A DNA stretch of 64,000 nucleotides. It comes from a virus. The stretch's first letter is position 1. The number at the start of each line of letters is the position of its first letter. A model generated the notes under the pieces. That model was given only the letters and a program-made list of their open reading frames with translations, ran no database searches and was not told the origin of the DNA. The position numbers and the translations under genes are program-made. The stretch lies in the IMG/VR virus record IMGVR_UViG_3300037071_003688, one strand, 5' to 3'. This document shows, in pieces, positions 1 to 64,000 of the stretch.

Positions 1-101
1 GAGGAGTTCCGCGCCGAACGCCAGGCGCTCGTCCGCTTCGATCCGTGCTGCCATTCGGCGGTCCTGCTCAACGCTTCCACGAACAGTGGTGGCGGCGGCT
101 G

Positions 102-218
102 ATGCCGCGCTGGGGCCAGTTCGTGATCGGGGTCGTCGCGACAGTGGCGATCTTCGCGCTGGCCCCGTTCATGGCGTCGCGCCGCAACCCGTACCGGCGC
201 GGTGTCCGCTACGAGTGA
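102..218 (+). CDS. Small membrane protein (38 aa, MPRWGQFVIGVVATVAIFALAPFMASRR...)
   Basis: TGATG coupling to the partial ORF ending at 102; one hydrophobic segment and a basic tail; not in the ORF track. Confidence 0.55.
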   Translation: MPRWGQFVIGVVATVAIFALAPFMASRRNPYRRGVRYE

Positions 219-224
219 GACGCG

Positions 225-557
225 ATGAGAACGACGCAGGCGTGCGGACCGGGCGAGTACGAACAGGGCGTGATGCCGACCGTGCGCGCCACGTACACCG
301 GCATCCCCGACCCGGGTGAAACCGAGGGCGACCTGTTCAACCCGACGACGATCACCGTCACCACCAAGTCACCATCGGGAGTCTTGACCGTCTACACGAC
401 GCCGACCGCCGAGATCTCCTCGACCGAGACCGGCTACTGGGACTTCAACTTCCCTGACCCGCTGACCGAGACCGGCAAGTGGGTCGTCACGTTCGTCGGT
501 GGAGGCGCGTCGAAGTCGACGTGGTTCACCATTGTCCGCGCCGCCGTCTACGTCTGA
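225..557 (+). CDS. Small beta-rich virion protein, possible Ig-like fibre adaptor
   Basis: Thr-rich beta-strand pattern (NPTTITVTTKSPSG...TGYWDF...GKWVVTF); first gene of the fibre module. Confidence 0.6.
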   Translation: MRTTQACGPGEYEQGVMPTVRATYTGIPDPGETEGDLFNPTTITVTTKSPSGVLTVYTTPTAEISSTETGYWDFNFPDPLTETGKWVVTFVGGGASKSTWFTIVRAAVYV

Positions 558-643
558 GGCGGTCCCCGAATGACAACGAGAGATCCACTAGATTCCTCTC
601 GCGTAGTTTCCCCGACGTAGTTCACCCGGCCGAGGAGTGGTAA

Positions 644-1108
644 ATGGCAAGCGTCAACTGGTTGACCAACAAGGGCAAGTTGAAGCTGATGCAGGGGTCG
701 TGGGATGACTCGGGCGGCACGGCGATCCGGCTCGGCCTCATCAACGGCACGTCGCGGCCGACGACGATCGACACCGCCGCCGAGGTCGCCGACGTCAACT
801 TCGTGTCCGACTTCCTCGGCCTCTCAGGCGTGGTCGAGTTGACGGTCGCCGGGTACTCGCGTCAGAACCTCACCCGCTCGAACGCGACCGAGGACGACAC
901 CAACGACCGGGTCAACATGGACGCTTCCGATGTCGTGATCTCCGGTGTCGCCGCGGGCGAAACGATCATCGGTGGGTTCGTGTTCGAGTTTGTCACGAAC
1001 GACGCCGACAGCCCGGTGATCAGCGTGTTCCTGTTGGACGCGCCTGGCATCCCGACCAACGGGTCAGACATCACGTTGACCATCACCGATCTCTACCGAG
1101 CCTCGTAG
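644..1108 (+). CDS. Putative major fibre/filament subunit (154 aa)
   Basis: Strong RBS GAGGAG; motifs ELTVAGYSRQ, DASDVV, PTNGSDITLT resemble small phage fibre-forming structural proteins. Confidence 0.65.
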   Translation: MASVNWLTNKGKLKLMQGSWDDSGGTAIRLGLINGTSRPTTIDTAAEVADVNFVSDFLGLSGVVELTVAGYSRQNLTRSNATEDDTNDRVNMDASDVVISGVAAGETIIGGFVFEFVTNDADSPVISVFLLDAPGIPTNGSDITLTITDLYRAS

Positions 1109-1120
1109 GAGGATAGAGCC

Positions 1121-1594
1121 ATGCCAGCACCATCCGGGTCCTACGCCGTCGTTCGATCGAACGTCGCGACCACCACAGCGATCACCGTCATCCAGGTCGC
1201 CACCCCGGCGAACGTGGCGATCGACATCATCCGTGCTTGGGGCGGGCAGTCGTCGTCCACGACGTCGACCGCGACCGCGCTCGGCCTCATCAAGAAGTCG
1301 GCCGCGGCGTCGGTGACGTCGCGGACCCCCGATCCGTTGACGGACGGTATGCAGGCATCGAAGTGCGTCGGTGGCGCCTCGGCGACCGGCATCAACGCTT
1401 CGGCGGAAGGCACCGACGCCGCGAACTACCTGTGGAACGAGGGGTTGAACATCGTCGGCAACGGCTGCCTGTACCTCCCGGTCCCCGAGGAACGCATCGG
1501 TGTCGGACCGTCCGAGTTCATCGGCTTGAAGCACTCCGTCGCCCCGACCGGGAACTGGCTGCACGGCGTCACGTTCCTAGAGTTCAGCTACTAG
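1121..1594 (+). CDS. Small beta-sandwich virion protein (possible trimeric fibre decoration/adaptor)
   Basis: RBS GGAGG; A/T/S-rich beta protein ending VTFLEFSY; similar size and layout to 3845-4291. Confidence 0.6.
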   Translation: MPAPSGSYAVVRSNVATTTAITVIQVATPANVAIDIIRAWGGQSSSTTSTATALGLIKKSAAASVTSRTPDPLTDGMQASKCVGGASATGINASAEGTDAANYLWNEGLNIVGNGCLYLPVPEERIGVGPSEFIGLKHSVAPTGNWLHGVTFLEFSY

Positions 1595-1624
1595 ACCCCG
1601 CGAGCGGCGCGCTCGCGGGGACTA
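1592..1624 (+). terminator. GC-rich hairpin after the first structural genes
   Basis: CCCCGCGAGCG(1596-1606)-GCG-CGCTCGCGGGG(1610-1620) is a perfect 11-bp stem, extendable by TAG/CTA. Confidence 0.7.
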
Positions 1625-1634
1625 AGGTCGGATG

Positions 1635-1871
1635 ATGGGCAAGCTCCTCATGGTCGGCCGCAAGCTGGCCGTGCTCGGCGTCGACATGGACCGCCCCCTC
1701 GGGCCGTGGCACATCATGCAACCCGGTCGTCACGCGATCCCCCAAGTCGGCGAACAAGGCAAGACGATCGGCACGGCCCTGTGTGGCCGGTGGGCGATCA
1801 CCAACGGATACGCAGCCGACTTCGCACCGCAAGGCCAAGAACTCTGCCCAGCGTGCTCCGAGAGGCTGTAA
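1635..1871 (+). CDS. Small zinc-binding protein (H...LCG...CPAC)
   Basis: WH, ALCG and CPAC motifs; TAAGGT -10-like hexamer 6 nt before ATG 1635 (leaderless). Confidence 0.6.
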   Translation: MGKLLMVGRKLAVLGVDMDRPLGPWHIMQPGRHAIPQVGEQGKTIGTALCGRWAITNGYAADFAPQGQELCPACSERL

Positions 1872-1912
1872 TGGCACCGCCGATCACACCGGCAGGGCTG
1901 GTGATCGGCTGA
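1871..1912 (+). CDS. 13-aa coupling mini-ORF MAPPITPAGLVIG
   Basis: Starts in a TAATG overlap with the previous stop and ends in a TGATG overlap with the next start. Confidence 0.45.
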   Translation: MAPPITPAGLVIG

Positions 1913-3831
1913 TGGCCGCCGTTCTTGATGCAGCCTCCAATGATGTGTCGTCTGGTAGCTCGCACACGTTCAGCAAGACATGCACCGGGACAGCAACTAA
2001 CGGAATCCTCCTAGTCGCTGTCACCGTCAGCCACGGCTCGGGTGTCGGCACGGTGACACCGATGACCTGCACCTACGGCGGCGTGTCAATGACCGAGGTT
2101 CGATCCGGCACGGCATCGGGCACGCCCCTCTCAGGCTCGTCGGCCACGTCAGGTATGTGCTTGTTCTATCTGTTGAATCCGGCTGCCGGGGCGGCCAACA
2201 TCGTCGTCACCTACACCGGCAACTCACAGAGTTCCATCATCGCCGCATCGTCGTACATCAACTGCGGCGGCATCGAGAACGTCGCGTCAACAACGTCCAA
2301 CGGCGCTGCGAACTCGCCAACGTTGAGCATCACGTCAGCGAGAGGCAGCCGTGCCTTCTGCGCCGCAAGTCACGGTGACACGATCACCGGGGTCGGCACC
2401 GGAACAAACGAGCGCACACGTCGCAACGTCAACAACACCTTCGCTGGCAACAACATCGTCAGCGGCGACGAGGCTGGCGCAGCAACGGTCGACATGGACT
2501 TCACGTCCTCTGTCAGCGACCAGTGGGTGATGATCGGTCTCAATCTCAGGGCGGTGGCGATTGTCAATGACACCGAGGATGTCAACACCGGACTGGCCAA
2601 TCTTGTGTTCAGTGAGCCTGCCGGACTCGCCGTTGATGATCTGCTGCTGGCTTGCCTGGCGAGCTTTAGCAACGTCGGCGGTGTGATCGCTTCCCCTGGC
2701 AATATCACTGGGTTCACGTCGGTTGTGACGACTACTGCCGACGACGGGACATCGACCATCATGGGGCGGCTCACTCGACGGGTGGCCGATGGGACGGAAG
2801 GGCCGACCTACACGTCGGTTATTGCTGACGGGACGGGATCGTCGGGCAAGCTGCTTCGGATCACCGGAGTTGACACCACCAACCCGGTCAACAACACGGG
2901 TTCGACTGAGGGCACCGGCACGACGCTCACCTTCCCCGTCGTGGCGGTCGTCGGCACGGCGGTGTGCCTGGCGGTCGCAATGGTCAATGGCAACGGCGAC
3001 GTTTCGGGCGGGGCGACTGGCTGGACTCTATACGACGCCTACGACGGGGTTCCCGGTTCGGCGGCGATCTACTACAAGACCGTTTCCCCCGGCCAGTCCA
3101 CGAATGCCGCCACAATCGGTGGGCTGACTTCCGACACGTGGTCAGTGGACGTTGTACTGATTGCGGCGGCACATGTGCCTGTCTACGTCACCGAGACAAC
3201 CGACGACAACGGTGCCGGTGGTGACATCTCGTTCACCGAGCCAGCCAGCTTGGCGATTGCTGATCTGTTGTTGGCTGACATGGTGAACTACGGATCAGGC
3301 GGTCCCAACCCCGGCTTGATCAGCGGCTTCAACAACATCGCCACCGTCAACGGCGGTGTCACCCACGTACGCTCATGCTGGCGTGTTGCTGATGGCACCG
3401 AAGGCCCGACGTACACATCGACCGTCGCTGCCCCAACAGATTTCTCTGGTGGCGAGTTTCTTCACATCACAGATGTGGACCCTACGACACCGATTCACAA
3501 CTTCGGGACGAACAGCGGGTCGAGCAGCACGTTGACCTTGCCGTCAGTAGCCAACACGTCAGGACTGACATGCCTGGCCGTCGCTTACATCGCTCCCGAT
3601 GAGGCGATCACGGCGGACCCGGCCGGGTGGAACGTCATTGGCGGTGCAGGCTCGGGCCTGTATTGGAAGTACGTTGTTGACGGCGCATCGTCGGGGGCCG
3701 GGACTGCGACGGCTGTGGCGACGGCCGACTACTCGGCGGTCGTCGTCCTGGTCGTTGGCGTTCTCACCACCGTGCCACCGCCAGCCCTGATCTTCCCTCT
3801 GCCCATCCGCTCGGCGCTGCGTCTCAGGTAG
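1912..3831 (+). CDS. Three-domain adhesin/receptor-binding-like virion protein (639 aa)
   Basis: Real start MAAVLD at 1912 (TGATG); three ~200-aa beta domains; domains 2 and 3 clearly paralogous (FxEPAxLAxxDLLLA, RVADGTEGPTYTS, ITxVDxTxP, CLAVA); C-terminal PPPALIFPLPIRSALRLR. Confidence 0.75.
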   Translation: MAAVLDAASNDVSSGSSHTFSKTCTGTATNGILLVAVTVSHGSGVGTVTPMTCTYGGVSMTEVRSGTASGTPLSGSSATSGMCLFYLLNPAAGAANIVVTYTGNSQSSIIAASSYINCGGIENVASTTSNGAANSPTLSITSARGSRAFCAASHGDTITGVGTGTNERTRRNVNNTFAGNNIVSGDEAGAATVDMDFTSSVSDQWVMIGLNLRAVAIVNDTEDVNTGLANLVFSEPAGLAVDDLLLACLASFSNVGGVIASPGNITGFTSVVTTTADDGTSTIMGRLTRRVADGTEGPTYTSVIADGTGSSGKLLRITGVDTTNPVNNTGSTEGTGTTLTFPVVAVVGTAVCLAVAMVNGNGDVSGGATGWTLYDAYDGVPGSAAIYYKTVSPGQSTNAATIGGLTSDTWSVDVVLIAAAHVPVYVTETTDDNGAGGDISFTEPASLAIADLLLADMVNYGSGGPNPGLISGFNNIATVNGGVTHVRSCWRVADGTEGPTYTSTVAAPTDFSGGEFLHITDVDPTTPIHNFGTNSGSSSTLTLPSVANTSGLTCLAVAYIAPDEAITADPAGWNVIGGAGSGLYWKYVVDGASSGAGTATAVATADYSAVVVLVVGVLTTVPPPALIFPLPIRSALRLR

Positions 3832-3844
3832 GAGAATACGAACC

Positions 3845-4291
3845 ATGTCCCGATACTCAGCAGGAATGACAGCAGCCGGGGCTGGCACGTCCGGTGGAAC
3901 TGGCCGTCCGATCTTCGGCATCCTCGCCACCGCCGCGGTCACACCCAAGGTCCGAGAGATCGGCATCTTCAACACCACCGCCACCGCCTGCGCGTACCGT
4001 GTCGTGGCGGTCACGGGCGGCACACCGGGAGCGACCGTCACCGCCTACGCGACGGACCTCGGCATCCTCGGCACTCCCACCTGTCTCGCCAAGCAACTGT
4101 GGACCGCCGACATCTCATCCGCGCTCGACACCGGCTACCGCATCCAACTCGGAGCCGCGGTCGGTTCGGGCGGCATCCTCACGTTCGGCGACAACGGGCT
4201 ACGGACCGCGCTGGGTTCGACCATCGCCCTCGCCATCCAGCCGATCGGCACGGGCCAAGTGTGCGAGGTCTACTTCGTCTGGGACGAGTGA
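3845..4291 (+). CDS. Small beta-sandwich virion protein (possible trimeric decoration/adaptor)
   Basis: RBS AGGAG; KVREIGIF strand and C-terminal VYFVWDE; G/T/A-rich. Confidence 0.65.
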   Translation: MSRYSAGMTAAGAGTSGGTGRPIFGILATAAVTPKVREIGIFNTTATACAYRVVAVTGGTPGATVTAYATDLGILGTPTCLAKQLWTADISSALDTGYRIQLGAAVGSGGILTFGDNGLRTALGSTIALAIQPIGTGQVCEVYFVWDE

Positions 4292-4752
4292 GCTTGCGTG
4301 TCGTCGTGTCCGCCGCCAACAAGGACTGCCCCGCCCACCTCGCGTTGAACGCCGAAGGCGTCGACCACGACGTTGTCGGCCACGAGTTGAGTTACGCCGA
4401 ACAACTCGCCGCGTGGTGGCGCGACGGCGAAGGGTTCGTGTTGGTGGAGCATGACGTCGCTCCGTGGCCCGGCGCCATTGGACAACTGATCGGATGTCCC
4501 CGCGATTGGTGCGCCTACCGCTTTCCGAAGTACCAGCATCTGATCCGGTCGCTCGGCTGCGTCAAGTTCTCGACCCGGCTCGTTCGCATCTACCCGGATT
4601 TGCCGTACCGTTGGGAGGGCCTGGCGTTCAACGAGTTCGAGGGTCCGATGCTGTCAGCGATCGCCGACGTGTTGCGGGCCGAGTCTCCCGATCGCAAGCC
4701 GGTGTGTGAGCACTCGCCGCCCGTCGCGCACGTACATCGCGGGGAGGGTTAG
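4288..4752 (+). CDS. Minimal GT-A-fold glycosyltransferase-like protein (154 aa)
   Basis: GTGA overlap start; FVLVEHDVAPWPGAIGQL resembles the hhhhDxD...P...L motif, followed by LGCVKFS and a C-terminal VAH. Confidence 0.6.
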   Translation: MSLRVVVSAANKDCPAHLALNAEGVDHDVVGHELSYAEQLAAWWRDGEGFVLVEHDVAPWPGAIGQLIGCPRDWCAYRFPKYQHLIRSLGCVKFSTRLVRIYPDLPYRWEGLAFNEFEGPMLSAIADVLRAESPDRKPVCEHSPPVAHVHRGEG

Positions 4753-5469
4753 GTGGGGTTCCCGGCGATCGAGACGACCAACGAGTCGAGTACGAACACG
4801 GCAGGCACCAGCCACGTCGTGAGCCTCCCGGCAGGGATCGTCGCTACCGACCTTGTGCTGGTCCTGATGGACATCGGGTCGACGTCGGCGACGCTCAACG
4901 CGCTCACCAACTGGGGCGAGATCCTCGATGAGTCAGCCGCCAACGGATTGAAGATCCTGTGGTACACAGGCGGTGGCGTCCCCAGCAACCCGACGTTCAC
5001 ATCGTCGGCCAGCACGCGTGACGCCACGATCTCGTTGCGAATCTCGAACGCAGACAAGTCGATCACACCGCAAATCGCGACGACCGGCACCGGGACATCG
5101 GCGACGCCTGACCCGCCGTCAGTGACACCGACCGGGGGCGTCGTCAAGGACTACCTGTTCATCGTCATGGCCGGGATGGCGGGCGAGGAAGCCGACGACG
5201 ACACATGGGCCAACACGCCGCCCACCAACTACCTGCCGTCGCCGCCCTACCAGAAGTCGTGCGGCACCGCGGGCACCAACCTCGGTGGTCTGATCACCGT
5301 TGCCACCCGCCAGTTGAACACCGGGGCTGCACAAGATCCCGGCACGTTCGGTGTCGACGTGTCGGCCGCCTGGCGCACGCAGCACATCATCGTCCACCCC
5401 CTTCCGTCCATCATGCCGCCCGAAATCAAGATGCCGCCGATGGTGGCGCCCGCGAGGATCGGGTCCTGA
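4753..5469 (+). CDS. Single-domain adhesin-like virion protein, same domain family as 1912-3831
   Basis: SHVVSLPAGIVATDLVLV, PDPPSVT, AAWRTQHIIVHP; Pro-rich C-terminal tail MPPEIKMPPMVAPAR. Confidence 0.7.
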   Translation: MGFPAIETTNESSTNTAGTSHVVSLPAGIVATDLVLVLMDIGSTSATLNALTNWGEILDESAANGLKILWYTGGGVPSNPTFTSSASTRDATISLRISNADKSITPQIATTGTGTSATPDPPSVTPTGGVVKDYLFIVMAGMAGEEADDDTWANTPPTNYLPSPPYQKSCGTAGTNLGGLITVATRQLNTGAAQDPGTFGVDVSAAWRTQHIIVHPLPSIMPPEIKMPPMVAPARIGS

Positions 5470-8400
5470 TGGTCGCCTACAGGGTCCCCGCCCACAACCC
5501 GCCACGCCTCGCACCCCCGGTGTCGATGGCTGTCGGACCGTTGGCGGCACCACCGCTGACCATCGACATCCCGACCGGCGACATCACGTTCGCGACGGAC
5601 ACCCCCCCGGTCGTCACGGTCGTCCCTCAACTTGACTCACTGCTCAACGACCAGTCACGCCATCACCAGACCGTCCACACAGCGGTGCGCCGCGACCCTG
5701 ACCGGTCTGCGATCTGGAATCACTCAACACGATCGAGATATCAGCAACCCCCGTACCTACGAATCATAGACAACTTCAACCGAGGGACCGTCGACCTTGG
5801 GTACAACTGGCGGTTCCCGGGGCCAGGTGTAATCGACCTCGGGCCGCTAGTCCCACTGTCCATTGTCTCTGACGTCGTGCCTATCAGTTCGCCGCTGATC
5901 GGGGGGATGATCTGGCGTTCCAACAGATTCGCCGACATCCAGTCCGCGGAAGTGACCGTCACGATGGGAAGCGGCGACGGGACCGCTGGCGTCGTGCTTC
6001 TCGCACGGGACGGCAACCTTGACAACTGCTTCATCGCTGTATGGCGCGTCGACAGTGGGATCGGCACCTACAGGGTCTACGCGATCGTCAACGGCATCTC
6101 GGACATCGGCACATTCGCTGTCGCCCCAACATCGGGCACCATACGAATCAAGGGCGAATCCACCGGGACCGGCGTCCGCCTCTACGCCGATGGCGTTCTC
6201 CAACTGACCCGCCTTGATGCCTCGTTCACATCGGGGGATGTGGGCATAGCGGGGTGGGTCTCGACGGGGTCTGCAATCACGCTCGATGACTTCTCTGCGG
6301 AGCCGAGCGTCGAAGACATCCCGAACCTGGCCTACGACCATCGCTTCCTGCGCGGCGACATATTCCGCCGCCCGAACCTCGGGTTGCAGCCGTACAGCCA
6401 GGCGTTGCGTCGGCGATTCGAGGCTCCGCCGTACGTCATCAATCAGGAAGACGATCTAGCACCGATGCTGGTTGCGCAACGACGACCAGCAATCCACGCC
6501 GCGGTGCGTCCACGGCCTGATCGCACCGCACACCGGGCCTCGCTTCCGCGTTACCACCAGTTGCCGCCATTCGTGCTTGACGTCGCCCTGACGATCATCA
6601 TTCCGGTCGCGGATCTGATCTTCGCCGGTGTCGCCCCCACGATCGCGGGAACGGGCACGGCGACCATTCCGATCCCGCCGGGCGACATCACGTTCGCCGG
6701 TGTCGCACCCGACGTCGCGGTCGGCATGGACCCGTTGCTGTACGTCGACATCAATCGTCGCCGTTGGGCGCTCGCCGCCGCGGGTCGTCGCGGCCCACCG
6801 TGGCAGCGACCCACCCGCACCCGCACCACACAAGCCGTTCAGATCGCGGCGCAGACCATCGCGATCCCGCCCGGCGACCTGGTCATCACCGGCGTCGCAC
6901 CAACCGTCACCGGAACGGGCACGGCGACAATCCTCGAACCGACCGGTGCGATCACGTTCCTGGGCATCTCGCCGTTCGTCAGCGCGACCGGTGGCTTCAA
7001 CGTCCAAGTGCCGACAGGCGCGCTCACCATTGATGGCGTCGCGCCTGCGGTCACGACGGGCATGGACCCGTCGCTCATCGTTGACCAGAACCGCCGCCGC
7101 TCCACCCTCGCGATTGCCACCCGGCGAGATCCGGCTCGGCCGTGGCTGCGTTCACATCGCCTCAACGTTCCACTGGTCGCCTACCCGCAGACCATCGCGG
7201 TGCCGCCAGGCGACATCGTGCTCACCGGCGTCGAACCAGACGTCACCGCCGGGATGGACATCGCCCTCATCTACGACCAGAACCGGCGACGTTCCACAGT
7301 CAACACGGCTACCCGACGTGCCCCGGTTCAGCGGCCCGCGGTTCGGCGTGGCGGGACGATCCCGGGCGAAGCGCAGACGATCCCGATCCCACCGGCAGAC
7401 CTGACCCTCGTCGGCGTGGCGCCGATCGTGGCGGGCACCGGCACGGCCACCATCGCCGTCCCACCAGGCGCTCTCACGATTACCGGCGTAGCGCCCGTCG
7501 TCACCGCGACGGGCACCGCCACGATCCCCGTCCCACCAGGCCCGGTCACCCTCACCGGCGTCGCCCCCGTGGTCACATCGACAGGGACGGCGACGATCCT
7601 CGCGCCGACCGGTCAACTGACGATCAACGGCATCTCGCCGTTCGTGTCATCCACGGGCGGCTTCAACGTCCAGATCCCGACCGGCGCACTGACACTGACG
7701 GGCGTCGCCCCGGTCGTTGCCGGTTCGAGTACCGCGACGATCCTCGTCCCGCCCGGTCTGCTCACCATCGACGGCATCGCCCCGGACGTCACGACCGGCA
7801 TGGATCCGGCGCTATACGTCGACGTCAACCGTCGCCGCTCGACGCTGGCCGTCGCTGTCCGCCGACTCCCCGCCCGCTTCTGGGTGCGGCAGAGCAAGCT
7901 CGACCCGAACCTGATCGCGTTCCCGCAGACGATCGCGATCCCACCAGGCGACCTCACTCTGACCGGTGTGGCCCCTGTGGCCACCGCCACGGGCACAGCG
8001 ACGATCCTGACACCTGTCGGTGCGCTCACCATCGACGGCGTCGCTCCGAGCGTTGCAGGCACCGGAACGGCGACGATCCTCGCCCCGGTCGGGCTGATCA
8101 CGCTCACCGGGGTCGAACCGACGATCTTCGCCGGGGACGACCCCGTCTACCTCGCCGACGCCAACGCCGCCTACCGGCAGGCGGTCAACACCGCCGCATG
8201 GCGCAACCCGGACGCATCGGCGCCGTGGAAGTGGATGCTGCGCCGCCGCCGCTCGGATCGGCAGGGCGGTCTGCTCCCATCCGCGGTCGCGGCGGGCTTC
8301 CCGCTCGTTCCGAATGTCAACCGCAAGCAGCAGTTGCAGGTCCGCCTCGTAGCGGCCCGACGCGACGTCAACACCGCCGCCCAACGCGTGATGGCGCAAC

Positions 8401-9512
8401 GGTTCCACTCGGCACCGCCCGCCCCCGAAGCCCAGACGATCGACATCCCGACCGGCGACCTGACCCTGACCGGCGTCGAACCGGTCGTCGCCGGGTCGAG
8501 CACCGCGACGATCCTCGCCCCAATCGGCGCGTTGACGCTGACCGGTGTCGCGCCGACGATCTCGGCCCCGGCCACCATCGCAATCCCGCCGGGCACGCTC
8601 ACGATCACCGGGGTCGCGCCGACTGTTACGCCGACCGGCACGGCGACGATCCTCGCCCCGGTCGGAGCGTTGACGCTCGCAGGCGTCGCGCCAGCCGTCA
8701 CCGTCCGAATCACCATCGCGATCCCGCCTGGCGCCCTCGCGCTGACCGGCGTCGCGCCGGTCGTGACCGCGACGGGGACCGCGACGGTTCTCGCCCCGAC
8801 CGGGCAGATCACGATCAGCGGGCGGACGCCGACCGTCGCCGGGACCGGCACTCGCACGATCCCCGCGCCGACCGGCACGATCACGCTGACCGGGGTCGCG
8901 CCGACCGTCGACGCCAGCACCCGGATCGAGATCCCACCCGGACAGATCACGCTGACCGGTGTCGCCCCCGTCATCACCGCGACCGGGACCGCGACCGTCC
9001 TCGTCCCGACCGGCACGTTGACGATCAACGGTGTCGCCCCGTTCGTCTCCTCGACCGGCGGCTTCAACATTCAGATCCCGACCGGTCTGCTGACCCTGAC
9101 CGGCGTCGCGCCGATCACGACCGGCGGAGCGGGCACCGTCACCATCCCGACCGGCACGCTGACCCTGACCGGTGTGGCACCGATCGTCACGGCCACCGGC
9201 TCGGCGACGGTGCTCGTGCCGACCGCTCAGGTGACGCTCTCGGGTGCCGCACCATCGGTGTCGGGCACCGGCGCCGCCACGTCGATCGAGATCCCGACCG
9301 GCGACATCATCCTCGTCGGCGCCGCGCCAGGGGTCCTGTTCCGCGGCACGGTCTCGTTGGAGGTCCTGGTCCCGACATGCACGCTCGAAGTGCTGGCGCC
9401 GACCGTCGAACTCGAAGTGCTCACCCCGACCGTCGACCTCGACGTGTACGCCACCATCGTCACGCTCGAAGTGCTCGCACCAACAGTGGTGCTCACACAG
9501 TCAGCGGATTAA
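5469..9512 (+). CDS. Giant repeat fibre scaffold/ruler protein (1347 aa) with an inserted lectin-like domain
   Basis: Start MVAYRV at 5469 (TGATG); ~29 copies of a ~24-aa TIxxPxGxLTLTGVAP repeat; ~8 Arg-rich inserts; ConA-like domain DNFNR...LDDFSA (~5760-6305); C-terminal 9-aa TVxLEVLxP repeats. Confidence 0.8.
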   Translation: MVAYRVPAHNPPRLAPPVSMAVGPLAAPPLTIDIPTGDITFATDTPPVVTVVPQLDSLLNDQSRHHQTVHTAVRRDPDRSAIWNHSTRSRYQQPPYLRIIDNFNRGTVDLGYNWRFPGPGVIDLGPLVPLSIVSDVVPISSPLIGGMIWRSNRFADIQSAEVTVTMGSGDGTAGVVLLARDGNLDNCFIAVWRVDSGIGTYRVYAIVNGISDIGTFAVAPTSGTIRIKGESTGTGVRLYADGVLQLTRLDASFTSGDVGIAGWVSTGSAITLDDFSAEPSVEDIPNLAYDHRFLRGDIFRRPNLGLQPYSQALRRRFEAPPYVINQEDDLAPMLVAQRRPAIHAAVRPRPDRTAHRASLPRYHQLPPFVLDVALTIIIPVADLIFAGVAPTIAGTGTATIPIPPGDITFAGVAPDVAVGMDPLLYVDINRRRWALAAAGRRGPPWQRPTRTRTTQAVQIAAQTIAIPPGDLVITGVAPTVTGTGTATILEPTGAITFLGISPFVSATGGFNVQVPTGALTIDGVAPAVTTGMDPSLIVDQNRRRSTLAIATRRDPARPWLRSHRLNVPLVAYPQTIAVPPGDIVLTGVEPDVTAGMDIALIYDQNRRRSTVNTATRRAPVQRPAVRRGGTIPGEAQTIPIPPADLTLVGVAPIVAGTGTATIAVPPGALTITGVAPVVTATGTATIPVPPGPVTLTGVAPVVTSTGTATILAPTGQLTINGISPFVSSTGGFNVQIPTGALTLTGVAPVVAGSSTATILVPPGLLTIDGIAPDVTTGMDPALYVDVNRRRSTLAVAVRRLPARFWVRQSKLDPNLIAFPQTIAIPPGDLTLTGVAPVATATGTATILTPVGALTIDGVAPSVAGTGTATILAPVGLITLTGVEPTIFAGDDPVYLADANAAYRQAVNTAAWRNPDASAPWKWMLRRRRSDRQGGLLPSAVAAGFPLVPNVNRKQQLQVRLVAARRDVNTAAQRVMAQRFHSAPPAPEAQTIDIPTGDLTLTGVEPVVAGSSTATILAPIGALTLTGVAPTISAPATIAIPPGTLTITGVAPTVTPTGTATILAPVGALTLAGVAPAVTVRITIAIPPGALALTGVAPVVTATGTATVLAPTGQITISGRTPTVAGTGTRTIPAPTGTITLTGVAPTVDASTRIEIPPGQITLTGVAPVITATGTATVLVPTGTLTINGVAPFVSSTGGFNIQIPTGLLTLTGVAPITTGGAGTVTIPTGTLTLTGVAPIVTATGSATVLVPTAQVTLSGAAPSVSGTGAATSIEIPTGDIILVGAAPGVLFRGTVSLEVLVPTCTLEVLAPTVELEVLTPTVDLDVYATIVTLEVLAPTVVLTQSAD

Positions 9513-9808
9513 CCGGCGTGAGCGTTGTCGCCGGTGACGTTCGCCATCGGGACGACAGGGGTGCCCGGCTCGGGGGCGAGCAGGCCACGCTGCGACTTGA
9601 TGACCGGTGTCGAGCGGCGCACGATCGCGATCGCGGCGCCGATCCACGACACGACCTTGCTGCCCCACTTCGTGAACACCTCGGCCTTGTCGGACGGCAA
9701 CTCCTCGGCGACCTCGCCGATGATGATGGGGGCGATCAGAGCGGCGGCGACGAGCCACGTGTTGACGGCGGTGCCGAGCACCCTGATGCGAGCGATGAGA
9801 CCGTTCAT
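9509..9808 (-). CDS. Putative holin
   Basis: 99 aa, two hydrophobic helices, RRSTPV motif, immediately downstream of the endolysin. Confidence 0.7.
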   Translation of the reverse strand: MNGLIARIRVLGTAVNTWLVAAALIAPIIIGEVAEELPSDKAEVFTKWGSKVVSWIGAAIAIVRRSTPVIKSQRGLLAPEPGTPVVPMANVTGDNAHAG

Positions 9809-9817
9809 TTGGTTCTC

Positions 9818-10582
9818 CTACGAGTTGGCGAGTTGGATGAACACAGCCTGCGTCTGAGGGCCGATGATCCCATCCGGCGTCAGCTTGAACGCCGTCTGGA
9901 TGTTCTTCACGGCGGTGACGGTCTGCGCCCCGTACTTGCCGTCAACGATGATCGTCTTCGAGCCGCCGACCGCGCCCGGGGCACGGATCACGGTCTGGAC
10001 CATTGCGACGTCTGGGCCTTCCATACCGGGCTTGATGACACGAGGGAACACGATGGCAACTCCTGACGGTGGAAGCGGTGGCGGGTTGACCGGCGGCGGT
10101 GCGAGGCCGAGACGGGCGGAGATGTCGACAGCGTCACCCCACCCTTCCGGGTTCGTTTCGATGTGGAAGTACGTCGCCCACGCGTCGCCCATCCCCTCGG
10201 CGGTCGTGTTCGTCTTCCACCACGACGTGTGCGCGTCGGCGACACTCGATGTGCGCCCGGCACGCCAGATCCGTGACCCGAAGTAGTCGTGGATCGCCTG
10301 GACGTGCAACTCATGCGAGTTGTCGATCAGGAATGGGATGATCACGTTCTTGGCGGTCAGCCGATCCGGATAGTTGCGGTCCGTCGCCGCGCCCCACCAG
10401 TGGACCGATGGAGTCGTGCCGCCCCGGATCGGACGCTGCCCGTAGCAGCCGTTGTTCGTCATCGCGAACCGTTTACCGAGATAGTTCCCGAGGCAGATCA
10501 GGTTCGGGGAGCAGGTGTGGTACTTCGGGGTGGCCGGGTCGGCGAGCAAACCCCAGTTGTAGAAGTGGGTCTCGACCGACAT
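9818..10582 (-). CDS. Endolysin: M15-like Zn peptidase plus C-terminal peptidoglycan-binding domain
   Basis: RxxRGG..SVHWWGAATD and FHIE zinc-peptidase motifs; C-terminal GPDVAMVQ...VDGKYGAQT...DGIIGPQT; start 10582 (or 10588), not 10915. Confidence 0.85.
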   Translation of the reverse strand: MSVETHFYNWGLLADPATPKYHTCSPNLICLGNYLGKRFAMTNNGCYGQRPIRGGTTPSVHWWGAATDRNYPDRLTAKNVIIPFLIDNSHELHVQAIHDYFGSRIWRAGRTSSVADAHTSWWKTNTTAEGMGDAWATYFHIETNPEGWGDAVDISARLGLAPPPVNPPPLPPSGVAIVFPRVIKPGMEGPDVAMVQTVIRAPGAVGGSKTIIVDGKYGAQTVTAVKNIQTAFKLTPDGIIGPQTQAVFIQLANS

Positions 10583-10625
10583 GGGCATCCAACCTAGTGA
10601 GTCGCAACCCGCGACCGGGGGACCC

Positions 10626-12653
10626 TCAGAACGACGACGCGTACAACGCCAACAGTTCACTGTTCGACGGGCGACCGCGGTACAACCCGGCCCACACGCA
10701 ACCATCCCACGGGTTACCGGCGACGGCGGTGTCGTGTGCGGTGCCAGCGAAGAACAGGAACAGATCGGAGGCGGTCGTGCCCTGCGAATCGAACTGCGGG
10801 CACGGCCACGTCCCGTTCTCGAAGAAATACTCGTCAACGTTGGGACCCTCCGGGTATGCGTTGTCGTCGTGGGCGACCGTGTTGACGCCGCCGCTATCAA
10901 CGACCCACACGCCATACGAACGTGACGCCGGGTCGATGTAGAGCGCGACGAGCAGGTCGATGTCGCGGTCCATCAACGGGTTCGTGATCGTCTCATCCCA
11001 GTACGCCTCGAAGAACGTGCCCTCGCCGATCGAGTCGCCCAGCGACGCGCCGTACAGACCGGAGAAGCCACCGTCGAACGCGAACCCTTCCGCGGAGGGG
11101 GTGACGAAGTCGTATGCGCCGCCGTCGCCGGGGATGATGTCAACCTCGATGTATCCGATCGTGTTCTCGAATGTGCGGTGCCCTGCGGGTAGGGCGAAGA
11201 TGAACGTCGCCGGTCCGGCCGACCAGTCGCCACCCATGTCCGACTCGCTCGGCAATGTCGCGTTCGGCCCGAAGTCCGCGCCGCCCGCCCAGTTGACCTG
11301 CTTCTTCGCGTAGATGACGTCGCCCGGCCCGTCGTCAACGATCTTGAGGTCGAACACCGAGCCAGCCGACCCGGTGTTCGGGAACGTCGCCCCGGCCGTG
11401 ACCGAGGTCAACAGACGCGAATCCCACTTGACGATCGCCGCACCGAGTCCGGTCGATGGTTCGGTGACCGGGGTGCGCCACGGTCGCGGCCCTGCCGCCT
11501 GGTTCGGACTCGGCTGCTCGCGCGGACGGGGGATGAAGATGATCCCGTCGCCCTCACCGAGATCGTTCGCGAGCGCGGCGATGCTGCCGTCAGTGAGCAG
11601 CACGCCGCCGCTAGCGAACCCGGACGCGTCCGGCGCCAGTGTGTGGGTGACGGTCTGTGTTGCCAGGTCGAACCAGTCCCAGTCGCCGTTGTCGAGGTTG
11701 GTGAAGATCGCCGTGGCCGCGTCGGGGCAGCCGACGAACTCGATCTGATGGCCCGGTGTCCACGTCCAGGCGACGGTCGGCGACGACGGCGTCGAAACGT
11801 TGATGCCCTTGAGTCGCATGACGCTGCCGGTGCTGTCGAGCACGTGGACGAGCAGCAGTGAATCGGTGGCCCGCCAGCAGTCGAACGGGATCGACGTCGC
11901 GCCGGTGCCCAACGACGCCGTGCCGACAATGCCCGCCGTCGAGAACACCGACAGGGTTTGACGACCGGCGATCGCCCCGTAGTAGGTGCCCGCGTTCACG
12001 AAGACGTGGTCGACCATGCCGAGCCCGAACACCTGATGTGACAGGTTGAAGGGGCCGTGGTCGGTGACGTTGGCGGTGTCAAAGTCGGAACCGACAATCC
12101 GATACGTGGACCCGCTCAGATGGGTGAACCACAAGACGTTGTTCGGATCGAGGCAGCAGCTAGAGAACCCGGAACCGGAGCCGATCCCGTAGGGGCCGAC
12201 GCTCTTGTTCGTGATCAGGGTGATGTTGGTCGGGTCGCTGAGATCGTAGAGACGCGCCGGGTTCGAGGATTGCGGCGTGTCATAGTGGTTGTTGACGACG
12301 GCGAGCTTCGTCCCGGCCGCCGCCCGTCCACCCCACGGTCGCCTGATCGCCCCGCCAGCCGGGAGCACCAGGAAGTCGAGCACGCCCGTGATGTCAGCGG
12401 TGGCGATCGCTGACAGTTGCCCGTAGAAGTTGATCAGACCGTTCGCCCAGTTCGAGACCTGCACGACGGCGTTCGTCGTCGGGATCGCCCAGCGAGCCTG
12501 CTCCGTGCTGGCCCCCGGGAAGTAACGGTCATCGCGCACCCACACCCCGGGCAGCGGGACACCGCCGAACGGCGAACCGAGGATGTCGATCTTGCCATGT
12601 GTGATCGGGACATCGAACAGCGGCGTGTGCGACGAATCGTGGAAGATCGGCAT
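10626..12653 (-). CDS. Minor tail/receptor-binding protein (beta-propeller-like plus LamG-like domain)
   Basis: LYDLSDPTNITL and INVSTPSSPTV LVIVD-like blades; C-terminal WDSR...NTGSAGSVFDL domain; N-terminal SSHTPLFD. Confidence 0.7.
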   Translation of the reverse strand: MPIFHDSSHTPLFDVPITHGKIDILGSPFGGVPLPGVWVRDDRYFPGASTEQARWAIPTTNAVVQVSNWANGLINFYGQLSAIATADITGVLDFLVLPAGGAIRRPWGGRAAAGTKLAVVNNHYDTPQSSNPARLYDLSDPTNITLITNKSVGPYGIGSGSGFSSCCLDPNNVLWFTHLSGSTYRIVGSDFDTANVTDHGPFNLSHQVFGLGMVDHVFVNAGTYYGAIAGRQTLSVFSTAGIVGTASLGTGATSIPFDCWRATDSLLLVHVLDSTGSVMRLKGINVSTPSSPTVAWTWTPGHQIEFVGCPDAATAIFTNLDNGDWDWFDLATQTVTHTLAPDASGFASGGVLLTDGSIAALANDLGEGDGIIFIPRPREQPSPNQAAGPRPWRTPVTEPSTGLGAAIVKWDSRLLTSVTAGATFPNTGSAGSVFDLKIVDDGPGDVIYAKKQVNWAGGADFGPNATLPSESDMGGDWSAGPATFIFALPAGHRTFENTIGYIEVDIIPGDGGAYDFVTPSAEGFAFDGGFSGLYGASLGDSIGEGTFFEAYWDETITNPLMDRDIDLLVALYIDPASRSYGVWVVDSGGVNTVAHDDNAYPEGPNVDEYFFENGTWPCPQFDSQGTTASDLFLFFAGTAHDTAVAGNPWDGCVWAGLYRGRPSNSELLALYASSF

Positions 12654-12668
12654 CGGACGCGACCCTAG

Positions 12669-14474
12669 CTACGGCGTCGGATACCGATACACGACCCGAC
12701 CGGCCGCGCCAGGCGTGGCCGTCAGACCGAACGCTCCGCCTGCGCCACCTGAACCGGTGTTCGCTGCGGGTGCTACAGCGGCGATGTCGGGGCCGTCCGT
12801 AGCTCCGACAGCGCCGCTGTGAGGAGCCGTCCCGCCGACGTAGGTGCCCGTGAACCGTTGAGCGCCGCCAGGTCCACCATCACCGTAGAAGTCGCCTGAG
12901 CCAGCGGGCCATTCGACGCCTGCGCCGCCGTCACCGGCGTGTCCCGATGTGCTCGACTGAGCGTTCCCACCGTTCGCTGCCGCGCCGCCGCCACCCCCGG
13001 CGCCGAAGTTGTCGGCACCACCAGAGTTGTAGCCGTTACCGCCCGAGTGAACGCCCCCGCCGCCAGTACCACCATGCTGCCCGCCGCCGCCGCCCGCTAC
13101 GCCGCTCGATCCGTTCGCCGTGCCGGACCCGTTCGCGCCGCCGCCCGCGCCACCGGCGAGCGTTGTCGTCGTCGCACCGACGATGACGGTCGGACCACCG
13201 CTCGACCCGTTCGAGTTCGGGACGACTGTGCCGCCAGGGCCGATCGTGATGACCTCCGGGACCGTGATGACCCCGGTCGTAACGTCGTACTCGCCGTTGC
13301 CACCGCCACCGCCGGTCCGCTCCGAGCCAGGATCGCCACCCGCCGCGCCGCCCGCGATAGCGAACCGTTCGATCGGCGCGGGATAGCCGTTCGGGTCGAA
13401 CGTCCCGTCCGCCGTGAACGTGTGATACGTGTATCCGCCGTCCGTCGTGATCGTCCCGCCGGTCGGGATCGGGACCACGTACGGCGTGGTCGCTTGCAGC
13501 CAGATCTCGTGGATCTGGGTCAGAGTCGGCTTGCTCGTTGGACGCCACAAACCTTTGGTCGTGCAGCAGTTCCAGGCCGTGCCGAGACCGGGCAGCGATG
13601 GCCCGGCGTGGTAGCCGATCCCCCAGTACATTCGCACCATCGCCGTCTCGGCGGCTTCGGCCGCGACCGCGCCGCCGTAGGCGTCGAGGTCATCTTCCAT
13701 CTCGAACCATTCGTTGGGTGCAGGTGGGCTGACGGGGAACTCCTCGGCACCGTCAGCCGTGAACGTGTGCTCGAACTCGGTCAGCCCACCTGCGCCGTCG
13801 TAGATGAAGTCCCACATCGTGCGAGTGGCAGCGTCGAAGTAGTGACCGAACAGGTAGTTGCTTGGGTCCGTGATCGAGTTGTCGGCTCCCCATGCTTCGA
13901 TGTCGGTGAACTGATAGAGCAGACCGGCGAAGGCGACGTCCCAGAAGCTCTCTTGAAACCCCTCGAACATCGTGGGGTTGCCCGTGTCCTCGTAGAGGTA
14001 TGTCGAACCGACACCGACCTGAATCCCGTCCCCGGCTACGTCGGTGAAGAACCATTCGCACTCGGACCCGGTCCAAGCCTCAGTCGGCACGCCGGTGCCG
14101 CGGAGCGCGGTGAGGATCGTGGAGGGCAGGACGGTCACCATCAGGAACGCGGCGGTCGTAGGCGGCCCTCCGAGATCGTCCCAGCCGGTCGGGAACGACG
14201 ATCCGCTGTCCGGCTGGGCGAAGTAGTTGTATCGCTTGATCGCCCACCAGTCCCCCGTCCAGGGGCCGCCGCTTCGATCCTCGATCGGTAGATCGAAGAC
14301 CGCGCCCGCCGTGCCCAAGTTGAGCAGGTCGCTCGTGCCACCATCATGGTGGCGTGTGTCGTAGTAGATCACCGGCGCTGGGAGCGGCGGCAACGGCGAC
14401 ACGGCAACGACGGACCCTCTGCTCTTGGGCGGGTCGAACAGCGGCTTGTGCGACGACTCGCGGCGGTGCGGCAT
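12669..14474 (-). CDS. Minor tail protein (LamG-like plus C-terminal glycine-rich domain)
   Basis: Start MPHRRESSHKPLFD at 14474 (TGATG with the sulfotransferase); TGGTITTDGGYTYHTFTADGTF...GGGG...GRVVYRY glycine-rich domain. Confidence 0.75.
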   Translation of the reverse strand: MPHRRESSHKPLFDPPKSRGSVVAVSPLPPLPAPVIYYDTRHHDGGTSDLLNLGTAGAVFDLPIEDRSGGPWTGDWWAIKRYNYFAQPDSGSSFPTGWDDLGGPPTTAAFLMVTVLPSTILTALRGTGVPTEAWTGSECEWFFTDVAGDGIQVGVGSTYLYEDTGNPTMFEGFQESFWDVAFAGLLYQFTDIEAWGADNSITDPSNYLFGHYFDAATRTMWDFIYDGAGGLTEFEHTFTADGAEEFPVSPPAPNEWFEMEDDLDAYGGAVAAEAAETAMVRMYWGIGYHAGPSLPGLGTAWNCCTTKGLWRPTSKPTLTQIHEIWLQATTPYVVPIPTGGTITTDGGYTYHTFTADGTFDPNGYPAPIERFAIAGGAAGGDPGSERTGGGGGNGEYDVTTGVITVPEVITIGPGGTVVPNSNGSSGGPTVIVGATTTTLAGGAGGGANGSGTANGSSGVAGGGGGQHGGTGGGGVHSGGNGYNSGGADNFGAGGGGGAAANGGNAQSSTSGHAGDGGAGVEWPAGSGDFYGDGGPGGAQRFTGTYVGGTAPHSGAVGATDGPDIAAVAPAANTGSGGAGGAFGLTATPGAAGRVVYRYPTP

Positions 14475-15271
14475 CAGTACCCGAAGGTCTGGTGGAACAG
14501 CGGCCAACGCCCCTTGATCTGCGCGGCGAGGTCATCGGGAACGAGGTCCGCATCGACGGGCCGCTGCTCGACCTGCCCGGAGCCGTCATGGGGGAACTTG
14601 AAGCGATACAGAGCGTCGGCGTCGGTGGCGACCGACACGACCTTGTCGAAGTCGTAGTCGAACGGCTCAAGACCGAGATGCTTGTCGATACCACGCATCG
14701 CGACATCGGGGGCAGCGGTGAAGCCCTCGTACACGGCGAAGAACACGAACGGGATGCCGGACTGCGTGAACGGACGACGGCGGATCATGTCCTCGACCGC
14801 GGCGATCGGACCGCCGATCATGCCGCCCTGGGAGAACATGACGTTCGCTTTGTCCCACAACGGTTCGTGTGGGCCGTACTCGGCGGTGGCCCGATGCTGC
14901 TTCTCGATTGAGGCGAACACGTCGCGTGGGTGGCGGACGGCGGCGACCATGCGGGCGTCGGGGTACAGGCGTTGCAACAACAGGTAGCTCCACCCCCAGC
15001 CCCGCGACTTGTCGACTACGAGGCGACCGTCGTCGGGATGCCAGTTGTTGACGATGCCCCGCAACACGGACACGTTGCGTTCACGCGCCTCGGGCAGGCC
15101 GATCAGATCCGACGTGACTTCCGGCGAGTTCGTCAGGAACTCCGACATCTTGGCGAGCGCACCCGGCAGACCGGATGTCGATGAGACCGTGACGTCGTCG
15201 CGTTGGGCGAGCAGGTTGCACAGCAGCGTCGACCCGGAGCGGGGCAGACCGGCGAGCGTCGCGATCCTCAT
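14474..15271 (-). CDS. Sulfotransferase (PAPS-dependent, Sulfotransfer_3-like)
   Basis: 5'-PSB loop GLPRSGSTLL, DKSRGW, 3'-PB motif VRHPRDVFAS, YE...P...MRGIxxHLGLEPF. Confidence 0.9.
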   Translation of the reverse strand: MRIATLAGLPRSGSTLLCNLLAQRDDVTVSSTSGLPGALAKMSEFLTNSPEVTSDLIGLPEARERNVSVLRGIVNNWHPDDGRLVVDKSRGWGWSYLLLQRLYPDARMVAAVRHPRDVFASIEKQHRATAEYGPHEPLWDKANVMFSQGGMIGGPIAAVEDMIRRRPFTQSGIPFVFFAVYEGFTAAPDVAMRGIDKHLGLEPFDYDFDKVVSVATDADALYRFKFPHDGSGQVEQRPVDADLVPDDLAAQIKGRWPLFHQTFGY

Positions 15272-15561
15272 ACGTCCTTCGTCTCCTCCGTCCCGACATC
15301 GACCACCGATGCCGCCGCGGCGACGGCGTCGCGTTCGACTTGGATGACACGTTCGGATGCTTCGACAGCAACTTCGATGTCGACTTCCTCGACGGTGAGC
15401 CGCGGCGGCAGTGACGGCACCCGGTCAGCGATGACAGTGATCGCACCATCTTCGTCAACGGTGAATGATGACACCGGTCCCTGGCTTTGTGTCGCGAGGC
15501 GGCGCAACGCGATCTTCTGGGTGCGCTCTGGGTCGTCGCCGGTGATGCGGAAGGTGGGCAT
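15268..15561 (-). CDS. Hypothetical protein (97 aa, MPTFRITGDD...)
   Basis: RBS AGGAG before ATG 15561; ATGA overlap with the sulfotransferase. Confidence 0.65.
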   Translation of the reverse strand: MPTFRITGDDPERTQKIALRRLATQSQGPVSSFTVDEDGAITVIADRVPSLPPRLTVEEVDIEVAVEASERVIQVERDAVAAAASVVDVGTEETKDV

Positions 15562-15569
15562 TGGTTCTC

Positions 15570-16712
15570 CTATGTGATCTTGACGGACACGCCGCCCGAG
15601 CGGATGTAGACGTAGCCGCCAGCGATCCACCACGCCCCGAGCGCCGGGGAGGCCGGGGCACCGTTCGTGTAGACGTGGAAGTCGTTGCCGACCTGGAACG
15701 AATCGGCGACGGCGTTCGTGCCCGGCGCGAACTGCACAGCCCCAGCGGCGGAAGCGACGATCGACTCGCCAGGCTGAGCGTCACCGAAAGCAAACGCACC
15801 TAGCGCCGAAGCGGTGATCAAACCATTGGAACTCGTCGCGGCGACAGCATGACCACCAGCGAACGCTCCCTTGGCGGAGGCCCAGATCCGTGCCAACGCG
15901 GGCGATGCCACGTCGGCGTTGGCGTATCCGAATGCGAGTGCGCCACGCGCTTCGGCATGGACCTGCGCATACGACGTCGTATGCGTCACATCACTCCCGG
16001 TGTAGGCGAATCCGAACGCCCAGCCCTCGGACGTCCTGACCAGCGCCCCGACACCGTACGCGGTGCCGAGCGCGGTCCCTTGCGTCGCGTAGATGTGCCC
16101 GCCGTATGCGGCGTATCCGAAGGCGAGTCCGGCGAATCTGCCCTCGATCGACGTGATGGTCGAGCCGGTCGTCTCGTTCCAGTGGGCCACGTAGCCGCCC
16201 GCCCAGCCGTAGCTCGCATGGATACCCACGGTCGAGCCAGCGCCGGACGCGAACCCGCCACCCACAACCAGCGCAGGGCCATGCAGAGAAAGGCTGGCGT
16301 CACCGCCGTCCTCGCCGTAGATGTAGCCGCCGCAAAGTCCCAACGTGGCGGTCCCGTCTATTTGCCCGGTGGCGGCCCCATCGGTGCCTGCGTACCCGAA
16401 CACGATCCCGCCCGCGTTGTTGGCACTGCTCACGCACGCGAACTCGCCGGTCCCACCCGTCCGTCCGACGACGACGAGACCGGGCTGCACGTCGGCGTGT
16501 GTGATCTTCGTGCCGGGCGGTGTGAACGTTCCGGACGGATAGCCGAGAGAGTTGGCGACGGTCGCCCCGTCACCCACCTTGACGCCGATGCGGCCAGCGG
16601 CACCGGTCAGGCGAACCAACCCCAGTTCTCCGTCGAGCAGCGTCGGGTTGTCCGAGGCCCAGTCCGCCTGTGTGGCACGCTTGATCTGGCCGGGTCCGTT
16701 CAGGGCGGTCAC
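15570..16712 (-). CDS. Tail fibre with Mtd_N/hyaluronidase-N-like domain and YadA-head-like repeats
   Basis: IKRATQADWASDNPTLLDGELG...KVGDG...LGY N-terminus; repeated GAFAFG/GALAFG motifs. Confidence 0.8.
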   Translation of the reverse strand: MTALNGPGQIKRATQADWASDNPTLLDGELGLVRLTGAAGRIGVKVGDGATVANSLGYPSGTFTPPGTKITHADVQPGLVVVGRTGGTGEFACVSSANNAGGIVFGYAGTDGAATGQIDGTATLGLCGGYIYGEDGGDASLSLHGPALVVGGGFASGAGSTVGIHASYGWAGGYVAHWNETTGSTITSIEGRFAGLAFGYAAYGGHIYATQGTALGTAYGVGALVRTSEGWAFGFAYTGSDVTHTTSYAQVHAEARGALAFGYANADVASPALARIWASAKGAFAGGHAVAATSSNGLITASALGAFAFGDAQPGESIVASAAGAVQFAPGTNAVADSFQVGNDFHVYTNGAPASPALGAWWIAGGYVYIRSGGVSVKIT

Positions 16713-16713
16713 G

Positions 16714-16923
16714 TCAGCACACTACGTCGAAGTCGATCGTGTCCGAGCCACTCCCCGCCGACGTGCCACCATCCCACGAATCCGAACCTGATCCGGCCGA
16801 CGTGCCACCATCCCAGCCGCAGAAGTCAAGTGCGACCCCGCCCGGCACGAGATCGCGCGGCGCCGCCATCCGTTTGATCTTGCCCGGGTCGAACACCGGT
16901 GTGTGCGAGGAACGATGCCGCAT
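16714..16923 (-). CDS. 69-aa fibre adaptor peptide (SSHTPVFD plus 2x WDGGTSAGSGSD)
   Basis: Fills the gap between hub and Mtd_N fibre genes; shares an N-terminal motif with two RBPs; exact 12-aa tandem repeat. Confidence 0.7.
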   Translation of the reverse strand: MRHRSSHTPVFDPGKIKRMAAPRDLVPGGVALDFCGWDGGTSAGSGSDSWDGGTSAGSGSDTIDFDVVC

Positions 16924-16924
16924 G

Positions 16925-18766
16925 TCAGATCTTCGTGACGCCGAGATCGCCGAGCGTGCCCATCGACTTGCCGCCGATCGAACGCAGCAACTTGCCCTGC
17001 GCCTGGTCGAGACTCAACCACGGGTGGCCGCACTCCAACGACCAGATCGCGTACCCCTTCTCGTCGGTGTTGCAGCCGATCGACAACACCTGCACTTCCT
17101 CGGTGCCACCATCATCGGTCGGCACCGTCACATAGTCGCCGACCTCGAACCCGACGTACGGCGTGTCACCCGACCCGGCCGGTTCGATCGCGATCCGGAT
17201 CGCGACGTCAGCGTCGCGCGCCGCTCTGGCGAGTTCGATCCGGCCCTGCCGTTCGGCGTCCTCGGCGATGCCCGCCTCGGTCGACAAGGTGTCGGCAACG
17301 ACCGCGCCGAACGATGCCTGTGCGGCGAGATCGTCAACCCACACAAACCCCTTCGCCCACTGCACCTTCAACCGGTTGGCGTAGACGCGGGTCGGGCCGC
17401 GCTCCATGCCGTCCTCACCGATGTTGACGCCCTCAACGAACGACACCCCGGATGACACACCGCCAGACCCCTGCGCCCAGCATTCGAGTGTCAACGTGTC
17501 CGGCTTGAAGTGCCAGTCGATCCAACCTTCCTGGTGCAACTGTTCGAGGAGCTTGCCGCCGGTCTCACCCTGCTTCATCGCGAACCACGGCACGAACTCC
17601 ATCTCGGTGTCCGGATCCGCCGAATCCCAGTCGCCGCCGTTCGAGTCGGTGAAGTCGGTGAACGTCTCACCGGCGTGTTGCGTCATCTCGCCCCGCGCCT
17701 GGCACTCGGCGATGAACTCCTGCAAGATCTGACCAGGCGTATAGCCGGGCCATTCTTCGAGCGTCGTCGCGAAGTACGACACCCAGTCCGCGGCGTTCGA
17801 CAGGAGCAGCCCGATGCCCTCGGACATCTCGACCTCGTCAGGCCAGATCGCCATGGCGATAGCGGCGAACAGAAGACCGGCCGGGTTCGATGTCAAGTCG
17901 GGGACGTACACGTTCTCGACCATCATCCCGACCAACCAGAACGCGGCGGGGAGTTCGAGCGAGATCTCTTTCCAGCCGGTCCACATCAACAAGTCGGCTT
18001 CCTCCGACAAGGCCGGGATCCCATGCAGGTGGAAGTCGAACAGGTTGTCGGCGGTGACCGTGAACTTCGTCAACTGGGTCCCGGCGAGACCGAATCCGCC
18101 GCGGAAGAAATGCCAGCCGATCGCCGTCTCCGTTGAACCATCGGCGATCGTCCAGTACGTCGGCACGTACGTCGGGGTCGGCGAGAACCCGTCGCCGTTG
18201 TGCGGCGCCCACGGCCACGGAAACGCGAGCGGAGCGGGCACGAGGTCGTAGATCGGTTCGTCGGTGATCTCGTCGGTCGCCGACTGCACCTTGAGGACAC
18301 GCGCCCCGTAGGCGACGCCGTCCTTGTACTCGTACAGTTCGGTCGGCGCACCCCAGCCCCCGGCGTTCGGGAAGTTCGGCGACGCCCACGACCAGTTCCG
18401 TGTCGACGGATCGAGGTCAGCCCCGGCGGGGACGTCGACGTCCACGATCCCGTTGTTCCACACGCACCCCCAGCCATCGCCGGTCATGACGAGCACGTTG
18501 CCGGTCTTCGGTCGCCGGGCGGTGGCGGTCCGCTTGGCGTCGATGCGGAACGTGAACCGTCGCACCCCGCCGACCTTGATCGCGATGAACCGGCCCCTCG
18601 TGCAGGCGGCACGGTCCGAGTCGTTCATCGCGATCGAGCAGTTCCCGCTCCCGAACCCGTTGTAGCCGTCGATGAAGCCCATCCCGAACGCTCCGTCGAG
18701 TGCCGTGACCAACGTCGTGGTGTCGGTGTCGTACAGGTCGGCTGAGAGCTTGAGTGGGTTGCCCAC
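16925..18766 (-). CDS. Baseplate hub/Tal-like minor tail protein
   Basis: 613 aa directly after Dit; NGFGSGNCSI N-terminus and C-terminal PYVGFEVGDYVTV...VLSI hub motif. Confidence 0.75.
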   Translation of the reverse strand: MGNPLKLSADLYDTDTTTLVTALDGAFGMGFIDGYNGFGSGNCSIAMNDSDRAACTRGRFIAIKVGGVRRFTFRIDAKRTATARRPKTGNVLVMTGDGWGCVWNNGIVDVDVPAGADLDPSTRNWSWASPNFPNAGGWGAPTELYEYKDGVAYGARVLKVQSATDEITDEPIYDLVPAPLAFPWPWAPHNGDGFSPTPTYVPTYWTIADGSTETAIGWHFFRGGFGLAGTQLTKFTVTADNLFDFHLHGIPALSEEADLLMWTGWKEISLELPAAFWLVGMMVENVYVPDLTSNPAGLLFAAIAMAIWPDEVEMSEGIGLLLSNAADWVSYFATTLEEWPGYTPGQILQEFIAECQARGEMTQHAGETFTDFTDSNGGDWDSADPDTEMEFVPWFAMKQGETGGKLLEQLHQEGWIDWHFKPDTLTLECWAQGSGGVSSGVSFVEGVNIGEDGMERGPTRVYANRLKVQWAKGFVWVDDLAAQASFGAVVADTLSTEAGIAEDAERQGRIELARAARDADVAIRIAIEPAGSGDTPYVGFEVGDYVTVPTDDGGTEEVQVLSIGCNTDEKGYAIWSLECGHPWLSLDQAQGKLLRSIGGKSMGTLGDLGVTKI

Positions 18767-19266
18767 TACGCGAAGCGTCCCTCAAGGATCGTGCCGGTCA
18801 TCACGAACTCGACCAGCGACAGATCGTCAATCGGATGCGCGAGCTTGAGCGGGTCGAACTGCACGTGCGCCTGCTGCGTAGCGCCGGACGGCTTGACCAG
18901 CGTGCAAAGACGGGCACCATCACCGGTCGTGACCGGGTTGAACACACCGGCGTTGAGGAGACCGATGTTCGTTTCGAGACCGACCGTTGAATCCGCGTAC
19001 GGCGTCCCGGCAGCGTTGAAGTCGCCGGTCACCCAGAACACGAGCGAGAACGGGCATTCGTCGTATTCCTTCGGGTAGCCGACACGGCCGGGAGACGAGG
19101 GGACGACACGGTTCTCACCGACGTAGCTCCGCTCGAACCACAACGTCGTGAGGTCCTGCACCATCCACCCCCACGTGTTGAGCGGGAAGTCCGGTGCATC
19201 TTCGATCGTGAGCGTGCCGTAGCAGTTGGGCGCGCAGCCGAACGGGTGATAGGCGGTGTACGTCAT
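18766..19266 (-). CDS. Distal tail protein (Dit-like)
   Basis: 166 aa directly after tape measure; GENRVVPSSPGR motif. Confidence 0.7.
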   Translation of the reverse strand: MTYTAYHPFGCAPNCYGTLTIEDAPDFPLNTWGWMVQDLTTLWFERSYVGENRVVPSSPGRVGYPKEYDECPFSLVFWVTGDFNAAGTPYADSTVGLETNIGLLNAGVFNPVTTGDGARLCTLVKPSGATQQAHVQFDPLKLAHPIDDLSLVEFVMTGTILEGRFA

Positions 19267-22200
19267 CGGAGCAGTCTCCGCATCTCATCGAGGAACTCGA
19301 ATGCCTTGCGCCGGTTGTTGGATCCGTCGCCGAGATACAGCTTGTCGACCATCACACGATCGACGTACTCCTCCTGCGTGAGCGGGGTCCGCGTCGCCTG
19401 GATCGCCTCGATCATCGCCTGACGGACGACGCGCCCGTCGACGCCACGAGCGTCATGGCCGCGCTCGGCGAGCGCCCTGAACATGCGGTCCAGTTCGGGG
19501 AGCACGACCGGCGGCGACTCGAACACGTTGGTTTCGGATGTCACGTCGGGCATACCTCGTGGACGCACGTCGAGGTCGAGGATCTCCGCGACCTTCATGA
19601 ACACGCCGAGCGCCCCGACGCGCTTGCCCATTCCGAGCGGGATGTACGCCTCGCCGCCGGTTTCGGGTTCGGCCCAGATCCGCGGGCCGCGTGCGATCTG
19701 AGCGGTGTGCGGCGCGTCCATCGTCCCGAAGCCGTGGATGCCGCCCTCGGCGAAGGCACCGCCGCCCTTCCCGAAGATGTCCTCCAACACCGACTGCGGT
19801 GTGTTCCTGCCGGGTCGGCTCCGAGAGGGCGGCGTCACGATGGGCGCGTCGAGGTTGCCGCCGAGTGCGACGGGTATCAGATCCTTGAACTGCTCCGCGA
19901 TCGCCTGCCTCTTGGCGTCATCGACGGCCACTTGCACGTTCTCGATGTTCAACTCGGCCGGAAGTTGAATCGGCGGATCTTGCGATTCGAGCAGCGTCCG
20001 AAGATCTGTCATCTCCTTGTCGATGTCGATGAACTCGGTCTTCAACTCGACAGTGTTCTTGCCGCTGGCGTTGACCTCCTCGACCTGGTCGAGGATCGCC
20101 TGGGTGGCTTCCGCGGCCAACTCCTCCGGCGTCTTGAACTGGGCGGCGACCAGCGCCGGGCCACCGAACCCTTCGAGCCGCTCGACCTGTTTCGCCTCCT
20201 CGACCTGGGCGATGCGTTCGTTGATCGTGGCCAACACTTCCTTCGCCCGGAGATCAATGATCGCCTTGTCGAGTGGAGCGACGTCGATCTCGATCGCCGG
20301 GTGATCCGTGGCGAACGCCTTGAGATCTTCGCGTTGCTTCTCAAGGTCAGCGATCTGCACGTCGAGTTGGACGTCGGTCGGGTCGGTCTGCTGCGCGGCC
20401 TCGACATCCTCGTTGAACGCCGCGACCGCGGCCTGCGCTGCCTGTTCGGCGCCGAGCGCGACCCGGTCGGCGGGCCACACCTGGGCGATGAGTTGGTCGA
20501 CGGTCGTCGGGTCGATGCCACCATCAATGAGCGACTGGCGGAACGGGGCGAGGAACGCTTCGGCTGCGCGTGCCCCGGCGAGCGGATCGGTGAGACCGAT
20601 CGACGCTGCCCGGTCGAGCGCGTCCTGGACGGTGTTCACGATGCCGTCCTGGAAGAACGCTTGCGCCTCCGGTGTCGGTGCCGCCAACAGGAAGTCGAAG
20701 AACGAAAGGTTCGCCTCGGCGGCTTGCGCCGTCAACTGCTGCATCAACGTCGTCGGGACGGTCGACAGTTCCGCCATCTCGGCGCGGACGTCGGCGAGTT
20801 TCTTCAACTCGTCGTCAATCCGATCCTGAATGTCACGCTGGTCGTCGGCGACCTCGTTGGCGACACGAGCGCGGCGGGCGCGAAGCTCGGCGGCACGGTT
20901 CACGAGGCCGAGCGCGTCGGCCTGCGCGATGTCATCATCGAACGCCGACAGCTTGTCCTGACCATCGCGCACGGCCCGGGCAAGCTGCTCTTTGAGATCG
21001 CCCAGCCGGTTCTGCGACTCGTCAATGTTCTTCGTCAGACCTTCGGCTTTCTTGAGGTCATCCTCGTTGACGATGCCGGTCAACGACTTGGTGATGTCAC
21101 GGAAGTCCTGGTCGAGGTTCTGGCTGGCGACCGTCAGATCGAGCTTGGCGCCGATCGAGTCGAGCACGTCACCGAACCGCTTGAACGCGGCAGTGGCCTT
21201 GTCGGCAGCGGATTCGGCTTGCTCGCCGAGCAGCTTGGCCTGCTCGCGGAGTTCCTCCATCGTGATGCCGTCATCGAGGAGCGCCTGCTTCCAGTCGGCC
21301 AACGCCTTGTTGGCCGTGTCGACGGCGTCGGCGGTGTCATCGCCGAGACCCTTCGCGGCATCACCAGTCGCCGACATTGCGTCCCCGAGGACGAACGCCT
21401 TATCGGCAGCGGCATCGGTGCCCGCCACGATGTCCCCATACAGGGTGGGCAGTCCCTCAAGATCCTTGCGGGAATCACCGATCGCGTTGATGACATCGTT
21501 GACCTGTTGGAGGTTGGCGGTCGGGAACTGAATGGTGAGAGCACTGAGCAGGTCGCCCTCATCCTTGATGGCGACCAGGTCTCCGAGCACTGCATCGGAG
21601 ATGCCAAGGTTCTTGACCGCATCCTTCGTCGCTGTCAGCCGGACGATAAGTCCATTCATGAACTTGCCGAACTGCTCCTCGCCTGCGAGTGCCTCTTGGC
21701 GGATGGTTTCCTTGTCGATGCCCAGCGACCGGAGCAGGGTGAACCCTTGCGGGCCGAGCGCCTCGTCCACCAGGTCGGCGAACACTCGACTGTTGATGAC
21801 CCCCTTGAGATTGATGAGATCGTCGGAGAACTCGGATCGGATCTTGTCAGCGAGTGATTCGATCGACCGTTCGAGTTCCTCTGCCTCTCTCTGGCCGTCG
21901 ATGAAGCCTTGAGCGATGAGACCGACCCCGACACCGATGGTGGCGAAGATGCCGCCCGGCACGCCGCCGGTGGCGAGTCCGGTCAACACGGAACCGATCG
22001 CGCCGACCGCGCCGGTGATCCGGGTGGCCGCGTCCTCGGAGGCGAGCGCCATCCCCGAGAAGGCGCCTGCGATGGCGACACCGAAGCCCTGCGCCACGGC
22101 CCCCGACTTGGTGAGGTTGGCAACCTCGGACCGCACCGCCTGGAAACTGGACTGTCCCGCGGCTCGGAACTCCCCGAAGTCGCTGACCGCTGTCTTGAGG

Positions 22201-25115
22201 GTGCCGGACAAGCGGCCCACTGACGTGGAGATCCCGGTGATCTGTGTCTGGAAGAAACTGACGGCCTTGAACCCGAGGAACACTCCGAGCAGTGTTTGCA
22301 GGACGCCGACCGGGATGTCGCCGATCAACTCGCCGACCACGGTCAGGACCGGGATGAGCACCTCGCCCACGGCCTGAGTGACGTTGAGGAGAGTCTCGAA
22401 GGCGGGCACAAGATCGGTCGCGGCCAACACCAACTGGTTGACGACCGGCGCCGCGGCCTCGGCCACGCCGGTGACAAGCGCGATGCCCTGGGATGCGGCA
22501 CGGAACGCAGTCGGCAACGCGTCTTGGGCGAACGTGACGATGTTGTCGAGGATCGGTGTGATCTTCGGGCCGAGTTCACCGATCGAACCGAACGCCTGTG
22601 TGAACAGTGTTTGGATCTCGGGGCCGATGTCCTTGAGCACGCCGAGCGCACGCACGACGACAGGGGCGACGCCCTGGATGCCTTCGCCGATGCCCTCGAC
22701 CAGGGTGCCGCCGATCTCAAGGCCGACGTCACCCAACTCTCTGAGAGCGGGGATCAGAGCGTCGCGGATCTCGGGGGTGAGCAACGCCGCCGACGCGGCG
22801 AACACGGTGAGCGCACCGGTCAGAGTCGTGATGCCCGGGATCAGCCTCCCGAACGGGCCGAGCACGGCGCCGAGCGCGCCGAGGCCGAGCGCGCCGAACG
22901 CGATCCCGAGCGGAGCGAGCGCCGGGCCGAGACCTTCGAGGGCGTCGATCGTCGGCTCGATCAGATCCGGGGCGTTCTCGAAGAACTGGTTGAAGGCGTC
23001 GAACACCGGACCCTCAACGAGAGCCGCCATGACCGGCTCGATCCGAGCACCCAACTGGTCGAATACGGCGGTGAACGACTTGAACCCGGCGATCAACGTG
23101 TCCGAGATCGGCTCGATGATCTTGACGCCGAAGCGGGCGCGGGCGGCACCGAAGTTCTCGATCGACCCCGACAGGGTGTCGCCGAGCTTCTCCATCGTGC
23201 CCGAGAAGGCGACCGTGGCGCCGTTGATCCCCTCGGTGCCGTGGAGGATGCCTTGTGTGATCGCGTCGAGAGCGAACTCGGAGGTGATCGCCCCCTCCGA
23301 GATCATCTTGCGGATCTCCTCGGTGGTCTTGCCGACTGTGTTGCCGAGGATTCGCAGCACGTCGACGCCGACGTTGCCGAACTGCCAGACGTCCTCACCA
23401 TTGATCCGGCCGATCGCCTGGATCTGACCGAAGATCGTGGCGAGCGACTGGGCGAACTGGTTGGCTTGCGAGCCGCGGGTGGCGGCAGCCTCACCGATCG
23501 CGGTGAGGAACAACGGCACCTTCTCCGCCGCGATGCCGAACGCGATCATGTTCGTCGCGGCACGCGCGAAGTCGTCCAACCGGAACGGCGTCCCACGCAC
23601 GACGTTCAACACGTCGCTCAACACCTGCGCTGCTGCCGACGCCGATTGGAGAGCGACCGTCAGCGAAGCGGTCGAGTCCTGGATCGTCGTGAACCGTTGG
23701 AAGCCTTCCGCCAGACTGGTCGCGAACACCCCGCCGATCGTGAGCGCGGCGGTCGCCAGGACCCGCTGGGTTGTCGTCGCGAACTGTCGACCGAACGCGC
23801 TCCCGGCTCGATCCCCGGCCCGCTCGAAGTCGTGCTCGGCGTCGGTCCCGAACGCCGTGACCTGAGCTTGCGCCGGGGCGAGGTTAGCGTTGACCGGAAC
23901 GACGACCGGCGGAACGTTCGGTGGCGGCGGTGGCGGTGGCGGCGGGCCGAGCACGGTCGGGATGACGACCGGCTGGAAGCTCGCGCCGCCGCTCGTGATG
24001 CGGGCGAGATCGGCGAGCAACTGTTGGGCGTCGACCACGACCGGTAGGCGCACCGGGTCGGCGTCGACAGCGGCGATGTCGGCCTGGGCCTGGTCGACGT
24101 CGGCGACGGCAGGAATGACGACCGGCGGAATGTTGGTGCCGAACGCCGTGAGATCGGCGTGGGCTTGATCATCGTCAAGACCGATCCGGACGAGGACGCC
24201 CTCCGATTGGAGTTGGGCCATCTCCGCCCGGAACCGGGCCAGCCCGGGGCTGGCCTCAATCCCGGGGCCGACCCCGGCTGCCGTGACCGGCACTTCGAGC
24301 GGCGGAAGATCCACCTTGGCGACGGCGGGCGGCACCTCGGACACGTCGGGCAGGACGCGCAGGATGACTGGCGGAAGGCTGTCGAGGGCGGTGGTGACCT
24401 CGCGCGGCACCTCGCTGACATCAGCTTGGAACTTGACCGTGAACGGCCCCTCGGGCAACTCGCTGATCGGCGCCACGGCCGGGATGACGGGAGTGGGGGT
24501 GGGCGCCACGGCGGTCGTGACGGGCACGACGATGTCGAGCGTGGTGAGCGCGACAAGCTCGCTGATCGCCTGGTCGGTGTTGACGACGACCGGGACCTCA
24601 ACGACGACGTCGAGTGTGGAGAGGGCGACGATGTCACTGAGTGCCTGCTCGACGTTGGCGAGGACCGGAAGCTCGATGATGGTTTCGCTGCCTTCGAGTC
24701 CGGCGATCTCACCTTCGGCCGCTTCGATGTTGGCGGTGACCGGGACCTCGACCACGACACCGAGCGTGGTGAGAGCGACGAGGTCGGCCAGCGCGGCGTC
24801 GGTGTCGAGCGTGACCGGCACGACAATGCCAGCGCCGATCGCGTCGAGGTTGACGATCTCTCCGAGCGCCTGCTCGGCGTCGGCGATGATCGGCACCGTG
24901 ATCGGCGGGACCGCCTGGTTCAACCGGTCGAGGCCGGTGGCGATGTTCCGCAACGCGTTCTGGTCGACGGTGACAGCGACCTTGATCGCCATGTCCGCTT
25001 CGAGCCGGGTCGCCTTCGCGATCAGTTCACGACGGATCCGTTCCCAGTCGGCGTTGGCTTTGGCGTCGCTCAGTCGGATGTCGGCCGCAGCCTGAGCAAC
25101 AGTCCGAATCGCCAC
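19263..25115 (-). CDS. Tape measure protein (1950 aa)
   Basis: Ala/Leu-rich helical repeats; RFTTIQDSTASL...VRGTPF tape-measure domain; C-terminal FAEGG...WAEPETGGEAYIPL. Confidence 0.93.
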   Translation of the reverse strand: MAIRTVAQAAADIRLSDAKANADWERIRRELIAKATRLEADMAIKVAVTVDQNALRNIATGLDRLNQAVPPITVPIIADAEQALGEIVNLDAIGAGIVVPVTLDTDAALADLVALTTLGVVVEVPVTANIEAAEGEIAGLEGSETIIELPVLANVEQALSDIVALSTLDVVVEVPVVVNTDQAISELVALTTLDIVVPVTTAVAPTPTPVIPAVAPISELPEGPFTVKFQADVSEVPREVTTALDSLPPVILRVLPDVSEVPPAVAKVDLPPLEVPVTAAGVGPGIEASPGLARFRAEMAQLQSEGVLVRIGLDDDQAHADLTAFGTNIPPVVIPAVADVDQAQADIAAVDADPVRLPVVVDAQQLLADLARITSGGASFQPVVIPTVLGPPPPPPPPPNVPPVVVPVNANLAPAQAQVTAFGTDAEHDFERAGDRAGSAFGRQFATTTQRVLATAALTIGGVFATSLAEGFQRFTTIQDSTASLTVALQSASAAAQVLSDVLNVVRGTPFRLDDFARAATNMIAFGIAAEKVPLFLTAIGEAAATRGSQANQFAQSLATIFGQIQAIGRINGEDVWQFGNVGVDVLRILGNTVGKTTEEIRKMISEGAITSEFALDAITQGILHGTEGINGATVAFSGTMEKLGDTLSGSIENFGAARARFGVKIIEPISDTLIAGFKSFTAVFDQLGARIEPVMAALVEGPVFDAFNQFFENAPDLIEPTIDALEGLGPALAPLGIAFGALGLGALGAVLGPFGRLIPGITTLTGALTVFAASAALLTPEIRDALIPALRELGDVGLEIGGTLVEGIGEGIQGVAPVVVRALGVLKDIGPEIQTLFTQAFGSIGELGPKITPILDNIVTFAQDALPTAFRAASQGIALVTGVAEAAAPVVNQLVLAATDLVPAFETLLNVTQAVGEVLIPVLTVVGELIGDIPVGVLQTLLGVFLGFKAVSFFQTQITGISTSVGRLSGTLKTAVSDFGEFRAAGQSSFQAVRSEVANLTKSGAVAQGFGVAIAGAFSGMALASEDAATRITGAVGAIGSVLTGLATGGVPGGIFATIGVGVGLIAQGFIDGQREAEELERSIESLADKIRSEFSDDLINLKGVINSRVFADLVDEALGPQGFTLLRSLGIDKETIRQEALAGEEQFGKFMNGLIVRLTATKDAVKNLGISDAVLGDLVAIKDEGDLLSALTIQFPTANLQQVNDVINAIGDSRKDLEGLPTLYGDIVAGTDAAADKAFVLGDAMSATGDAAKGLGDDTADAVDTANKALADWKQALLDDGITMEELREQAKLLGEQAESAADKATAAFKRFGDVLDSIGAKLDLTVASQNLDQDFRDITKSLTGIVNEDDLKKAEGLTKNIDESQNRLGDLKEQLARAVRDGQDKLSAFDDDIAQADALGLVNRAAELRARRARVANEVADDQRDIQDRIDDELKKLADVRAEMAELSTVPTTLMQQLTAQAAEANLSFFDFLLAAPTPEAQAFFQDGIVNTVQDALDRAASIGLTDPLAGARAAEAFLAPFRQSLIDGGIDPTTVDQLIAQVWPADRVALGAEQAAQAAVAAFNEDVEAAQQTDPTDVQLDVQIADLEKQREDLKAFATDHPAIEIDVAPLDKAIIDLRAKEVLATINERIAQVEEAKQVERLEGFGGPALVAAQFKTPEELAAEATQAILDQVEEVNASGKNTVELKTEFIDIDKEMTDLRTLLESQDPPIQLPAELNIENVQVAVDDAKRQAIAEQFKDLIPVALGGNLDAPIVTPPSRSRPGRNTPQSVLEDIFGKGGGAFAEGGIHGFGTMDAPHTAQIARGPRIWAEPETGGEAYIPLGMGKRVGALGVFMKVAEILDLDVRPRGMPDVTSETNVFESPPVVLPELDRMFRALAERGHDARGVDGRVVRQAMIEAIQATRTPLTQEEYVDRVMVDKLYLGDGSNNRRKAFEFLDEMRRLLR

Positions 25116-25181
25116 GGAGGACAGACTAATGACAGCGGCGTAACCACATCGGTGTCATCTGCGAGAGTACGGTTGGCCACC
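25116..25181. promoter_or_regulatory. Back-to-back leaderless promoters for tape measure (-) and head-tail adaptor (+)
   Basis: Minus strand TAGTCT (25128-25123) 7 nt before GTG 25115; plus strand TGTC-N11-TACGGT (25153-25173) 8 nt before ATG 25182; no SD on either side. Confidence 0.65.
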
Positions 25182-25976
25182 ATGACGTGGCAGGTGCTCG
25201 ATTCGGGTGTCGAGCCGATCACCGGGTGCGCCTGGACGATCATCGACCTGTGCGACGCCAACGTCAGCTTCGCCGTGGGGGAAGCCGCCGACAAGATGGC
25301 GATCGGCGTCCTGCACGCCGCCTCGGGCCGACAGTTCGGGCTGTGCGCGCGCACCATCCGGCCGTGCATGGAGGACTGCAACACCGGGCTACAGACGTTC
25401 AACCCGGCGCAACCCCGCTACGTGTACATCGTCGGGGAACCGTTCACGACGTTCCTGCCGTGGGCACGGATCCAGTGCGGTGTCTGCCTGAGCCGCCGCT
25501 GCGCCTGCGCCCACGTCTCCCAGATCGTGCTCCCCAACCATCGCATCCGCCGCGTCCGCGAAGTGAAGATCGACGGCGTCGTGCTCGACCCATCCGCCTA
25601 CCGGCTCGCCGGGCGACGACTGATCCGGATGGACGGCGGCGCCTGGCCGCGCTGCCAAGCCGACGACGCAGCCGACGACGCGCCCGGCTCGTGGTCCGTC
25701 GACTACATCTACGGACGCCCGGTCGATGAGGGCGGTCAGATCGCGACCGGGATCTACGCCTGCGAGATCGCCAAGTCGCTGTCAGGCAACGAATGCGAAC
25801 TCCCCCAACGCGTCCAAACCGTGTCGCGCCAGGGCGTCACCATCGGCTTCGTGGACCCGATGGACTTCCTCTCCCAAGGGTTGACCGGCCTGTACGTGGT
25901 CGACTCGTGGATCAAACAGGTCAACCCGAGCGGGCTACCCCGCCGAGCCGGAATGCTCAGAGCCGATGACTTCTAG
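25182..25976 (+). CDS. Head-to-tail adaptor (Cys-rich actinophage type)
   Basis: LHAASGRQFGLCARTIRPC, YACEIAK...CELPQRVQTVSRQGV, TGLYVVDSWIKQVNP; real start 25182. Confidence 0.8.
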   Translation: MTWQVLDSGVEPITGCAWTIIDLCDANVSFAVGEAADKMAIGVLHAASGRQFGLCARTIRPCMEDCNTGLQTFNPAQPRYVYIVGEPFTTFLPWARIQCGVCLSRRCACAHVSQIVLPNHRIRRVREVKIDGVVLDPSAYRLAGRRLIRMDGGAWPRCQADDAADDAPGSWSVDYIYGRPVDEGGQIATGIYACEIAKSLSGNECELPQRVQTVSRQGVTIGFVDPMDFLSQGLTGLYVVDSWIKQVNPSGLPRRAGMLRADDF

Positions 25977-26063
25977 CGTCGTAGTTACATGGTCCGCGTT
26001 TGGTGATAGCGGACGTGCAAACATGTTCGCCGTGGTACCCGCACGTAGCCGAGGAGTAACGCC

Positions 26064-26759
26064 ATGACGTGTTTCGACCGCCAGTACATCCGCCGTGTCA
26101 CCGCGATTGCGCTGGACGACTGCGGCCGTATCGCCGCCACCCCGGCAACGGGGACGGTGATCAAGGGACTCGCCGACGCCTTGCAGAGCGTGGCGTTCAC
26201 CCGCAACGTGGACGTCCCCCAGCAGACCGTCACGAAGAAGGTGAACGGGGGCACCTGCACGCAGCCGTTCCCGACGCCGACCGACCGAGGCTTCTCGACG
26301 GCGCTCACGTTCTGCGGCATCCACCCGGTGTTCGAGTCGATCACCGGCTACAAGCGGCTCGACATGAACGGCTCCACGATCACCGGGTGGGAGGACTCCA
26401 ACATCACCGGCAACCCGAAGGTGGCGTTGGAGATCATCTACGAGTCGTCGGCCGACGCTTGCACCGGTGGATCCGTGCCGTGCTTCGCTCAGTTGATCCC
26501 GGCGATCGTGCAGTGGGTCCGCTCGGGCGACGAGACCTACAACGGCACCGATGTCCCGGCGCTCGTGATGACCGGCCAGGCGTTGCTGAACGGCAACCTG
26601 TTCGACAACTACACGGCCGGAACGTTGCCGCCGTGGTTGGCGCACTGGGCACCGAAGTTCAACGACATCCAGACCGGCCGTGCCTGGTCGACGTCGGCGG
26701 TCATCACCTGCCCGGCAGCGGACACCGCCGACTCCTGTGTCCTGACCACGATCACCTGA
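26064..26759 (+). CDS. Major tail (tube) protein
   Basis: RBS GAGGAG; IALDDCG...SVAF...KKVNGGTC...LTFCG.HP...ITG...VALEI motifs of actinophage tail tube proteins. Confidence 0.8.
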   Translation: MTCFDRQYIRRVTAIALDDCGRIAATPATGTVIKGLADALQSVAFTRNVDVPQQTVTKKVNGGTCTQPFPTPTDRGFSTALTFCGIHPVFESITGYKRLDMNGSTITGWEDSNITGNPKVALEIIYESSADACTGGSVPCFAQLIPAIVQWVRSGDETYNGTDVPALVMTGQALLNGNLFDNYTAGTLPPWLAHWAPKFNDIQTGRAWSTSAVITCPAADTADSCVLTTIT

Positions 26760-26790
26760 CCCGGCCCTCGGGCACACGTAGGGTTCGGGC

Positions 26791-27357
26791 ATGGCGACCG
26801 TTGGCTATCCCGATCCGATCAGCGCGATCGACGCCGTCGTCGCATGTCTGCGGATCCCCAACTTCGTGGTCCACACCGGCTCGCTCAACTCGGGACTCAC
26901 CATCCCGTGTTGCGCGTCCGGCTGTCAAGGCGATTGCCCGCACGGTGTGCTGCGCGTCGAGACCGGTGACACGACACCGAAGGACGGCCTCCCGGTGGCG
27001 ATGATCATGAGCGGCAAGTGCGCGGCGCCGCTCGTGCAGGAGATCGTCGTCAACTATCGCGAGTGCTTCCCATCGAACCTCGGCAAGGCGGCGACGCCGA
27101 CCGCGGAACTGACCGCGGCCGGACTGTCGGTCGTGATGTCATGGTGGGCCGCGCTGCAACGGTTGTGGGCGTGCGGCACGCCGACCCAGCAACGCCTGCG
27201 GTTCGTGCGTCGCTCCGACTCGGAACCCCTCGGCCAATGCGCCGGGTGGACGCTCGTGCTCGAATGCGACCTCGTCAACTGCCTGCCGACACCGGTCGTC
27301 GCCGGTGGCTTGTCGATCACCGTTCCACCGGCTGACCTGGGTGTGGCGCCGGTCTGA
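26791..27357 (+). CDS. Tail terminator-like protein with a C-terminal copy of the fibre repeat
   Basis: Cys-rich, REC.P and PLGQCAGW motifs; position in neck cluster; ends LSITVPPADLGVAPV. Confidence 0.6.
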   Translation: MATVGYPDPISAIDAVVACLRIPNFVVHTGSLNSGLTIPCCASGCQGDCPHGVLRVETGDTTPKDGLPVAMIMSGKCAAPLVQEIVVNYRECFPSNLGKAATPTAELTAAGLSVVMSWWAALQRLWACGTPTQQRLRFVRRSDSEPLGQCAGWTLVLECDLVNCLPTPVVAGGLSITVPPADLGVAPV

Positions 27358-27530
27358 TGCGGTACGTGCTGATCGTCTCCCCGTTCCTGACCGCACCGAA
27401 GGGCACCATCGTGTCCCAGGATCGGCTCGGCATGACCGACGACAAGCTGGACGAGTTCATCGAGGCGGGGTTCGCCATCGAGTGTGAGATCGAGGAAGTC
27501 GATGGCGACGGTCACGACCAACACGCGTGA
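27357..27530 (+). CDS. Small hypothetical protein (57 aa, MRYVLIVSPFLTAPKG...)
   Basis: TGATG coupling; good codon usage; not in the ORF track. Confidence 0.6.
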   Translation: MRYVLIVSPFLTAPKGTIVSQDRLGMTDDKLDEFIEAGFAIECEIEEVDGDGHDQHA

Positions 27531-27897
27531 ACTCGACGCGTTCTACAACGACGTCGCGATCCAATACTTCGATGAGATCGACCCGATCGTGCAGGCACGG
27601 TTCCGCAGCGAGGTCCCCGTCGACACCGGTCTGTTGCGTTCCCGCCATCGCCGCTTGAAGGTGATCCGCGACCGCGGCCGGTGGGTCGGGCGGTGGGTGG
27701 CGCCGACCGGCTACGACCTGTTCGTCCACGACGGCACCGGCGAACGCGCCAAGGCGTCAGCCGGACCGCAGACCATCAAGCGGTTGAACGCCCGGGTCGT
27801 GATGCGAGTCCACCCCGGCCAGCGCGCCAACCCGTGGCTGTACCGCAGTCTCGTGCGGCTGGGTTTCCCGGGCGCCGTGTGGATCAAGTCCAGATGA
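27502..27897 (+). CDS. HK97 gp10-like neck/tail-completion protein
   Basis: PVDTGLLRS, YDLFVHDGT, HPGQRANPWL motifs. Confidence 0.8.
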   Translation: MATVTTNTRELDAFYNDVAIQYFDEIDPIVQARFRSEVPVDTGLLRSRHRRLKVIRDRGRWVGRWVAPTGYDLFVHDGTGERAKASAGPQTIKRLNARVVMRVHPGQRANPWLYRSLVRLGFPGAVWIKSR

Positions 27898-27934
27898 CAT
27901 CGGTGTAACTCTGGACGTGTAGTGTGTCGGGACT

Positions 27935-28504
27935 ATGGACACCCCGACCAACTCAGTGATGCGCTTCGGCGTCAGAACGCTCGGCAAAGGGATCGAATGG
28001 GGCTACGTCGACCCCGTCACGAAAGAACTCCGAACGGTCGAGTTCCACCCCAAGGTCGGCGTCACCTTCGAGGAGATCTTGGACTTCCAAGCCGCCCGCT
28101 CCGAGTTGATCCGTGACCTGCGCGCCGAAGCTCGCCGGATGCAAGCGGCCGTCGACGCGCTCGACCCGGAGGACCCGGAGATGGCGATGAAGGCGGAGGA
28201 GATCACACGCGGCGACCCCGACGCCGAACGCGAACGGTTCGAGCGCCAGGTCGACTCGGTGCTGATGCTGATCGTGGACGACGAACGCGCGTTGATGGGT
28301 CCACTCCTGCGCGCCGGACACCCGAACGAGATCCGGGAACTGATCAACCATCTGCAAACGGTCGTGATCACCAAGACCGCGACGCGGGTGGAGGCGGTAG
28401 CGAACGTGGACCCTACGTCGCCGCCTGCGCCTGTCGACTCATCCTCGACCGAGGACTCTGGACCCGTCTCCGAATCAAAGGTGGAACCAATCTCCGAGAC
28501 CTGA
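27935..28504 (+). CDS. Tail assembly chaperone (short form)
   Basis: Acidic helical protein ending DPT plus Ser/Pro-rich tail, overlapped by an open -1 frame. Confidence 0.7.
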   Translation: MDTPTNSVMRFGVRTLGKGIEWGYVDPVTKELRTVEFHPKVGVTFEEILDFQAARSELIRDLRAEARRMQAAVDALDPEDPEMAMKAEEITRGDPDAERERFERQVDSVLMLIVDDERALMGPLLRAGHPNEIRELINHLQTVVITKTATRVEAVANVDPTSPPAPVDSSSTEDSGPVSESKVEPISET

Positions 28505-28722
28505 GCTACGCCGACGCGGCGCTCGTCGCGTTGACGTACATGGAGATGGCGTACCCGAACGATCTGGAACGCGCCGGTGAATGGCGCAAGATGGCGGAGC
28601 GGATGCACATCCCGCTCGATGAGGATCCACAGTTGAAGGCCGATCGTCGCAAGCGGGTGCAGGCGGACCTCGAAGCAATGTTCGGTCCAATGGTGGCCCC
28701 GGGTACTACGGTGGAGGAGTAG
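28408..28722 (+). other. -1 frameshift extension of the tail assembly chaperone (slip at GGACCCTAC)
   Basis: The -1 frame reads GPYVAACACRLILDRGLWTRLRIKGGTNLRDLSYADAALVALTY... to a stop at 28722, with no good independent start. Confidence 0.65.
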
Positions 28723-28738
28723 CCCACGAGGAGGAGTC

Positions 28739-29155
28739 ATGGACGAACTGCACGAGCGAGCCAGCGAACTCGACATCAAAGGCCGCAGCAAGATGAGCAA
28801 CGAGGAACTCGAAGCTGCGATCGCTGATCACGACGCCGCTCTCGAACGCGCCGCCGAACTCAACGTCCGAGGACGGACGAAGATGACGGCCGAGGAACTA
28901 CAGGACGCGATCGCCGCCGCCGAAGCCAAGCTCGGCGACCAGCCGCAGCCCGAGATCGTGCCCGGCGAGATGTACCCGCACACGCCAGCGATCCCACCGA
29001 CCGGCGAAGGCGACATGGGCTACAGCCCGGCGCCCGAGAACCTGCCATCGGTCCCCTCGATCGAACTGCCGTCGAGCGTCCACGACTACTCGGGCGGCAC
29101 GCACACCGTCGTGTCCGTCCCGGTCCCGATCCCCGGACCGCCCGGGGCTGGCTGA
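28739..29155 (+). CDS. Protein with two Rho-N/HeH-like domains and an acidic Pro-rich tail
   Basis: ELHERASELDIKGRSKMSNEELEAAI and LERAAELNVRGRTKMTAEELQDAI; RBS GAGGAGG. Confidence 0.8.
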   Translation: MDELHERASELDIKGRSKMSNEELEAAIADHDAALERAAELNVRGRTKMTAEELQDAIAAAEAKLGDQPQPEIVPGEMYPHTPAIPPTGEGDMGYSPAPENLPSVPSIELPSSVHDYSGGTHTVVSVPVPIPGPPGAG

Positions 29156-29373
29156 TGGCTGGGTGCGGTTGCAACGGCAGCAACGTCGACGCCATCTTGA
29201 ACAACGAGCAGGTGCCGCAACCATTGGCCCGGAACTCCTCGATCGAGTACGTCGTCCGCTTCGCTGACGGCTCCTACTCGGAGGAGTTGCCGTCGATGGA
29301 GGAGGCGTTCCAGGTGGCCGCGGCCCTCGGCGGGCAAGCCCGCGCGAGAGCCAAGGTGCCAGCGACCGCCTGA
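29155..29373 (+). CDS. Small MxGCGC-type virion-associated protein
   Basis: MAGCGC N-terminus; YVVRFADG...EA...GG motif; TGATG coupling. Confidence 0.65.
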   Translation: MAGCGCNGSNVDAILNNEQVPQPLARNSSIEYVVRFADGSYSEELPSMEEAFQVAAALGGQARARAKVPATA

Positions 29374-29374
29374 C

Positions 29375-30067
29375 TCAGGGCAACGTCCGGGTCTTGACCT
29401 TCGGGTCCGGCGTCTCGGTGACGGTGCCGTCGTCGTCAATGTCGACCGGACCGGCGAACGCCGCGGCGACAGCGACGTCCCCGCCGCGGACGGCGCCGAT
29501 CGTGTCGGACAGGTGAGCCGTGCTCACCGTCATGCCCTTCGCCGAGCCGCTCGACCGATGCACGTTCTGGCCCATCTGAGTTCCGGCGTACGCCTGCGAC
29601 GCACCCCACGCTGCCGGGCCGGACGCCATGAACACGAACGTCCACCCCCACTTGTCGGTCTGCTCGTTGATCATCGCGTTGACCTGCTCTTGCGTGTACT
29701 CGCGGGAGGCGTTCTCGAAGCCGTCCGTCTGGACGACGAAGATCACCTTGCCCGGTCGCTCATCCTCGGAGAGCGCGGCGAGGCGCTCGCCGGTGACCAC
29801 GATCCCCTTGCCGACTGCGTCGCGCAGCGGCGTGTTGCCGCGAGGCACGAGCTTGTACTCGACGCTGTCTTGGATCTGGCCGTCGTACACGGTGCGGAAC
29901 GGGTCCTGGTCATCGAAGTCCACGAGCAGCAACGAGCACTGGTCGGGCAGCTTGCGCTGGTCATCGAGGAAGGCGTTGATCGCCCCCTCGGCATCCGACA
30001 GGATGCTCCGCATGGAGCCGGTCCGGTCAGCGATGAGGGTGATGTGGGTAGCGTTGGGATTGGTCAT
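29375..30067 (-). CDS. vWA-domain protein
   Basis: MIDAS-like DRTGSM, PRGNTPLRDAVG, TDGFENASREY; RBS AGGAG before ATG 30067. Confidence 0.88.
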   Translation of the reverse strand: MTNPNATHITLIADRTGSMRSILSDAEGAINAFLDDQRKLPDQCSLLLVDFDDQDPFRTVYDGQIQDSVEYKLVPRGNTPLRDAVGKGIVVTGERLAALSEDERPGKVIFVVQTDGFENASREYTQEQVNAMINEQTDKWGWTFVFMASGPAAWGASQAYAGTQMGQNVHRSSGSAKGMTVSTAHLSDTIGAVRGGDVAVAAAFAGPVDIDDDGTVTETPDPKVKTRTLP

Positions 30068-30129
30068 GCGCAGTCTCCTGGTCTGGGGTTCCGTGAGCGT
30101 ACACCATCCCGACGACACCTGCAACACAG

Positions 30130-30159
30130 TTGACAAACCGGGGACAACCTGCGCATAAT
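30130..30159 (+). promoter_or_regulatory. Early sigma70-type promoter, copy 1
   Basis: TTGACA-N18-CATAAT; near-identical to 54024 and 54598. Confidence 0.85.
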
Positions 30160-30203
30160 GTCAGTGGAGAGGGGGATCCTCTCCGGAAAGGGAAACCACC
30201 ACC

Positions 30204-30586
30204 ATGAACGAATGGCACGGCCGAGACGGCACGTTCATTCCGACGAAGCCACCGCCCGACCCGAAGGACGGTTGATCGCGATGGTATTCCTCGAAACCCT
30301 CGCCGTCCTCGTGCTGATCTTCGTCGGCACGCTCGACGTGCCCGGTCGACTTGCCGCTGTCGAAGCCCGATGAACCGCCCGACCGACACCATCGAGACAC
30401 CCGAGGACGGGGAGCCGAGCGACGTGTACGACCGGCTCGCCTGGGAGTACGAGTGGATCGAGGAGAACGCCGAGGAGAACGATGAAACCACACGACCCGA
30501 ATAACACGACCCGCCCCACCAAGTTCGTGGGCGGCGCCGGTCATTGGGCGAAGCGTGGCTCGAAGAAACCGAAGACCAAGAAATGA
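30204..30586 (+). other. Cluster of four micro-ORFs (30204-30275, 30281-30373, 30370-30504, 30482-30586)
   Basis: First ORF has the strong GAAAGGGAAACCACCACC RBS; peptides of 23, 30, 44 and 34 aa, closely spaced or overlapping. Confidence 0.5.
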
Positions 30587-30601
30587 AAGGAAACCACCAC
30601 A

Positions 30602-30889
30602 ATGGGACGTCATAACGCCGAAGGCTTCGCCGAGGCCGTCGCCGAAGGCACCTGCTCGCTGCGCGCCGCACTCAGTTGGCACCTGACCTCAAACCACTTC
30701 CCGCCCGTGCCGACGAGCATGATCGAGCCGTGCCTGGAAGCCATCGAGGCGTGCAACGAGGAAGACTGGGAGCGTGAGATCGCGTTGCCTGGGGCGATCA
30801 CCTTCCGGGGAGTGCGCACGGCGCCCGCCAACGCGATTGTCGAGGCTCACCACCTCGATTCGTTCCTCGGAGACGACGATGACGACTAA
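30602..30889 (+). CDS. Conserved phage hypothetical protein (WHLxxNHFPPVP...HHL)
   Basis: Repeated strong RBS motif; His-rich conserved-looking motifs. Confidence 0.8.
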   Translation: MGRHNAEGFAEAVAEGTCSLRAALSWHLTSNHFPPVPTSMIEPCLEAIEACNEEDWEREIALPGAITFRGVRTAPANAIVEAHHLDSFLGDDDDD

Positions 30890-31091
30890 GACCCGCATCT
30901 ACCGCTACGAGCCAGTCCTGTTCGACATGTTCACCAAGCGCGCCGTCGAGATCCCTGACGGCGCCCGGCTCGTGAAGACGCAACCATTCGGCTGCCCGAA
31001 GAACGGGACGATGGGTATGTGCTACGTCGAAGACGCCGACACCGGCGGGTTCTACGGACTCGTGATGCTCAACTCGCTCGTCCGGGCGTAA
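30879..31091 (+). CDS. Hypothetical protein (70 aa, MTTKTRIYRY...)
   Basis: GCPxxxTMGMCYV...GLVxxNSL motif; overlaps the previous gene. Confidence 0.7.
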   Translation: MTTKTRIYRYEPVLFDMFTKRAVEIPDGARLVKTQPFGCPKNGTMGMCYVEDADTGGFYGLVMLNSLVRA

Positions 31092-31150
31092 CTGTCGCAC
31101 CCCTCGCGTAGTCTGCAACTCATGACCGCCCGTCTTGTGTGTTGCGACTA

Positions 31151-31612
31151 ATGCGACCGCCCGTTGCCCAGGACTTCATTGAGTCCGTTCTGCTGTCGGC
31201 TACCGATGAGTGCATCGAGTGGCCCTACGCCCTGACCCACAACGGTTACCCGCAGATGATGAGGCGCGACAATCAGCGGACGGTACGGGTGACGATCTTC
31301 GTCTGCGAGCAGGTGCATGGTCCCCGTCCGGCGGGCCGCGTCGACGCTGCGCATAGCTGCGGGATCCGGCGATGCGTGAACCCTCGCCATCTTCGCTGGG
31401 CGACTCGACGCGAGAACGAGGCTGACAAGCTGCTCCACGGCACGCTACGAACCGGCGTACGGGCACCGCAGGCCAAGCTGACGCAATCACAGGTTGATGA
31501 CGCTCGGCGTCGCTTTGCCGCGGGGACTGTTACGCAGGGTCAACTGGCAATCGAGTTCAAGATGAACCAAGCGGCGATCAGCCGCATGATCAGAGGAATG
31601 ACGTACAGATGA
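31151..31612 (+). CDS. HNH homing endonuclease with C-terminal HTH
   Basis: DECIEWP, HSCGIRRCVNPRHLRWATRRENEAD, AKLT...HTH; less GC3-biased codons than its neighbours. Confidence 0.9.
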   Translation: MRPPVAQDFIESVLLSATDECIEWPYALTHNGYPQMMRRDNQRTVRVTIFVCEQVHGPRPAGRVDAAHSCGIRRCVNPRHLRWATRRENEADKLLHGTLRTGVRAPQAKLTQSQVDDARRRFAAGTVTQGQLAIEFKMNQAAISRMIRGMTYR

Positions 31613-32211
31613 GCGAAGGCGCGCCCACCGTCGAGGATCAGATCGAAGCCGTCCTTTCGGGACCTGAACCGGCCTATTCGGAAACCCCCGACAAGGCGAT
31701 CCCTGCCGAACAGGTGACGGCGATGTACTACCTGCGTCGCCTCCACCGTCTGCGCGCAGAGCGGGAGCGCATCGAGGCGATGTTCGACACGCTGATCGAG
31801 GAACTCAACGACCGTCGCGGCTCGCAGGTCGATCCGATCAAGGCCACCATCGACTGGTTGGAGCAGGCACTCGCACTGTGGCATCACGCCCGCATCCAAG
31901 AGGACCCGAAGGCGCTCACCATCCAACTCCCGTCCGGCACGCTGCGCTCCTCCAAAGCCCAGCCGCGCTGGACGTACGACGACGCCGCAGCGTTCCTCGA
32001 ATGGGCGAGGAAGAACGCCACCGCCGCGATCCGCACCCCGGAGGTCAAAGAGGAGATCGCCAAGAACGAGGCGAAGAAAGTCCTCGACCCGATCATCCAG
32101 GTGGTCGACGGGCGAGCCATTGTGACAGAGACCGGCGAGAAGGTCCCCGGCTTGAAGATCGAACCCGGCGGCGACTACGACTTGGGTCGCTTCTACGCAG
32201 CGGAGGCATGA
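31609..32211 (+). CDS. gam: Mu Gam-like host-nuclease inhibitor (DNA-end protection)
   Basis: Coiled coil then TIQLPSGTL...WTYDD...EIAKNEAKK...TETGEKVPGLKIE. Confidence 0.8.
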   Translation: MSEGAPTVEDQIEAVLSGPEPAYSETPDKAIPAEQVTAMYYLRRLHRLRAERERIEAMFDTLIEELNDRRGSQVDPIKATIDWLEQALALWHHARIQEDPKALTIQLPSGTLRSSKAQPRWTYDDAAAFLEWARKNATAAIRTPEVKEEIAKNEAKKVLDPIIQVVDGRAIVTETGEKVPGLKIEPGGDYDLGRFYAAEA

Positions 32212-33434
32212 CCATGACCGACACCCCCCACCCGGCCGAAACCGCGCAACCACCGCGCGGCTTCGCGCCCGCAGTGCGCGAACGCCACCATGCGCGCGTC
32301 GCCGTCGAGGGACCGAAAGGCGCAGGCAAGTCGCGGCTCGCGTTGCAGTGGGCGCGGATCCTCGCCGGTGACAACCCGATCGCGGCAATCGACACCGAGC
32401 ACCGTCGTCTCGCCGCCTACGCTCCCGGGCCGGGTGAGCAGGTCAGCGAGAACCCGAACATGCCGCCGTGGGACTTCTGGCATCACGGCTGGGCCGGTCC
32501 ATTCGACCCGGTCGCGCTCGTGCGGAAAGCCGAGGCAGCCGCCGACGCGGTCGGCCCGAGCGGTGTCGTGCTGATCGACTCGCTGACGCCGTTCTGGTCC
32601 GGGCGTGGCGGCATCCAGGACATTGTCGACTCGTCACCATCGGGCTGGAAGGTCGGCTCGCCGGTGCATCGCGACATGCTCGACTCGCTGTCGCGGCTGC
32701 CGTGCCACTTGATCGTGACGATCCGCTCCAAGACCGAGTACGCGATCGAGGAGAAGGATGTCGGCGGGCGTGTCGTGCCCACCATGCGCCGGATCGGCGG
32801 CGCCCCCGATCAACGGTTGGGGATCGACTTCGAGTTCGAGGTGATCGTGACCGTCGACCCCGACCACCGGTTCTCGGTGACCGCGTCGTCGTGCCCGGAC
32901 AACCTCACTCTCGCCAGTGCCGAGCCGGGCTACAGCGGCGACGTCGCGCAGGTCTACGCGCAGTGGATCGAGGGCGGCATCGAACGGATCGCCCGCCGCG
33001 ACGTGAACGCGATCCTCGGCCAGTTCGATCTGGTTGATGACCCGCCCGAGCGGACGAAGATGAAGACCGACTTCGTCGCCGCGTTCGGCCCGCCGGACGA
33101 TCTGCTCGCCGACGACGCCGCCGCAGCGTTCGAGTGGGTCAAGGAACGTGTCGACGCCTGGCTGGCGCCACCGGAGATCCGGCCCACCATCACCGAGCCG
33201 ACCGGCCCGGCCGAGCAGCCGACGCTGCCCGACGCCGAAGCGCCAACGGATGAGGAGGTCCCGTTCGTCGGCGACGGACTCGAAGGACGCGACAAGGTGG
33301 ATCTGCTCCACATCGCACGCACGCTCGGCGTCGAGGTCGACGGCCGTTGGGGCGTCTCGCGGATCGCCGCCGCCATCCGCGAGAACCTCCCCGCCGAAGC
33401 CGCCGCAGAGGCCGAGGAACCCAGCGTCGCGTAG
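32208..33434 (+). CDS. Sak4-like AAA ATPase/recombinase with a C-terminal HeH-like domain
   Basis: Walker A GPKGAGKS, IDTE, LIDSLT.FW.G.GG, TIRSKTEY, DFEFE; ATGA start 32208. Confidence 0.85.
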   Translation: MTMTDTPHPAETAQPPRGFAPAVRERHHARVAVEGPKGAGKSRLALQWARILAGDNPIAAIDTEHRRLAAYAPGPGEQVSENPNMPPWDFWHHGWAGPFDPVALVRKAEAAADAVGPSGVVLIDSLTPFWSGRGGIQDIVDSSPSGWKVGSPVHRDMLDSLSRLPCHLIVTIRSKTEYAIEEKDVGGRVVPTMRRIGGAPDQRLGIDFEFEVIVTVDPDHRFSVTASSCPDNLTLASAEPGYSGDVAQVYAQWIEGGIERIARRDVNAILGQFDLVDDPPERTKMKTDFVAAFGPPDDLLADDAAAAFEWVKERVDAWLAPPEIRPTITEPTGPAEQPTLPDAEAPTDEEVPFVGDGLEGRDKVDLLHIARTLGVEVDGRWGVSRIAAAIRENLPAEAAAEAEEPSVA

Positions 33435-33450
33435 TAGCGTTCGGCGTCAG

Positions 33451-33879
33451 ATGAAGCGCAGCGGCCTACCCAAGCGACGCACCCCGCTTCCCCGAGCAAC
33501 GGCCCCGTTGAAGTCCCACAAGCCGTGGCCCGACCCGACCAAACCGCGCCGCCCGATCAAACGTCAATCCGACAAGCGACGGGCGGAGCAGCCCGAGCGT
33601 GATCGGGTGCGCGAGGAGACGTTGCGTCGCGCCGGGTACCGCTGCGAACTGGCCGACATCGTCCCGGAGGTCAAGTGCTGGCATCCGGACGGACGCTTCG
33701 CGCTCGATGTCGATGAGAAGGCCGGACGTGGCGTGGCCCCCGGCTCGCATCTCGATGTCACCATCACGCAAGCGGTGTGCCGTGCGCATCACGATTGGAA
33801 GCAGATCAACCGCGACGAGGCCGAAGCTCGTGGCGTTCGGATGTCAGGAGCCGAGTATGAGCGACGACGCACAGCATGA
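33451..33879 (+). CDS. HNH-like nuclease, degenerate (MKR..LxRxTPL type)
   Basis: Basic N-terminus; RAGYRCE...C...VCRAHHDW. Confidence 0.65.
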   Translation: MKRSGLPKRRTPLPRATAPLKSHKPWPDPTKPRRPIKRQSDKRRAEQPERDRVREETLRRAGYRCELADIVPEVKCWHPDGRFALDVDEKAGRGVAPGSHLDVTITQAVCRAHHDWKQINRDEAEARGVRMSGAEYERRRTA

Positions 33880-34049
33880 CGAACTGGTGCAAGTCATACG
33901 ACAGGTGTACGTGTCGGACGACTACCCGGCGCTGGCTTCACTCGCGACCGGCGCAGGCCGGTTCCCGCACATGCAAGCCATCAACGAGGCAGCGCGGGCG
34001 TTGAACGAGATCGCCGGTCTCCGCGAGGATCTGGCAGCGGCGCGACGCC

Positions 34050-34478
34050 ATGAGTGACGCGCCGCGTGATCCGATTGCTGAACAGGACGAAGCCGCCCGG
34101 GTGTTCCTCGAACGCACCGGCCGCAAGTCGACCGACCCGGCGCCGCCCGGCATCCTCCACATGCGGATCACCCCGACCGCCGTGTTCGGCCGCTTCCCCG
34201 GCGGCACCGACCCTCGCGCCGCTGTCCATGCCGTGTTCTCCGAGATGTTCGAGGGCACGTTCGAGGAGGTCCCCGCCAGCGGCTACGCCCGCAAGGGCCA
34301 GAGCAAGTACCCGGACGCCATCGAGGCTGACGTGATTGAAGACGACACTGACTCGGAAGAATCGGGTCGCTGGCGGACGGAGGACGCGCCTCCCGATGGG
34401 AAGTGGACCGTGTCCTACGAGATCTGCGCGGAGGATGACCCAGGACCGGATGACCGCGGTGTAACTTCACCCGGGTAA
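34050..34478 (+). CDS. Hypothetical protein
   Basis: ORF within the coupled operon; acidic C-terminal half. Confidence 0.6.
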   Translation: MSDAPRDPIAEQDEAARVFLERTGRKSTDPAPPGILHMRITPTAVFGRFPGGTDPRAAVHAVFSEMFEGTFEEVPASGYARKGQSKYPDAIEADVIEDDTDSEESGRWRTEDAPPDGKWTVSYEICAEDDPGPDDRGVTSPG

Positions 34479-35578
34479 CTCGGATCCATCTCTACCCGGC
34501 TGACAACGGCGCCTGCGGAAACCTGCGGATGCGCTGGCCCGGCGAACTCGCGCGAGCCGCCGGATACGACGTGACGGTGTTCGAGCCGGGGCCGATGAAC
34601 TCGATGCCGGTGATGGTCGGCCTCGACCATCGAGGAGTCCCGCAGGCGAAGCTGACCGGCGAGATCGACTTCGACGTGGTCGTGTTCCAACGTCCGCTGG
34701 CGTGGCGCAACGTGTTCGCCATCCAACTCCTGCAACGCAACGGGGTGCGCTGCGTGGTCGAACTCGATGACGACCTGGCCTCGGTCCACGCCCAACATGA
34801 CGCGTTCGCCTATCTCAACCCGGCCACCCACCCGGAAGCCAACTCGCAGCACCTCGCGCGTTGCTGTATGCACGCCGACGCCGTGGTGGTCACCACACCG
34901 GCCCTGGCGCGTGCCTACGGGCAGAAACGGGCCGTGGTGGTCGAGAACCACATCCCACGCCGCTACCTCGCCGTAGAGGCCGACAGGGATCCGGATCTGG
35001 TCAGGATCGGTTGGACCGGCAAGATCGGCTCGCACGCCGGTGACCTCAACGTCCTGCAAGGCGCTATGTCGACGGTGCTGCGTTCGGAACCATCAGCGCG
35101 TCTGTGCGTGCTGGGCGACAACACCGGCGTCGACCGGGTGCTCGGCCTGCCGGATCCGCCTGAGCTTGTCGTCGGTGTCGGCATGGACCGCTACCCGTAC
35201 GAGGTCGCCCGCTTCGACATCGGCATCGCACCATTGGCCGACACGATGTTCAACCGCTCGAAGTCGTGGCTCAAACCGCTCGACTACGCCGCCACCGGCG
35301 TCCCGTTCGTGTGCTCCGGAACCGACGAGTACAAACGCTTCACCGCGCAGGGTTGCGGCAACATCGCCGAACGCTCCCGACAATGGGTCAGCGCGCTGCG
35401 CCGCCTCATCCAGTCACCATCGCTGCGCGCCGAGCAAGCCGAAGCGGGACGCGAAGTCGCGGCCCGGTGGGTGATGGAAGACCACGTCGACCGCTACGTC
35501 GAGGCGTGGGCCGGAACTTGTGTCGCCGGGACGCGCGATACTGCTGCACCGATGGCAACGACAGAGAGGACACCATGA
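34475..35578 (+). CDS. GT4 (GT-B) glycosyltransferase; N-terminus lacks a canonical start
   Basis: HLYPADNGACGNLRMRWP, VVFQR, ELDDDL, IGWTG..SHAGDL, DIGIAPL...FNRSKSWLKPLDY. Confidence 0.85.
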   Translation, partial: VTRIHLYPADNGACGNLRMRWPGELARAAGYDVTVFEPGPMNSMPVMVGLDHRGVPQAKLTGEIDFDVVVFQRPLAWRNVFAIQLLQRNGVRCVVELDDDLASVHAQHDAFAYLNPATHPEANSQHLARCCMHADAVVVTTPALARAYGQKRAVVVENHIPRRYLAVEADRDPDLVRIGWTGKIGSHAGDLNVLQGAMSTVLRSEPSARLCVLGDNTGVDRVLGLPDPPELVVGVGMDRYPYEVARFDIGIAPLADTMFNRSKSWLKPLDYAATGVPFVCSGTDEYKRFTAQGCGNIAERSRQWVSALRRLIQSPSLRAEQAEAGREVAARWVMEDHVDRYVEAWAGTCVAGTRDTAAPMATTERTP

Positions 35579-35979
35579 CAGACGAACTGCAACCACCCGA
35601 GGAGGAGTCCGCGTTCATCCGCTGGCTCCGCGAGCACCTCGACGGCGAGATGCTGGCCGAACTCGATGACGGCATCAAAGAGATCGCCGCCGCCACCGCG
35701 ATCAGCGGACGCAAGACGTCGATGACGCTCGACATTGGCATCGACCAGAAGGGTCGGACGTTGGTCGTCAAGGCTGATGTCAAGGTGAAGATCCCGCCGC
35801 CCCCACGCGACCCTGACATCTTCTACGCCGACCGCGACGGCGGTCTGTTCCGTGAGGATCCGACGCGACCGAAGCTCGACTTCTCGAACGTCGTCCAACT
35901 TGCCGAGGAGCCACGCCGGATCGACACCGAGACCGGCGAGATCAAGACCATCAACGACCAGACCGGAGATCCGCAATGA
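35575..35979 (+). CDS. Conserved phage protein partnering DUF2303 (YfdP-like)
   Basis: G...AELDD...TLDI...VKVKIP...IFYADRDGGLFREDP motif. Confidence 0.75.
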   Translation: MTDELQPPEEESAFIRWLREHLDGEMLAELDDGIKEIAAATAISGRKTSMTLDIGIDQKGRTLVVKADVKVKIPPPPRDPDIFYADRDGGLFREDPTRPKLDFSNVVQLAEEPRRIDTETGEIKTINDQTGDPQ

Positions 35980-36812
35980 GCGGCGAAGTACAGGCACTCA
36001 TCAACGCACTCGCCCAGGACGCGGCGGTCGACACACGGCTGCGCGAGCCGGGCGAACTGTCGGAGCGGGCGATCCCGCCCGGCTGGCAGGTGCTCTACAC
36101 CGACAACGAGCGGCTGCTCGACAACCCGCGCCGCGCCCTCGGTGAGGTCAAGGTCCGCTCCGCCAAGGGCTTCATCGACGCCGTCAAGCAACGCTGGCCT
36201 GCGGGCACCCCGGATGATCCGGCGAAGACGGTCACGATCTACGCCGACGACGCCCACCAGACATTGATCGCGATCCTCAACGACGATCTCGGTTCGACGG
36301 CCGGATGGCGTGACCATCGCGTCGCGCTCGACGTGTCCAAGACCGAGGAGTGGAAGCACTGGATGTCACACCAGGGGATGAAGTCGCAGGAAGCATTCGC
36401 GGAGGCGATCGAGTTGGGCCAGTTGGAGATCACCGACCCATCCCCGGCGCTGATGCTGCGCATCGCCGAGACGTTCGAGGCGACGGTCGGCGTGACGTTC
36501 AAGAAAGGCGCCCAGGTCCGCGACGGCGCCCAGCAGTACGTGTACGAGGAGACCATCGACGCCAAGGCTGCCGGTGGCACCGTTGAAGTCCCGGAGGGCT
36601 TCACGATCACCGTGGCGCCGTACATCGGTAGCCCCCGCTACGTCGTCAAGGCCCGACTCAAGACCCGGCTCGTGTCCGGCAAGTTCACCATCGGCTACGT
36701 GTTGGAGCGCCCCGAGGAAGTCGAACGGGCAGCGTTCCGTGACATCGCCACTCAGGTCGCGACCGATCTCAACCTGACAGCGATCGAAGGGGTCGCTCCA
36801 CCCCCGCGGTGA
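35976..36812 (+). CDS. DUF2303 (YfdQ-like) protein
   Basis: AILND...GWRDHR, EWKHW, SQEAFAEAIE, VPEGFTITVAPYIG. Confidence 0.85.
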   Translation: MSGEVQALINALAQDAAVDTRLREPGELSERAIPPGWQVLYTDNERLLDNPRRALGEVKVRSAKGFIDAVKQRWPAGTPDDPAKTVTIYADDAHQTLIAILNDDLGSTAGWRDHRVALDVSKTEEWKHWMSHQGMKSQEAFAEAIELGQLEITDPSPALMLRIAETFEATVGVTFKKGAQVRDGAQQYVYEETIDAKAAGGTVEVPEGFTITVAPYIGSPRYVVKARLKTRLVSGKFTIGYVLERPEEVERAAFRDIATQVATDLNLTAIEGVAPPPR

Positions 36813-36815
36813 ATC

Positions 36816-37133
36816 ATGTCGCTGCCTCACCTGCGGGTCTACGACCTCATCACCGAGGCCGACTTCCAACGAGCCACAGTCGAGCGCGCCACGCTCTACG
36901 GATGGTGGGTGTGGCACGACAACGACTCGCGACGTAACGACTCGGGTCTGCCGGATCTCATCATGGTCCGACCGCCCCGGGTTGTGTTCGCCGAACTCAA
37001 GACCGAGAAGGGTCGCGTGTCGGTCGTGCAACGCGCCGTGATCGCGATGCTCAAGGGCTGCCCCGGTGTCGAGGCGTACCTTTGGCGACCATCCGACGAA
37101 CGGGCACTCGACGCCGCGCTCCGACCGGAGTAG
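36816..37133 (+). CDS. VRR-NUC (PD-(D/E)xK) nuclease
   Basis: EADFQ...GLPDLIMV...FAELKTEKGRVS..Q, WRPSD. Confidence 0.88.
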   Translation: MSLPHLRVYDLITEADFQRATVERATLYGWWVWHDNDSRRNDSGLPDLIMVRPPRVVFAELKTEKGRVSVVQRAVIAMLKGCPGVEAYLWRPSDERALDAALRPE

Positions 37134-37156
37134 CGTCCAGAGTTCCGTACATGTAA

Positions 37157-37211
37157 GACCCCCGGCGATCCGCATCAACGCTGCCCTGCAATCTGCGGAC
37201 CCCCGGGGGTC
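37157..37211 (+). promoter_or_regulatory. Two-stem RNA hairpin upstream of the replication initiator
   Basis: GACCCCCGG/CCGGGGGTC outer stem and TCCGCA/TGCGGA inner stem. Confidence 0.6.
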
Positions 37212-37260
37212 GGTTATCCCTGTTGAAGGATGAGATGAACGATAACAGCAAACGACACGC

Positions 37261-38022
37261 GTGTCACTTGGCGCCATGAAGATCCGCCGCACCGAGTTCG
37301 CGATGGTCCCGACGTGGGTGATTCTGCACGAGGAGATGCGCGGGCACGGCACGAGGATCGCGACGTACGTCGCGCTCAGGGTGATCGCGTTCGAGTTCCC
37401 CGACTACGAGTGGACGTCGGAGCGAGAGATCGCAGAGTCAGCGGCCCGCGTCGCCGGATGCGGCTCCGAAGCGTGTCGCAAACACATGCGTGCGATGCGT
37501 GCCGCCGGGATCGTGACCGGCGACCACGGCGAGATCGTCCTCCCGCACGACCCGCCTGACCAGGTTGGGGACGCCGGTGGGGACACAGGTCCCCACGTGG
37601 GGACACAGGTACCCAATCGTGGGGACACACGTCCCCAGACACCTCTTATAGAAGACGCGTTAGAAAACCCTCCTCCTACAGAGGAGTCGTTGGGTACGGC
37701 GGGGGCCGATCCGAAGGCCGACGCGAGAGCCGCGGCAACAGGGTTCTTCGACCGCGTCAAGCACGACACCGGCAAGTCGCCGGTCGGGATCAAGTTCATG
37801 GCGCTCGCCAAACTCATCGAACCGTTCCTGCGCGCCGGGTACACCATGCCCGAGGTCAAACGCGCGGTGTGGACCGTGTACACCGAACGGCGACCGTGGT
37901 CGCTCGCGGTGATCGAGCAACACCTCGACGGCCGCATCGCGCCCGGCGCCCGGATCGGCAAGCAACTCGACGCGCTACAGGCCGCGATCAACGCCGAGAA
38001 CTGTCGCCTCGATAGTGCATGA
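37261..38022 (+). CDS. Replication initiator (N-terminal wHTH, lambda-O-like layout)
   Basis: FAMVPTWV...TYVAL...SEREIAE...GCG...RAAGIV; internal iterons; G39P-like gene downstream; start may be 37276. Confidence 0.75.
   Translation: MSLGAMKIRRTEFAMVPTWVILHEEMRGHGTRIATYVALRVIAFEFPDYEWTSEREIAESAARVAGCGSEACRKHMRAMRAAGIVTGDHGEIVLPHDPPDQVGDAGGDTGPHVGTQVPNRGDTRPQTPLIEDALENPPPTEESLGTAGADPKADARAAATGFFDRVKHDTGKSPVGIKFMALAKLIEPFLRAGYTMPEVKRAVWTVYTERRPWSLAVIEQHLDGRIAPGARIGKQLDALQAAINAENCRLDSA
37566..37638. repeat. Origin iterons: three 20-bp palindromic repeats plus a half site
   Basis: GTGGGGACACAGGTCCCCAC (37577), GTGGGGACACAGGTACCCAA (37597), GTGGGGACACACGTCCCCAG (37619), then an AT-richer patch. 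Confidence 0.8.
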
Positions 38023-38381
38023 TGGGCGACATGCGGACTGTGGTCACCATCGAGATCCCGATCGAGCACCGCTTCGCCGTGGGCGATCTGATCTACCGGA
38101 TGGAGAAGCCGGTCGGCGACGAGATCCCGCCCGCGGAGCAGTTCTCACTGTGGCGCGTGATCGAAGTCGGTTGCTCGCAGCCTCACCATCAGCAAGGCGT
38201 GTACGCGTTGTGGGACGGACCGTGGTACCGGATGGAGCCGGTCAACGAGTTCGCCAAGCTGATCGCGATGGAAGCGCACGGCCGGGTGGCAAAGGCATCG
38301 ACCCCGCTCATCGAGTTGATGGGACCGGTGACCGAACGTGTCCGCACGGTCGACAGGCAGTGTGAACGTCATGTCCGGTGA
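38022..38381 (+). CDS. Hypothetical protein (SH3-like FAVGDLIY motif)
   Basis: Coupled ORF. Confidence 0.55.
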   Translation: MGDMRTVVTIEIPIEHRFAVGDLIYRMEKPVGDEIPPAEQFSLWRVIEVGCSQPHHQQGVYALWDGPWYRMEPVNEFAKLIAMEAHGRVAKASTPLIELMGPVTERVRTVDRQCERHVR

Positions 38382-38799
38382 TACCCCCCCCGACATGCGG
38401 CCACTCGAACGTCTCCTCGCGTCCCGCGATTACGCGCTCTACCATGCCCGCCGCAGCTACCGGCCGAACCTGATGTTCAGCGGCTCGACGCTGTCGTTCC
38501 GCCCGGACATGATGCGCCGTGTCGCCGCCGAAGCACCGATCCTGACCGAGATCGACCGGTTGAAGCGATGGCAGATCCGGGTCCCCGAGCACTCGTACCA
38601 GACCGACTGCGAGGTGACGTTCGCTCTCGACTTCACGTGGATCTCCGAGACGTGGAACGACGGGCTGGCATGGTCGTTCTTCAACGAGTTCCCGATGTAC
38701 GTGCAATGCACCCTCGACCATCTGCTCGATGACAACCCGTTCTTCGTGCGGCCGTCGATCATCATGTTCCCGCGGCTGATCGACATGACCGTCTCGTGA
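38371..38799 (+). CDS. Hypothetical protein
   Basis: Coupled ORF with a GTGA overlap downstream. Confidence 0.55.
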   Translation: MSGDTPPDMRPLERLLASRDYALYHARRSYRPNLMFSGSTLSFRPDMMRRVAAEAPILTEIDRLKRWQIRVPEHSYQTDCEVTFALDFTWISETWNDGLAWSFFNEFPMYVQCTLDHLLDDNPFFVRPSIIMFPRLIDMTVS

Positions 38800-39329
38800 A
38801 CAAGGTCGACGCGCTCAAGCTGATCGGCGCCGCGCAGATGCTCTGGCCGTCGTGGCGCGACGCACCATCGACGCAACGCGACGTGGCGTTGATGGCCGAC
38901 GTGTGGCTGACCGTCCTCGAAGACGTCCCCGCCGACCTCGCGTACGCGGCGTTGACGGTGCTCGCCGCCGAGGGCCGCGAGTTCATACCCCCACCCGGTG
39001 TGATCCGCCGCCACGCGATCCTGCTCCGCGCCCGAGCGTCCGGCGATCTCCCGCCCGGCGTCGATGAGGCGTGGCGCGAGGTCCAGACCCGGGTCCGCAA
39101 AGAGGGCCGTCACGGCTGGAACGACGACTGGTCGCATCCGTGTATTGACGAGACCGTGCAAACGATGGGGTGGTGGCAACTCTGCGACGGCGCCAACCAG
39201 GACTCGCTGCGCGCCCACTTCCGCCAGTTCTACACCGAGGCCACGACCCGCCACGAACGCGACCTGGTGCTCTCGGACTCGATGCTCGACGTGATCACGA
39301 CCGCCTCACTGCGTGCCCTCGCGGAATGA
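38796..39329 (+). CDS. Replicative helicase loader/inhibitor (SPP1 G39P-like)
   Basis: W..VLEDVP...A...EFIPPPGVIR, EAWREV, MGW..LC...N....RAHF. Confidence 0.75.
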   Translation: MNKVDALKLIGAAQMLWPSWRDAPSTQRDVALMADVWLTVLEDVPADLAYAALTVLAAEGREFIPPPGVIRRHAILLRARASGDLPPGVDEAWREVQTRVRKEGRHGWNDDWSHPCIDETVQTMGWWQLCDGANQDSLRAHFRQFYTEATTRHERDLVLSDSMLDVITTASLRALAE

Positions 39330-39354
39330 CGCCACCATCGCGTACTGTTCTCAC

Positions 39355-39738
39355 ATGATCCAACGTTTCCACGCAGAGAACTGGCTCCACGACGAGATCC
39401 CGTGGGGTGGCGTCGTCAAGCTGATCACCGCCCACCCGACCGACAAAGCCCAGTCCGGCACCCTCGGCGAGTACGCGCTGAACAACCCGGCGCTGTACAT
39501 CCGTTGGCAGGAAGGCCCGCTCGTCGCCCCTGACGGATCCCGCTACGAGGCGAACGGCTGCTTCGTGGAGACCGTGATCGAGGCCGCGCTGCAACGCATG
39601 GAGTTCTACCAGGAGACCCGGTTCGCGTGCGAGGAGAACCAGGAGATCATCGACCATCTGCGCAAGGCGATCGCCTGGTGTCAGGAACGAACCGCGCGCC
39701 GCGAGGCCCGCCAAGTGGAAGGAACCAGCCAGGTATGA
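39355..39738 (+). CDS. tad1: Tad1-family anti-Thoeris/anti-CBASS nucleotide sponge
   Basis: IRWQEGP...NG...QRMEFYQ..RFACEENQ..I.HL..AI.W..ERT.RR..RQVEGT matches the Tad1 signature; own leaderless promoter TGAC-N12-TACTGT. Confidence 0.85.
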   Translation: MIQRFHAENWLHDEIPWGGVVKLITAHPTDKAQSGTLGEYALNNPALYIRWQEGPLVAPDGSRYEANGCFVETVIEAALQRMEFYQETRFACEENQEIIDHLRKAIAWCQERTARREARQVEGTSQV

Positions 39739-40145
39739 AAGTTCATATCTTTCGACACGTCGCCCCCGACAAGATCGACATCGGCGACGTCGTGTTGTGG
39801 GACAACGACGACCCGATCGAAGTCGAGTCGATCACCCGCACCAAGGACGGCTACGACCTGACGGGCCACTCGCGCCACAAGCCGGGCCTCCGGGCGGTCA
39901 CCATGAAGCCGCGGGACTCACTCATCCGTGTGATCCCGAACCGGAGCGAGGCCGAGAAGATCTTGGCGGAACTCAAGAAAGCTGTCACGGACAGCGACCC
40001 GGCGACGTGGAACGTCGAACTGATCAACGATCTCAAGCCGCTCGTCATCCGCGGCAAGGCGAGCGAGTTGGCCAAGGTCACGACGGCCACCACGGGCGAG
40101 AAGGTCACGGTCGGCGATCCCGTCAACGATGCCCCTGTTTCGTAG
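39735..40145 (+). CDS. Hypothetical protein between two sponge genes
   Basis: ATGA overlap with tad1; N-terminal SH3/KOW-like IDIGDVV..VESI. Confidence 0.7.
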   Translation: MKVHIFRHVAPDKIDIGDVVLWDNDDPIEVESITRTKDGYDLTGHSRHKPGLRAVTMKPRDSLIRVIPNRSEAEKILAELKKAVTDSDPATWNVELINDLKPLVIRGKASELAKVTTATTGEKVTVGDPVNDAPVS

Positions 40146-40446
40146 GCGCCCGACCACCATCGAGGCCCGCCAGTTCACCGGCGGTGCCGAGTCGGCGACA
40201 CCGATCATCGACTGGGTGCTCGCCGGTGGCGGCACGGCGACATGGATGGAGGCACACCAGGTCGGGATCGCCCCGTACCGACCCGACGACATCAACGAGA
40301 TCGTCGTGATGGAACGGATCTCGCTGCGCACCCTCGAAGGCACGATCTACGTGTCGGTCGGCGACTGGGTGATCAAGGGGACCGCAGGCGAGTTCTATCC
40401 GTGCAAACCCGAGATCTTCGCTGACGTCTACGAGCCACTCGAATGA
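40129..40446 (+). CDS. Acb4-like (KKPVxIEA/TLEG/YPCKP family) putative cyclic-dinucleotide sponge
   Basis: FRRRPTTIEARQF...RTLEG...GDWVIKG..GEFYPCKPEIF..VYE; family clear, Acb4 name from recall. Confidence 0.65.
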   Translation: MPLFRRRPTTIEARQFTGGAESATPIIDWVLAGGGTATWMEAHQVGIAPYRPDDINEIVVMERISLRTLEGTIYVSVGDWVIKGTAGEFYPCKPEIFADVYEPLE

Positions 40447-41072
40447 GCCACATCCGCGCCATCGGCAACCCGCCACGCCGAGGCAACGCCGAGTTGATCG
40501 CGGATCTCGCCCAACTCGGCTACCTGCCGGAGCCGGTGATCGACGTGACGTACGGCAAGGGCCGCTTCTGGAAGCTGTACCGGCCCGAGAAGCTCGTCAC
40601 GAACGACTTGGATCCGATCTCGGACTCCATGCTCCACCATGACTTCACGAACTTCCCGGCGCCTGACAGACTGTTCGCGACGGTCGTGTTTGACCCGCCG
40701 TACAAGCTGAACGGCACCGCCTCCCAGGGAGGCCCGGCCACCTCGGACGACGACTACGGCGTGGGCGGCGACTACCGCACCCCGGCCGAACGTCACGATC
40801 TGATGCGGCGCGGCATGACCGAAGCCGCCCGGATGGCGCGCGAGTTCGTGATCGTGAAGTGCATGGACCAGGTCGTGTCCGGCCGCATCCACTGGCAGAC
40901 CGACATGATGACCGAGCACGGCCGCACCATCGGCCTCAACAAGATCGACACCCTCCACGTCTACGGTTACCGGACGCAACCAGCAGGCCGACGCCAAGTC
41001 CACGCCCACCGCGACTACTCGACGGCACTCGTGTTCGCCGTCCTCCCCGAACCCCCGCCGCAACTCATTTGA
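40443..41072 (+). CDS. DNA amino-methyltransferase (DPPY)
   Basis: Motif I IDVTYGKGRFW, DFTNFP, motif IV VVFDPPY. Confidence 0.82.
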   Translation: MSHIRAIGNPPRRGNAELIADLAQLGYLPEPVIDVTYGKGRFWKLYRPEKLVTNDLDPISDSMLHHDFTNFPAPDRLFATVVFDPPYKLNGTASQGGPATSDDDYGVGGDYRTPAERHDLMRRGMTEAARMAREFVIVKCMDQVVSGRIHWQTDMMTEHGRTIGLNKIDTLHVYGYRTQPAGRRQVHAHRDYSTALVFAVLPEPPPQLI

Positions 41073-41098
41073 CAAACCGTAGTCGGAGCGAGTAGTGT
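41069..41098 (+). promoter_or_regulatory. sigma70-type leaderless promoter related to the early class
   Basis: TTGACAAACCG shared with the early promoters; N18 then TAGTGT, 7 nt before ATG 41106. Confidence 0.7.
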
Positions 41099-41105
41099 TG
41101 AGGTC

Positions 41106-41491
41106 ATGGAAGCCACCACGCCGTATCCAGAGTCCGAGAAGATGCACGCCGTCCACGAGACATCGCAAGTGATCGGCGAGTTCATCGAGTGGCTGCCAAC
41201 ACGCGGCAAGTTCATCGGCACGTGGCGCACCCTCGTGGACTGCCCGGGCGGCGGAGCGTTCTCGAACTGGACGTGCGAGAGTGGCGTCAAGGTCCATGAT
41301 CGCACCGGCGAGGACGGCGGCACTGCCCGGTCTGCGACGGCAAGGGCGTGGTCGAGGCCACGAATCCCATCCCCGAAGTGGACTACGTCGACATCAACAA
41401 GCTGCTCGCCGAGTTCTTCAACATCGACCTGGCGAAGATCGACACCGAACGCCGAGCCATGCTCGACGCGATGCGGGCGGCGAACCCGTGA
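41106..41491 (+). pseudogene. Frameshifted conserved hypothetical protein with a zinc-ribbon insert
   Basis: YPESEK...SQVIGEFIEWL continues in the -1 frame at ~41323 as CPVCDGKG...INKLLAEFFNIDLAKIDTERRAML; one base missing. Confidence 0.65.
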
Positions 41492-41899
41492 CCAGCAAGC
41501 GCGACAGCGTCGGCCGGGTCGCCGTGTGGGTCACAGACATGCTCGTGCTCAACGCCATCGAGGAGATCGAGCAGGTCGACAACGGATCGGTGGCGTTCGT
41601 GTTCGACGGGCGCCCGATGCGGATCGACATCCGCTGCACCCGGGAGACATCGTGAGCACCATGACGAAACTTCGGGTCGTGGCTGACGTGTGGTACGACG
41701 GCGCGCACTTCGTTCGCCGCGACTGCGACACCGGTGAGGAGATCGAGGAGGGCCGCTGGTGCGCGTCGATCGAAACACCTGACGGCGAGATCACCTGGAC
41801 CGCCAAGTCGCCGGGCGCGGTCGTCAACACCGCTGACCGTTGGGGCGCCGGGCGCGGCCTCCACGTCGAGATCCACTTCCTCACCCCGGTCGGTGGCTG

Positions 41900-42271
41900 A
41901 TGGACCAGCCGACACATGACAGCATCCGCGCCAAGCTGAGTCGCGCCGTGCATCCGGGCTTCTCGTACTGCCTGCGTTGCGGGTTTCCGTGGGCGGTGGT
42001 CGAGGGCCATCACACCTCGTACGGCGCGAAGCTGATCGAGTCGTACCGGGCGCTCGACGCCGACGTGCGGGCGATGGTCAACTCAGGTCAGGTGTCGCTG
42101 CTCGGCGACGGCGCGTGTTTCCCGCTGTGCGAGAAGTGCTGGGCGAAGCTGACCGTCGAGGAACGCGAGCCGTACTACTGGAAGTTGCTGCGTCTGTGGG
42201 ACACGCCCGACTATCCGCTGTCGGAGGAAGTCGCGCACCAGGTGATTGCCGCCTGCCGGGAGGGACTGTGA
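41900..42271 (+). CDS. Zinc-finger hypothetical protein
   Basis: CLRC...CFPLCEKCW; TGATG start. Confidence 0.7.
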   Translation: MDQPTHDSIRAKLSRAVHPGFSYCLRCGFPWAVVEGHHTSYGAKLIESYRALDADVRAMVNSGQVSLLGDGACFPLCEKCWAKLTVEEREPYYWKLLRLWDTPDYPLSEEVAHQVIAACREGL

Positions 42272-42521
42272 CGATCGTCGCCAAGATCCACGCCCGGCCC
42301 GGCCGGATCGACTGGGAGACGCTCCAACGCGAGGAGACCGACCAGATCGACTCGATCCCCTGCGACCCGGAGTTGGGTGTGATGTTCGAGCTTCGCCTGA
42401 CCCGCCCACCATCGTTGGAGGGGCGCCGGGCGGTGCTCGTGATCCCACCCGAGCATCTCGGCGGCGTTCTGAAAGCTGTCAAGGCGGCGATGATCGCGCA
42501 ACGCTCGAAGGCGATGACACC

Positions 42522-43082
42522 ATGAGCCACCAGCGCGCCGAGTTCCCGCGGATCGTGGATCGGTGGACGGAGATCTCCGAGGCCCGCATCGCCGACAAGT
42601 CGTTGCGGCCGGACTGCTGCGTGCTCGCCTCGAAGGTGCTGCTCGTGGCGTTCACCGAGGCCGGGTTCGAGGCCAGCGCCGAACCGACGTACACGGTCGC
42701 CACGAACCGGGCGTCATGGCAGTGGCAGGGACGCCCGATCAAAGAGTGGCCACCGGAGGCGTGGTCGGTCGGGGTCGAACCCGGGCAGCGGATCGACACC
42801 GGCTCGTACCCGGGGCATCTGGTCGTGGTCGTCAAAGTCGACGGCGAACTGTGGATGGTCGACGGTTCGTCCGGTCAGTTGTCGCGCCCGGCGAAACAGA
42901 TGACGATCCCCCGTGTGCTCGCGTTCCCGATCGCCAACTGGCCGGACCGGGTGTGGGTCCGCAACTTCGACTGGGCAATCCAGTACACGCCCGCACCATT
43001 GGGCAAGCTGCATCGGGTCGGGAACGACTGGACGAAGAACTGGCGGAAGTACGCCGAACAGATGAGGGAGTGCAACGCATGA
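42522..43082 (+). CDS. Papain/transglutaminase-like fold protein
   Basis: DCCVLAS..L...G (Cys), GHLVVV (His), MVDGSSGQ (Asp) in triad order. Confidence 0.6.
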   Translation: MSHQRAEFPRIVDRWTEISEARIADKSLRPDCCVLASKVLLVAFTEAGFEASAEPTYTVATNRASWQWQGRPIKEWPPEAWSVGVEPGQRIDTGSYPGHLVVVVKVDGELWMVDGSSGQLSRPAKQMTIPRVLAFPIANWPDRVWVRNFDWAIQYTPAPLGKLHRVGNDWTKNWRKYAEQMRECNA

Positions 43083-43248
43083 CACCGTGGCCCGAGCAGT
43101 GGCTCCTCGTGTACCCGGAGGGACGCGGCGTCGTCTACAACCGGCCGGTCGGGATTGATGAGCAACCGTGGGCGGTCGGCGTCGTCCACATCCACCCAGA
43201 CGGCACCGCCACCACCATCCAGTTCGCCCGCCCAGGAAAGCAGGAGTC

Positions 43249-43683
43249 ATGAACGAGGCCCACGACGAGACCGGCCGGTTCGTTCCGGATCCCCGCCTCG
43301 AACGTGTCGGGGATATCTTCGAGAGCTTCGACCGGATGATCGACCACATGGCCGCCCTACTGGTGAAGGGCCGCGCGTTGATCGCGTTCCATCAGCGGAT
43401 GGAGGACCACCTCATGGATTCGCTGATCGAGATCGCCTCGCTCGGCGGACCGGCCGGGGAGGTCGCCGCGGAGGCGCTGATTGTCGCCTGGCCCGAGGCC
43501 GGTTGGGACGACAACATCAACGTGATGTTGACCGACTACGCCCGCAAGATCACACCGGCCGAGTGGCGGCGCCGCAAGCTGGCCGGGGATCTCAACTGGC
43601 CGCATCAGCACCAGGGACTCGACGGCTGGATGGCGTCCTGCGACCAGGACCACGTCGAGTTCGAGGTCCGCCATGACGACTGA
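43249..43683 (+). CDS. Hypothetical protein (MNEAHDETGRFVP...)
   Basis: RBS AGGAG, ATGA overlap. Confidence 0.65.
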   Translation: MNEAHDETGRFVPDPRLERVGDIFESFDRMIDHMAALLVKGRALIAFHQRMEDHLMDSLIEIASLGGPAGEVAAEALIVAWPEAGWDDNINVMLTDYARKITPAEWRRRKLAGDLNWPHQHQGLDGWMASCDQDHVEFEVRHDD

Positions 43684-43942
43684 CATGTGGGTGGTCTGCA
43701 AGTTCAAGTCGGGTGGCGGCACCCAACTTGACCGGTACCCCAACCAGTTCCACGACGTCTCGTTCCACGACAACGAACTCGACGCGCTCCGTGCCGCCAA
43801 CACGACAGGCGGCAAGGCCATCAAGATCGTCCCCGGCGAGAAGCTGGACGACCTGTACTTCGCGTCGTACGGGAATAGCTGACCGCCGTCCACGGTTCTC
43901 ATCGAGTTCTACCCAAACCCCATAGACAGGAAACCACCCACC

Positions 43943-45301
43943 ATGCCTAGATTCCGCATCTTCACCGTTGTCGCCGGTATCGGCGCAGCGTTCATCCTCC
44001 TCCTGCTGATAATCGGGGTGGCCACCATGTCCCGACAGCGCACCGCCGCCAACGAATGGGGCTGCTCGTTCGGCAGCGGACCGGTCGAGCGGACCCGGCA
44101 ACTCAAGAACCGGCTCGCCCCCGGCGAATCGGGCGGCTACTCGAATGACACGTTGAAGACCGGCCCGGCCGACATCCGCTTCTACTTCATCGACACCAAC
44201 CCGCAGACCGCCGACTTCGGCGCCACCCCGATCGTCGTGCCCGCCAAGGGTTCATCGACCTCTGGTGTCGGCGTCGTCCAAACCTCAACCGAGGTCCAGG
44301 TGCGGTTCGTGATCAACGAGAACTTCTGCGACTTCTACGTCAACCACCTCAAGCGCGTCGAGTCCACAGTGGATCTCAACTACAACGCCAAGCAAGGCGA
44401 GGAGTCGGGGTGGGCGTCGGTGCTCAACCAGACCATGAACCAGAAGTTGATCGAGGCGACCCGCCCGGTGCTGCGCGACGTCGACTACATCACGTTGTAC
44501 ACCAACGGCGCGATCGAGGGCGGCTCCGCCTATGACGTGCTCGCCCGGGAACTGTCAACCAACCTGACCCGCGAGTTGAACGCCGACCTCGGCAAGGAAT
44601 ACTTCTGCGGCCCGAGCTACAAGTTCGACGGCACCATCGACGGCGAGTTCGACAACGGCTGCCCGCCGCTCGAAGTCACCGTCAAGTCGATCACCCCCGT
44701 CAACCCGGATCTGATCACGAACCTGCAAGCCATCGTGAACAACGAGGAGCAGCAACGCAAGATCGAATCCGACACCCGCCTCGCCCAGGAGCAGACCCGA
44801 GCCGAGCAGGAACGGGCGATCGCCGTCGCGCAGGCCAACCAGGAGAAGGCCGTCGCGCAGGCCGCAGCCGACCAGGCGACACAGGTCGCGCAGGCGGCAG
44901 CCAATCAGGAAATCCAGGTCGCCCAGGCGACAGCCGACCAGAACATCAAGGTCGCCCAGGCCAGGGCCGACCAGCAGATCAAGGTCCAGCAGGCTGAATC
45001 CGAGCGTGCGGTCCAGACAGCGCAGAACGAGACTCGACGGGCGAACGAACAGTTCAACGCCGAGACCGATCTGCTCGTCGCTCAGGCTCGTGGCCCGGTG
45101 GCGACCCAGTTGGCGGCGAACAAGACGGCCGACCTCGTGGCGCAGGCCCAATACTGCGTGACTCTGGCAGCGTCCGGGATCCGCTGCGATCTGCTGGCAG
45201 CCGCCGAAGCTGGCACCGTGATCGTGCCCACCGTCAACCTGTCGGGCACCGCTGACGGCGGCTCGGCGGGAACGACGGTCGTACTGGACGCCCGACCATG
45301 A
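43943..45301 (+). CDS. SPFH/band-7 (flotillin-like) membrane protein
   Basis: N-terminal TM helix, SPFH-like core, long coiled coil of 11-aa xVAQAxAxQxx repeats; repeated strong RBS. Confidence 0.75.
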   Translation: MPRFRIFTVVAGIGAAFILLLLIIGVATMSRQRTAANEWGCSFGSGPVERTRQLKNRLAPGESGGYSNDTLKTGPADIRFYFIDTNPQTADFGATPIVVPAKGSSTSGVGVVQTSTEVQVRFVINENFCDFYVNHLKRVESTVDLNYNAKQGEESGWASVLNQTMNQKLIEATRPVLRDVDYITLYTNGAIEGGSAYDVLARELSTNLTRELNADLGKEYFCGPSYKFDGTIDGEFDNGCPPLEVTVKSITPVNPDLITNLQAIVNNEEQQRKIESDTRLAQEQTRAEQERAIAVAQANQEKAVAQAAADQATQVAQAAANQEIQVAQATADQNIKVAQARADQQIKVQQAESERAVQTAQNETRRANEQFNAETDLLVAQARGPVATQLAANKTADLVAQAQYCVTLAASGIRCDLLAAAEAGTVIVPTVNLSGTADGGSAGTTVVLDARP

Positions 45302-45537
45302 GGAAGTTCGTGGGGGTGGCCGCGGCGGCGGTCACCCTCATCCTCGTCTCGTGCGGCGACGACGACGACTTCGATCAACCAACCTCGGTCAACGTCGGCG
45401 AGCAGCAACGCCAGACGTGCGTCGATTCAGGCAAGATCGCGGTCGTGGAGGATGACATGGTGATCGGCTGCGTGACCGTCGAACAGTACGGCGACATCCT
45501 CGAACTCACACCGACCCCGGCGGGAACGTCACCATGA
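45298..45537 (+). CDS. Small lipoprotein
   Basis: Signal peptide with lipobox LVSC followed by GDDDD. Confidence 0.75.
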   Translation: MRKFVGVAAAAVTLILVSCGDDDDFDQPTSVNVGEQQRQTCVDSGKIAVVEDDMVIGCVTVEQYGDILELTPTPAGTSP

Positions 45538-46214
45538 GACTGATCCTGCCCGTCGTGTTCGCGGTCGGGATCTTCTACGGCGGGTTCGCGCTCGGCTACT
45601 ACCGCAGGCCCACGGACCCGCGGATAGTGGCCCTACGCGAGCACGCCCGCCTGTTGGAGCGCGCCGGGAAAGCATCCCGACGCGGCCAGCACGGGCTGGC
45701 CGAGATCTACGAACGCGGCGCGCAGGAGGCGCTCGAACTGGCTGACGCCGAACCACGGAAGGAACTCGGACCGTAATGCCGAACGTCATGTTCTACGTGA
45801 TCCGCTGCCTCGTCTGCGATGAGGCCGCTGGACAGCCGCTCGACATGCCGTTCGGCTCGGCCCGGGAGCGGGGTCAGTGGGCGACGGCGCACACGAAGGC
45901 GACCGGCCATGAACGTTGGTTGGTGGTCGATGTGCCCGGCTACAGGTCCCCGGAACCATGAACTCGATCGAGGCCCGCACCCTGAACTCGTTGCGGCTGA
46001 TTGCTACGGGCCGCGTGTCATGGAACGCACGCAGTCTTCGGATCCGCTTCGAGTACGGAGCGATGCTCGAACCTGACCATCAGTACCTCGACGGCCTCGT
46101 GTTGAGCGAGGACTACTACGTCCGGGAACACATGGCGACGTCGGATCGTGGGTCGGTGACGTTGACGTCGAGGGGACGGCAACTGCTCGCCGAACTCGAA
46201 GCGGAAGCCGCGCG

Positions 46215-47090
46215 GTGAGCGAGTCCGCCGAGGCGATCGCGAAGGTCGTCGGTGATCTGCGTGCGGGCCTGATCTGGGACATCTACGACGCCGGGCTGTA
46301 TTCGACGGAGATCAACGAGTTCGAGGACGCTGTCGTGGTCGACGCCACCCCGGTCTACCGCGACCTGTTGAAACGCACCGGTGTCCGCTTGTACGAGGAT
46401 CATCGCATCGCGCCGGTGTGGCCGAACGCGCTGATCTGCTACCGCAACGAGCACGGCAACGGCATCGTCACCCACGTCACCGCAGCCCCGCTCGAAGTGT
46501 GGGACGCGACCGGCGACCGGTGGGAAACGAACCTCGAACACACCATCGACTGGGACCGGGTGCGCTGGGTGTGCCTGTTCACGATCTTCTCCGGGAACCG
46601 CGCCAAGAACAACACCGTCCCGGTGCCAACCGCCGGACCGCTCCACATGTGGCGCGCCGCCGTCTACGAGGACGGCGAGATCGCCGATCTCCGCTGGGTC
46701 GCGGTGTCGGGCGAACCGGGCCTGAACGAACGCTGGGACATGGCCCAGTTGGTGACGCTCGGAGCGATCAACCTCGGGAACTGCGTCAACGTCGAACTGC
46801 GTGAACCGAAACGGCAACGCCACGCACAACGCCGCCTCGACCGCACCGGCGTCCGCGTCTCAGAGCTACACGTCCGACCGACCTCGAAGTCGTACACCGC
46901 CGAACGGCTCGCGACCCTCACGTCGGCGTCGATCCCGATCCATTCGGTCCGAGGCCACTTCGCCGAGTACGGCGTGAACGGCCGCGGCCTCTTGTTCGGC
47001 AAGCTGTCGGGCCGCTATTGGATCCCGGCCCACGCCCGAGGCAACCCGGAACACGGCCACGTCGAGCAGAGCTACACAGTGGAACCATGA
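46215..47090 (+). CDS. Conserved phage protein with C-terminal HxVRGH...WIxxHxRG motif
   Basis: IHSVRGHFAEY...YWIPAHARG. Confidence 0.75.
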   Translation: MSESAEAIAKVVGDLRAGLIWDIYDAGLYSTEINEFEDAVVVDATPVYRDLLKRTGVRLYEDHRIAPVWPNALICYRNEHGNGIVTHVTAAPLEVWDATGDRWETNLEHTIDWDRVRWVCLFTIFSGNRAKNNTVPVPTAGPLHMWRAAVYEDGEIADLRWVAVSGEPGLNERWDMAQLVTLGAINLGNCVNVELREPKRQRHAQRRLDRTGVRVSELHVRPTSKSYTAERLATLTSASIPIHSVRGHFAEYGVNGRGLLFGKLSGRYWIPAHARGNPEHGHVEQSYTVEP

Positions 47091-47275
47091 GCCTCCTCCC
47101 GAACTTCAAGTCGCATCCGACGACCGAAGATCTCGCCTACTACGTCGACCGTGGCCTGCGCGGTGGCGAGACGACCCCCAAGGTGACCCGGGTGGCCAAC
47201 CATGTGAAACGCTGCGTGATCTGCGCACGGCTGACGAACGAGATCACCGCCGAGTGGGACGAGGGCGACGAATGA
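47087..47275 (+). CDS. Stand-alone zf-HC2 (ZAS anti-sigma-like) protein, 62 aa
   Basis: HPTTEDLAYYVDRGL...VANHVKRCVIC = H..E.L..Y.D..L...Hx3Cx2C. Confidence 0.75.
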   Translation: MSLLPNFKSHPTTEDLAYYVDRGLRGGETTPKVTRVANHVKRCVICARLTNEITAEWDEGDE

Positions 47276-47571
47276 GCGAGCACCTCGACGGCAAGCCGAT
47301 CTCGACGTACTCGTATCGGATCCTCGGCTGCCGCTGCCCGGACTGCACCGCTCTCGCCACCGCCGAGCACCGCCGCACCTACCAGGCCCGAGGCCGCGCT
47401 CTCGGCAAGGTCCAGAACCGCACCCAGAACAAAGCGGTCGCCTGGGTCCGCGCGAACTGCCCAGTCCTGTGGGAACAGTTCCTCGCCGAGTCGTACGAGG
47501 AACTCGGCATCGAACGCCGCAAGCCCGGCCAGCGTGACCGATCCGCGCCCGACCAGAGTTCCGAGGCGTAG
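47272..47571 (+). CDS. GCRCxxC zinc-finger putative DNA-binding protein
   Basis: H....STYSY..GCRCPDC. Confidence 0.7.
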   Translation: MSEHLDGKPISTYSYRILGCRCPDCTALATAEHRRTYQARGRALGKVQNRTQNKAVAWVRANCPVLWEQFLAESYEELGIERRKPGQRDRSAPDQSSEA

Positions 47572-47768
47572 GCTTCGACCATGACCGCCGACGACGCAGC
47601 CGAACCACCTGAGCCGTCCGACGACGAAGCGACCGCCCGCGCCTGGGTGATGCTGCTCATCTCCGACATGTCATGGCTCGTCGGCAACGTCGAAGGCGGA
47701 GGCTCCACCGTCCCCGACCGCATCACCGACGACCTCCGAGACGCACTCTCCTGGCTGGCAGGCACACC

Positions 47769-48098
47769 ATGATCACGCTCCCCCGTCTGCCGTGGCATTG
47801 GCGCCTGCGCCGCTGGCTCGGCTTCGACTCGCTTCGCCGCGGGATCCTGTTCATCCCCAACGAACTCCACTTCCGCGAGCCTGACGCGAGTGACACCGAC
47901 CGGTTCCTGAACGAACTGATCCGGGTCATGACCGAACCGATCCGGGTCATGACCGAACCGATCGGGGGCCGACCATCGCGCTGGTGGCGGTTCCGCCGCT
48001 GGGCCGGTTTCGACTCCGTACGCCACACCAAGTCGACCCGCGACGCCCGCACCCTGGTCCCGATCATCCTCCGCGGCCCAGCTTCGGCGGCACCATGA
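47769..48098 (+). CDS. Trp/Arg-rich protein with internal repeats
   Basis: WRLRRWLGFDS/WRFRRWAGFDS repeat; exact 21-bp tandem duplication at 47918-47959. Confidence 0.55.
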   Translation: MITLPRLPWHWRLRRWLGFDSLRRGILFIPNELHFREPDASDTDRFLNELIRVMTEPIRVMTEPIGGRPSRWWRFRRWAGFDSVRHTKSTRDARTLVPIILRGPASAAP

Positions 48099-48246
48099 GC
48101 GACGCCAAGATGCACCGCGTGGCCCGACTCGGACGCTTCAAGCTGTACTACGCCAACCGCCACGTCTTCATCCACCCCGGCTTCCACCTGTGGACCGGGC
48201 ACCGCCACATCCGACTGCTGCCGATCCCCAAGATGGGAGCACACCC

Positions 48247-48813
48247 ATGAACGCCAACCCTGACCCGCACGACCCGTGGGACCGCCGCCCCGGCGAATCC
48301 CCGAAGGCATACGCGGCGTTCCTCAAGTACCGAGACATGGGTCCCTACAAACGCTCTCTGCGCGCACTCGGCGCGCGCGAAAGTAGTACAGAAGTAGTAC
48401 ATATCGCCCTCGCAGCCCGCTGGTCCCGCGAGAACGACTGGGTCGACCGAGCCGGATCCTGGGACGACTACCTCGCCTACCAGGCCCAAGTCGCCCAGGT
48501 CGAAGAAGTCCACGCGATGCGCCGCCGCCACGCCGCACTCGGCTTCACCCTGATCGACACCGTGATCGAACGAGCCAAGCTGATCAACATCGAGAAGCTC
48601 ACCGTGCGTGACATGCTCGCAATGGCGCAACTCGCCGTCCAGATCGAACGCCAAGCCCGCGGCGAAGTCACCGCCATCATCGAAACCCGCACCGAGGAAG
48701 AAGCCCAAGGCCCGACCGGCGCCGACATCCTGACGGCGTTGCGCACCCACAAGGAACTCCTCGTCCTCGCCGAAGAACTCGACCGAGTCATGCTCGAAGG
48801 GAACGACCAATGA
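48247..48813 (+). CDS. Terminase small subunit-like protein
   Basis: PWDRRPGESPKAYAAF..YRDMG..RS...RWS...W..RA..WD motif; upstream of TerL. Confidence 0.7.
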   Translation: MNANPDPHDPWDRRPGESPKAYAAFLKYRDMGPYKRSLRALGARESSTEVVHIALAARWSRENDWVDRAGSWDDYLAYQAQVAQVEEVHAMRRRHAALGFTLIDTVIERAKLINIEKLTVRDMLAMAQLAVQIERQARGEVTAIIETRTEEEAQGPTGADILTALRTHKELLVLAEELDRVMLEGNDQ

Positions 48814-49043
48814 CCCTGTTCGACCGATCCGTCAGCGTGTTCGACGCCCTCGAACAGAACGACATCCACCCGATCAACCACCGCTCCCGCATCACACTGT
48901 TCGCGGTCGGCCTCGGTATCGGCGCCGCATTGTGGGCGGCTCTCGCCATCGCTGACGCGCTCGTGTGATCGCGCCCAGATAAGGTTCCCGCCAACCCCCG
49001 GCGTCTTCCTCTCGATCGTTGCCAAACAGCCACCGGGGCGCAC

Positions 49044-49088
49044 GTGACGGCCCCTCCGTTTGCCGCCCGCTTCCGGAGGGGCCGTCAC
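49044..49088. terminator. 15-bp perfect inverted repeat between terS and terL
   Basis: GTGACGGCCCCTCCG-N15-CGGAGGGGCCGTCAC. Confidence 0.6.
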
Positions 49089-49142
49089 CGCGTCCCCACC
49101 ATCGACAACTCTGGATGGTGACGGCCGAGTTACATTGATGTG

Positions 49143-50702
49143 ATGCCGACCGCCGGTGTCGTCCTCGCCGAGGACCTTGCAGAGCACGGCTGGCGGCTGG
49201 CCCCGGACCGCCTCGCCGCCCACATCACCCGCTTCGAGCCGGTGACCGAAGGCTTCGGCGGCGAGTTCCAGATGTCCGGCCCCTACCAGCGGCCACGCCA
49301 CGTCCGCAAGATCGGCGCCGTGCTCGCTGACACCATCAGCGAAGGCAACGGCCGACTGATCGTCAACCAGCCCCCGCAAACCGGCAAGTCGATGCTGATC
49401 TCGCGGTGGACACCGACGTGGGCGCACCATCTCACCGAAGGCAAGGTCCGCGTCCTGCTCGGCTCCTACCAGGCCCGCTACGCCGCGTCGTGGGGCAAGG
49501 CGACGAAAGACACCGTCGAGAAGTTCGGCGACGAACTCCTCCTCGAACTCTCACCATTCGCGCACGCCCGCGACGTGTGGGAAACGACCGCCGGGGGCGG
49601 GATGCGCACGAGCGGCATCGAAGGCTCGATGACCGGCCTCCCCGGGGACATCATCATCGTGGACGACCCGTTCCGCTCGTTCAAGGAAGCCCACTCACCG
49701 ACAGTCCGCCAGGATGTGTGGGACTGGTTCTGGGCTGTCCCGATGACCCGCCTCCAACCCGGCTCGACCGTGATCGTGGTTCAAACCCGTTGGCATGAGG
49801 ACGACCTCACCGGGCGCCTCATGTCGTCGGAGGGCGCGCACCGCTGGACGCAGCTACGCATCCCCGCCCTGTGCGACGACCCCGCCACCGACTTCCTCGG
49901 CCGCAAGCTCGGCGAGTCGATCTGGCCCGAACGGTTCTCCGAGGAGCACTACAGCGATCTCAAGATCGACTCCGGTGCCTACAAGTGGGCCGGGATGTAC
50001 CAGCAACTCCCGGCACCATTGGAAGGGGAGATCTTCAAGCGGGCGAAGTGGGTCAAGGTCGACGCCGCCCCGATCGGCCGCATGACGCACCTCGTGCGCC
50101 GCTGGGACCTCGCGAGCACCCAGGACGACGGCGACTACACCGCCGGTGTGTTGATGGGCCGCACCGACCGCTCCGAGTTCTTCATCCTCGACATCCAACA
50201 CGAACGTCTTTCTTCGCTCGGCGTCGAGGAGTTGATCAAGGACACCGCCCGCCGCGACCACAAGGACTACGGCGGCAAGGTGCTGATCCGCCTCGAACAG
50301 GAACCCGGCGCGACCGGCAAACGAACCGCCGAGGACTACGTCAAGCGTCTCCTGTCCGGATACCCGGCCAAGGCGTTGCGCACCGACAACAAGAAAGAAC
50401 TCAAGGCGCAGCCGTTCGCAGCGCAACAGGAAGCCGAGAACGTGATGCTCGTGCGCCACCTCGACAAGATCACCGGCCAGTTCGTCACACCGACGTGGTG
50501 GGAGGAGTTCATCGAGGAAGCCGCCGTGTTCCCGTCCGGCACCCACGATGACATGGTCGACGCCGCCTCCGAAGCGTTCAACGATCTCCGCGAGTTGGAG
50601 ATGAAGCGAGTCAAGGCCAAGACCCGCACCATGGCCGGGGAACGAATCGGCGTCCCCCCGCAGACCGGACAGCCCCGAGGCCAGACCCGCCCACCCGGCT
50701 GA
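49143..50702 (+). CDS. terL: Terminase large subunit
   Basis: Walker A PPQTGKS, Walker B IIVDDP, QTRWHEDDL, YQQLP, WDLA, HDDMVDA; TACATT 6 nt before ATG 49143. Confidence 0.95.
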   Translation: MPTAGVVLAEDLAEHGWRLAPDRLAAHITRFEPVTEGFGGEFQMSGPYQRPRHVRKIGAVLADTISEGNGRLIVNQPPQTGKSMLISRWTPTWAHHLTEGKVRVLLGSYQARYAASWGKATKDTVEKFGDELLLELSPFAHARDVWETTAGGGMRTSGIEGSMTGLPGDIIIVDDPFRSFKEAHSPTVRQDVWDWFWAVPMTRLQPGSTVIVVQTRWHEDDLTGRLMSSEGAHRWTQLRIPALCDDPATDFLGRKLGESIWPERFSEEHYSDLKIDSGAYKWAGMYQQLPAPLEGEIFKRAKWVKVDAAPIGRMTHLVRRWDLASTQDDGDYTAGVLMGRTDRSEFFILDIQHERLSSLGVEELIKDTARRDHKDYGGKVLIRLEQEPGATGKRTAEDYVKRLLSGYPAKALRTDNKKELKAQPFAAQQEAENVMLVRHLDKITGQFVTPTWWEEFIEEAAVFPSGTHDDMVDAASEAFNDLRELEMKRVKAKTRTMAGERIGVPPQTGQPRGQTRPPG

Positions 50703-51859
50703 AATGTCGCCACCCAGGACTACGGTTGCGGCGATGGCCACCGTTGTCGAAGCGATCGCATCCACCATCGGCTACTCGCCCGGGATCGACGGGCTGCTCG
50801 GTTCTGGCCTGTCGAAGATGCTCGCCTTCCAACAGGCCACTGACATCTGCAAGGCGCTCGGGCTGCCAAGCGACGTCGATGTCGACGTGGTCCGCCGGTG
50901 GGGCAGCGGCGAAGTCATCCACCTCGGCCCGGAGCACCTCGCATGAGCGAGACCCTGTACGAGTTGGTCGTGAGCGGTGAACGCAAACTGTTCCCGCTCT
51001 GGCGTGCCGCTGCCGTCTACGACAACGGCTGGATCGACGTACGGTTCGGCACCATCGTCCACGAGAACGACCAGACCCGCCCGATGACCGACGCCGACCG
51101 CCGACTGGTCGCCGACGCCGCCGACGAGTACAGCGCGAGCAAGTGATGACCCGCCAAGAGTTGTTCTGGATCCTGATCATCAAGATCTCCGTCACCGGAT
51201 TCTTCGCTACCGCGCTCTGGCTGAACTGGGGCCGCAAGTGACCGACTGGCTCCCCGGCGACCTGCGCGTCCAGATCCACCCGTCCGGGCTATCGGTGACA
51301 TGCCGGTACTGCGGCCGGTGCGGTGCCATCATCCCGCTCACGTTGAAGGAACTCCACGACGACTTCCACGGCCGCGCCCCGTTCGACCCGGCAGGCGAAC
51401 CGATGCACGGCCACCCACCCGCCGACATGCCCCCGGAGGTGTCCTGCTCATGAGCGACATGCCGAACGAGGACGAGTTGGACCAGGCGCTCCTCGACGCC
51501 GCCCGGCGCGGGTTCGTGGAGTTCTCCACCATCGAGGAGTTGCCGCACGTCCTCGAACACCTCGGCCCCGTGTCCGGCGGCGACATCCTCATCTTCCGTG
51601 ACCTCGATGACCAGACCCGGGAGGACGCAACCCAAGCGGTGATGGACTACTACGTCGAGGTCGCCCGCGCCCAGAACCGGGTCGAGGTCCGCAGCGTCAG
51701 CGCCGACGTCAAGTACACGGCCGACCGGCTCCCGGTAGCGGCAGCAGCGGTCGTGCCGCTGCTCGTGTTCCTCCCGAGCGGGATCGGGATCGAGCACCTG
51801 ACCGAGTCCGACATGGTCCGCGCCGGATGGCAACGGATCACCAACCCAGAGGAGACCCC

Positions 51860-52102
51860 GTGAGCGCAGACGGACCGATCTATCACAAGTACGACGTAAC
51901 TCGTACTGACGGGGCGGAGGCCGACCCGGAGTCCAAGCACTTCGGCGGTTGCTTCCTGTTCGTGCTCGACATCGACCACGACCCGTTCGCAGCGAAGGCA
52001 CTGTCGGCCTACGCCGAAGCGTGCCACCGCACGCACCCGGAGTTGGCGTCCGCTCTCCGCGGTGCGCTTATCGAGCGCGACCTCCCCCGACCCCATGAGT
52101 AA
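51860..52102 (+). CDS. Conserved phage protein (KYxVxRTDG...FVLDxxHDPFAxxALxAYA)
   Basis: Recognisable conserved small-protein motif; function uncertain. Confidence 0.75.
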   Translation: MSADGPIYHKYDVTRTDGAEADPESKHFGGCFLFVLDIDHDPFAAKALSAYAEACHRTHPELASALRGALIERDLPRPHE

Positions 52103-53164
52103 GTCGACGTGGCACGTCACTGTCGAGATGGACGACGGCGAGGTGTGGGCAACCGAACTACTCCACGTCACCGGCGGCATGAAGGAAGCGTCGTTCCGGG
52201 CCGCGAAGATCATCGAGGGCCGCTACGGCACCGGCGAGACCGGGATCAAGACGTTGTTCGTCGGGATCACCCTGCCCGAAGGCGCGCTCGACCTGGGCGT
52301 CAAGCCATGAGTGAGCGTCCACTGCCACGCGACTCCGACCCGGTCGCCGGTCTCTGGTTGCGCTGGGAGATCGTCGGCGGCGAACCGGTGTTGAAGATCG
52401 ACCAGGACGTGACGGGCGGGATGACGCTGTACACAGCGGAGGCGCTCGCTCACGCCATCCTGTACCAGACTGCTCTGCTCAAGGCGAACGTCGACGCCCC
52501 GTTCGACTGGGGACGCTTCGAGCCGCCGTGGGAATGTCCCGTTCCAGGCTGCTCCGAACCGACCGGCCAACGGCACAAGCACATGGGGGTGGTGCGATGA
52601 CACCAGGCCAGATCCAAGGTTCGATTGACGAGATCTGCGAAGGACTCGACGCTCAACGCGCGGCGTACATCTCGGCCCGCGGTTCGGACCACACGCAGCA
52701 ACCGTTCACCATCACGTTCGACCCGGACGTCACGAACTACGAGGAGATGACCCGCATCCTCGAAACGGTCCGCGCCCGCTACCCGCAGTGGCGCATCAAG
52801 GGAGAGTGGAAGACATGAGCCTCGACTACACCCACTTCAACACCAAGCTCTGCGAGGTGCTCGGCCTCGACGTGACCAAGGTCGCGAGCCTCATGATCGT
52901 CGCCACCGGCGAGGAGACCACCATCAACGTCGAATGGGTCGCGCTCGATGATCACGGCGAACTCGATAACTGGCACCAGAAGTACCGGATCGTCCCCCTC
53001 GACCCGCACGATGCCCGCGGGGTCTACGACCGTGGCGTGATCGCCGATGAGTAACTGGTGGGTCGGATACGTGGTCGGCGTGTCGGTCGGTGTGGCAGGG
53101 ATGCTGTTCGGCGCGTACGTCTGGGGCTACATAGAGGGACTCCGCGACGGACGACGGGAGCGTC

Positions 53165-53461
53165 ATGAGTGACGATCTGAACCCGACCGAGTCCGAGGCG
53201 TCCGAGGACGTCCACTGGTGGTTCGGTCTGAGCTACTCGTCTTACCTGTGCTGCAACCGGTCCCTGTTGCAGTCGATGCCCGACGAATGGCAGGCCCGGT
53301 TCGTGCAGTGCATGATCGAACTCCGCGACCACTTCCCGAACATCAACGAACCGCAGTACACCGTCTACGCCCGCTCCGCTGACGGCCGGTTCATCAAGGA
53401 TCCGATCCCCAACTACAACCGGGGCCGCACCTTCATCGCCTCGACCGATCATCACGGTTGA
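53165..53461 (+). CDS. Conserved phage protein (WFGLSYxSY...RSLLQSMPxEWQ)
   Basis: Recognisable motif; ends GRFIKDP.PNY.RG. Confidence 0.75.
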   Translation: MSDDLNPTESEASEDVHWWFGLSYSSYLCCNRSLLQSMPDEWQARFVQCMIELRDHFPNINEPQYTVYARSADGRFIKDPIPNYNRGRTFIASTDHHG

Positions 53462-53489
53462 CGGTCACCCGAAAGGGGTACGGTCGACC

Positions 53490-53669
53490 ATGCTCGCAGA
53501 CATCATGTCGAAGCCCGATCTCGCGGAGGCGTGCTTCCTCGTCGCCGTGATCGTGTTCGCGGCGGGGTTGCTCATCAGCCTCTCCAAGACCTCGCCGCTC
53601 AAGGCGTACGACCGGGTGATCGAGTACACCGGCCTCGCGATCCTGGCGTTCGGCTTCCTCGCCCTGTAA
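53490..53669 (+). CDS. Small two-TM membrane protein (59 aa)
   Basis: Leaderless (TACGGT 5 nt upstream); two hydrophobic helices. Confidence 0.65.
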   Translation: MLADIMSKPDLAEACFLVAVIVFAAGLLISLSKTSPLKAYDRVIEYTGLAILAFGFLAL

Positions 53670-53680
53670 CGTCCGCTCCC

Positions 53681-53773
53681 ATGAGCGACGCACCTGACGC
53701 ACCCGACACCGAGGAAGCCCCGGACGGCGACGAGACGCCGGACACCGAGGAGACCGCGCCCGACGACGAGTGA
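53681..53773 (+). CDS. 30-aa hyper-acidic peptide
   Basis: MSDAPDAPDTEEAPDGDETPDTEETAPDDE; TAACGT 8 nt upstream. Confidence 0.5.
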   Translation: MSDAPDAPDTEEAPDGDETPDTEETAPDDE

Positions 53774-53792
53774 TCGCCGGGGAGATCCCCCG

Positions 53793-54017
53793 ATGCCAGC
53801 CAAGCTCGTCAAGTTCTCCGTGCCCGACGCGGTGTACGACCACCTCGCGGCGCGTGCCGCCGCGCACGAGCAGACCGTCAACGAGTACGTCCGCGCCCGA
53901 CTGATGGCGTCACTCACCGCCAAGCAACCGGCCGACTCCGGGACCCTGCGACCATCGCGTCCGCGGACCGTCGAGCCACGCTGGAAGCAGAAGGACATGC
54001 CCAAAGCCAAGGCGTGA
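53793..54017 (+). CDS. Ribbon-helix-helix DNA-binding protein
   Basis: LVKFSVPDAVYDHLAARAAAHEQTVNEYVRARL. Confidence 0.75.
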   Translation: MPAKLVKFSVPDAVYDHLAARAAAHEQTVNEYVRARLMASLTAKQPADSGTLRPSRPRTVEPRWKQKDMPKAKA

Positions 54018-54023
54018 ACTCTG

Positions 54024-54053
54024 TTGACAAACCGGGGACAACCTGTGCATAAT
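54024..54053 (+). promoter_or_regulatory. Early sigma70-type promoter, copy 2
   Basis: TTGACAAACCGGGGACAACCTGTGCATAAT. Confidence 0.85.
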
Positions 54054-54061
54054 AATGGTGC

Positions 54062-57000
54062 ATGGGAACCACCACGACGAACGTGTACGCCAAGGACTTC
54101 AAGCGCGGTGACCGGCTCGCGTCCGGCTCCACCATCCTCGGCTACCTGAGACTCGCCAAGGGCGGCATCGCCTACATGGTCGAGACCCCCGGCGGCGCCC
54201 GCCGCGAACTCGTCTTCGACGGCCGTCGCAAGTACGCCATCGTCATCGAGACCGACTGAAAGGAAACCACCACATGGTCAAACCCAAGACATTCATCGTG
54301 ACTCTGCGAGGCACCGAGATCACCGACTTCGGGTTCCGCCTCCGGATCGACCTGACCGGCAAGCTCCCCGGCCCCACCAAGTTCGAGACCACGATCACGA
54401 CCCCCGACGAACTCGACGCAGCGATCGACGCCATCGTCGCCGCCGCCGACCGCCCGGAAGGCACCGAAACCTTCCCGGTCAACGGGTTCTACATCTCGGT
54501 CGACCCGAAGGCCGGTCGCTGGCCCGCCGGGTTCAAGGCCCGCTTCGACAAGTCCCTGACCCGGCGCTTCGAGACCATCGCCGCCTAGTCAAGACTGTTG
54601 ACAAACCGCAGACAACCTGCGCATAATACTGGTGTGAGGAAGGGTCCTCACAGGAAAGGAAACCACCACCATGTTGTTCACCGTTGGCTCCCGCTGGCGG
54701 GAGCGGTCGGGCAACGAGTTCGTCGTTGTCGGCAGGCTCGACAACGGCGCCCTCAAGGTCCGGTTCGACGGCGGCTGGACCCTGTTGCTGGCACCGTCCG
54801 AGCGGTTGAAGTGGACGGCGGTCGTCACCAACGACGAGTTCGCGGTGGCGGCATGAGCGTGGACGAACTCTGGATGCTCGTGCTCGCACGACGCGCCGAA
54901 ACCCCGACACCCACCGAGGAGGATGAATGACCGTGTACGGCCTCTACCGAGGCAACCCGAACGAGATCGGCATGATCGCCCCGAGCAAGGCTGCCGCCGC
55001 CACCATGCGAGCGATGTTCGGCCCCGCCTGGAAGGCCCGCAAGCTGACCGCCGCCGAGGCCAACGACCCGTGGGTCCTGGCCGAGATCGCAACGCTGACC
55101 GCCGAGGGAGTGTGGAACGCATGAACCGGGCCACCTACAACCGGGTGAGCGTCGGCGGCGACAACTCCAATGCCGATCTCATGAACGCCGCCCGCTACGC
55201 CATCCTCGCCAACCTCAAGACCGCCAAGGCCCGCTGGGTGATCGGCACGGCGCTCGACCTGTTCAGCCCCGAGAACGTCTACATGGACGGCGAACTGTTC
55301 TCCTACGGGAGCGAACGATGAGAGCACCGATCCCCCGCTACCACGACGGCTGGGACAACGGTGTCGCCTGGGTGCGCTCCGAACTCGGCAAGCGTGACCG
55401 GCCCGGCCGCTGGGCGCGAGCCGCACTCGCCAAGCTGCGGGCGGCGACGCCGTCCGGTTTGCGCGACGACTTCGGTTGGGGCTTCAAGGACGGCGCCGCG
55501 ACCACGCTCGCCAACCACCTCTACACCATCGACAACCTGGAAGGAACCGAATGACCACCCGAGAAAGCAAGACCCCACCGAGGGTCGCCACCGTCACCGC
55601 CCGCGCCAAAGACGTCGAAGTCAGCGGCACCGACCGGGCGCCGATCGTGATACCCGCCACCGCCGACAAGAAACACCCCGAACGTCTCGCCGCCGCGCTG
55701 CGAGGCTTCCTCGCTGACGCTTTCGTCGCCGGGTACGACAGGGCGAACGCCGACATGGCGATGATGGACGGGAACGACGAATGAACGTCAAGATCGAGTT
55801 CAACGTCGAGCCGACCGATCGGACACGGCTCGCCATCGCCCGGCTCACCGGCCGACGCGCCGAAGGGCTGGCGTCACGTGACACCGTCAAGCTGTTCTTC
55901 AAGACGTACGGGCTGAACGGCTACGAGTTGATCGCCGAGGAGATCGGCCGCATCAACGAGGAAGCTGCCCGGATCGCCAAGTCTCTCGCCACGGAAGGGG
56001 CATCATGACAACCACCACCCGCACCCGAGTCACCAAGCGCGAGGCCGAGCGCACGCTCAACGCCGTGAAGCGCATGTTCCGGGCGTACATCTCCGAGGGC
56101 TACGGTCCCGAACTTCGCAAGGACTGGGACTGGGGCTGGACCACCGAGGCCCATTACGACTGGGCGATCGTCTGGGAAGACGGCTCGCCCTACGACTGGA
56201 CGTACCTGTTCCCCGGCGGCGGCATAGACGAGGAGTTCGGCTTCCGCCACACCGAGGTCGAACTGCCCGAGGGTGTCTGGACCGAGGCGATCACCGGTTG
56301 GGCGCTCGCCATCTACCCGAAGGACTGGTGACCGATGAACGCTGAACTCCGCTCCCTCATCCGGCTCCGCGACGCTGCGTTGCGGGATCTCGACCGGGCC
56401 GACCGGATCGACAAGGGGAGCCGCTGGCTCACGCACCCGGACGAGATGCGCAGCCTGTCAGCCCGCTTCCACGAACTCGACGCCCGGGTCGAGGCGATGG
56501 GCGAGTCACCATGATCCTGTTCGGCTGGATCGTGGAAGCACTCACGATCGACTTCCTCATCTTCGATCTCATCCACCACCTACGAAAGGCACACCACTGA
56601 TGGACCCAGAGGCAACACTTGCGATCGTCAACGACGAAGCCGCCACATCGGATGAGCGTGACTTCGCTGCGCTCGACCTGCTGGTCTGGCTCGCCAAGGG
56701 TGGCGTCCTGCCCCCGATGGAGGGGCTGCGCCCCAAGGCTGATCTGATCGAACGCTGCGAGAGTCGAGTGATCGGCGCCATCGAGGGCTACGAGGAACGC
56801 TGATGCCCGAGCATGACCTGCCACCCGCCTGGGACATGGAACACGAGTTGTACCTCCGAGCCTGCGAAGGCGTCGACTGGAACTACTCGGAGACCTTCAC
56901 CGACCCGTGGGTCGACTACTGCGACTACTGCGAACGCGAGGGCCACACCTTCCGCTCCTGCCCCGCCCGCGACGACGACCCCGACTACTCCGAGGAGGAT

Positions 57001-57834
57001 CCCGATGCCTGACCGAACCGCCAACGATCGCCGGATGACCATGAACGACCTGTGCGACGAGATCTTCAACTCGCGCCTGCCCGGCTACCAGACCTGCCCG
57101 CCGTTCCCCGGCATGTTCCGCGAGCCGCCATGCGAATGCCACGAGTGCGGCGCCCCGCTCGAATCCGGTGACGAGACCCACTGCGAGGACTGCTCGTGAC
57201 GACTGAGCCGAAGGTCAACCGAGTCATGCGCAACACCGGCAAGGTGAAGGGGGCCATCGAGTGGCCGATCGCCTGGGCCGAATGGGACGCTCTCCCAGCG
57301 ACCGTGCGCGAGCGAGTCCGCGACCTGCTGGACGAGGCCGTCGATCTCGTCACCGCGTACGCTGCCGACCCCGCCGGGTGGCGGCGATGAGCGACTACGT
57401 CGAACTCACCGGCGACGACCTGCCGTACCATTTGCGCCCCGACGCGCCCCCACTCGCGACCTGCGACCGTTGTGGCCGGGCCACGTGGTCCGACGAGGTC
57501 CTCGACGGCGACTTCGATCTGATGACCCAACCTGACGGGATGGCGTGCGGGGGCCGGTTTCGCCGTGGGTAAGCGCGTCACGCAACGCAAGCTCTTGCGC
57601 GCCTCGATGGCCATGAACGCGCTGGCGGAGTGCGAGGACGCCGACGAGGTGTTCTGGCGGTACCACGACGCGGTCGTGCCGAAGTGGGACAAGGACGGCT
57701 ACCAGCAGTCCACGATCATGCTGCTCGAACGTGACCTGCCATCGACGCGGCTGCTCGTGCTCATGGGCAACCACCTGGCAGTGATGGCCGTCCCTGACGG
57801 CGATGTCCCTGGTTACGAGCCGCCGCCGACCTGA
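54062..57834 (+). other. Early host-takeover-type region of ~17 small ORFs (54062-54259, 54274-54588, 54671-54856, 54927-55124, 55121-55321, 55318-55554, 55551-55784, 55781-56008, 56005-56331, 56600-56803, 56803-57012, 57196-57390, 57565-57834 and others)
   Basis: Two early promoters, repeated strong RBS motif, ATGA-coupled ORFs of mostly 60-110 aa, several CxxC. Confidence 0.75.
54598..54627 (+). promoter_or_regulatory. Early sigma70-type promoter, copy 3
   Basis: TTGACAAACCGCAGACAACCTGCGCATAAT. Confidence 0.85.
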
Positions 57835-57859
57835 ACTGTCGCCGCGCTCAACTACAGTC
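57832..57859 (+). promoter_or_regulatory. Class-2 promoter TGTC-N12-TACAGT
   Basis: 27 of 28 nt identical to 61533-61560. Confidence 0.7.
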
Positions 57860-57883
57860 GACCTGTCCAGTTGAGGAGGGCAC

Positions 57884-58216
57884 TTGAGCATCAACCGAAA
57901 CCTGCGAGCCGTCAGCGACGAAGTCCGAGAACTCTGCCACTACCGGCACATGTGGGACCGCGTCGACTCGAACCATTGGACAGCCACCCGCGGCGACCCG
58001 CTGACGCTGCGCTGCATGAGATGCGGCACCGAGTTCCGCGCCCAGATCACACCGGGAGGCCAGTACGCCGGTCACCCCCGCTACGTGTACCCGCGCGGCT
58101 ACCTGTACGACCGCACCGAGCACCGCCTCACACACGCCGAACGACGAGCGTTGATCGTGCGCCAAGCGATCTTCACGGCCCGCAAGAACCGAACCACCAC
58201 GAGGAGAGCATCGTGA
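57884..58216 (+). CDS. Hypothetical protein with C..H.W...CxxC and YxYPxGY motifs
   Basis: RBS GAGGAGG, TTG start. Confidence 0.7.
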   Translation: MSINRNLRAVSDEVRELCHYRHMWDRVDSNHWTATRGDPLTLRCMRCGTEFRAQITPGGQYAGHPRYVYPRGYLYDRTEHRLTHAERRALIVRQAIFTARKNRTTTRRAS

Positions 58217-58662
58217 CCATGACTGATTTCCCACCCTCTGCCGACTGGGACGCGGGGCTGCCGCCGCCCCTCGACATCACCGCCCCGCTCACACCGGACG
58301 GCAAGGTCCCATGCCCGGTCCCGGGCTGTAGCGACCGGGTGACGAAGAACGCGCTCGGCCCGCACTTGAAGATGCACCGCAACCGTCAGGACCCGGGCAC
58401 CCCGCCACCGAAGTACAAGTCGAAGGCCAAAGCCGCCGCCGCCGCCGCCGCGAAGGTCAACGACGCGCCAGTGAAGCGTGCGTACACGCCGCGCGCGAAG
58501 CCGAAGCTGACCCCGGCCGACGTGGTCGACGGCGTGCTCACCATCCTGTTCCCGGTGAGCATCCCCACCGGCATGGCGCGCGAGGTGGCAGCCTGGATCG
58601 CAGACACCGAACGGCTCGCCGCCGCCGCGTTGGCCGACCAGGCTGAACCCGAGTCACCATGA
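58213..58662 (+). CDS. C2H2 zinc-finger protein with a Lys/Ala-rich linker
   Basis: CPVPGC-x11-HLKMH; KAKAAAAAAAK. Confidence 0.65.
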   Translation: MTMTDFPPSADWDAGLPPPLDITAPLTPDGKVPCPVPGCSDRVTKNALGPHLKMHRNRQDPGTPPPKYKSKAKAAAAAAAKVNDAPVKRAYTPRAKPKLTPADVVDGVLTILFPVSIPTGMAREVAAWIADTERLAAAALADQAEPESP

Positions 58663-59718
58663 GCTACGACACCCTGTTCGGACTCCGCGAGCGAGTCGCC
58701 GCGAACCTCGACCGGGCCGTCGCCACCGTCACCATCGGCGAGGAACGCTTCCTGTGGGAGATCTCGTTCCCGCTGCAACCCCAGATCCAACAAGCCCCGA
58801 ACGGGCAACTGGCGATGGCCGTCACACTCGGCGGCTGGGTGATTCTCAACTGCCCGTCACCGATCCTCGGTGACGCGTCGATCACGTCCGGCGCCCTGTT
58901 CGATCTCCGCCGCCTCGCCGACGACGAACAGACCGCCACTGAGGTGGTCCGCCAACTCGCCACCAATCTCCGCGAGGCCGTCGCCCAGAAGATCGCGCTC
59001 GACAACCCACCCGACCTACGGATGCCACCACCCGACCTACGGATGCCACCCCTCCCACCGGGTTGGTCGAGGCACGGATGAGCACCGACGATTGGAGAAA
59101 CGACATGCTCGAAACGATCCCGTCCCCCGACATGGACAAGCCTGACCTGCCGCGCTCGATCATCGCGCTGCGCGACGGCACCGCCCCGCCACCACCGAAC
59201 GCCGGGGTCGCGCGCGCCGCCCGGATGGACAAGATGGCAGCCGATGACGTCAAGCTGACCGACTTCCTCGCCGACCTCGCCCGCTACATCGACCATGCCG
59301 ACAAGGCCGAACTCGTCGGCGAGGACTGCGGCCCGCACATGGCGAAGCTCATCCGCGCCGAACGCGACCGGCTCGCCGCCAAGCAGGTCAAGCTGCGCGA
59401 GGAACTCGCCTACCTGCGGAGCATCTCGTGAGCCTCGGCGGCGCCGACCCGACCAAGAGCTACCACATCCAGTTCGACTACCGCGGTGTGCTCGTCGCCA
59501 TCGAGAACGAAGGGGACCCCGGCCGGACGTTCGGCCCTGACGCCTGGATCCTCGTCAACGCCCACGAATGGGCACGTGCGCAACGATCGGTCGCGTTCCT
59601 GCAAGCCATCCACGAACGAGCCAACGAGATCCCGAACGCGCCCGCCGCCACCAAACCGTCTCGCACGTATCGGGCGCCCGTCAAGCGTCCGGCCAAGCCG
59701 AAGGCGGCGAAGTCATGA
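58659..59718 (+). other. Three coupled hypothetical genes (58659-59081, 59078-59431, 59428-59718)
   Basis: ATGA/GTGA overlaps; 21-bp tandem duplication at 59007-59048. Confidence 0.65.
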
Positions 59719-60356
59719 GACGCCTCGTCGTACTGTTCGCGCTGCTGCTCACCCTCCTCCCCGGTCACGCGTTCGCGGACGTGGAACGCGGTGACCGGGG
59801 ATCTGAGGTGACCGAAGTTCAGACCATCCTCAAGGGCTACGGGTATACCGTCGTGGTCGACGGCACGTTCGGCCCCCAAACCGAGAAGGCGGTGCGCTCA
59901 TGGCAGAAGTCGAATGGTCTAGTGGTGGATGGAATCGTCGGACCCGCGACCCTGGCCTCTCTCCGCGGTGCCGTGCGCGTCGGCAACGCCCAGGTCGTTA
60001 CTGGCCTCAATGGGCTGCCGTTCGCACCCGCTGGGTTGAGTCCCTGTGACGAGATGTCGTTCTACCGGCAGCAAGCCGGGCTGCCCGACGTGTTCGACGC
60101 GCTCGGCTGGCGCGAGTCGAACTGCAACAACCGCGAGGGCGCCAAGTACAACACCTGGTGCTGCTACGGCTACTGGCAGAACTTCATCTCGTCGCATCTG
60201 TCACGCCATAGCGCCTACCGCGTCCCGATCATCGAGAAGTGTCAGGTCACCGGCGTCGAAGACATCAACTCGGACGTGCCGCTCGACAAGCAGAAGCAGG
60301 CGTGCGTCACCTTCATCCTGTACTCGATCTCCGGACTGACCCCCTGGCACACATGA
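59715..60356 (+). CDS. Secreted peptidoglycan-binding protein with lytic-transglycosylase-like domain
   Basis: Sec signal MRRLVVLFALLLTLLPGHAFA; PG-binding domain (VDGTFGPQT...DGIVGPAT); WRESNC and GYWQ lysozyme-fold motifs. Confidence 0.8.
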   Translation: MRRLVVLFALLLTLLPGHAFADVERGDRGSEVTEVQTILKGYGYTVVVDGTFGPQTEKAVRSWQKSNGLVVDGIVGPATLASLRGAVRVGNAQVVTGLNGLPFAPAGLSPCDEMSFYRQQAGLPDVFDALGWRESNCNNREGAKYNTWCCYGYWQNFISSHLSRHSAYRVPIIEKCQVTGVEDINSDVPLDKQKQACVTFILYSISGLTPWHT

Positions 60357-60900
60357 CCCGAGATGACCGGACCGAAGCGATCGCCCGCTGGGCGTTCACC
60401 GCGTTCGTCACCATCGTCGTGATCGGCTGGATCCTCTGGGGGTGGCTGACGTGACGACTCGTTTCCGCGACGAATACGAACAGACCTGGACGCCGCCGCC
60501 GACCCCGGCGCCCGGCCAGATCTGGGAGCGTGCCGGGCACCCAAGGTTCCAGGCGTTGCGGGTCGAGGCATTCGTCCCTGAGACCAGTCTCGGCCAACTC
60601 GTCGTGTTCACGTGGTGCGCCGTCACCGGGGGCCACGCCAACGTCGAACACGTCGAGGTCTTCCTGCGCCGCTCGACGTACCTCCACGGCGGACCATCGT
60701 GATCGCCGAAGCCCTGCCGACCGCCACCAAGATCCTGTTCGGCCTCGTCGCGATCGGACTCGTCGCCCCGGCGCTCTACAACGTGTTCAAGGCGACACCG
60801 GTCCGCGACCGGCACTACGACCGCAACCGGTACCGGCACAACAAGCCCGTCGACGTGAAGCGGTACCGCAACCTGTGGGTGGTCGACAGAGAGGACACCG

Positions 60901-61535
60901 ATGACGATCAATGAGATGCCCACCTGCTACATCGTGACGTTGCTGCCGCTCGACAACCCGAACTGCTCGATCTGGTCGTTCAACGTCGAGTGGTGCGGCA
61001 AAGCATGGAACGGCGACCCGAGGTACGCCGACCGGCAGTGGGCGGTGCGCCGCATGGGCGCCTGCCTGTCACGCGGCGGCAAGATGACCTACGAGCCGCA
61101 GCCGTCATCGCGGACCGCCGGGTTCTACAAGAACCATCGCTTCACGCTCGATGAGGCGCTCGCCGCCGCCCGAAAGCACGTCGGCAAGATCGTCGTCAAC
61201 GGCATGACCGCCGCCGACGTCGCATGAGGAAGCACACCATCGAGGAGAAACGCGAGGCGATGCGCCAATCGGCGAACTCGTCGCGGGCGACCGCCGACGA
61301 GATGGCCGCGATGTATGGCGGCTGCGACGACCCGCTGCACCCGTTCATGCGCTTCGACCCGCAACCATTCCGGGACTGGATCGACTTCCACGACCGTGTC
61401 ATTGTCCCGCTCGCCACGAGCGACATCGACACGGTCGTCCAGGAAGCGATGCGGCTGTACCGGCAAGCCAACCCGCACTTCATCGCCGCCTGCTTCTACC
61501 TCGCCGCCCGCTCCAACCCGAGCCTGGTCGACTGA
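60901..61535 (+). other. Two hypothetical genes (60901-61227, 61224-61535)
   Basis: Coupled ORFs; the first has a WAVR...YEPQPSSR...RFTLDEA motif. Confidence 0.65.
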
Positions 61536-61560
61536 ACTGTCGCCGCTCTCAACTACAGTC
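61533..61560 (+). promoter_or_regulatory. Class-2 promoter TGTC-N12-TACAGT upstream of the LPxTG gene
   Basis: Near-identical to 57832-57859. Confidence 0.7.
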
Positions 61561-61595
61561 ACCACAACCCACGACACCCGGAGAGGTTCAACAAC

Positions 61596-62291
61596 ATGAA
61601 GCGTCTGCTGGCGGCGATCGGAATCACGATCGGTGCAACACTCATCTCAGCGGGGACGGCCTCGGCTCACACCCCGAACGTCCACGACGAATGCGACGGC
61701 CTGTATGTCGTGCTCACCAACTACGAGTCGACCGCCGGTGACGCGTTCAACAACAAGGTCACCATCACAATCGACGGCGTCGCCACCGACTACGAGTTCG
61801 ACGCCTCGTTCTCCCGGACCGACTCGTGGACCCAGTTCGCTCCGCACACCTGGTCAGTCGTGATCGACGCCAACCGCAACAACGGCAACACCACGCAGTA
61901 CGACGTCAGCTACCAGGGGACCCAGACCCCGTGCCAGCCGACCACCACGGCGAGCACGACCACGACCACGACCACCACGACGACGCTGGCGCCGACGACG
62001 ACGACCACCGAGCCGACGACCACGACGACATGCCCCGACTGCGTGATCAACACCGTCGTGATCACCGAACCGACCACCACGACGACCGAGACACCGACCA
62101 CGACGATCATCGTGAGCACCGACGAGCCTCCGCTCCCAACGACCACGACGACCACCACCACGCTGGCGCCGGTCACGACCCCCGGCGCGCTGCCGCCGAC
62201 CGGTGGAGGTAACTCGAACGTCGCGATCGTCGCCGCCATCGCGGTCATCCTCGGCGTCGGATCGCTCGTCCTCGCACGGCACCGCTCATGA
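61596..62291 (+). CDS. Sortase-anchored (LPxTG) cell-surface protein with a Thr-rich stalk
   Basis: Signal peptide ending ASA; small beta domain; poly-Thr linker; LPPTG (62190-62204), hydrophobic helix and RHRS tail. Confidence 0.88.
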   Translation: MKRLLAAIGITIGATLISAGTASAHTPNVHDECDGLYVVLTNYESTAGDAFNNKVTITIDGVATDYEFDASFSRTDSWTQFAPHTWSVVIDANRNNGNTTQYDVSYQGTQTPCQPTTTASTTTTTTTTTTLAPTTTTTEPTTTTTCPDCVINTVVITEPTTTTTETPTTTIIVSTDEPPLPTTTTTTTTLAPVTTPGALPPTGGGNSNVAIVAAIAVILGVGSLVLARHRS

Positions 62292-62865
62292 GCAGCTACA
62301 AGACCGACATCGTGCTCGGCGACCGCTACGTCGATGAGCAGACCGGCTATGACGGTGTCGCGTCCGCGGTCACCTTCTACCAACACGCCTGCGAACGCGT
62401 CGTGTTGGAGTCGTACGACGCGTCACGTCGCGAGGTCAAAGAGGTCGTGTTCGACGCCCCTCGGCTGACGTCAATCGAGACCCGAGAGACGGCGACGAGC
62501 GCCCGCCCCGGCGGTGATCGGCCCGACACCTCACGACCTGCTGACGGGCGCCGATGAGCGACACGTTCTCCGTGTACCCTCCCGGGACCACCCGGGAGGA
62601 GATGGACAAGGCCAGCGGCTACGTCGCCAACGAGTTCGAGTGGGCAGCGACCCAACTCAATAAGGGCGACCAGTGCTGGTTCCGCAAACGCAACGGCCGC
62701 TTCGGCACGGGCGAGGAACTCGGCCCGTGGAAGTGGGGCACGTACCTGTCGAGCTACTTCTACGACGGCATGATCGCCCGCGTTGCCGAGGCCGACCCGG
62801 ACGATCTGATCGAGCACTCGCTGTTCCTCGACCTCGGCGACCAGATCTCGGCGACGCGACCTTGA
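62288..62865 (+). other. Two hypothetical genes (62288-62557 SH3-like, 62554-62865)
   Basis: ATGA-coupled; the first has LGD..D..TG..GV...C.RV...FD..RL. Confidence 0.65.
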
Positions 62866-63260
62866 GCGATTGCGTGTTCTGCGACATCGTGAAGGGTGAC
62901 GCCCCCGCCGAGATCCTTTACAGGTTCAAGCGTCCATCCCGGGGGGCTGGACGGCCCGAGGAGCCGATCTGCATCGCCGTCACACCGCTCAACCCGGTCG
63001 TGCCGGGGCACGTGCTGATCATCCCCGTCGAACATGTCGCCGACTTCACCGAAAGTATCCGCGTGACAGCCGATGCGATGGTGTGCGCAGCGAAGTACGC
63101 CCGCCATCACCGCATCGAGAACTGCAACTTGATCACCTCGCGCGGCGCGGCAGCGACGCAGACCGTGTTCCACCTCCACGTCCACCTCGTGCCCCGCACC
63201 TACGGCGACAACCTGCATCTGCCGTGGACCGTGCTCCGTGAAAGCGTGACCATCGAATGA
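62862..63260 (+). CDS. HIT-family nucleotide hydrolase
   Basis: DCVFCDIV, PGHVLIIP.EH, QTVFHLHVHLVPR histidine triad. Confidence 0.92.
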   Translation: MSDCVFCDIVKGDAPAEILYRFKRPSRGAGRPEEPICIAVTPLNPVVPGHVLIIPVEHVADFTESIRVTADAMVCAAKYARHHRIENCNLITSRGAAATQTVFHLHVHLVPRTYGDNLHLPWTVLRESVTIE

Positions 63261-63505
63261 ATCCGACCTGCGGCAACTGCGCGTTCTCGGCCCGCCCACC
63301 AGACCAACGGCCCCCGTACCGGATCGTGTACCAAGGCGCGCTCGAATGTCACCGCTACCCGCCGATCGTCGCCGGGCACACACTGATGGAGCATCCGATG
63401 TCGAACGTGCTGCCCGGCATCATGTTCCCCCAAGTCGACCCGACCGACTGGTGCGCCGAGCACCAACTGGCCCGAGGCCGCAACAGGAAGATCCCCCTCG
63501 ATTGA
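63257..63505 (+). CDS. Cys-rich small protein (CxxC...CHRYPP...DWCAEH)
   Basis: Conserved-looking metal-binding motif; ATGA overlap. Confidence 0.7.
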   Translation: MNPTCGNCAFSARPPDQRPPYRIVYQGALECHRYPPIVAGHTLMEHPMSNVLPGIMFPQVDPTDWCAEHQLARGRNRKIPLD

Positions 63506-63674
63506 GACGCCTCGACATCCCCCGGGCGCGCCGCTACCCGCGGCGACCAATCCGCCGACCGATCGCCGAGTTCTGGACGATGACATTCCCGACCCCCGGC
63601 ACGTGGAGCACGACAGCCTGGATCGAGGCCAAGATCCCGCCACCATCGAACGAACAGTTCATGCTGGTCAACGG

Positions 63675-63875
63675 GTGAACGACATCGAGGTGATGATCGG
63701 CGACGTCCCGTCGTGCCCGACCTGCGGTCACTTCGCGTGCGTCTGCACGATCAACGCCCAACACGACGAGGACTGCAAGTTCCGGCGCGCCGCCGCCGGG
63801 AACGTCGCCATCGAATGCGACCACGGCCACGATGTCTGCCCGATCTGCGATCCCTGCACCTGCGAAAGTCGTTGA
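63675..63875 (+). CDS. Cys/His-rich small protein
   Basis: CPTC, CVC, CDHGHDVCPICDPCTC. Confidence 0.65.
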   Translation: MNDIEVMIGDVPSCPTCGHFACVCTINAQHDEDCKFRRAAAGNVAIECDHGHDVCPICDPCTCESR

Positions 63876-63908
63876 ACTTTGGACCGATCCGGATGCGACG
63901 ATTGAGCG

Positions 63909-64000
63909 GTGAGCAAGGTCGTCAGCCAGTGTGTGTACTGCGGTGCTCCTCTCACCGCGGAGACGCTCACGGTCGACCACGTGATCCCGCGCTGCCGTGG
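63909..64000 (+). CDS. HNH endonuclease (partial, runs off the window)
   Basis: CVYCG...LTVDHVIPR.RG. Confidence 0.8.
   Translation, partial: MSKVVSQCVYCGAPLTAETLTVDHVIPRCR

Follow-up and report, generated by a model that had tools for sequence, protein, structure and literature searches.

An operon for a probable chain-like accessory fibre with many docking sites in a long-tailed phage

The 64,000-nucleotide stretch of DNA analysed here (the window) belongs to a 147-kb high-GC phage genome from IMG/VR, in which we identified an operon whose probable product is an accessory virion fibre of the chain-like ("beads-on-a-rope") type; we put the probability of this reading at roughly 0.6. In the proposed fibre, a 1347-aa protein would be the rope, each of its 29 units of ~24 aa would be an extended docking site, and a 154-aa subunit would be the bead. 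A bead dimer is predicted to clamp each rope site via beta-sheet augmentation, each bead contributing its N-terminal strand/helix and its C-terminal strand. With one bead dimer per repeat, the number of consecutive repeats would set the length of the bead-coated, stiff segment, and full occupancy of the 29 sites at about 27 Å per dimer (the A1002 value) would give roughly 80 nm. The suggestion of the initial annotation that repeat number acts as a fibre-length ruler is thereby retained, as an in silico prediction of the dimer-per-repeat model.

Results

The putative fibre operon continues the head module

The operon is a continuation of the head module and not the stand-alone unit that had first been described: a portal/MuF-like gene, the major capsid gene (matching phrog_777, 2.8e-65) and a 311-aa gene lie directly upstream on the same strand, without gaps. 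All plus-strand open reading frames of the initial annotation are present (110, 154, 157, 640, 148, 154, 238 and 1347 aa, spanning 225-9512), but it had missed two conserved small genes, at 103-218 and 1632-1871. The same genome carries a tape measure gene (1950 aa, 19263-25115), which makes the phage long-tailed and not a podophage. The features of the region are as follows.

103-218, plus strand: hydrophobic mini-gene of 38 aa, lying after the 311-aa head-module gene and before the 110-aa gene
225-557, plus strand: gene of a 110-aa all-beta protein, narrow family
631-643, plus strand: Shine-Dalgarno GAGGAG, 6 nt before the ATG at 644; intergenic gap of 86 nt
644-1108, plus strand: bead subunit gene, 154 aa, GP4 gp80/whisker fold
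1121-1594, plus strand: 157-aa protein gene, adjoining the bead gene
1592-1624, plus strand: GC-rich 11-bp stem-loop at the stop of the 157-aa gene
1632-1871, plus strand: gene of a 79-aa Cys-rich small protein, from translation
about 1909-3831, plus strand: 640-aa protein gene, minor-tail-family N-terminal domain and two adhesin-like modules
3845-4291, plus strand: 148-aa protein gene (open reading frame)
4288-4752, plus strand: conserved 154-aa protein gene, distinct from the bead, nine homologues
4753-5469, plus strand: gene of a 238-aa adhesin-like domain protein, similar to domains of the relatives' giant proteins
5469-9512, plus strand: rope protein gene, 1347 aa, homologues P0002-P0024
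5757-6338, plus strand: ConA/LamG-like lectin-type domain of the rope, residues 97-290, weak matches
6582-9341, plus strand: main repeat array of the rope, residues 372-1291, 28 units
8499-8714, plus strand: rope segment in the complex model, residues 1011-1082, three repeats
9342-9509, plus strand: C-terminal rope tail, 9-aa LEVLxPTVx repeats, conserved in P0002

The putative rope protein carries an array of 24-aa repeats

The ~29 repeats, ~8 Arg-rich inserts and C-terminal 9-aa repeats attributed to the 1347-aa protein could all be located in its sequence. The repeat core, IPxGxLTLTGVAP, was matched 29 times in units of ~24 aa (main-array consensus GtaTIliPtGdLTLTGVAP.VtaT), and the spacing is mostly 24 aa (range 22-25), rising to 62-65 aa across an Arg-rich insert; TRF periods in the array are 72, 138 and 210 nt, at 72-79% identity. 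The N-terminus consists of one repeat unit and an insert, followed by the ConA/LamG-like domain and then by the other 28 repeats, which come in runs of 1-13 units with Arg-rich inserts between them. These inserts are about 40 aa each, except for one of about 100 aa, and the motif MDPxLxVDxNRRRS...RR is clear in four or five of them and degenerate in about three others. We consider the database gene call (P0001, starting at Met147) too short, as conservation with P0002 extends over residues 25-146, ahead of that start. Residues 97-290 weakly match the CBM66 of levanase (E 0.03), and the orthologue of this lectin-type domain in the related contig L095 matches Laminin_G_3 at 9.2e-5, below Pfam's cut-off. 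Within the final 55 residues there is a 27-nt (9-aa) repeat, where the AF2 pLDDT is below 50; this tail is a possible anchor to the virion.

The putative bead has the fold of phage accessory proteins

The AF2 model of the bead (pLDDT 93.3) found its best structural neighbours entirely among accessory proteins of the phage tail or neck. Among these are GP4 Fiber I (8jou_a; VIA Z 8.3, rmsd 2.9, 115/136 residues), Bxb1 gp31 (Z 8.9) and the K chains of Bas63 (9mt4_K, Z 7.4) and Sf14 (9c39_K, Z 7.0), the highest Z values being those of T4 gp7-like baseplate proteins. The bead also matched by shape an Atlas cluster in which 64% of the members carry PF23140 (Gp80; TM 0.69/0.75). A Pfam search with the window's own bead gave no match, PF23140 included; this family was matched by 9 of the 67 bead family members (best E 5.5e-4), and the bead family profile matched Bxb1 gp31 at 3.7e-6. 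Since the same fold is also seen in T4 gp7-like proteins and in the N-terminal domain of conventional fibres, namely P0100 (a classical fibre with Phage_tail_C), P0051 (a LamG-PKD-GH18 protein) and BFVD "tail collar fiber" proteins, the fold alone does not imply beads. The bead gene is the sole gene of its kind in the 147-kb genome. Its GAGGAG bears out the strong translation start that had been noted for it and, judged from sequence, this signal and the hairpin after the small-subunit genes would fit many beads per rope.

Bead and rope genes are paired across phages

In unrelated phages, the ~150-aa genes directly upstream of repeat-protein genes are remote bead homologues (hhalign 97.5%, E 5.8e-12), and a bead gene was found in all eight of the repeat-protein loci with DNA. 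Across 80 IMG/VR bead loci, at least three rope motifs were present in 34 of 54 directly downstream ORFs versus 3 of 688 other ORFs, and dozens of IMG/VR contigs carry short, almost pure-repeat ropes directly after bead genes. For beads and ropes, the co-occurrence that the initial annotation had proposed to check was observed.

Bead dimers are modelled on an internal repeat

Four bead copies were modelled with three rope repeats (residues 1011-1082). Over three runs the median score of the complex was 0.68, against 0.07 for the best of three controls; 58 of 80 solved complexes attained the mark applied to this score, as did 2 of 110 mismatched pairs, counts that are only roughly valid here. 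The runs share at least 43% of their contacts, with a pLDDT of the partner of at least 49. In the model, one repeat (rope residues 1032-1057) is clamped by two bead copies, which touch it at the best-conserved positions of the repeat, IPPGTL and ITGVAP. Only two of the four bead copies were confidently placed in the best run, in which the partner's own pLDDT was just 50-61. As like complexes have already been solved, a pass indicates likeness and is not proof of binding, and the predictor may be recalling solved GP4-like complexes; real binding and its stoichiometry are what we infer from the model. The bead fold match, the gene adjacency and a complex model above controls support, in silico, the earlier idea that the repeats would be docking sites for a subunit oligomer, here a dimer.

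Other products of the operon

The 38-aa gene recurs at the equivalent position in the relatives L002, L094 and L095, and the 79-aa protein has homologues of 77-78 aa at the same place in L002 and L095. The 110-aa protein, for which we found just 12 close homologues and no match in a PDB search, is 89% identical in L002 and L095, and is a candidate collar/anchor or head-module protein. The 157-aa protein (92-94% identical in L002 and L095) always adjoins the bead gene in that lineage and is a possible second partner of the rope; comparison with the bead profile detected no relationship, and in Atlas it falls into unnamed viral clusters and nothing else. The stem-loop at its stop (RNA fold at -26.1 kcal/mol with z -3.3, equalled by 1 of 200 shuffles) could be an attenuator that separates expression of the abundant small subunits from that of the genes downstream.

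Residues 10-229 of the 640-aa protein match phrog_553, "minor tail protein" (2e-14); on reading the sequence, this domain is followed by two alike adhesin-like modules of ~200 aa and a Pro-rich tail. For the 148-aa protein, there were no family matches, no relationship to the bead or to the 157-aa protein, no homologue among the fetched relatives and no BLAST match outside the window. The conserved 154-aa protein at 4288-4752 had been called glycosyltransferase-like, a label that we dropped: it has nine homologues, all without a name, and searches with it, also as a profile, matched nothing in Pfam, PHROGs, NCBIfam or PDB. Finally, the 238-aa protein is 29-31% identical to P0002 (residues 323-529 and 679-801) and to the L095 giant protein (residues 40-217). 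This adhesin-like domain is an N-terminal or internal part of the rope protein itself in L002 and L095, and is here split from the rope within a Pro-rich linker, with a TGATG stop/start overlap.

Alternative explanations

We consider it rather unlikely that the repeat array folds by itself, as a beta-solenoid or an intertwined trimeric beta-helical shaft, with the 154-aa protein as just a terminal adaptor, that is, a stand-alone fibre attachment domain joining one end to the baseplate or neck. AF2 of the rope alone (residues 630-1347) indeed gave a solenoid-like model with three regular strands per repeat and pLDDT peaks of about 80, and the fusion of bead-like domains to the N-termini of P0100 and P0051, like the many bead matches to BFVD "tail collar fiber" N-termini and T4 gp7-like baseplate proteins, would suit an attachment domain. 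However, this model has a mean pLDDT of just 56.5, the top of a range that begins at 38.7 among the five models, whereas the complex model puts bead dimers on an internal repeat, well above controls, with contacts at the most conserved positions. On the autonomous-folding question raised at the outset, a bead-repeat interface is predicted, but the rope alone also looks solenoid-like. The short, near-pure-repeat ropes right after bead genes likewise argue against a self-folding shaft, as do the strong Shine-Dalgarno sequence and the single bead gene, which suggest a high copy number.

In the initial annotation, the Arg-rich inserts would be branch points, at which the 157- and 148-aa proteins would be recruited and also, through their Pro/Arg C-terminal peptides, the adhesins, and the 9-aa repeats may bind the 110-aa protein as an adaptor; as an addition to the bead-rope core, we regard this as improbable. 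The insert motif is confined to the same lineage as the 110- and 157-aa genes (window, L002, L094/L095), A1002 has two different bead proteins on one rope (PMC13730344), the ~93-aa Ig-like adaptor of GP4 interlocks with its rope (PMC11445570, PMC12609058), and the 238-aa domain, being split from the rope, would need a non-covalent attachment of some kind. Nevertheless, all four loci belong to one lineage, so that this co-restriction is confounded by shared ancestry; neither the 157- nor the 148-aa protein resembles the bead, and one contig has a 110-aa homologue with no 154/157-aa gene after it. The Pro/Arg tails did not match the repeat profile, and as the adhesin-like domain of the relatives is covalently in the giant rope protein, followed by a Pro-rich linker, they are most simply remnants of this inter-domain linker rather than docking tails. 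Very improbable, in our judgement, is a giant protein that serves as a capsid-bound decoration or head fibre, its Arg-rich inserts touching the capsid, with the small proteins as unrelated parts of the head-tail connector. The operon does follow directly on the major capsid and 311-aa genes, and in the SU10-like contig L003 the repeat protein gene lies between capsid and adaptor genes, but this is a statement of location more than of mechanism and is compatible with the bead-rope model. Moreover, the fold of the 154-aa protein and its pairing with ropes speak against a connector role, a Neck1-like gene lies away from the operon (27484-27897), and Bxb1 gp31, a sequence relative of the bead, is located at the tail tip (PMC12646305).

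Discussion

No appendage of this kind was thought to have been described, but GP4 Fiber I, the A1002 fibre and the Bas63/Sf14 whiskers have the same design (PMC12609058, PMC13730344). The fibres of GP4, A1002, VP1, Bas63 and Sf14 consist of dimers of 140-171-aa beads on a rope polypeptide via beta-augmentation, with 5, 11 or 2 dimers per rope (PMC12609058, PMC13730344). In Fiber I of the Ralstonia podophage GP4 (PDB 8JOU; Zheng et al, 2023, as described in PMC12609058, PMC13730344 and PMC11445570), gp80 bead dimers sit on a separately encoded rope, and the anchor is the Ig-like fibre-tail adaptor (PMC12609058, PMC11445570). The fibre proposed here would share with it a bead of about 140-154 aa with the same fold, a rope in a separate gene and, in the model, one bead dimer per rope site by strand augmentation. 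It differs in having 29 candidate sites against 5 dimers in GP4, in the overt 24-aa sequence repeat of these sites, in the lectin-type domains and Arg-rich inserts of the rope, and in belonging to a long-tailed phage; we identified no homologue of a collar or adaptor.

The chain-like fibre of the Pseudomonas podophage A1002 is built on the nozzle-rope gp39, with 11 docking sites, and on the beads gp40 and gp41 (PMC13730344). Like the fibre predicted here, it has many tandem bead dimers, with docking sites about 20-24 residues apart, on an extended polypeptide that also bears a globular domain (Ig-like in A1002). Its rope is part of a nozzle protein with two bead types, whereas ours is a free-standing protein of 1347 aa with one recognisable bead gene. 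In the myophage Bas63, dimers of the whisker protein gp5 are threaded "like beads on a string" along a rope (PMC12609058; PDB 9MT4). The Bas63/Sf14 collar-whiskers (PMC12609058; PDB 9MT4, 9C39) have the bead fold and a gene position near the head genes in common with our operon, but their rope is an N-terminal extension of an Ig-like collar protein with two dimers only, and their neck attachment is demonstrated. By sequence, the bead family is closest, among solved structures, to gp31 of mycobacteriophage Bxb1, which has the same fold and is the tail wing arm (PDB 9D93), a non-essential accessory tail appendage of this actinophage (PMC12646305). This protein has 106 aa and sits on the wing base gp30 at the tail tip, and the available part of the source describes no repeat rope (PMC12646305). 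Attachment domains of conventional fibres (BFVD "tail collar fiber", T4 gp7-like) share the fold class, with the fused forms P0100 and P0051 in the bead family, but are covalently continued by the fibre, whereas the bead is stand-alone and paired with a repeat protein. As in tape measure proteins, the length of one polypeptide would set that of an assembly; those proteins, however, are helical, lie inside the tube and have no docking array of discrete repeats.

We can only infer where the fibre attaches to the virion and what the Arg-rich inserts, the 9-aa tail and the 110-, 157- and 148-aa proteins do. The architecture is that of the chain-like fibres of GP4, A1002 and Bas63 and hence not new; this design has already been solved in a few phages, in much shorter forms only, and the form proposed here would be very long. 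Given the lectin-type domain in the rope and the adhesin-like domain that is part of the rope in relatives, the fibre most likely serves in adsorption, by binding glycans on the host surface.

Genomic setting of the operon

The window corresponds to bases 69200-133199 of a 147.5-kb IMG/VR record, which has an estimated completeness of 97% and about 65% G+C. Just upstream of the window lies the gene for a capsid protein with ~30% identity to the 'major capsid hexamer protein' of Arthrobacter, Gordonia and Microbacterium phages, and by this resemblance the host is probably an actinobacterium. The phage is long-tailed, as its tape measure gene (19263-25115, minus strand) encodes 1950 aa. All eight plus-strand genes claimed in the initial annotation were present:

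Genes of the operon (window coordinates)
225-557, plus: 110-aa protein
644-1108, plus: 154-aa protein, the probable bead subunit (hereafter the bead)
1121-1594, plus: 157-aa protein
1909-3831, plus: 640-aa protein
3845-4291, plus: 148-aa protein
4288-4752, plus: 154-aa protein, labelled glycosyltransferase (GT)-like
4753-5469, plus: 238-aa protein
5469-9512, plus: 1347-aa repeat protein, the probable rope (hereafter the rope)

Two conserved stretches had been left out of that list. The first (103-218), between the 311-aa and 110-aa genes, is a 38-aa hydrophobic mini-gene conserved in three relatives, whose product is probably membrane-spanning. The other (1632-1871) encodes a Cys-rich protein of 79 aa that has a CPAC motif close to the C-terminus, is conserved in the related loci L002 and L095 and may bind zinc. 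The description of the operon as stand-alone did not hold, since it follows on the same strand, with no gap, a portal/MuF-like gene, the major capsid gene (phrog_777, 2.8e-65) and the 311-aa gene. As the most distal part of the head module, it runs convergently towards the lysis and tail genes.

Database searches gave little. In the phage collection, neither a DNA search nor tblastn of the 640-, 1347- and both 154-aa proteins produced a match, and annotated relatives were reached by the capsid protein only. None of the eight proteins matched Pfam or NCBIfam, and PHROGs returned unnamed or weak families only, with the exception of phrog_553 for residues 10-229 of the 640-aa protein (E 2e-14), where the actinophage name 'minor tail protein' is an annotation only. 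PDB sequence searches with the rope, the 640-, 110- and 157-aa proteins and the GT-like protein yielded nothing useful, and promoter and terminator scans did not rise above shuffles. The 110-, 154- and 157-aa genes are kept at 89-95% identity in three relatives (L002, L094 and L095), among which the genes between this set and the rope vary, the pattern expected of host-range modules.

Other genes of the head and tail modules were recorded along the way. The gene directly upstream of the portal-like gene (L005:8692-9828; genome 62891-64027) encodes 378 aa with a 2'-5' RNA ligase/LigT-like domain, and this gene order is kept in L094 and in a contig whose 110-aa homologue has no 154/157-aa gene after it. 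Among the tail genes on the minus strand we found a sulfotransferase-family gene (PF13469, 7.8e-12; 14474-15271), adjoined by the gene of a protein with a weak match to Mtd_N, the major tropism determinant N-terminal domain (15570-16712).

The bead is a remote relative of chain-like fibre subunits

An exhaustive profile-free search with the bead gave 471 cluster representatives at E <= 0.001, mostly stand-alone proteins of 135-160 aa together with some tandem duplications. The AlphaFold2 (AF2) model, built with an alignment of 66 of these relatives, reached a pLDDT of 93.3 and a pTM of 0.88. Its ten best structural neighbours were all phage tail or neck parts, at middling Z values, with unrelated folds appearing from about Z 5:

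Structural neighbours of the bead model
T4 gp7-like baseplate proteins: Z 9.3-9.6
Bxb1 gp31 'tail wing arm': Z 8.9
GP4 'Fiber I', chain 8jou_a: Z 8.3, rmsd 2.9, 115/136 residues
HFTV1 tail protein: Z 7.5
Bas63, chain 9mt4_K: Z 7.4
Sf14, chain 9c39_K: Z 7.0

Searching the ESM Atlas by shape led to a cluster (TM 0.69/0.75 over 130 residues) in which 64% of the members carry PF23140 (GP4 fiber I gp80), and the profile of the bead family matched Bxb1 gp31 at E 3.7e-6. Weak matches to PF23140 occurred in 9/67 members of the bead family (best E 5.5e-4), and no other family recurred. Because the window's own bead had no Pfam match at E <= 0.1, PF23140 included, and the matches of its relatives are weak, we regard it as remotely related to gp80 but place it outside PF23140. 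Profile comparison by hhalign detected no relationship of the 157- and 148-aa proteins to the bead. The window's genome has a single bead gene; L002 has two further bead-family genes, 4395-4868 and 25809-26222 (minus), with E-values of 6e-19 and 4e-13 against the family profile; one of the two lies among the tail genes.

The rope carries 29 candidate sites

In the 1347-aa protein the core P-x-G-x-L-T-L-T-G-V-A-P was matched 29 times, within a unit of consensus GtaTIliPtGdLTLTGVAP.VtaT. Units are mostly spaced by 24 aa (range 22-25), or by 62-65 aa where an Arg-rich insert of ~40 aa intervenes. The copies are merely 72-79% alike in DNA, and are therefore old and maintained at the protein level. 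Among the inserts, four or five share the motif MDPxLxVDxNRRRS...RR, about three further ones are degenerate, and the final 55 residues are occupied by a 9-aa repeat. All homologues of the giant protein (P0002-P0024) have 20-24-aa repeats of the rope type; that of L002 has at least 27 units. The giant protein's public gene call (P0001, 1201 aa) begins at Met147, yet the 146 codons upstream (5469-5906) hold a repeat unit and the insert motif and are conserved in P0002 (rope residues 25-146), so that 5469 is most likely the true start.

Rope residues 97-290 gave a weak CBM66 match (E 0.03) and, in the L095 orthologue, a Laminin_G_3 score of 23.1 bits, under the cut-off of 27.6; the same profile (PF13385) did not match the window's own residues 97-290. 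From these sequence comparisons, the region is probably a ConA/LamG-like lectin domain. A triple beta-spiral of the kind seen in the adenovirus shaft was considered for the repeats and dropped. Outside the operon, the C-terminus of a Cys-rich 188-aa protein (26791-27357), SITVPPADLGVAPV, resembles one rope repeat minus three residues. It was not significant against the repeat profile, and the likeness may be due to chance, or the protein could be a neck component with one docking site for beads.

Bead and rope genes are paired, and a complex is predicted

In all eight loci with DNA (the window, L002, L003 and L009-L013), a ~150-aa gene lies shortly upstream of the repeat-protein gene, and the encoded proteins are remotely homologous to the bead (hhalign 97.5%, E 5.8e-12, 144 columns). 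Co-occurrence of bead and repeat genes in IMG/VR had been named as a check in the initial annotation, and it was borne out by a reverse survey of 80 IMG/VR loci gathered from the bead subfamily. Counting as rope-like any ORF with three or more rope motifs, we found 34/54 ORFs of at least 150 aa starting right after the bead gene to be rope-like, vs 3/688 other ORFs, and these three exceptions are ropes slightly further downstream. Many of the ropes that follow bead genes are short (188-423 aa), and those of L086 and L058, the pair whose whole sequence was read, consist of scarcely anything besides repeats.

A second check named there, a complex prediction, was run on rope residues 1011-1082, which span three repeats, with four bead copies (broad family alignment). 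Its median score was 0.68 vs 0.07 for the best of three controls, with a contact agreement between runs of at least 43% and a partner pLDDT of at least 49. The mark used is reached by 58/80 solved complexes and 2/110 mismatched pairs, figures that are approximate here, with own alignments and several copies used. As similar complexes have already been solved, passing the mark indicates likeness to these and is not proof of binding. In the best run, one repeat (residues 1032-1057) was clamped by two bead copies, on IPPGTL and on ITGVAP, through the C-terminal strand (145-153) and N-terminal residues 1-7, 12 and 15 of the bead. The rope residues contacted in the model are the most conserved positions of the repeat unit. 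In silico, this supports the core of the original interpretation, the repeat as docking site for a subunit oligomer, with bead dimers predicted to be held on each rope site by beta-sheet augmentation.

Expression signals may point the same way: a GAGGAG lies 6 nt upstream of the bead gene start, and a hairpin located on the stop codon that ends the 157-aa gene (1592-1624) forms a perfect 11-bp GC stem-loop (-26.1 kcal/mol, z -3.3, no T-run). A strong ribosome-binding site and a hairpin in these positions would fit many beads per rope, and the hairpin is a possible attenuator separating the genes further downstream from those of the abundant small subunits.

The repeat array might instead fold on its own, the 154-aa protein being merely the terminal adaptor of the fibre. 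The bead fold does also serve as the N-terminal domain of ordinary fibres, being fused to a 1683-aa classical fibre with a Phage_tail_C tip (P0100) and to LamG-like, PKD and GH18 domains (P0051), both metagenome proteins, and matching many BFVD 'tail collar fiber' proteins. Such fusions may be ordinary fibre anchors, or may equally be beads bearing side fibres or enzymes. AF2 folded the rope alone (residues 630-1347) into regular three-strand, solenoid-like repeats, but with a mean pLDDT of 56.5, too uncertain for a fold search, a spread from 38.7 to 56.5 over five models, and values below 50 for the inserts and the C-terminal tail, a model compatible with autonomous folding but no proof of it. 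We consider self-folding of the array unlikely; taken together, gene pairing, complex model and expression signals argue that the repeat protein is probably a rope carrying bead dimers.

Adaptor candidate, split modules and possible glycosylation

By size and position, the 110-aa protein is the sole adaptor candidate. It had no match in PDB or the family databases, profile included, and gave close homologues only, with no recognisable fold; in one contig its homologue lacks a following 154/157-aa gene. Outside the window's lineage, neither the motif of the Arg-rich inserts nor the 110- or 157-aa gene occurs, a shared restriction compatible with pairing but confounded by common descent.

The domain of the 238-aa protein forms the N-terminus of the giant protein in L095 and is embedded twice in that of L002, each time followed by a Pro-rich linker and then a repeat unit. 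In the window, the split between the 238-aa protein and the rope, with a TGATG stop/start overlap, falls within such a linker. Hence the Pro/Arg C-terminal tails, earlier read as docking peptides, are most simply explained as what is left of linkers, the domain being covalently part of the rope elsewhere.

The glycosyltransferase-like label of the gene at 4288-4752 found no support in Pfam, PHROGs, NCBIfam or PDB, even with a profile of nine homologues; E54..D56 is invariant in the family, which is no test of GT-A membership. In four unrelated loci an MptE-like (PF01973) gene lies directly upstream of the bead gene:

MptE-like genes upstream of bead genes
L003:4774-6646, MptE-like domain
L010:7256-8710, fused to a methyltransferase domain
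L011:7849-9318, fused to a methyltransferase domain
L013:4475-5953, fused to a methyltransferase domain

Provided that PF01973 is the domain found in Maf-type flagellin glycosyltransferases, these four phages may glycosylate their Thr/Ser-rich bead or rope.

Discussion

The initial observation was largely right, and its core interpretation is supported in silico; the architecture itself is known. It had been presented as without a described counterpart, yet the fibres of GP4 and A1002 already have it (PMC12609058, PMC13730344). In the Bas63 whiskers, each monomer has an incomplete beta-sandwich, to which the rope adds the missing part, and a separately encoded GP4 rope protein bears five Fiber-1 dimers (PMC12609058). 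In A1002, a nozzle-rope protein has eleven docking sites over ~300 A, where two kinds of bead protein, of 147 and 171 aa, sit as dimers held through beta-sheet augmentation (PMC13730344). The operon described here, from a metagenomic genome, shares with GP4-type fibres the predicted gp80/whisker bead fold and the bead-rope gene pair. Attachment sites of the solved relatives are the neck (Bas63, Sf14 and GP4), the nozzle (A1002) and the tail tip (Bxb1 gp31; PMC12646305), the GP4 anchor being a 93-aa Ig-like 'tail-fiber adapter' (PMC11445570). Gene order hints at the neck in our case, because the genes follow the capsid genes and, in L003, lie between capsid and adaptor genes.

New here is the scale: solved chain-like fibres have 2 to 11 bead dimers per rope, whereas here there are 29 candidate sites, which by analogy with A1002, at about 27 A per dimer, would span roughly 80 nm. 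Also new are the candidate docking sites as an overt 24-aa sequence repeat with inserts and probable lectin modules in between, the occurrence in a phage that is long-tailed and probably actinobacterial, and the frequency of the bead-plus-repeat-rope gene pair, which is common in viral metagenomes (IMG/VR contigs). A bolder and rather doubtful possibility is a sequence-programmed composite, in which runs of 1-13 repeats would be stiff bead-coated segments, the ~40-aa Arg-rich inserts joints or branch points recruiting the lineage-specific 157- and 148-aa proteins, and the lectin/adhesin modules embedded in the rope or split from it. If true, a long-tailed actinophage would bear a branched appendage of ~80 nm, exceeding all solved chain-like fibres by far in size and complexity, with length and shape legible straight from the rope sequence.

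Chain-like fibres have so far been a matter of a handful of cryo-EM structures. If the bead-rope model holds, fibre length and segment pattern would be predictable from sequence alone, and many unannotated 'giant repeat proteins' and ~150-aa phage hypotheticals could be annotated. A bead protein with n repeats would offer a simple bench scaffold of defined length, and a phage whose long tail is defined by a tape measure would allow study of the design beyond podophages and myophages.

Follow-up and report, generated by a model that had tools for sequence, protein, structure and literature searches.

Three tail genes of an uncultured actinobacterial phage (genome 147,492 bp, 147 kb) begin with the same short peptide motif, SSHxPxFD, and with a probability of roughly 55% the N-terminal tags of their products, W1, W2 and W3, represent a common docking arm for three modules on one tail-tip socket, most likely the hub. 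According to this model, three dissimilar modules would all be attached through the N-terminal tag module to a single kind of tail-tip socket: a propeller plus lectin-like module (W1), a lectin-like plus Gly-rich module (W2) and a 69-residue mini-protein (W3). The socket would most probably be located on the hub trimer (Tal), the product of the gene immediately upstream. New bodies could be acquired by being grafted onto the tag, a process that would account for the different relatives of the bodies. Tag binding, the choice of the hub over Dit and other tail proteins as partner, and the number of copies per virion are all points that we infer. The preliminary description additionally envisaged mixed or competing receptor-binding proteins (RBPs) at equivalent sites, which would be a purely inferential step. 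Coordinates refer to the window, i.e., the whole 64,000-nucleotide stretch of DNA analysed, and all features described lie on its minus strand.

Tail Module and Candidate Socket

The tagged genes occur among genes for the tape measure, a Dit-like protein, the hub, tail proteins and a lysin, and the order tape measure, distal tail protein, hub and fibre/RBP genes is present here. The tape measure protein (1950 aa, 19263..25115) matches PHROG tape measure families with a best E of 6e-31. The Dit-like distal tail protein (166 aa, 18766..19266) gives no match in Pfam or PHROG and is assigned by position only, its gene separating the tape measure gene from that of the hub; in the relatives L007 and L009 the same position is occupied by a counterpart of 166 aa. 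The second gene after the tape measure encodes the Tal or baseplate hub protein (613 aa, 16925..18766), the candidate tag socket. Next come W3 (69 aa, 16714..16923) and a fibre-like protein without the tag (380 aa, 15570..16712), whose residues 9–51 correspond to Mtd_N (E 3.5e-4, under the Pfam cut-off) and which matches PHROG tail fibre and tail assembly families with E of 7e-6 to 7e-5. A 97-aa ORF (15268..15561), with no PHROG match, lies in a coding frame between this fibre and a sulfotransferase that belongs to the same operon (265 aa, 14474..15271; Pfam Sulfotransfer_3, E 7.8e-12). W2 (601 aa, 12669..14474), W1 (675 aa, 10626..12653) and the endolysin ORF (9818..10915), the last of the tail module, complete the series. 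The endolysin ORF matches PG_binding_1 (E 2.9e-10) and PHROG endolysin families, and its actual start codon probably follows the W1 stop. An INPHARED megablast with the tail module finds nothing among cultured phages, INPHARED tblastn with W1, W2 and the 380-aa fibre gives no match, and PDB sequence searches return no meaningful match.

The 613-aa protein is a candidate hub on the basis of synteny, weak sequence matches and a low-confidence model. Its closest relatives are 59–77% identical, while tblastn against INPHARED gives 22–25% identity to the same-position minor tail proteins of phages Huwbert and KellEzio, and nothing closer. Sipho_Gp37 matches three of the 11 Tal family members, with a best E of 5e-4. 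The AF2 model obtained from 11 sequences is poor (pLDDT 41), and the best structural matches of this low-confidence model are hub proteins, namely those of the Bxb1 tail tip (9d93_Oa, Z 9.8) and of Douge (8zdo_s, Z 7.2); the superposition on the Bxb1 hub has an rmsd of 15 over 148 residues, and Foldseek gives an E of 2e-3. A natural Tal–tag fusion (Rosetta stone) was considered among the Tal homologues and rejected: all of them share one conserved C-terminal end, and the 111 extra residues of one homologue (P0005) are N-terminal.

Sequence, Number and Position of the Tag

The three SSHxPxFD N-termini reported in the preliminary description are present exactly as written and, within the genome, are exclusive to W1, which starts at 12653 with MPIFHDSSHTPLFDVP, W2, which starts at 14474 with MPHRRESSHKPLFDPP, and W3, which starts at 16923 with MRHRSSHTPVFDPG. 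The cores are SSHTPLFD in W1 (12612..12635, residues 7–14), SSHKPLFD in W2 (14433..14456, residues 7–14) and SSHTPVFD in W3 (16888..16911, residues 5–12), at 4–6 residues from the initiator Met in all three tail genes. When all six frames of the complete 147,492-bp genome are scanned, the patterns SSH.P.FD, SH.P.FD and H[TKRS]P[LVIM]FD each give three matches, all of them at the W1, W2 and W3 starts. The number of SSHxPxFD copies expected from composition in the six frames is 0.006, against three observed, and 100 triplet shuffles of the genome produce none. Furthermore, an HMM of the tag module matches only these three proteins among the genome ORFs, with E of 1e-15 to 1e-19, the next match reaching 0.27.

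The ATG is the first start codon of the open frame in W1 and W3, and that of W2 overlaps the upstream stop (TGATG); W2 might instead start at a TTG located 11 codons further upstream, although this is less likely. The three genes have no sequence in common upstream of their ATGs, the ribosome-binding site included, and the conservation therefore begins with the coding sequence. The tag module spans about 30–36 residues and consists of the core SSH[T/K]P[L/V]FD, a Gly-containing turn and a Pro-rich linker. Core identity between copies is 8–9/10; over the approximately 35 residues that follow it is about 25–35%, and the bodies then differ.

Bodies of the Tagged Proteins

The preliminary description regarded the N-terminal regions of the three proteins as otherwise different. 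The bodies differ as well, except that residues 403–612 of W1 align with residues 31–258 of W2 (25% identity, E 1e-4), at different places in each protein. In W1, the tag (residues ~1–30) precedes a predicted seven-bladed propeller (~30–390) and a LamG-like region (~400–675). The protein has no Pfam match; as leads only, an Atlas structure search aligns residues 30–386 with YncE/lactonase propellers (TM 0.64–0.76 target-normalised, 0.35–0.41 by whole query), and an Atlas feature search gives a score of 0.93 to Laminin_G_3 clusters. LVIVD repeats are detected in relatives (P0013, E 1.6e-28; the L009 protein, E 2.5e-37). In the Atlas model of W1 the propeller begins at about residue 30, which would leave the tag as a free extension.

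W2 is composed of the tag (~1–30), a LamG-like region (~31–330) and a Gly-rich region (366–598), with matches to phrog_2295 (E 1.9e-14) and Gly_rich_2 (E 0.004). Its AF2 model has a pLDDT of 32, and a search of 5.8 billion proteins with residues 1–340 recovers only the query itself. W1 and W2 are putative virion proteins, a prediction made from the location of their genes and from their predicted lectin-like domains.

The smallest protein, W3, contains the tag, a short linker and two exact copies of a 12-residue repeat, WDGGTSAGSGSD. The two repeats differ at five codons, all of these differences being synonymous and including TCA/AGT for Ser, which indicates that the ORF is under protein-level selection. 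Only W3 itself is found among the proteins of 37–121 aa in the 5.8 billion searched. Its ATG lies 1 nt past the hub stop (TGAcATG), and the GTG of the 380-aa fibre lies 1 nt past the W3 stop (TGAcGTG). A W3–fibre fusion was considered as well; this would require a +1 frameshift at TGC TGA C, and since a stop occurs in the fibre frame three codons upstream, with no slippery site or stimulator, W3 and the fibre are treated as two coupled genes.

Related Loci

The W1 orthologue P0012 is 65% identical overall; its body is 61–71% identical, against only 31% for residues 1–35. P0012 and a Tal 40% identical to the one in the window coincide in contig count and in longest contig (51,749 bp), and it is therefore probable that P0012 derives from the phage of that Tal. 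P0013 carries the W1 body from residue 33 onward behind a different N-terminal module, and P0014–P0017 have only the C-terminal domain in common with W1, their N-termini being unrelated. In L009, whose Tal is 44% identical, the gene directly after Tal starts with MARARPSYLRPHQPIFRQRIIHG and continues into an LVIVD propeller; it is the one tag-like protein after Tal in this relative. Together with the conserved cores between diverged flanks, the divergent orthologue start and the swapped N-terminal modules fit a phage-specific docking peptide.

The motif search in related phages proposed in the preliminary description did not recover the exact motif. SSHxPxFD is not found in IMG/VR, searched with a codon pattern in which the first variable position is restricted to Thr, Asn or Lys and serine to TCS codons, and it is absent from all relatives retrieved. 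Only a loose theme, HxP[LIV]F or [LIV]FDPP, appears at two equivalent N-termini, those of the two relatives with usable N-termini, and is not significant alone. An HMM built from the three window tags ranks these two N-termini first and second of 1,820 sequences, with E of 0.14 and 0.31. The W2 and W3 tags are not traceable in relatives, because neither protein has detectable homologues. Searches for related loci that start from Tal, from the W1 family or from the L009 propeller lead to one related phage lineage only, and the genome_contigs collection yields nothing. The genes behind the Tal counterparts in INPHARED phages carry no tag, and the Bxb1 minor tail proteins show neither a tag nor a common N-terminus.

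Collectively, these results bear out part of the plug-in address peptide suggested earlier. The tag lies right at the N-terminal end of three different modules encoded immediately after the hub, and it is under stronger selection than its flanks; its similarity within the genome exceeds that between orthologues, and the module boundary lies at about residue 30–35, where relatives have other N-termini. The exact motif, however, is not kept in relatives, one of the two outcomes that the preliminary description counted against its idea; two relatives show the loose version.

Alternative Explanations

The alternative that survives best, although it is unlikely, is that the tags bind each other, forming a hetero-oligomeric stem, or bind a partner outside the baseplate: the 97-aa ORF product or the sulfotransferase from the operon might use them as a common handle, as assembly chaperone or modifying enzyme. 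Mycobacteriophage Mysterious has a heterotrimeric accessory complex, gp35/36/37 (PMC13252515). The tagged proteins are exactly three and the hub is threefold, and the sulfotransferase and the small 97-aa ORF lie between tagged genes. Against this, fibre chaperones usually act on C-terminal parts, and nothing connects the sulfotransferase to the tag. Moreover, hetero-assembly cannot be the ancestral role, because L009 has a single tag-like protein after Tal.

In an extension of the docking model, which we regard as improbable, the three tags would come together on the threefold hub and give every tail tip a defined mixed set (one propeller–lectin module, one lectin/Gly-rich module and the mini-protein), and the WDGGTSAGSGSD repeats of W3 would recruit the untagged Mtd_N-type fibre. 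Were this true, one peptide code would give an asymmetric, multi-specific siphophage tail tip.

Somewhat less probable still is that the tag is a recombination linker or historical relic, the leftover start of a resident gene onto which foreign bodies were grafted, and does not itself bind anything. Phage fibre genes commonly undergo mosaic exchange at conserved 5' ends, the relatives of the bodies differ and the 24-nt cores are only 2–5 bases apart, all of which would suit such an origin. However, the codons on both flanks are strongly diverged while the core is unchanged, and the changes within the core are either synonymous (TCG/TCC, ACG/ACA, GAT/GAC) or conservative replacements (T/K and L/V only). 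In addition, a stretch of about 24 nt is very short to support homologous exchange, and the distance of the tag from the N-terminus is fixed in all three genes. Finally, it is very improbable that the conserved stretch is a signal in the mRNA, for translation control or as a small-RNA target: the core is well conserved in nucleotides too, but the genes have no upstream or ribosome-binding sequence in common, in W3 the spacing between ATG and core is different by 6 nt, neither a copy nor a complement of the 24-mer with ≤6 mismatches occurs on the other strand of the genome, and the third-position changes are silent.

Comparison with Known Systems

With docking to a tail-tip socket as the preferred reading, the tag is not a new kind of code; docking peptides of this sort are known from other phages, with experimental validation (PMC6872550, PMC13352976). 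Secondary RBPs of Klebsiella, K1-5 and SP6 phages dock through short conserved N-terminal peptides, as demonstrated by engineering (PMC6872550, PMC13352976). The features in common with conserved-peptide docking (Latka 2019, 2026) are a short peptide (7 to a few tens of residues) at the very N-terminus of RBPs that one phage carries and that are otherwise unrelated, its variation from one phage group to the next, and the exchangeability of the bodies. Peptide-only truncated proteins are also known, in group C of the KP32viruses. In contrast, those systems belong to podophages and myophages of Gram-negative hosts, whereas the present genome is high-GC and of siphophage type; the peptide sequence is unrelated, and the bodies there are beta-helix depolymerases instead of propeller and lectin-like modules. 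The socket there is a T4gp10-like domain, whereas here no gene separates the hub from the first tagged gene, and Pfam and PHROG scans list no T4gp10-like family in the tail-module proteins (the published work used HHpred).

The second point of comparison is provided by mycobacteriophages, whose central fibre proteins are anchored by N-arms to the fibre-binding domain of the hub (PMC13033339, PMC13252515). Douge, Claus, Corndog, Mysterious and Bxb1 (PDB 8zdo, 9d93) have the same gene order and a hub of similar length (~590–610 aa), and the post-hub protein is anchored by its N-terminal segment in the fibre-binding domain or cavity of the hub trimer. Their N-arms, in contrast, are longer (64–164 residues seen) and belong to one homotrimeric fibre, and no one peptide common to several proteins is reported (PMC13033339, PMC13252515).

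If the tag is a docking element, it marks the exchange site of host-recognition modules in poorly sampled large actinobacterial phages and offers a simple rule for finding the receptor-binding genes of this phage group. The 69-residue, tag-only W3 would then be a natural test object for the socket. The docking-peptide principle, so far associated with podophages and myophages of Gram-negative hosts, would thereby extend to a siphophage-type tail tip equipped with propeller and lectin modules.

Occurrence and conservation of the N-terminal tag

The window spans bases 69,200-133,199 of an IMG/VR virus record of 147,492 bp (about 97% complete by estimate, G+C about 65%). Translated in all six frames, this genome contains the SSH.P.FD motif three times, at the N-termini of the minus-strand tail-tip genes W1 (window 12653..10626), W2 (14474..12669) and W3 (16923..16714). 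The three N-terminal sequences are exactly those given in the preliminary description. The number expected from composition is 0.006, none was found in 100 shuffles, and looser forms of the motif gave no further copy at any protein start in the six-frame translation. A profile built on the N-terminal ~36 residues matches these three ORFs only (E 1e-15 to 1e-19; next best 0.27). In each protein, the tag core begins 4-6 residues past the initiator Met, and the shared part ends at approximately residue 30-36 within a Pro-rich stretch. Identity among the three copies is 8-9/10 in the core and about 25-35% over the following ~35 residues.

The tag is conserved at the protein level and not at the nucleotide level. 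The core differences are silent (TCG/TCC, ACG/ACA, GAT/GAC) or conservative replacements (T/K, L/V); the regions upstream of the three tagged ATGs have nothing in common, and the 24-mer core has neither another copy nor a complement elsewhere in the genome.

Organization of the tail module

The module, encoded on the minus strand, comprises a 1950-aa tape measure protein (PHROG E 6e-31), a 166-aa Dit-like protein assigned by position (18766..19266) and a 613-aa protein at the Tal/hub position (16925..18766). Behind the latter follows a tightly coupled run: W3 (69 aa), an untagged fibre-like protein of 380 aa whose start resembles Mtd_N (15570..16712), a 97-aa ORF, a sulfotransferase (14474-15271; Sulfotransfer_3, E 7.8e-12), W2 (601 aa) and, at its end, W1 (675 aa). 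The sulfotransferase gene is translationally coupled and lies between the fibre genes and W2. The hub-W3 and W3-fibre junctions (16710-16927) are alike, TGA-C-ATG and TGA-C-GTG, which suggests termination-reinitiation coupling; a W3-fibre fusion by +1 read-through is formally possible at TGC TGA C only and is without support. After W1, a 365-aa endolysin ORF (9818-10915, minus strand) overlaps the W1 3' end by about 290 nt; its true start is probably the internal ATG near 10585 (MPMSVETHF...).

The assignment of the 613-aa protein as Tal/hub is tentative and draws on several weak lines, namely synteny, sequence and a low-confidence model. In tblastn, it matches the same-position minor tail proteins of phages Huwbert and KellEzio at 22-25%, and Sipho_Gp37 was matched in 3 of 11 family members. 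The model (pLDDT 41) finds mostly hub proteins among its structural matches, including Bxb1 9d93_Oa (Z 9.8) and Douge 8zdo_s (Z 7.2). The C-terminal ~25 residues (LLRSIGGK..GS..D.G..K) are near-invariant across Tal homologues of 40-77% overall identity (alignment A1), a pattern that marks this element as strongly constrained. One 728-aa Tal homologue (P0005/P0020) has an N-terminal extension of 111 residues in which xVG[VL]D motifs recur; its start may have been called wrongly, or it may be fused to the upstream gene.

Bodies of the tagged proteins

As leads only, the Atlas model aligns W1 residues 30-386 to seven-bladed YncE/lactonase-type propellers, and the Atlas feature search returns Laminin_G_3 clusters, the best of them viral. 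LVIVD repeats are present in relatives. W2 residues 31-258 (13701-14384) match W1 residues 403-612 (10818-11447) with 25% identity (E 1e-4), which would place a lectin-like domain directly behind the tag in W2 and behind the propeller in W1. This LamG-like domain also forms the C-terminus of the four proteins P0014-P0017. In W2, a Gly-rich domain makes up the C-terminal half (phrog_2295, E 1.9e-14).

W3 consists of the tag, a short linker and two exact WDGGTSAGSGSD repeats (16741-16815, minus strand). Five of the 12 codons are not the same in the two repeats, and every one of these changes is silent, including TCA versus AGT for Ser; W3 is therefore regarded as a real gene. The repeats may bind the adjacent untagged Mtd_N fibre. 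Searches of 5.8 billion proteins detected no homologues of W2 (residues 1-340) or, among proteins of 37-121 aa, of W3.

Evolution of the N-terminal module and its putative partner

The W1 orthologue P0012 is 61-71% identical in the body and 31% over residues 1-35, starting with MSHDHPLRAIFDPP; it probably comes from the same phage as P0011 (Tal, 40% identical), both being found on three contigs, the longest of 51,749 bp. P0013 shares the W1 body from residue 33 on, behind another N-terminal module, an LVIVD propeller. This 1311-aa protein (5,724-bp JGI contig) is a mosaic: behind the LVIVD propeller come a propeller and lectin body resembling that of W1, a Big_12-like domain and, at the C-terminus, one more domain. 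P0014-P0017 share the C-terminal domain alone with W1, and their starts are unrelated. In the sole related phage read at DNA level (L005/L007/L009), whose Tal is 44% identical, the next gene behind Tal encodes a protein that opens with MARARPSYLRPHQPIFRQRIIHG, followed by an LVIVD propeller. P0013 lacks the tag and begins about where that of the L009 protein ends; its start may be miscalled.

The comparisons with P0012-P0017 and L009, together with the core identity within the phage, indicate that the N-terminal module evolves apart from the bodies. It is uniform within one phage and different between phages, as would be expected were every copy required to fit a single partner in its own phage. 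The proposal that the tag is a plug-in peptide is plausible and supported in part. The exact motif is absent from every fetched relative and was not found in IMG/VR with a restricted codon pattern. A profile made from the three tags alone puts the N-termini of two relatives in the top two places among 1,820 sequences, with E-values of 0.14 and 0.31, so that tag homology between phages is suggested and not demonstrated.

We infer binding, socket identity and stoichiometry: the tags of W1, W2 and W3 would all fit one socket of the phage. As this partner, the hub is favoured over Dit, since the Dit-like protein has only 166 aa, since both W3 and, in L009, the gene with the tag-like start directly follow the hub, and since solved baseplates of mycobacteriophages show the protein encoded next to the hub anchored through an N-arm in the fibre-binding domain of the hub (PMC13033339, PMC13252515).

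Comparison with known docking peptides

Short conserved N-terminal peptides dock secondary receptor-binding proteins in K1-5, K1E and SP6 (7 and 11 residues), and also in G7C and several Klebsiella phage groups; they vary between phage groups and may sit on truncated proteins (PMC6872550). Engineering work confirmed their docking role in 2026 (PMC13352976). The T4gp10-like branching domain that defines those systems was not detected in Pfam and PHROG scans of the tail-module proteins. The present peptide has an unrelated sequence, and it belongs to another type of phage with other module folds, so the tag is not classed as a member of those systems. By analogy, it would work alike.
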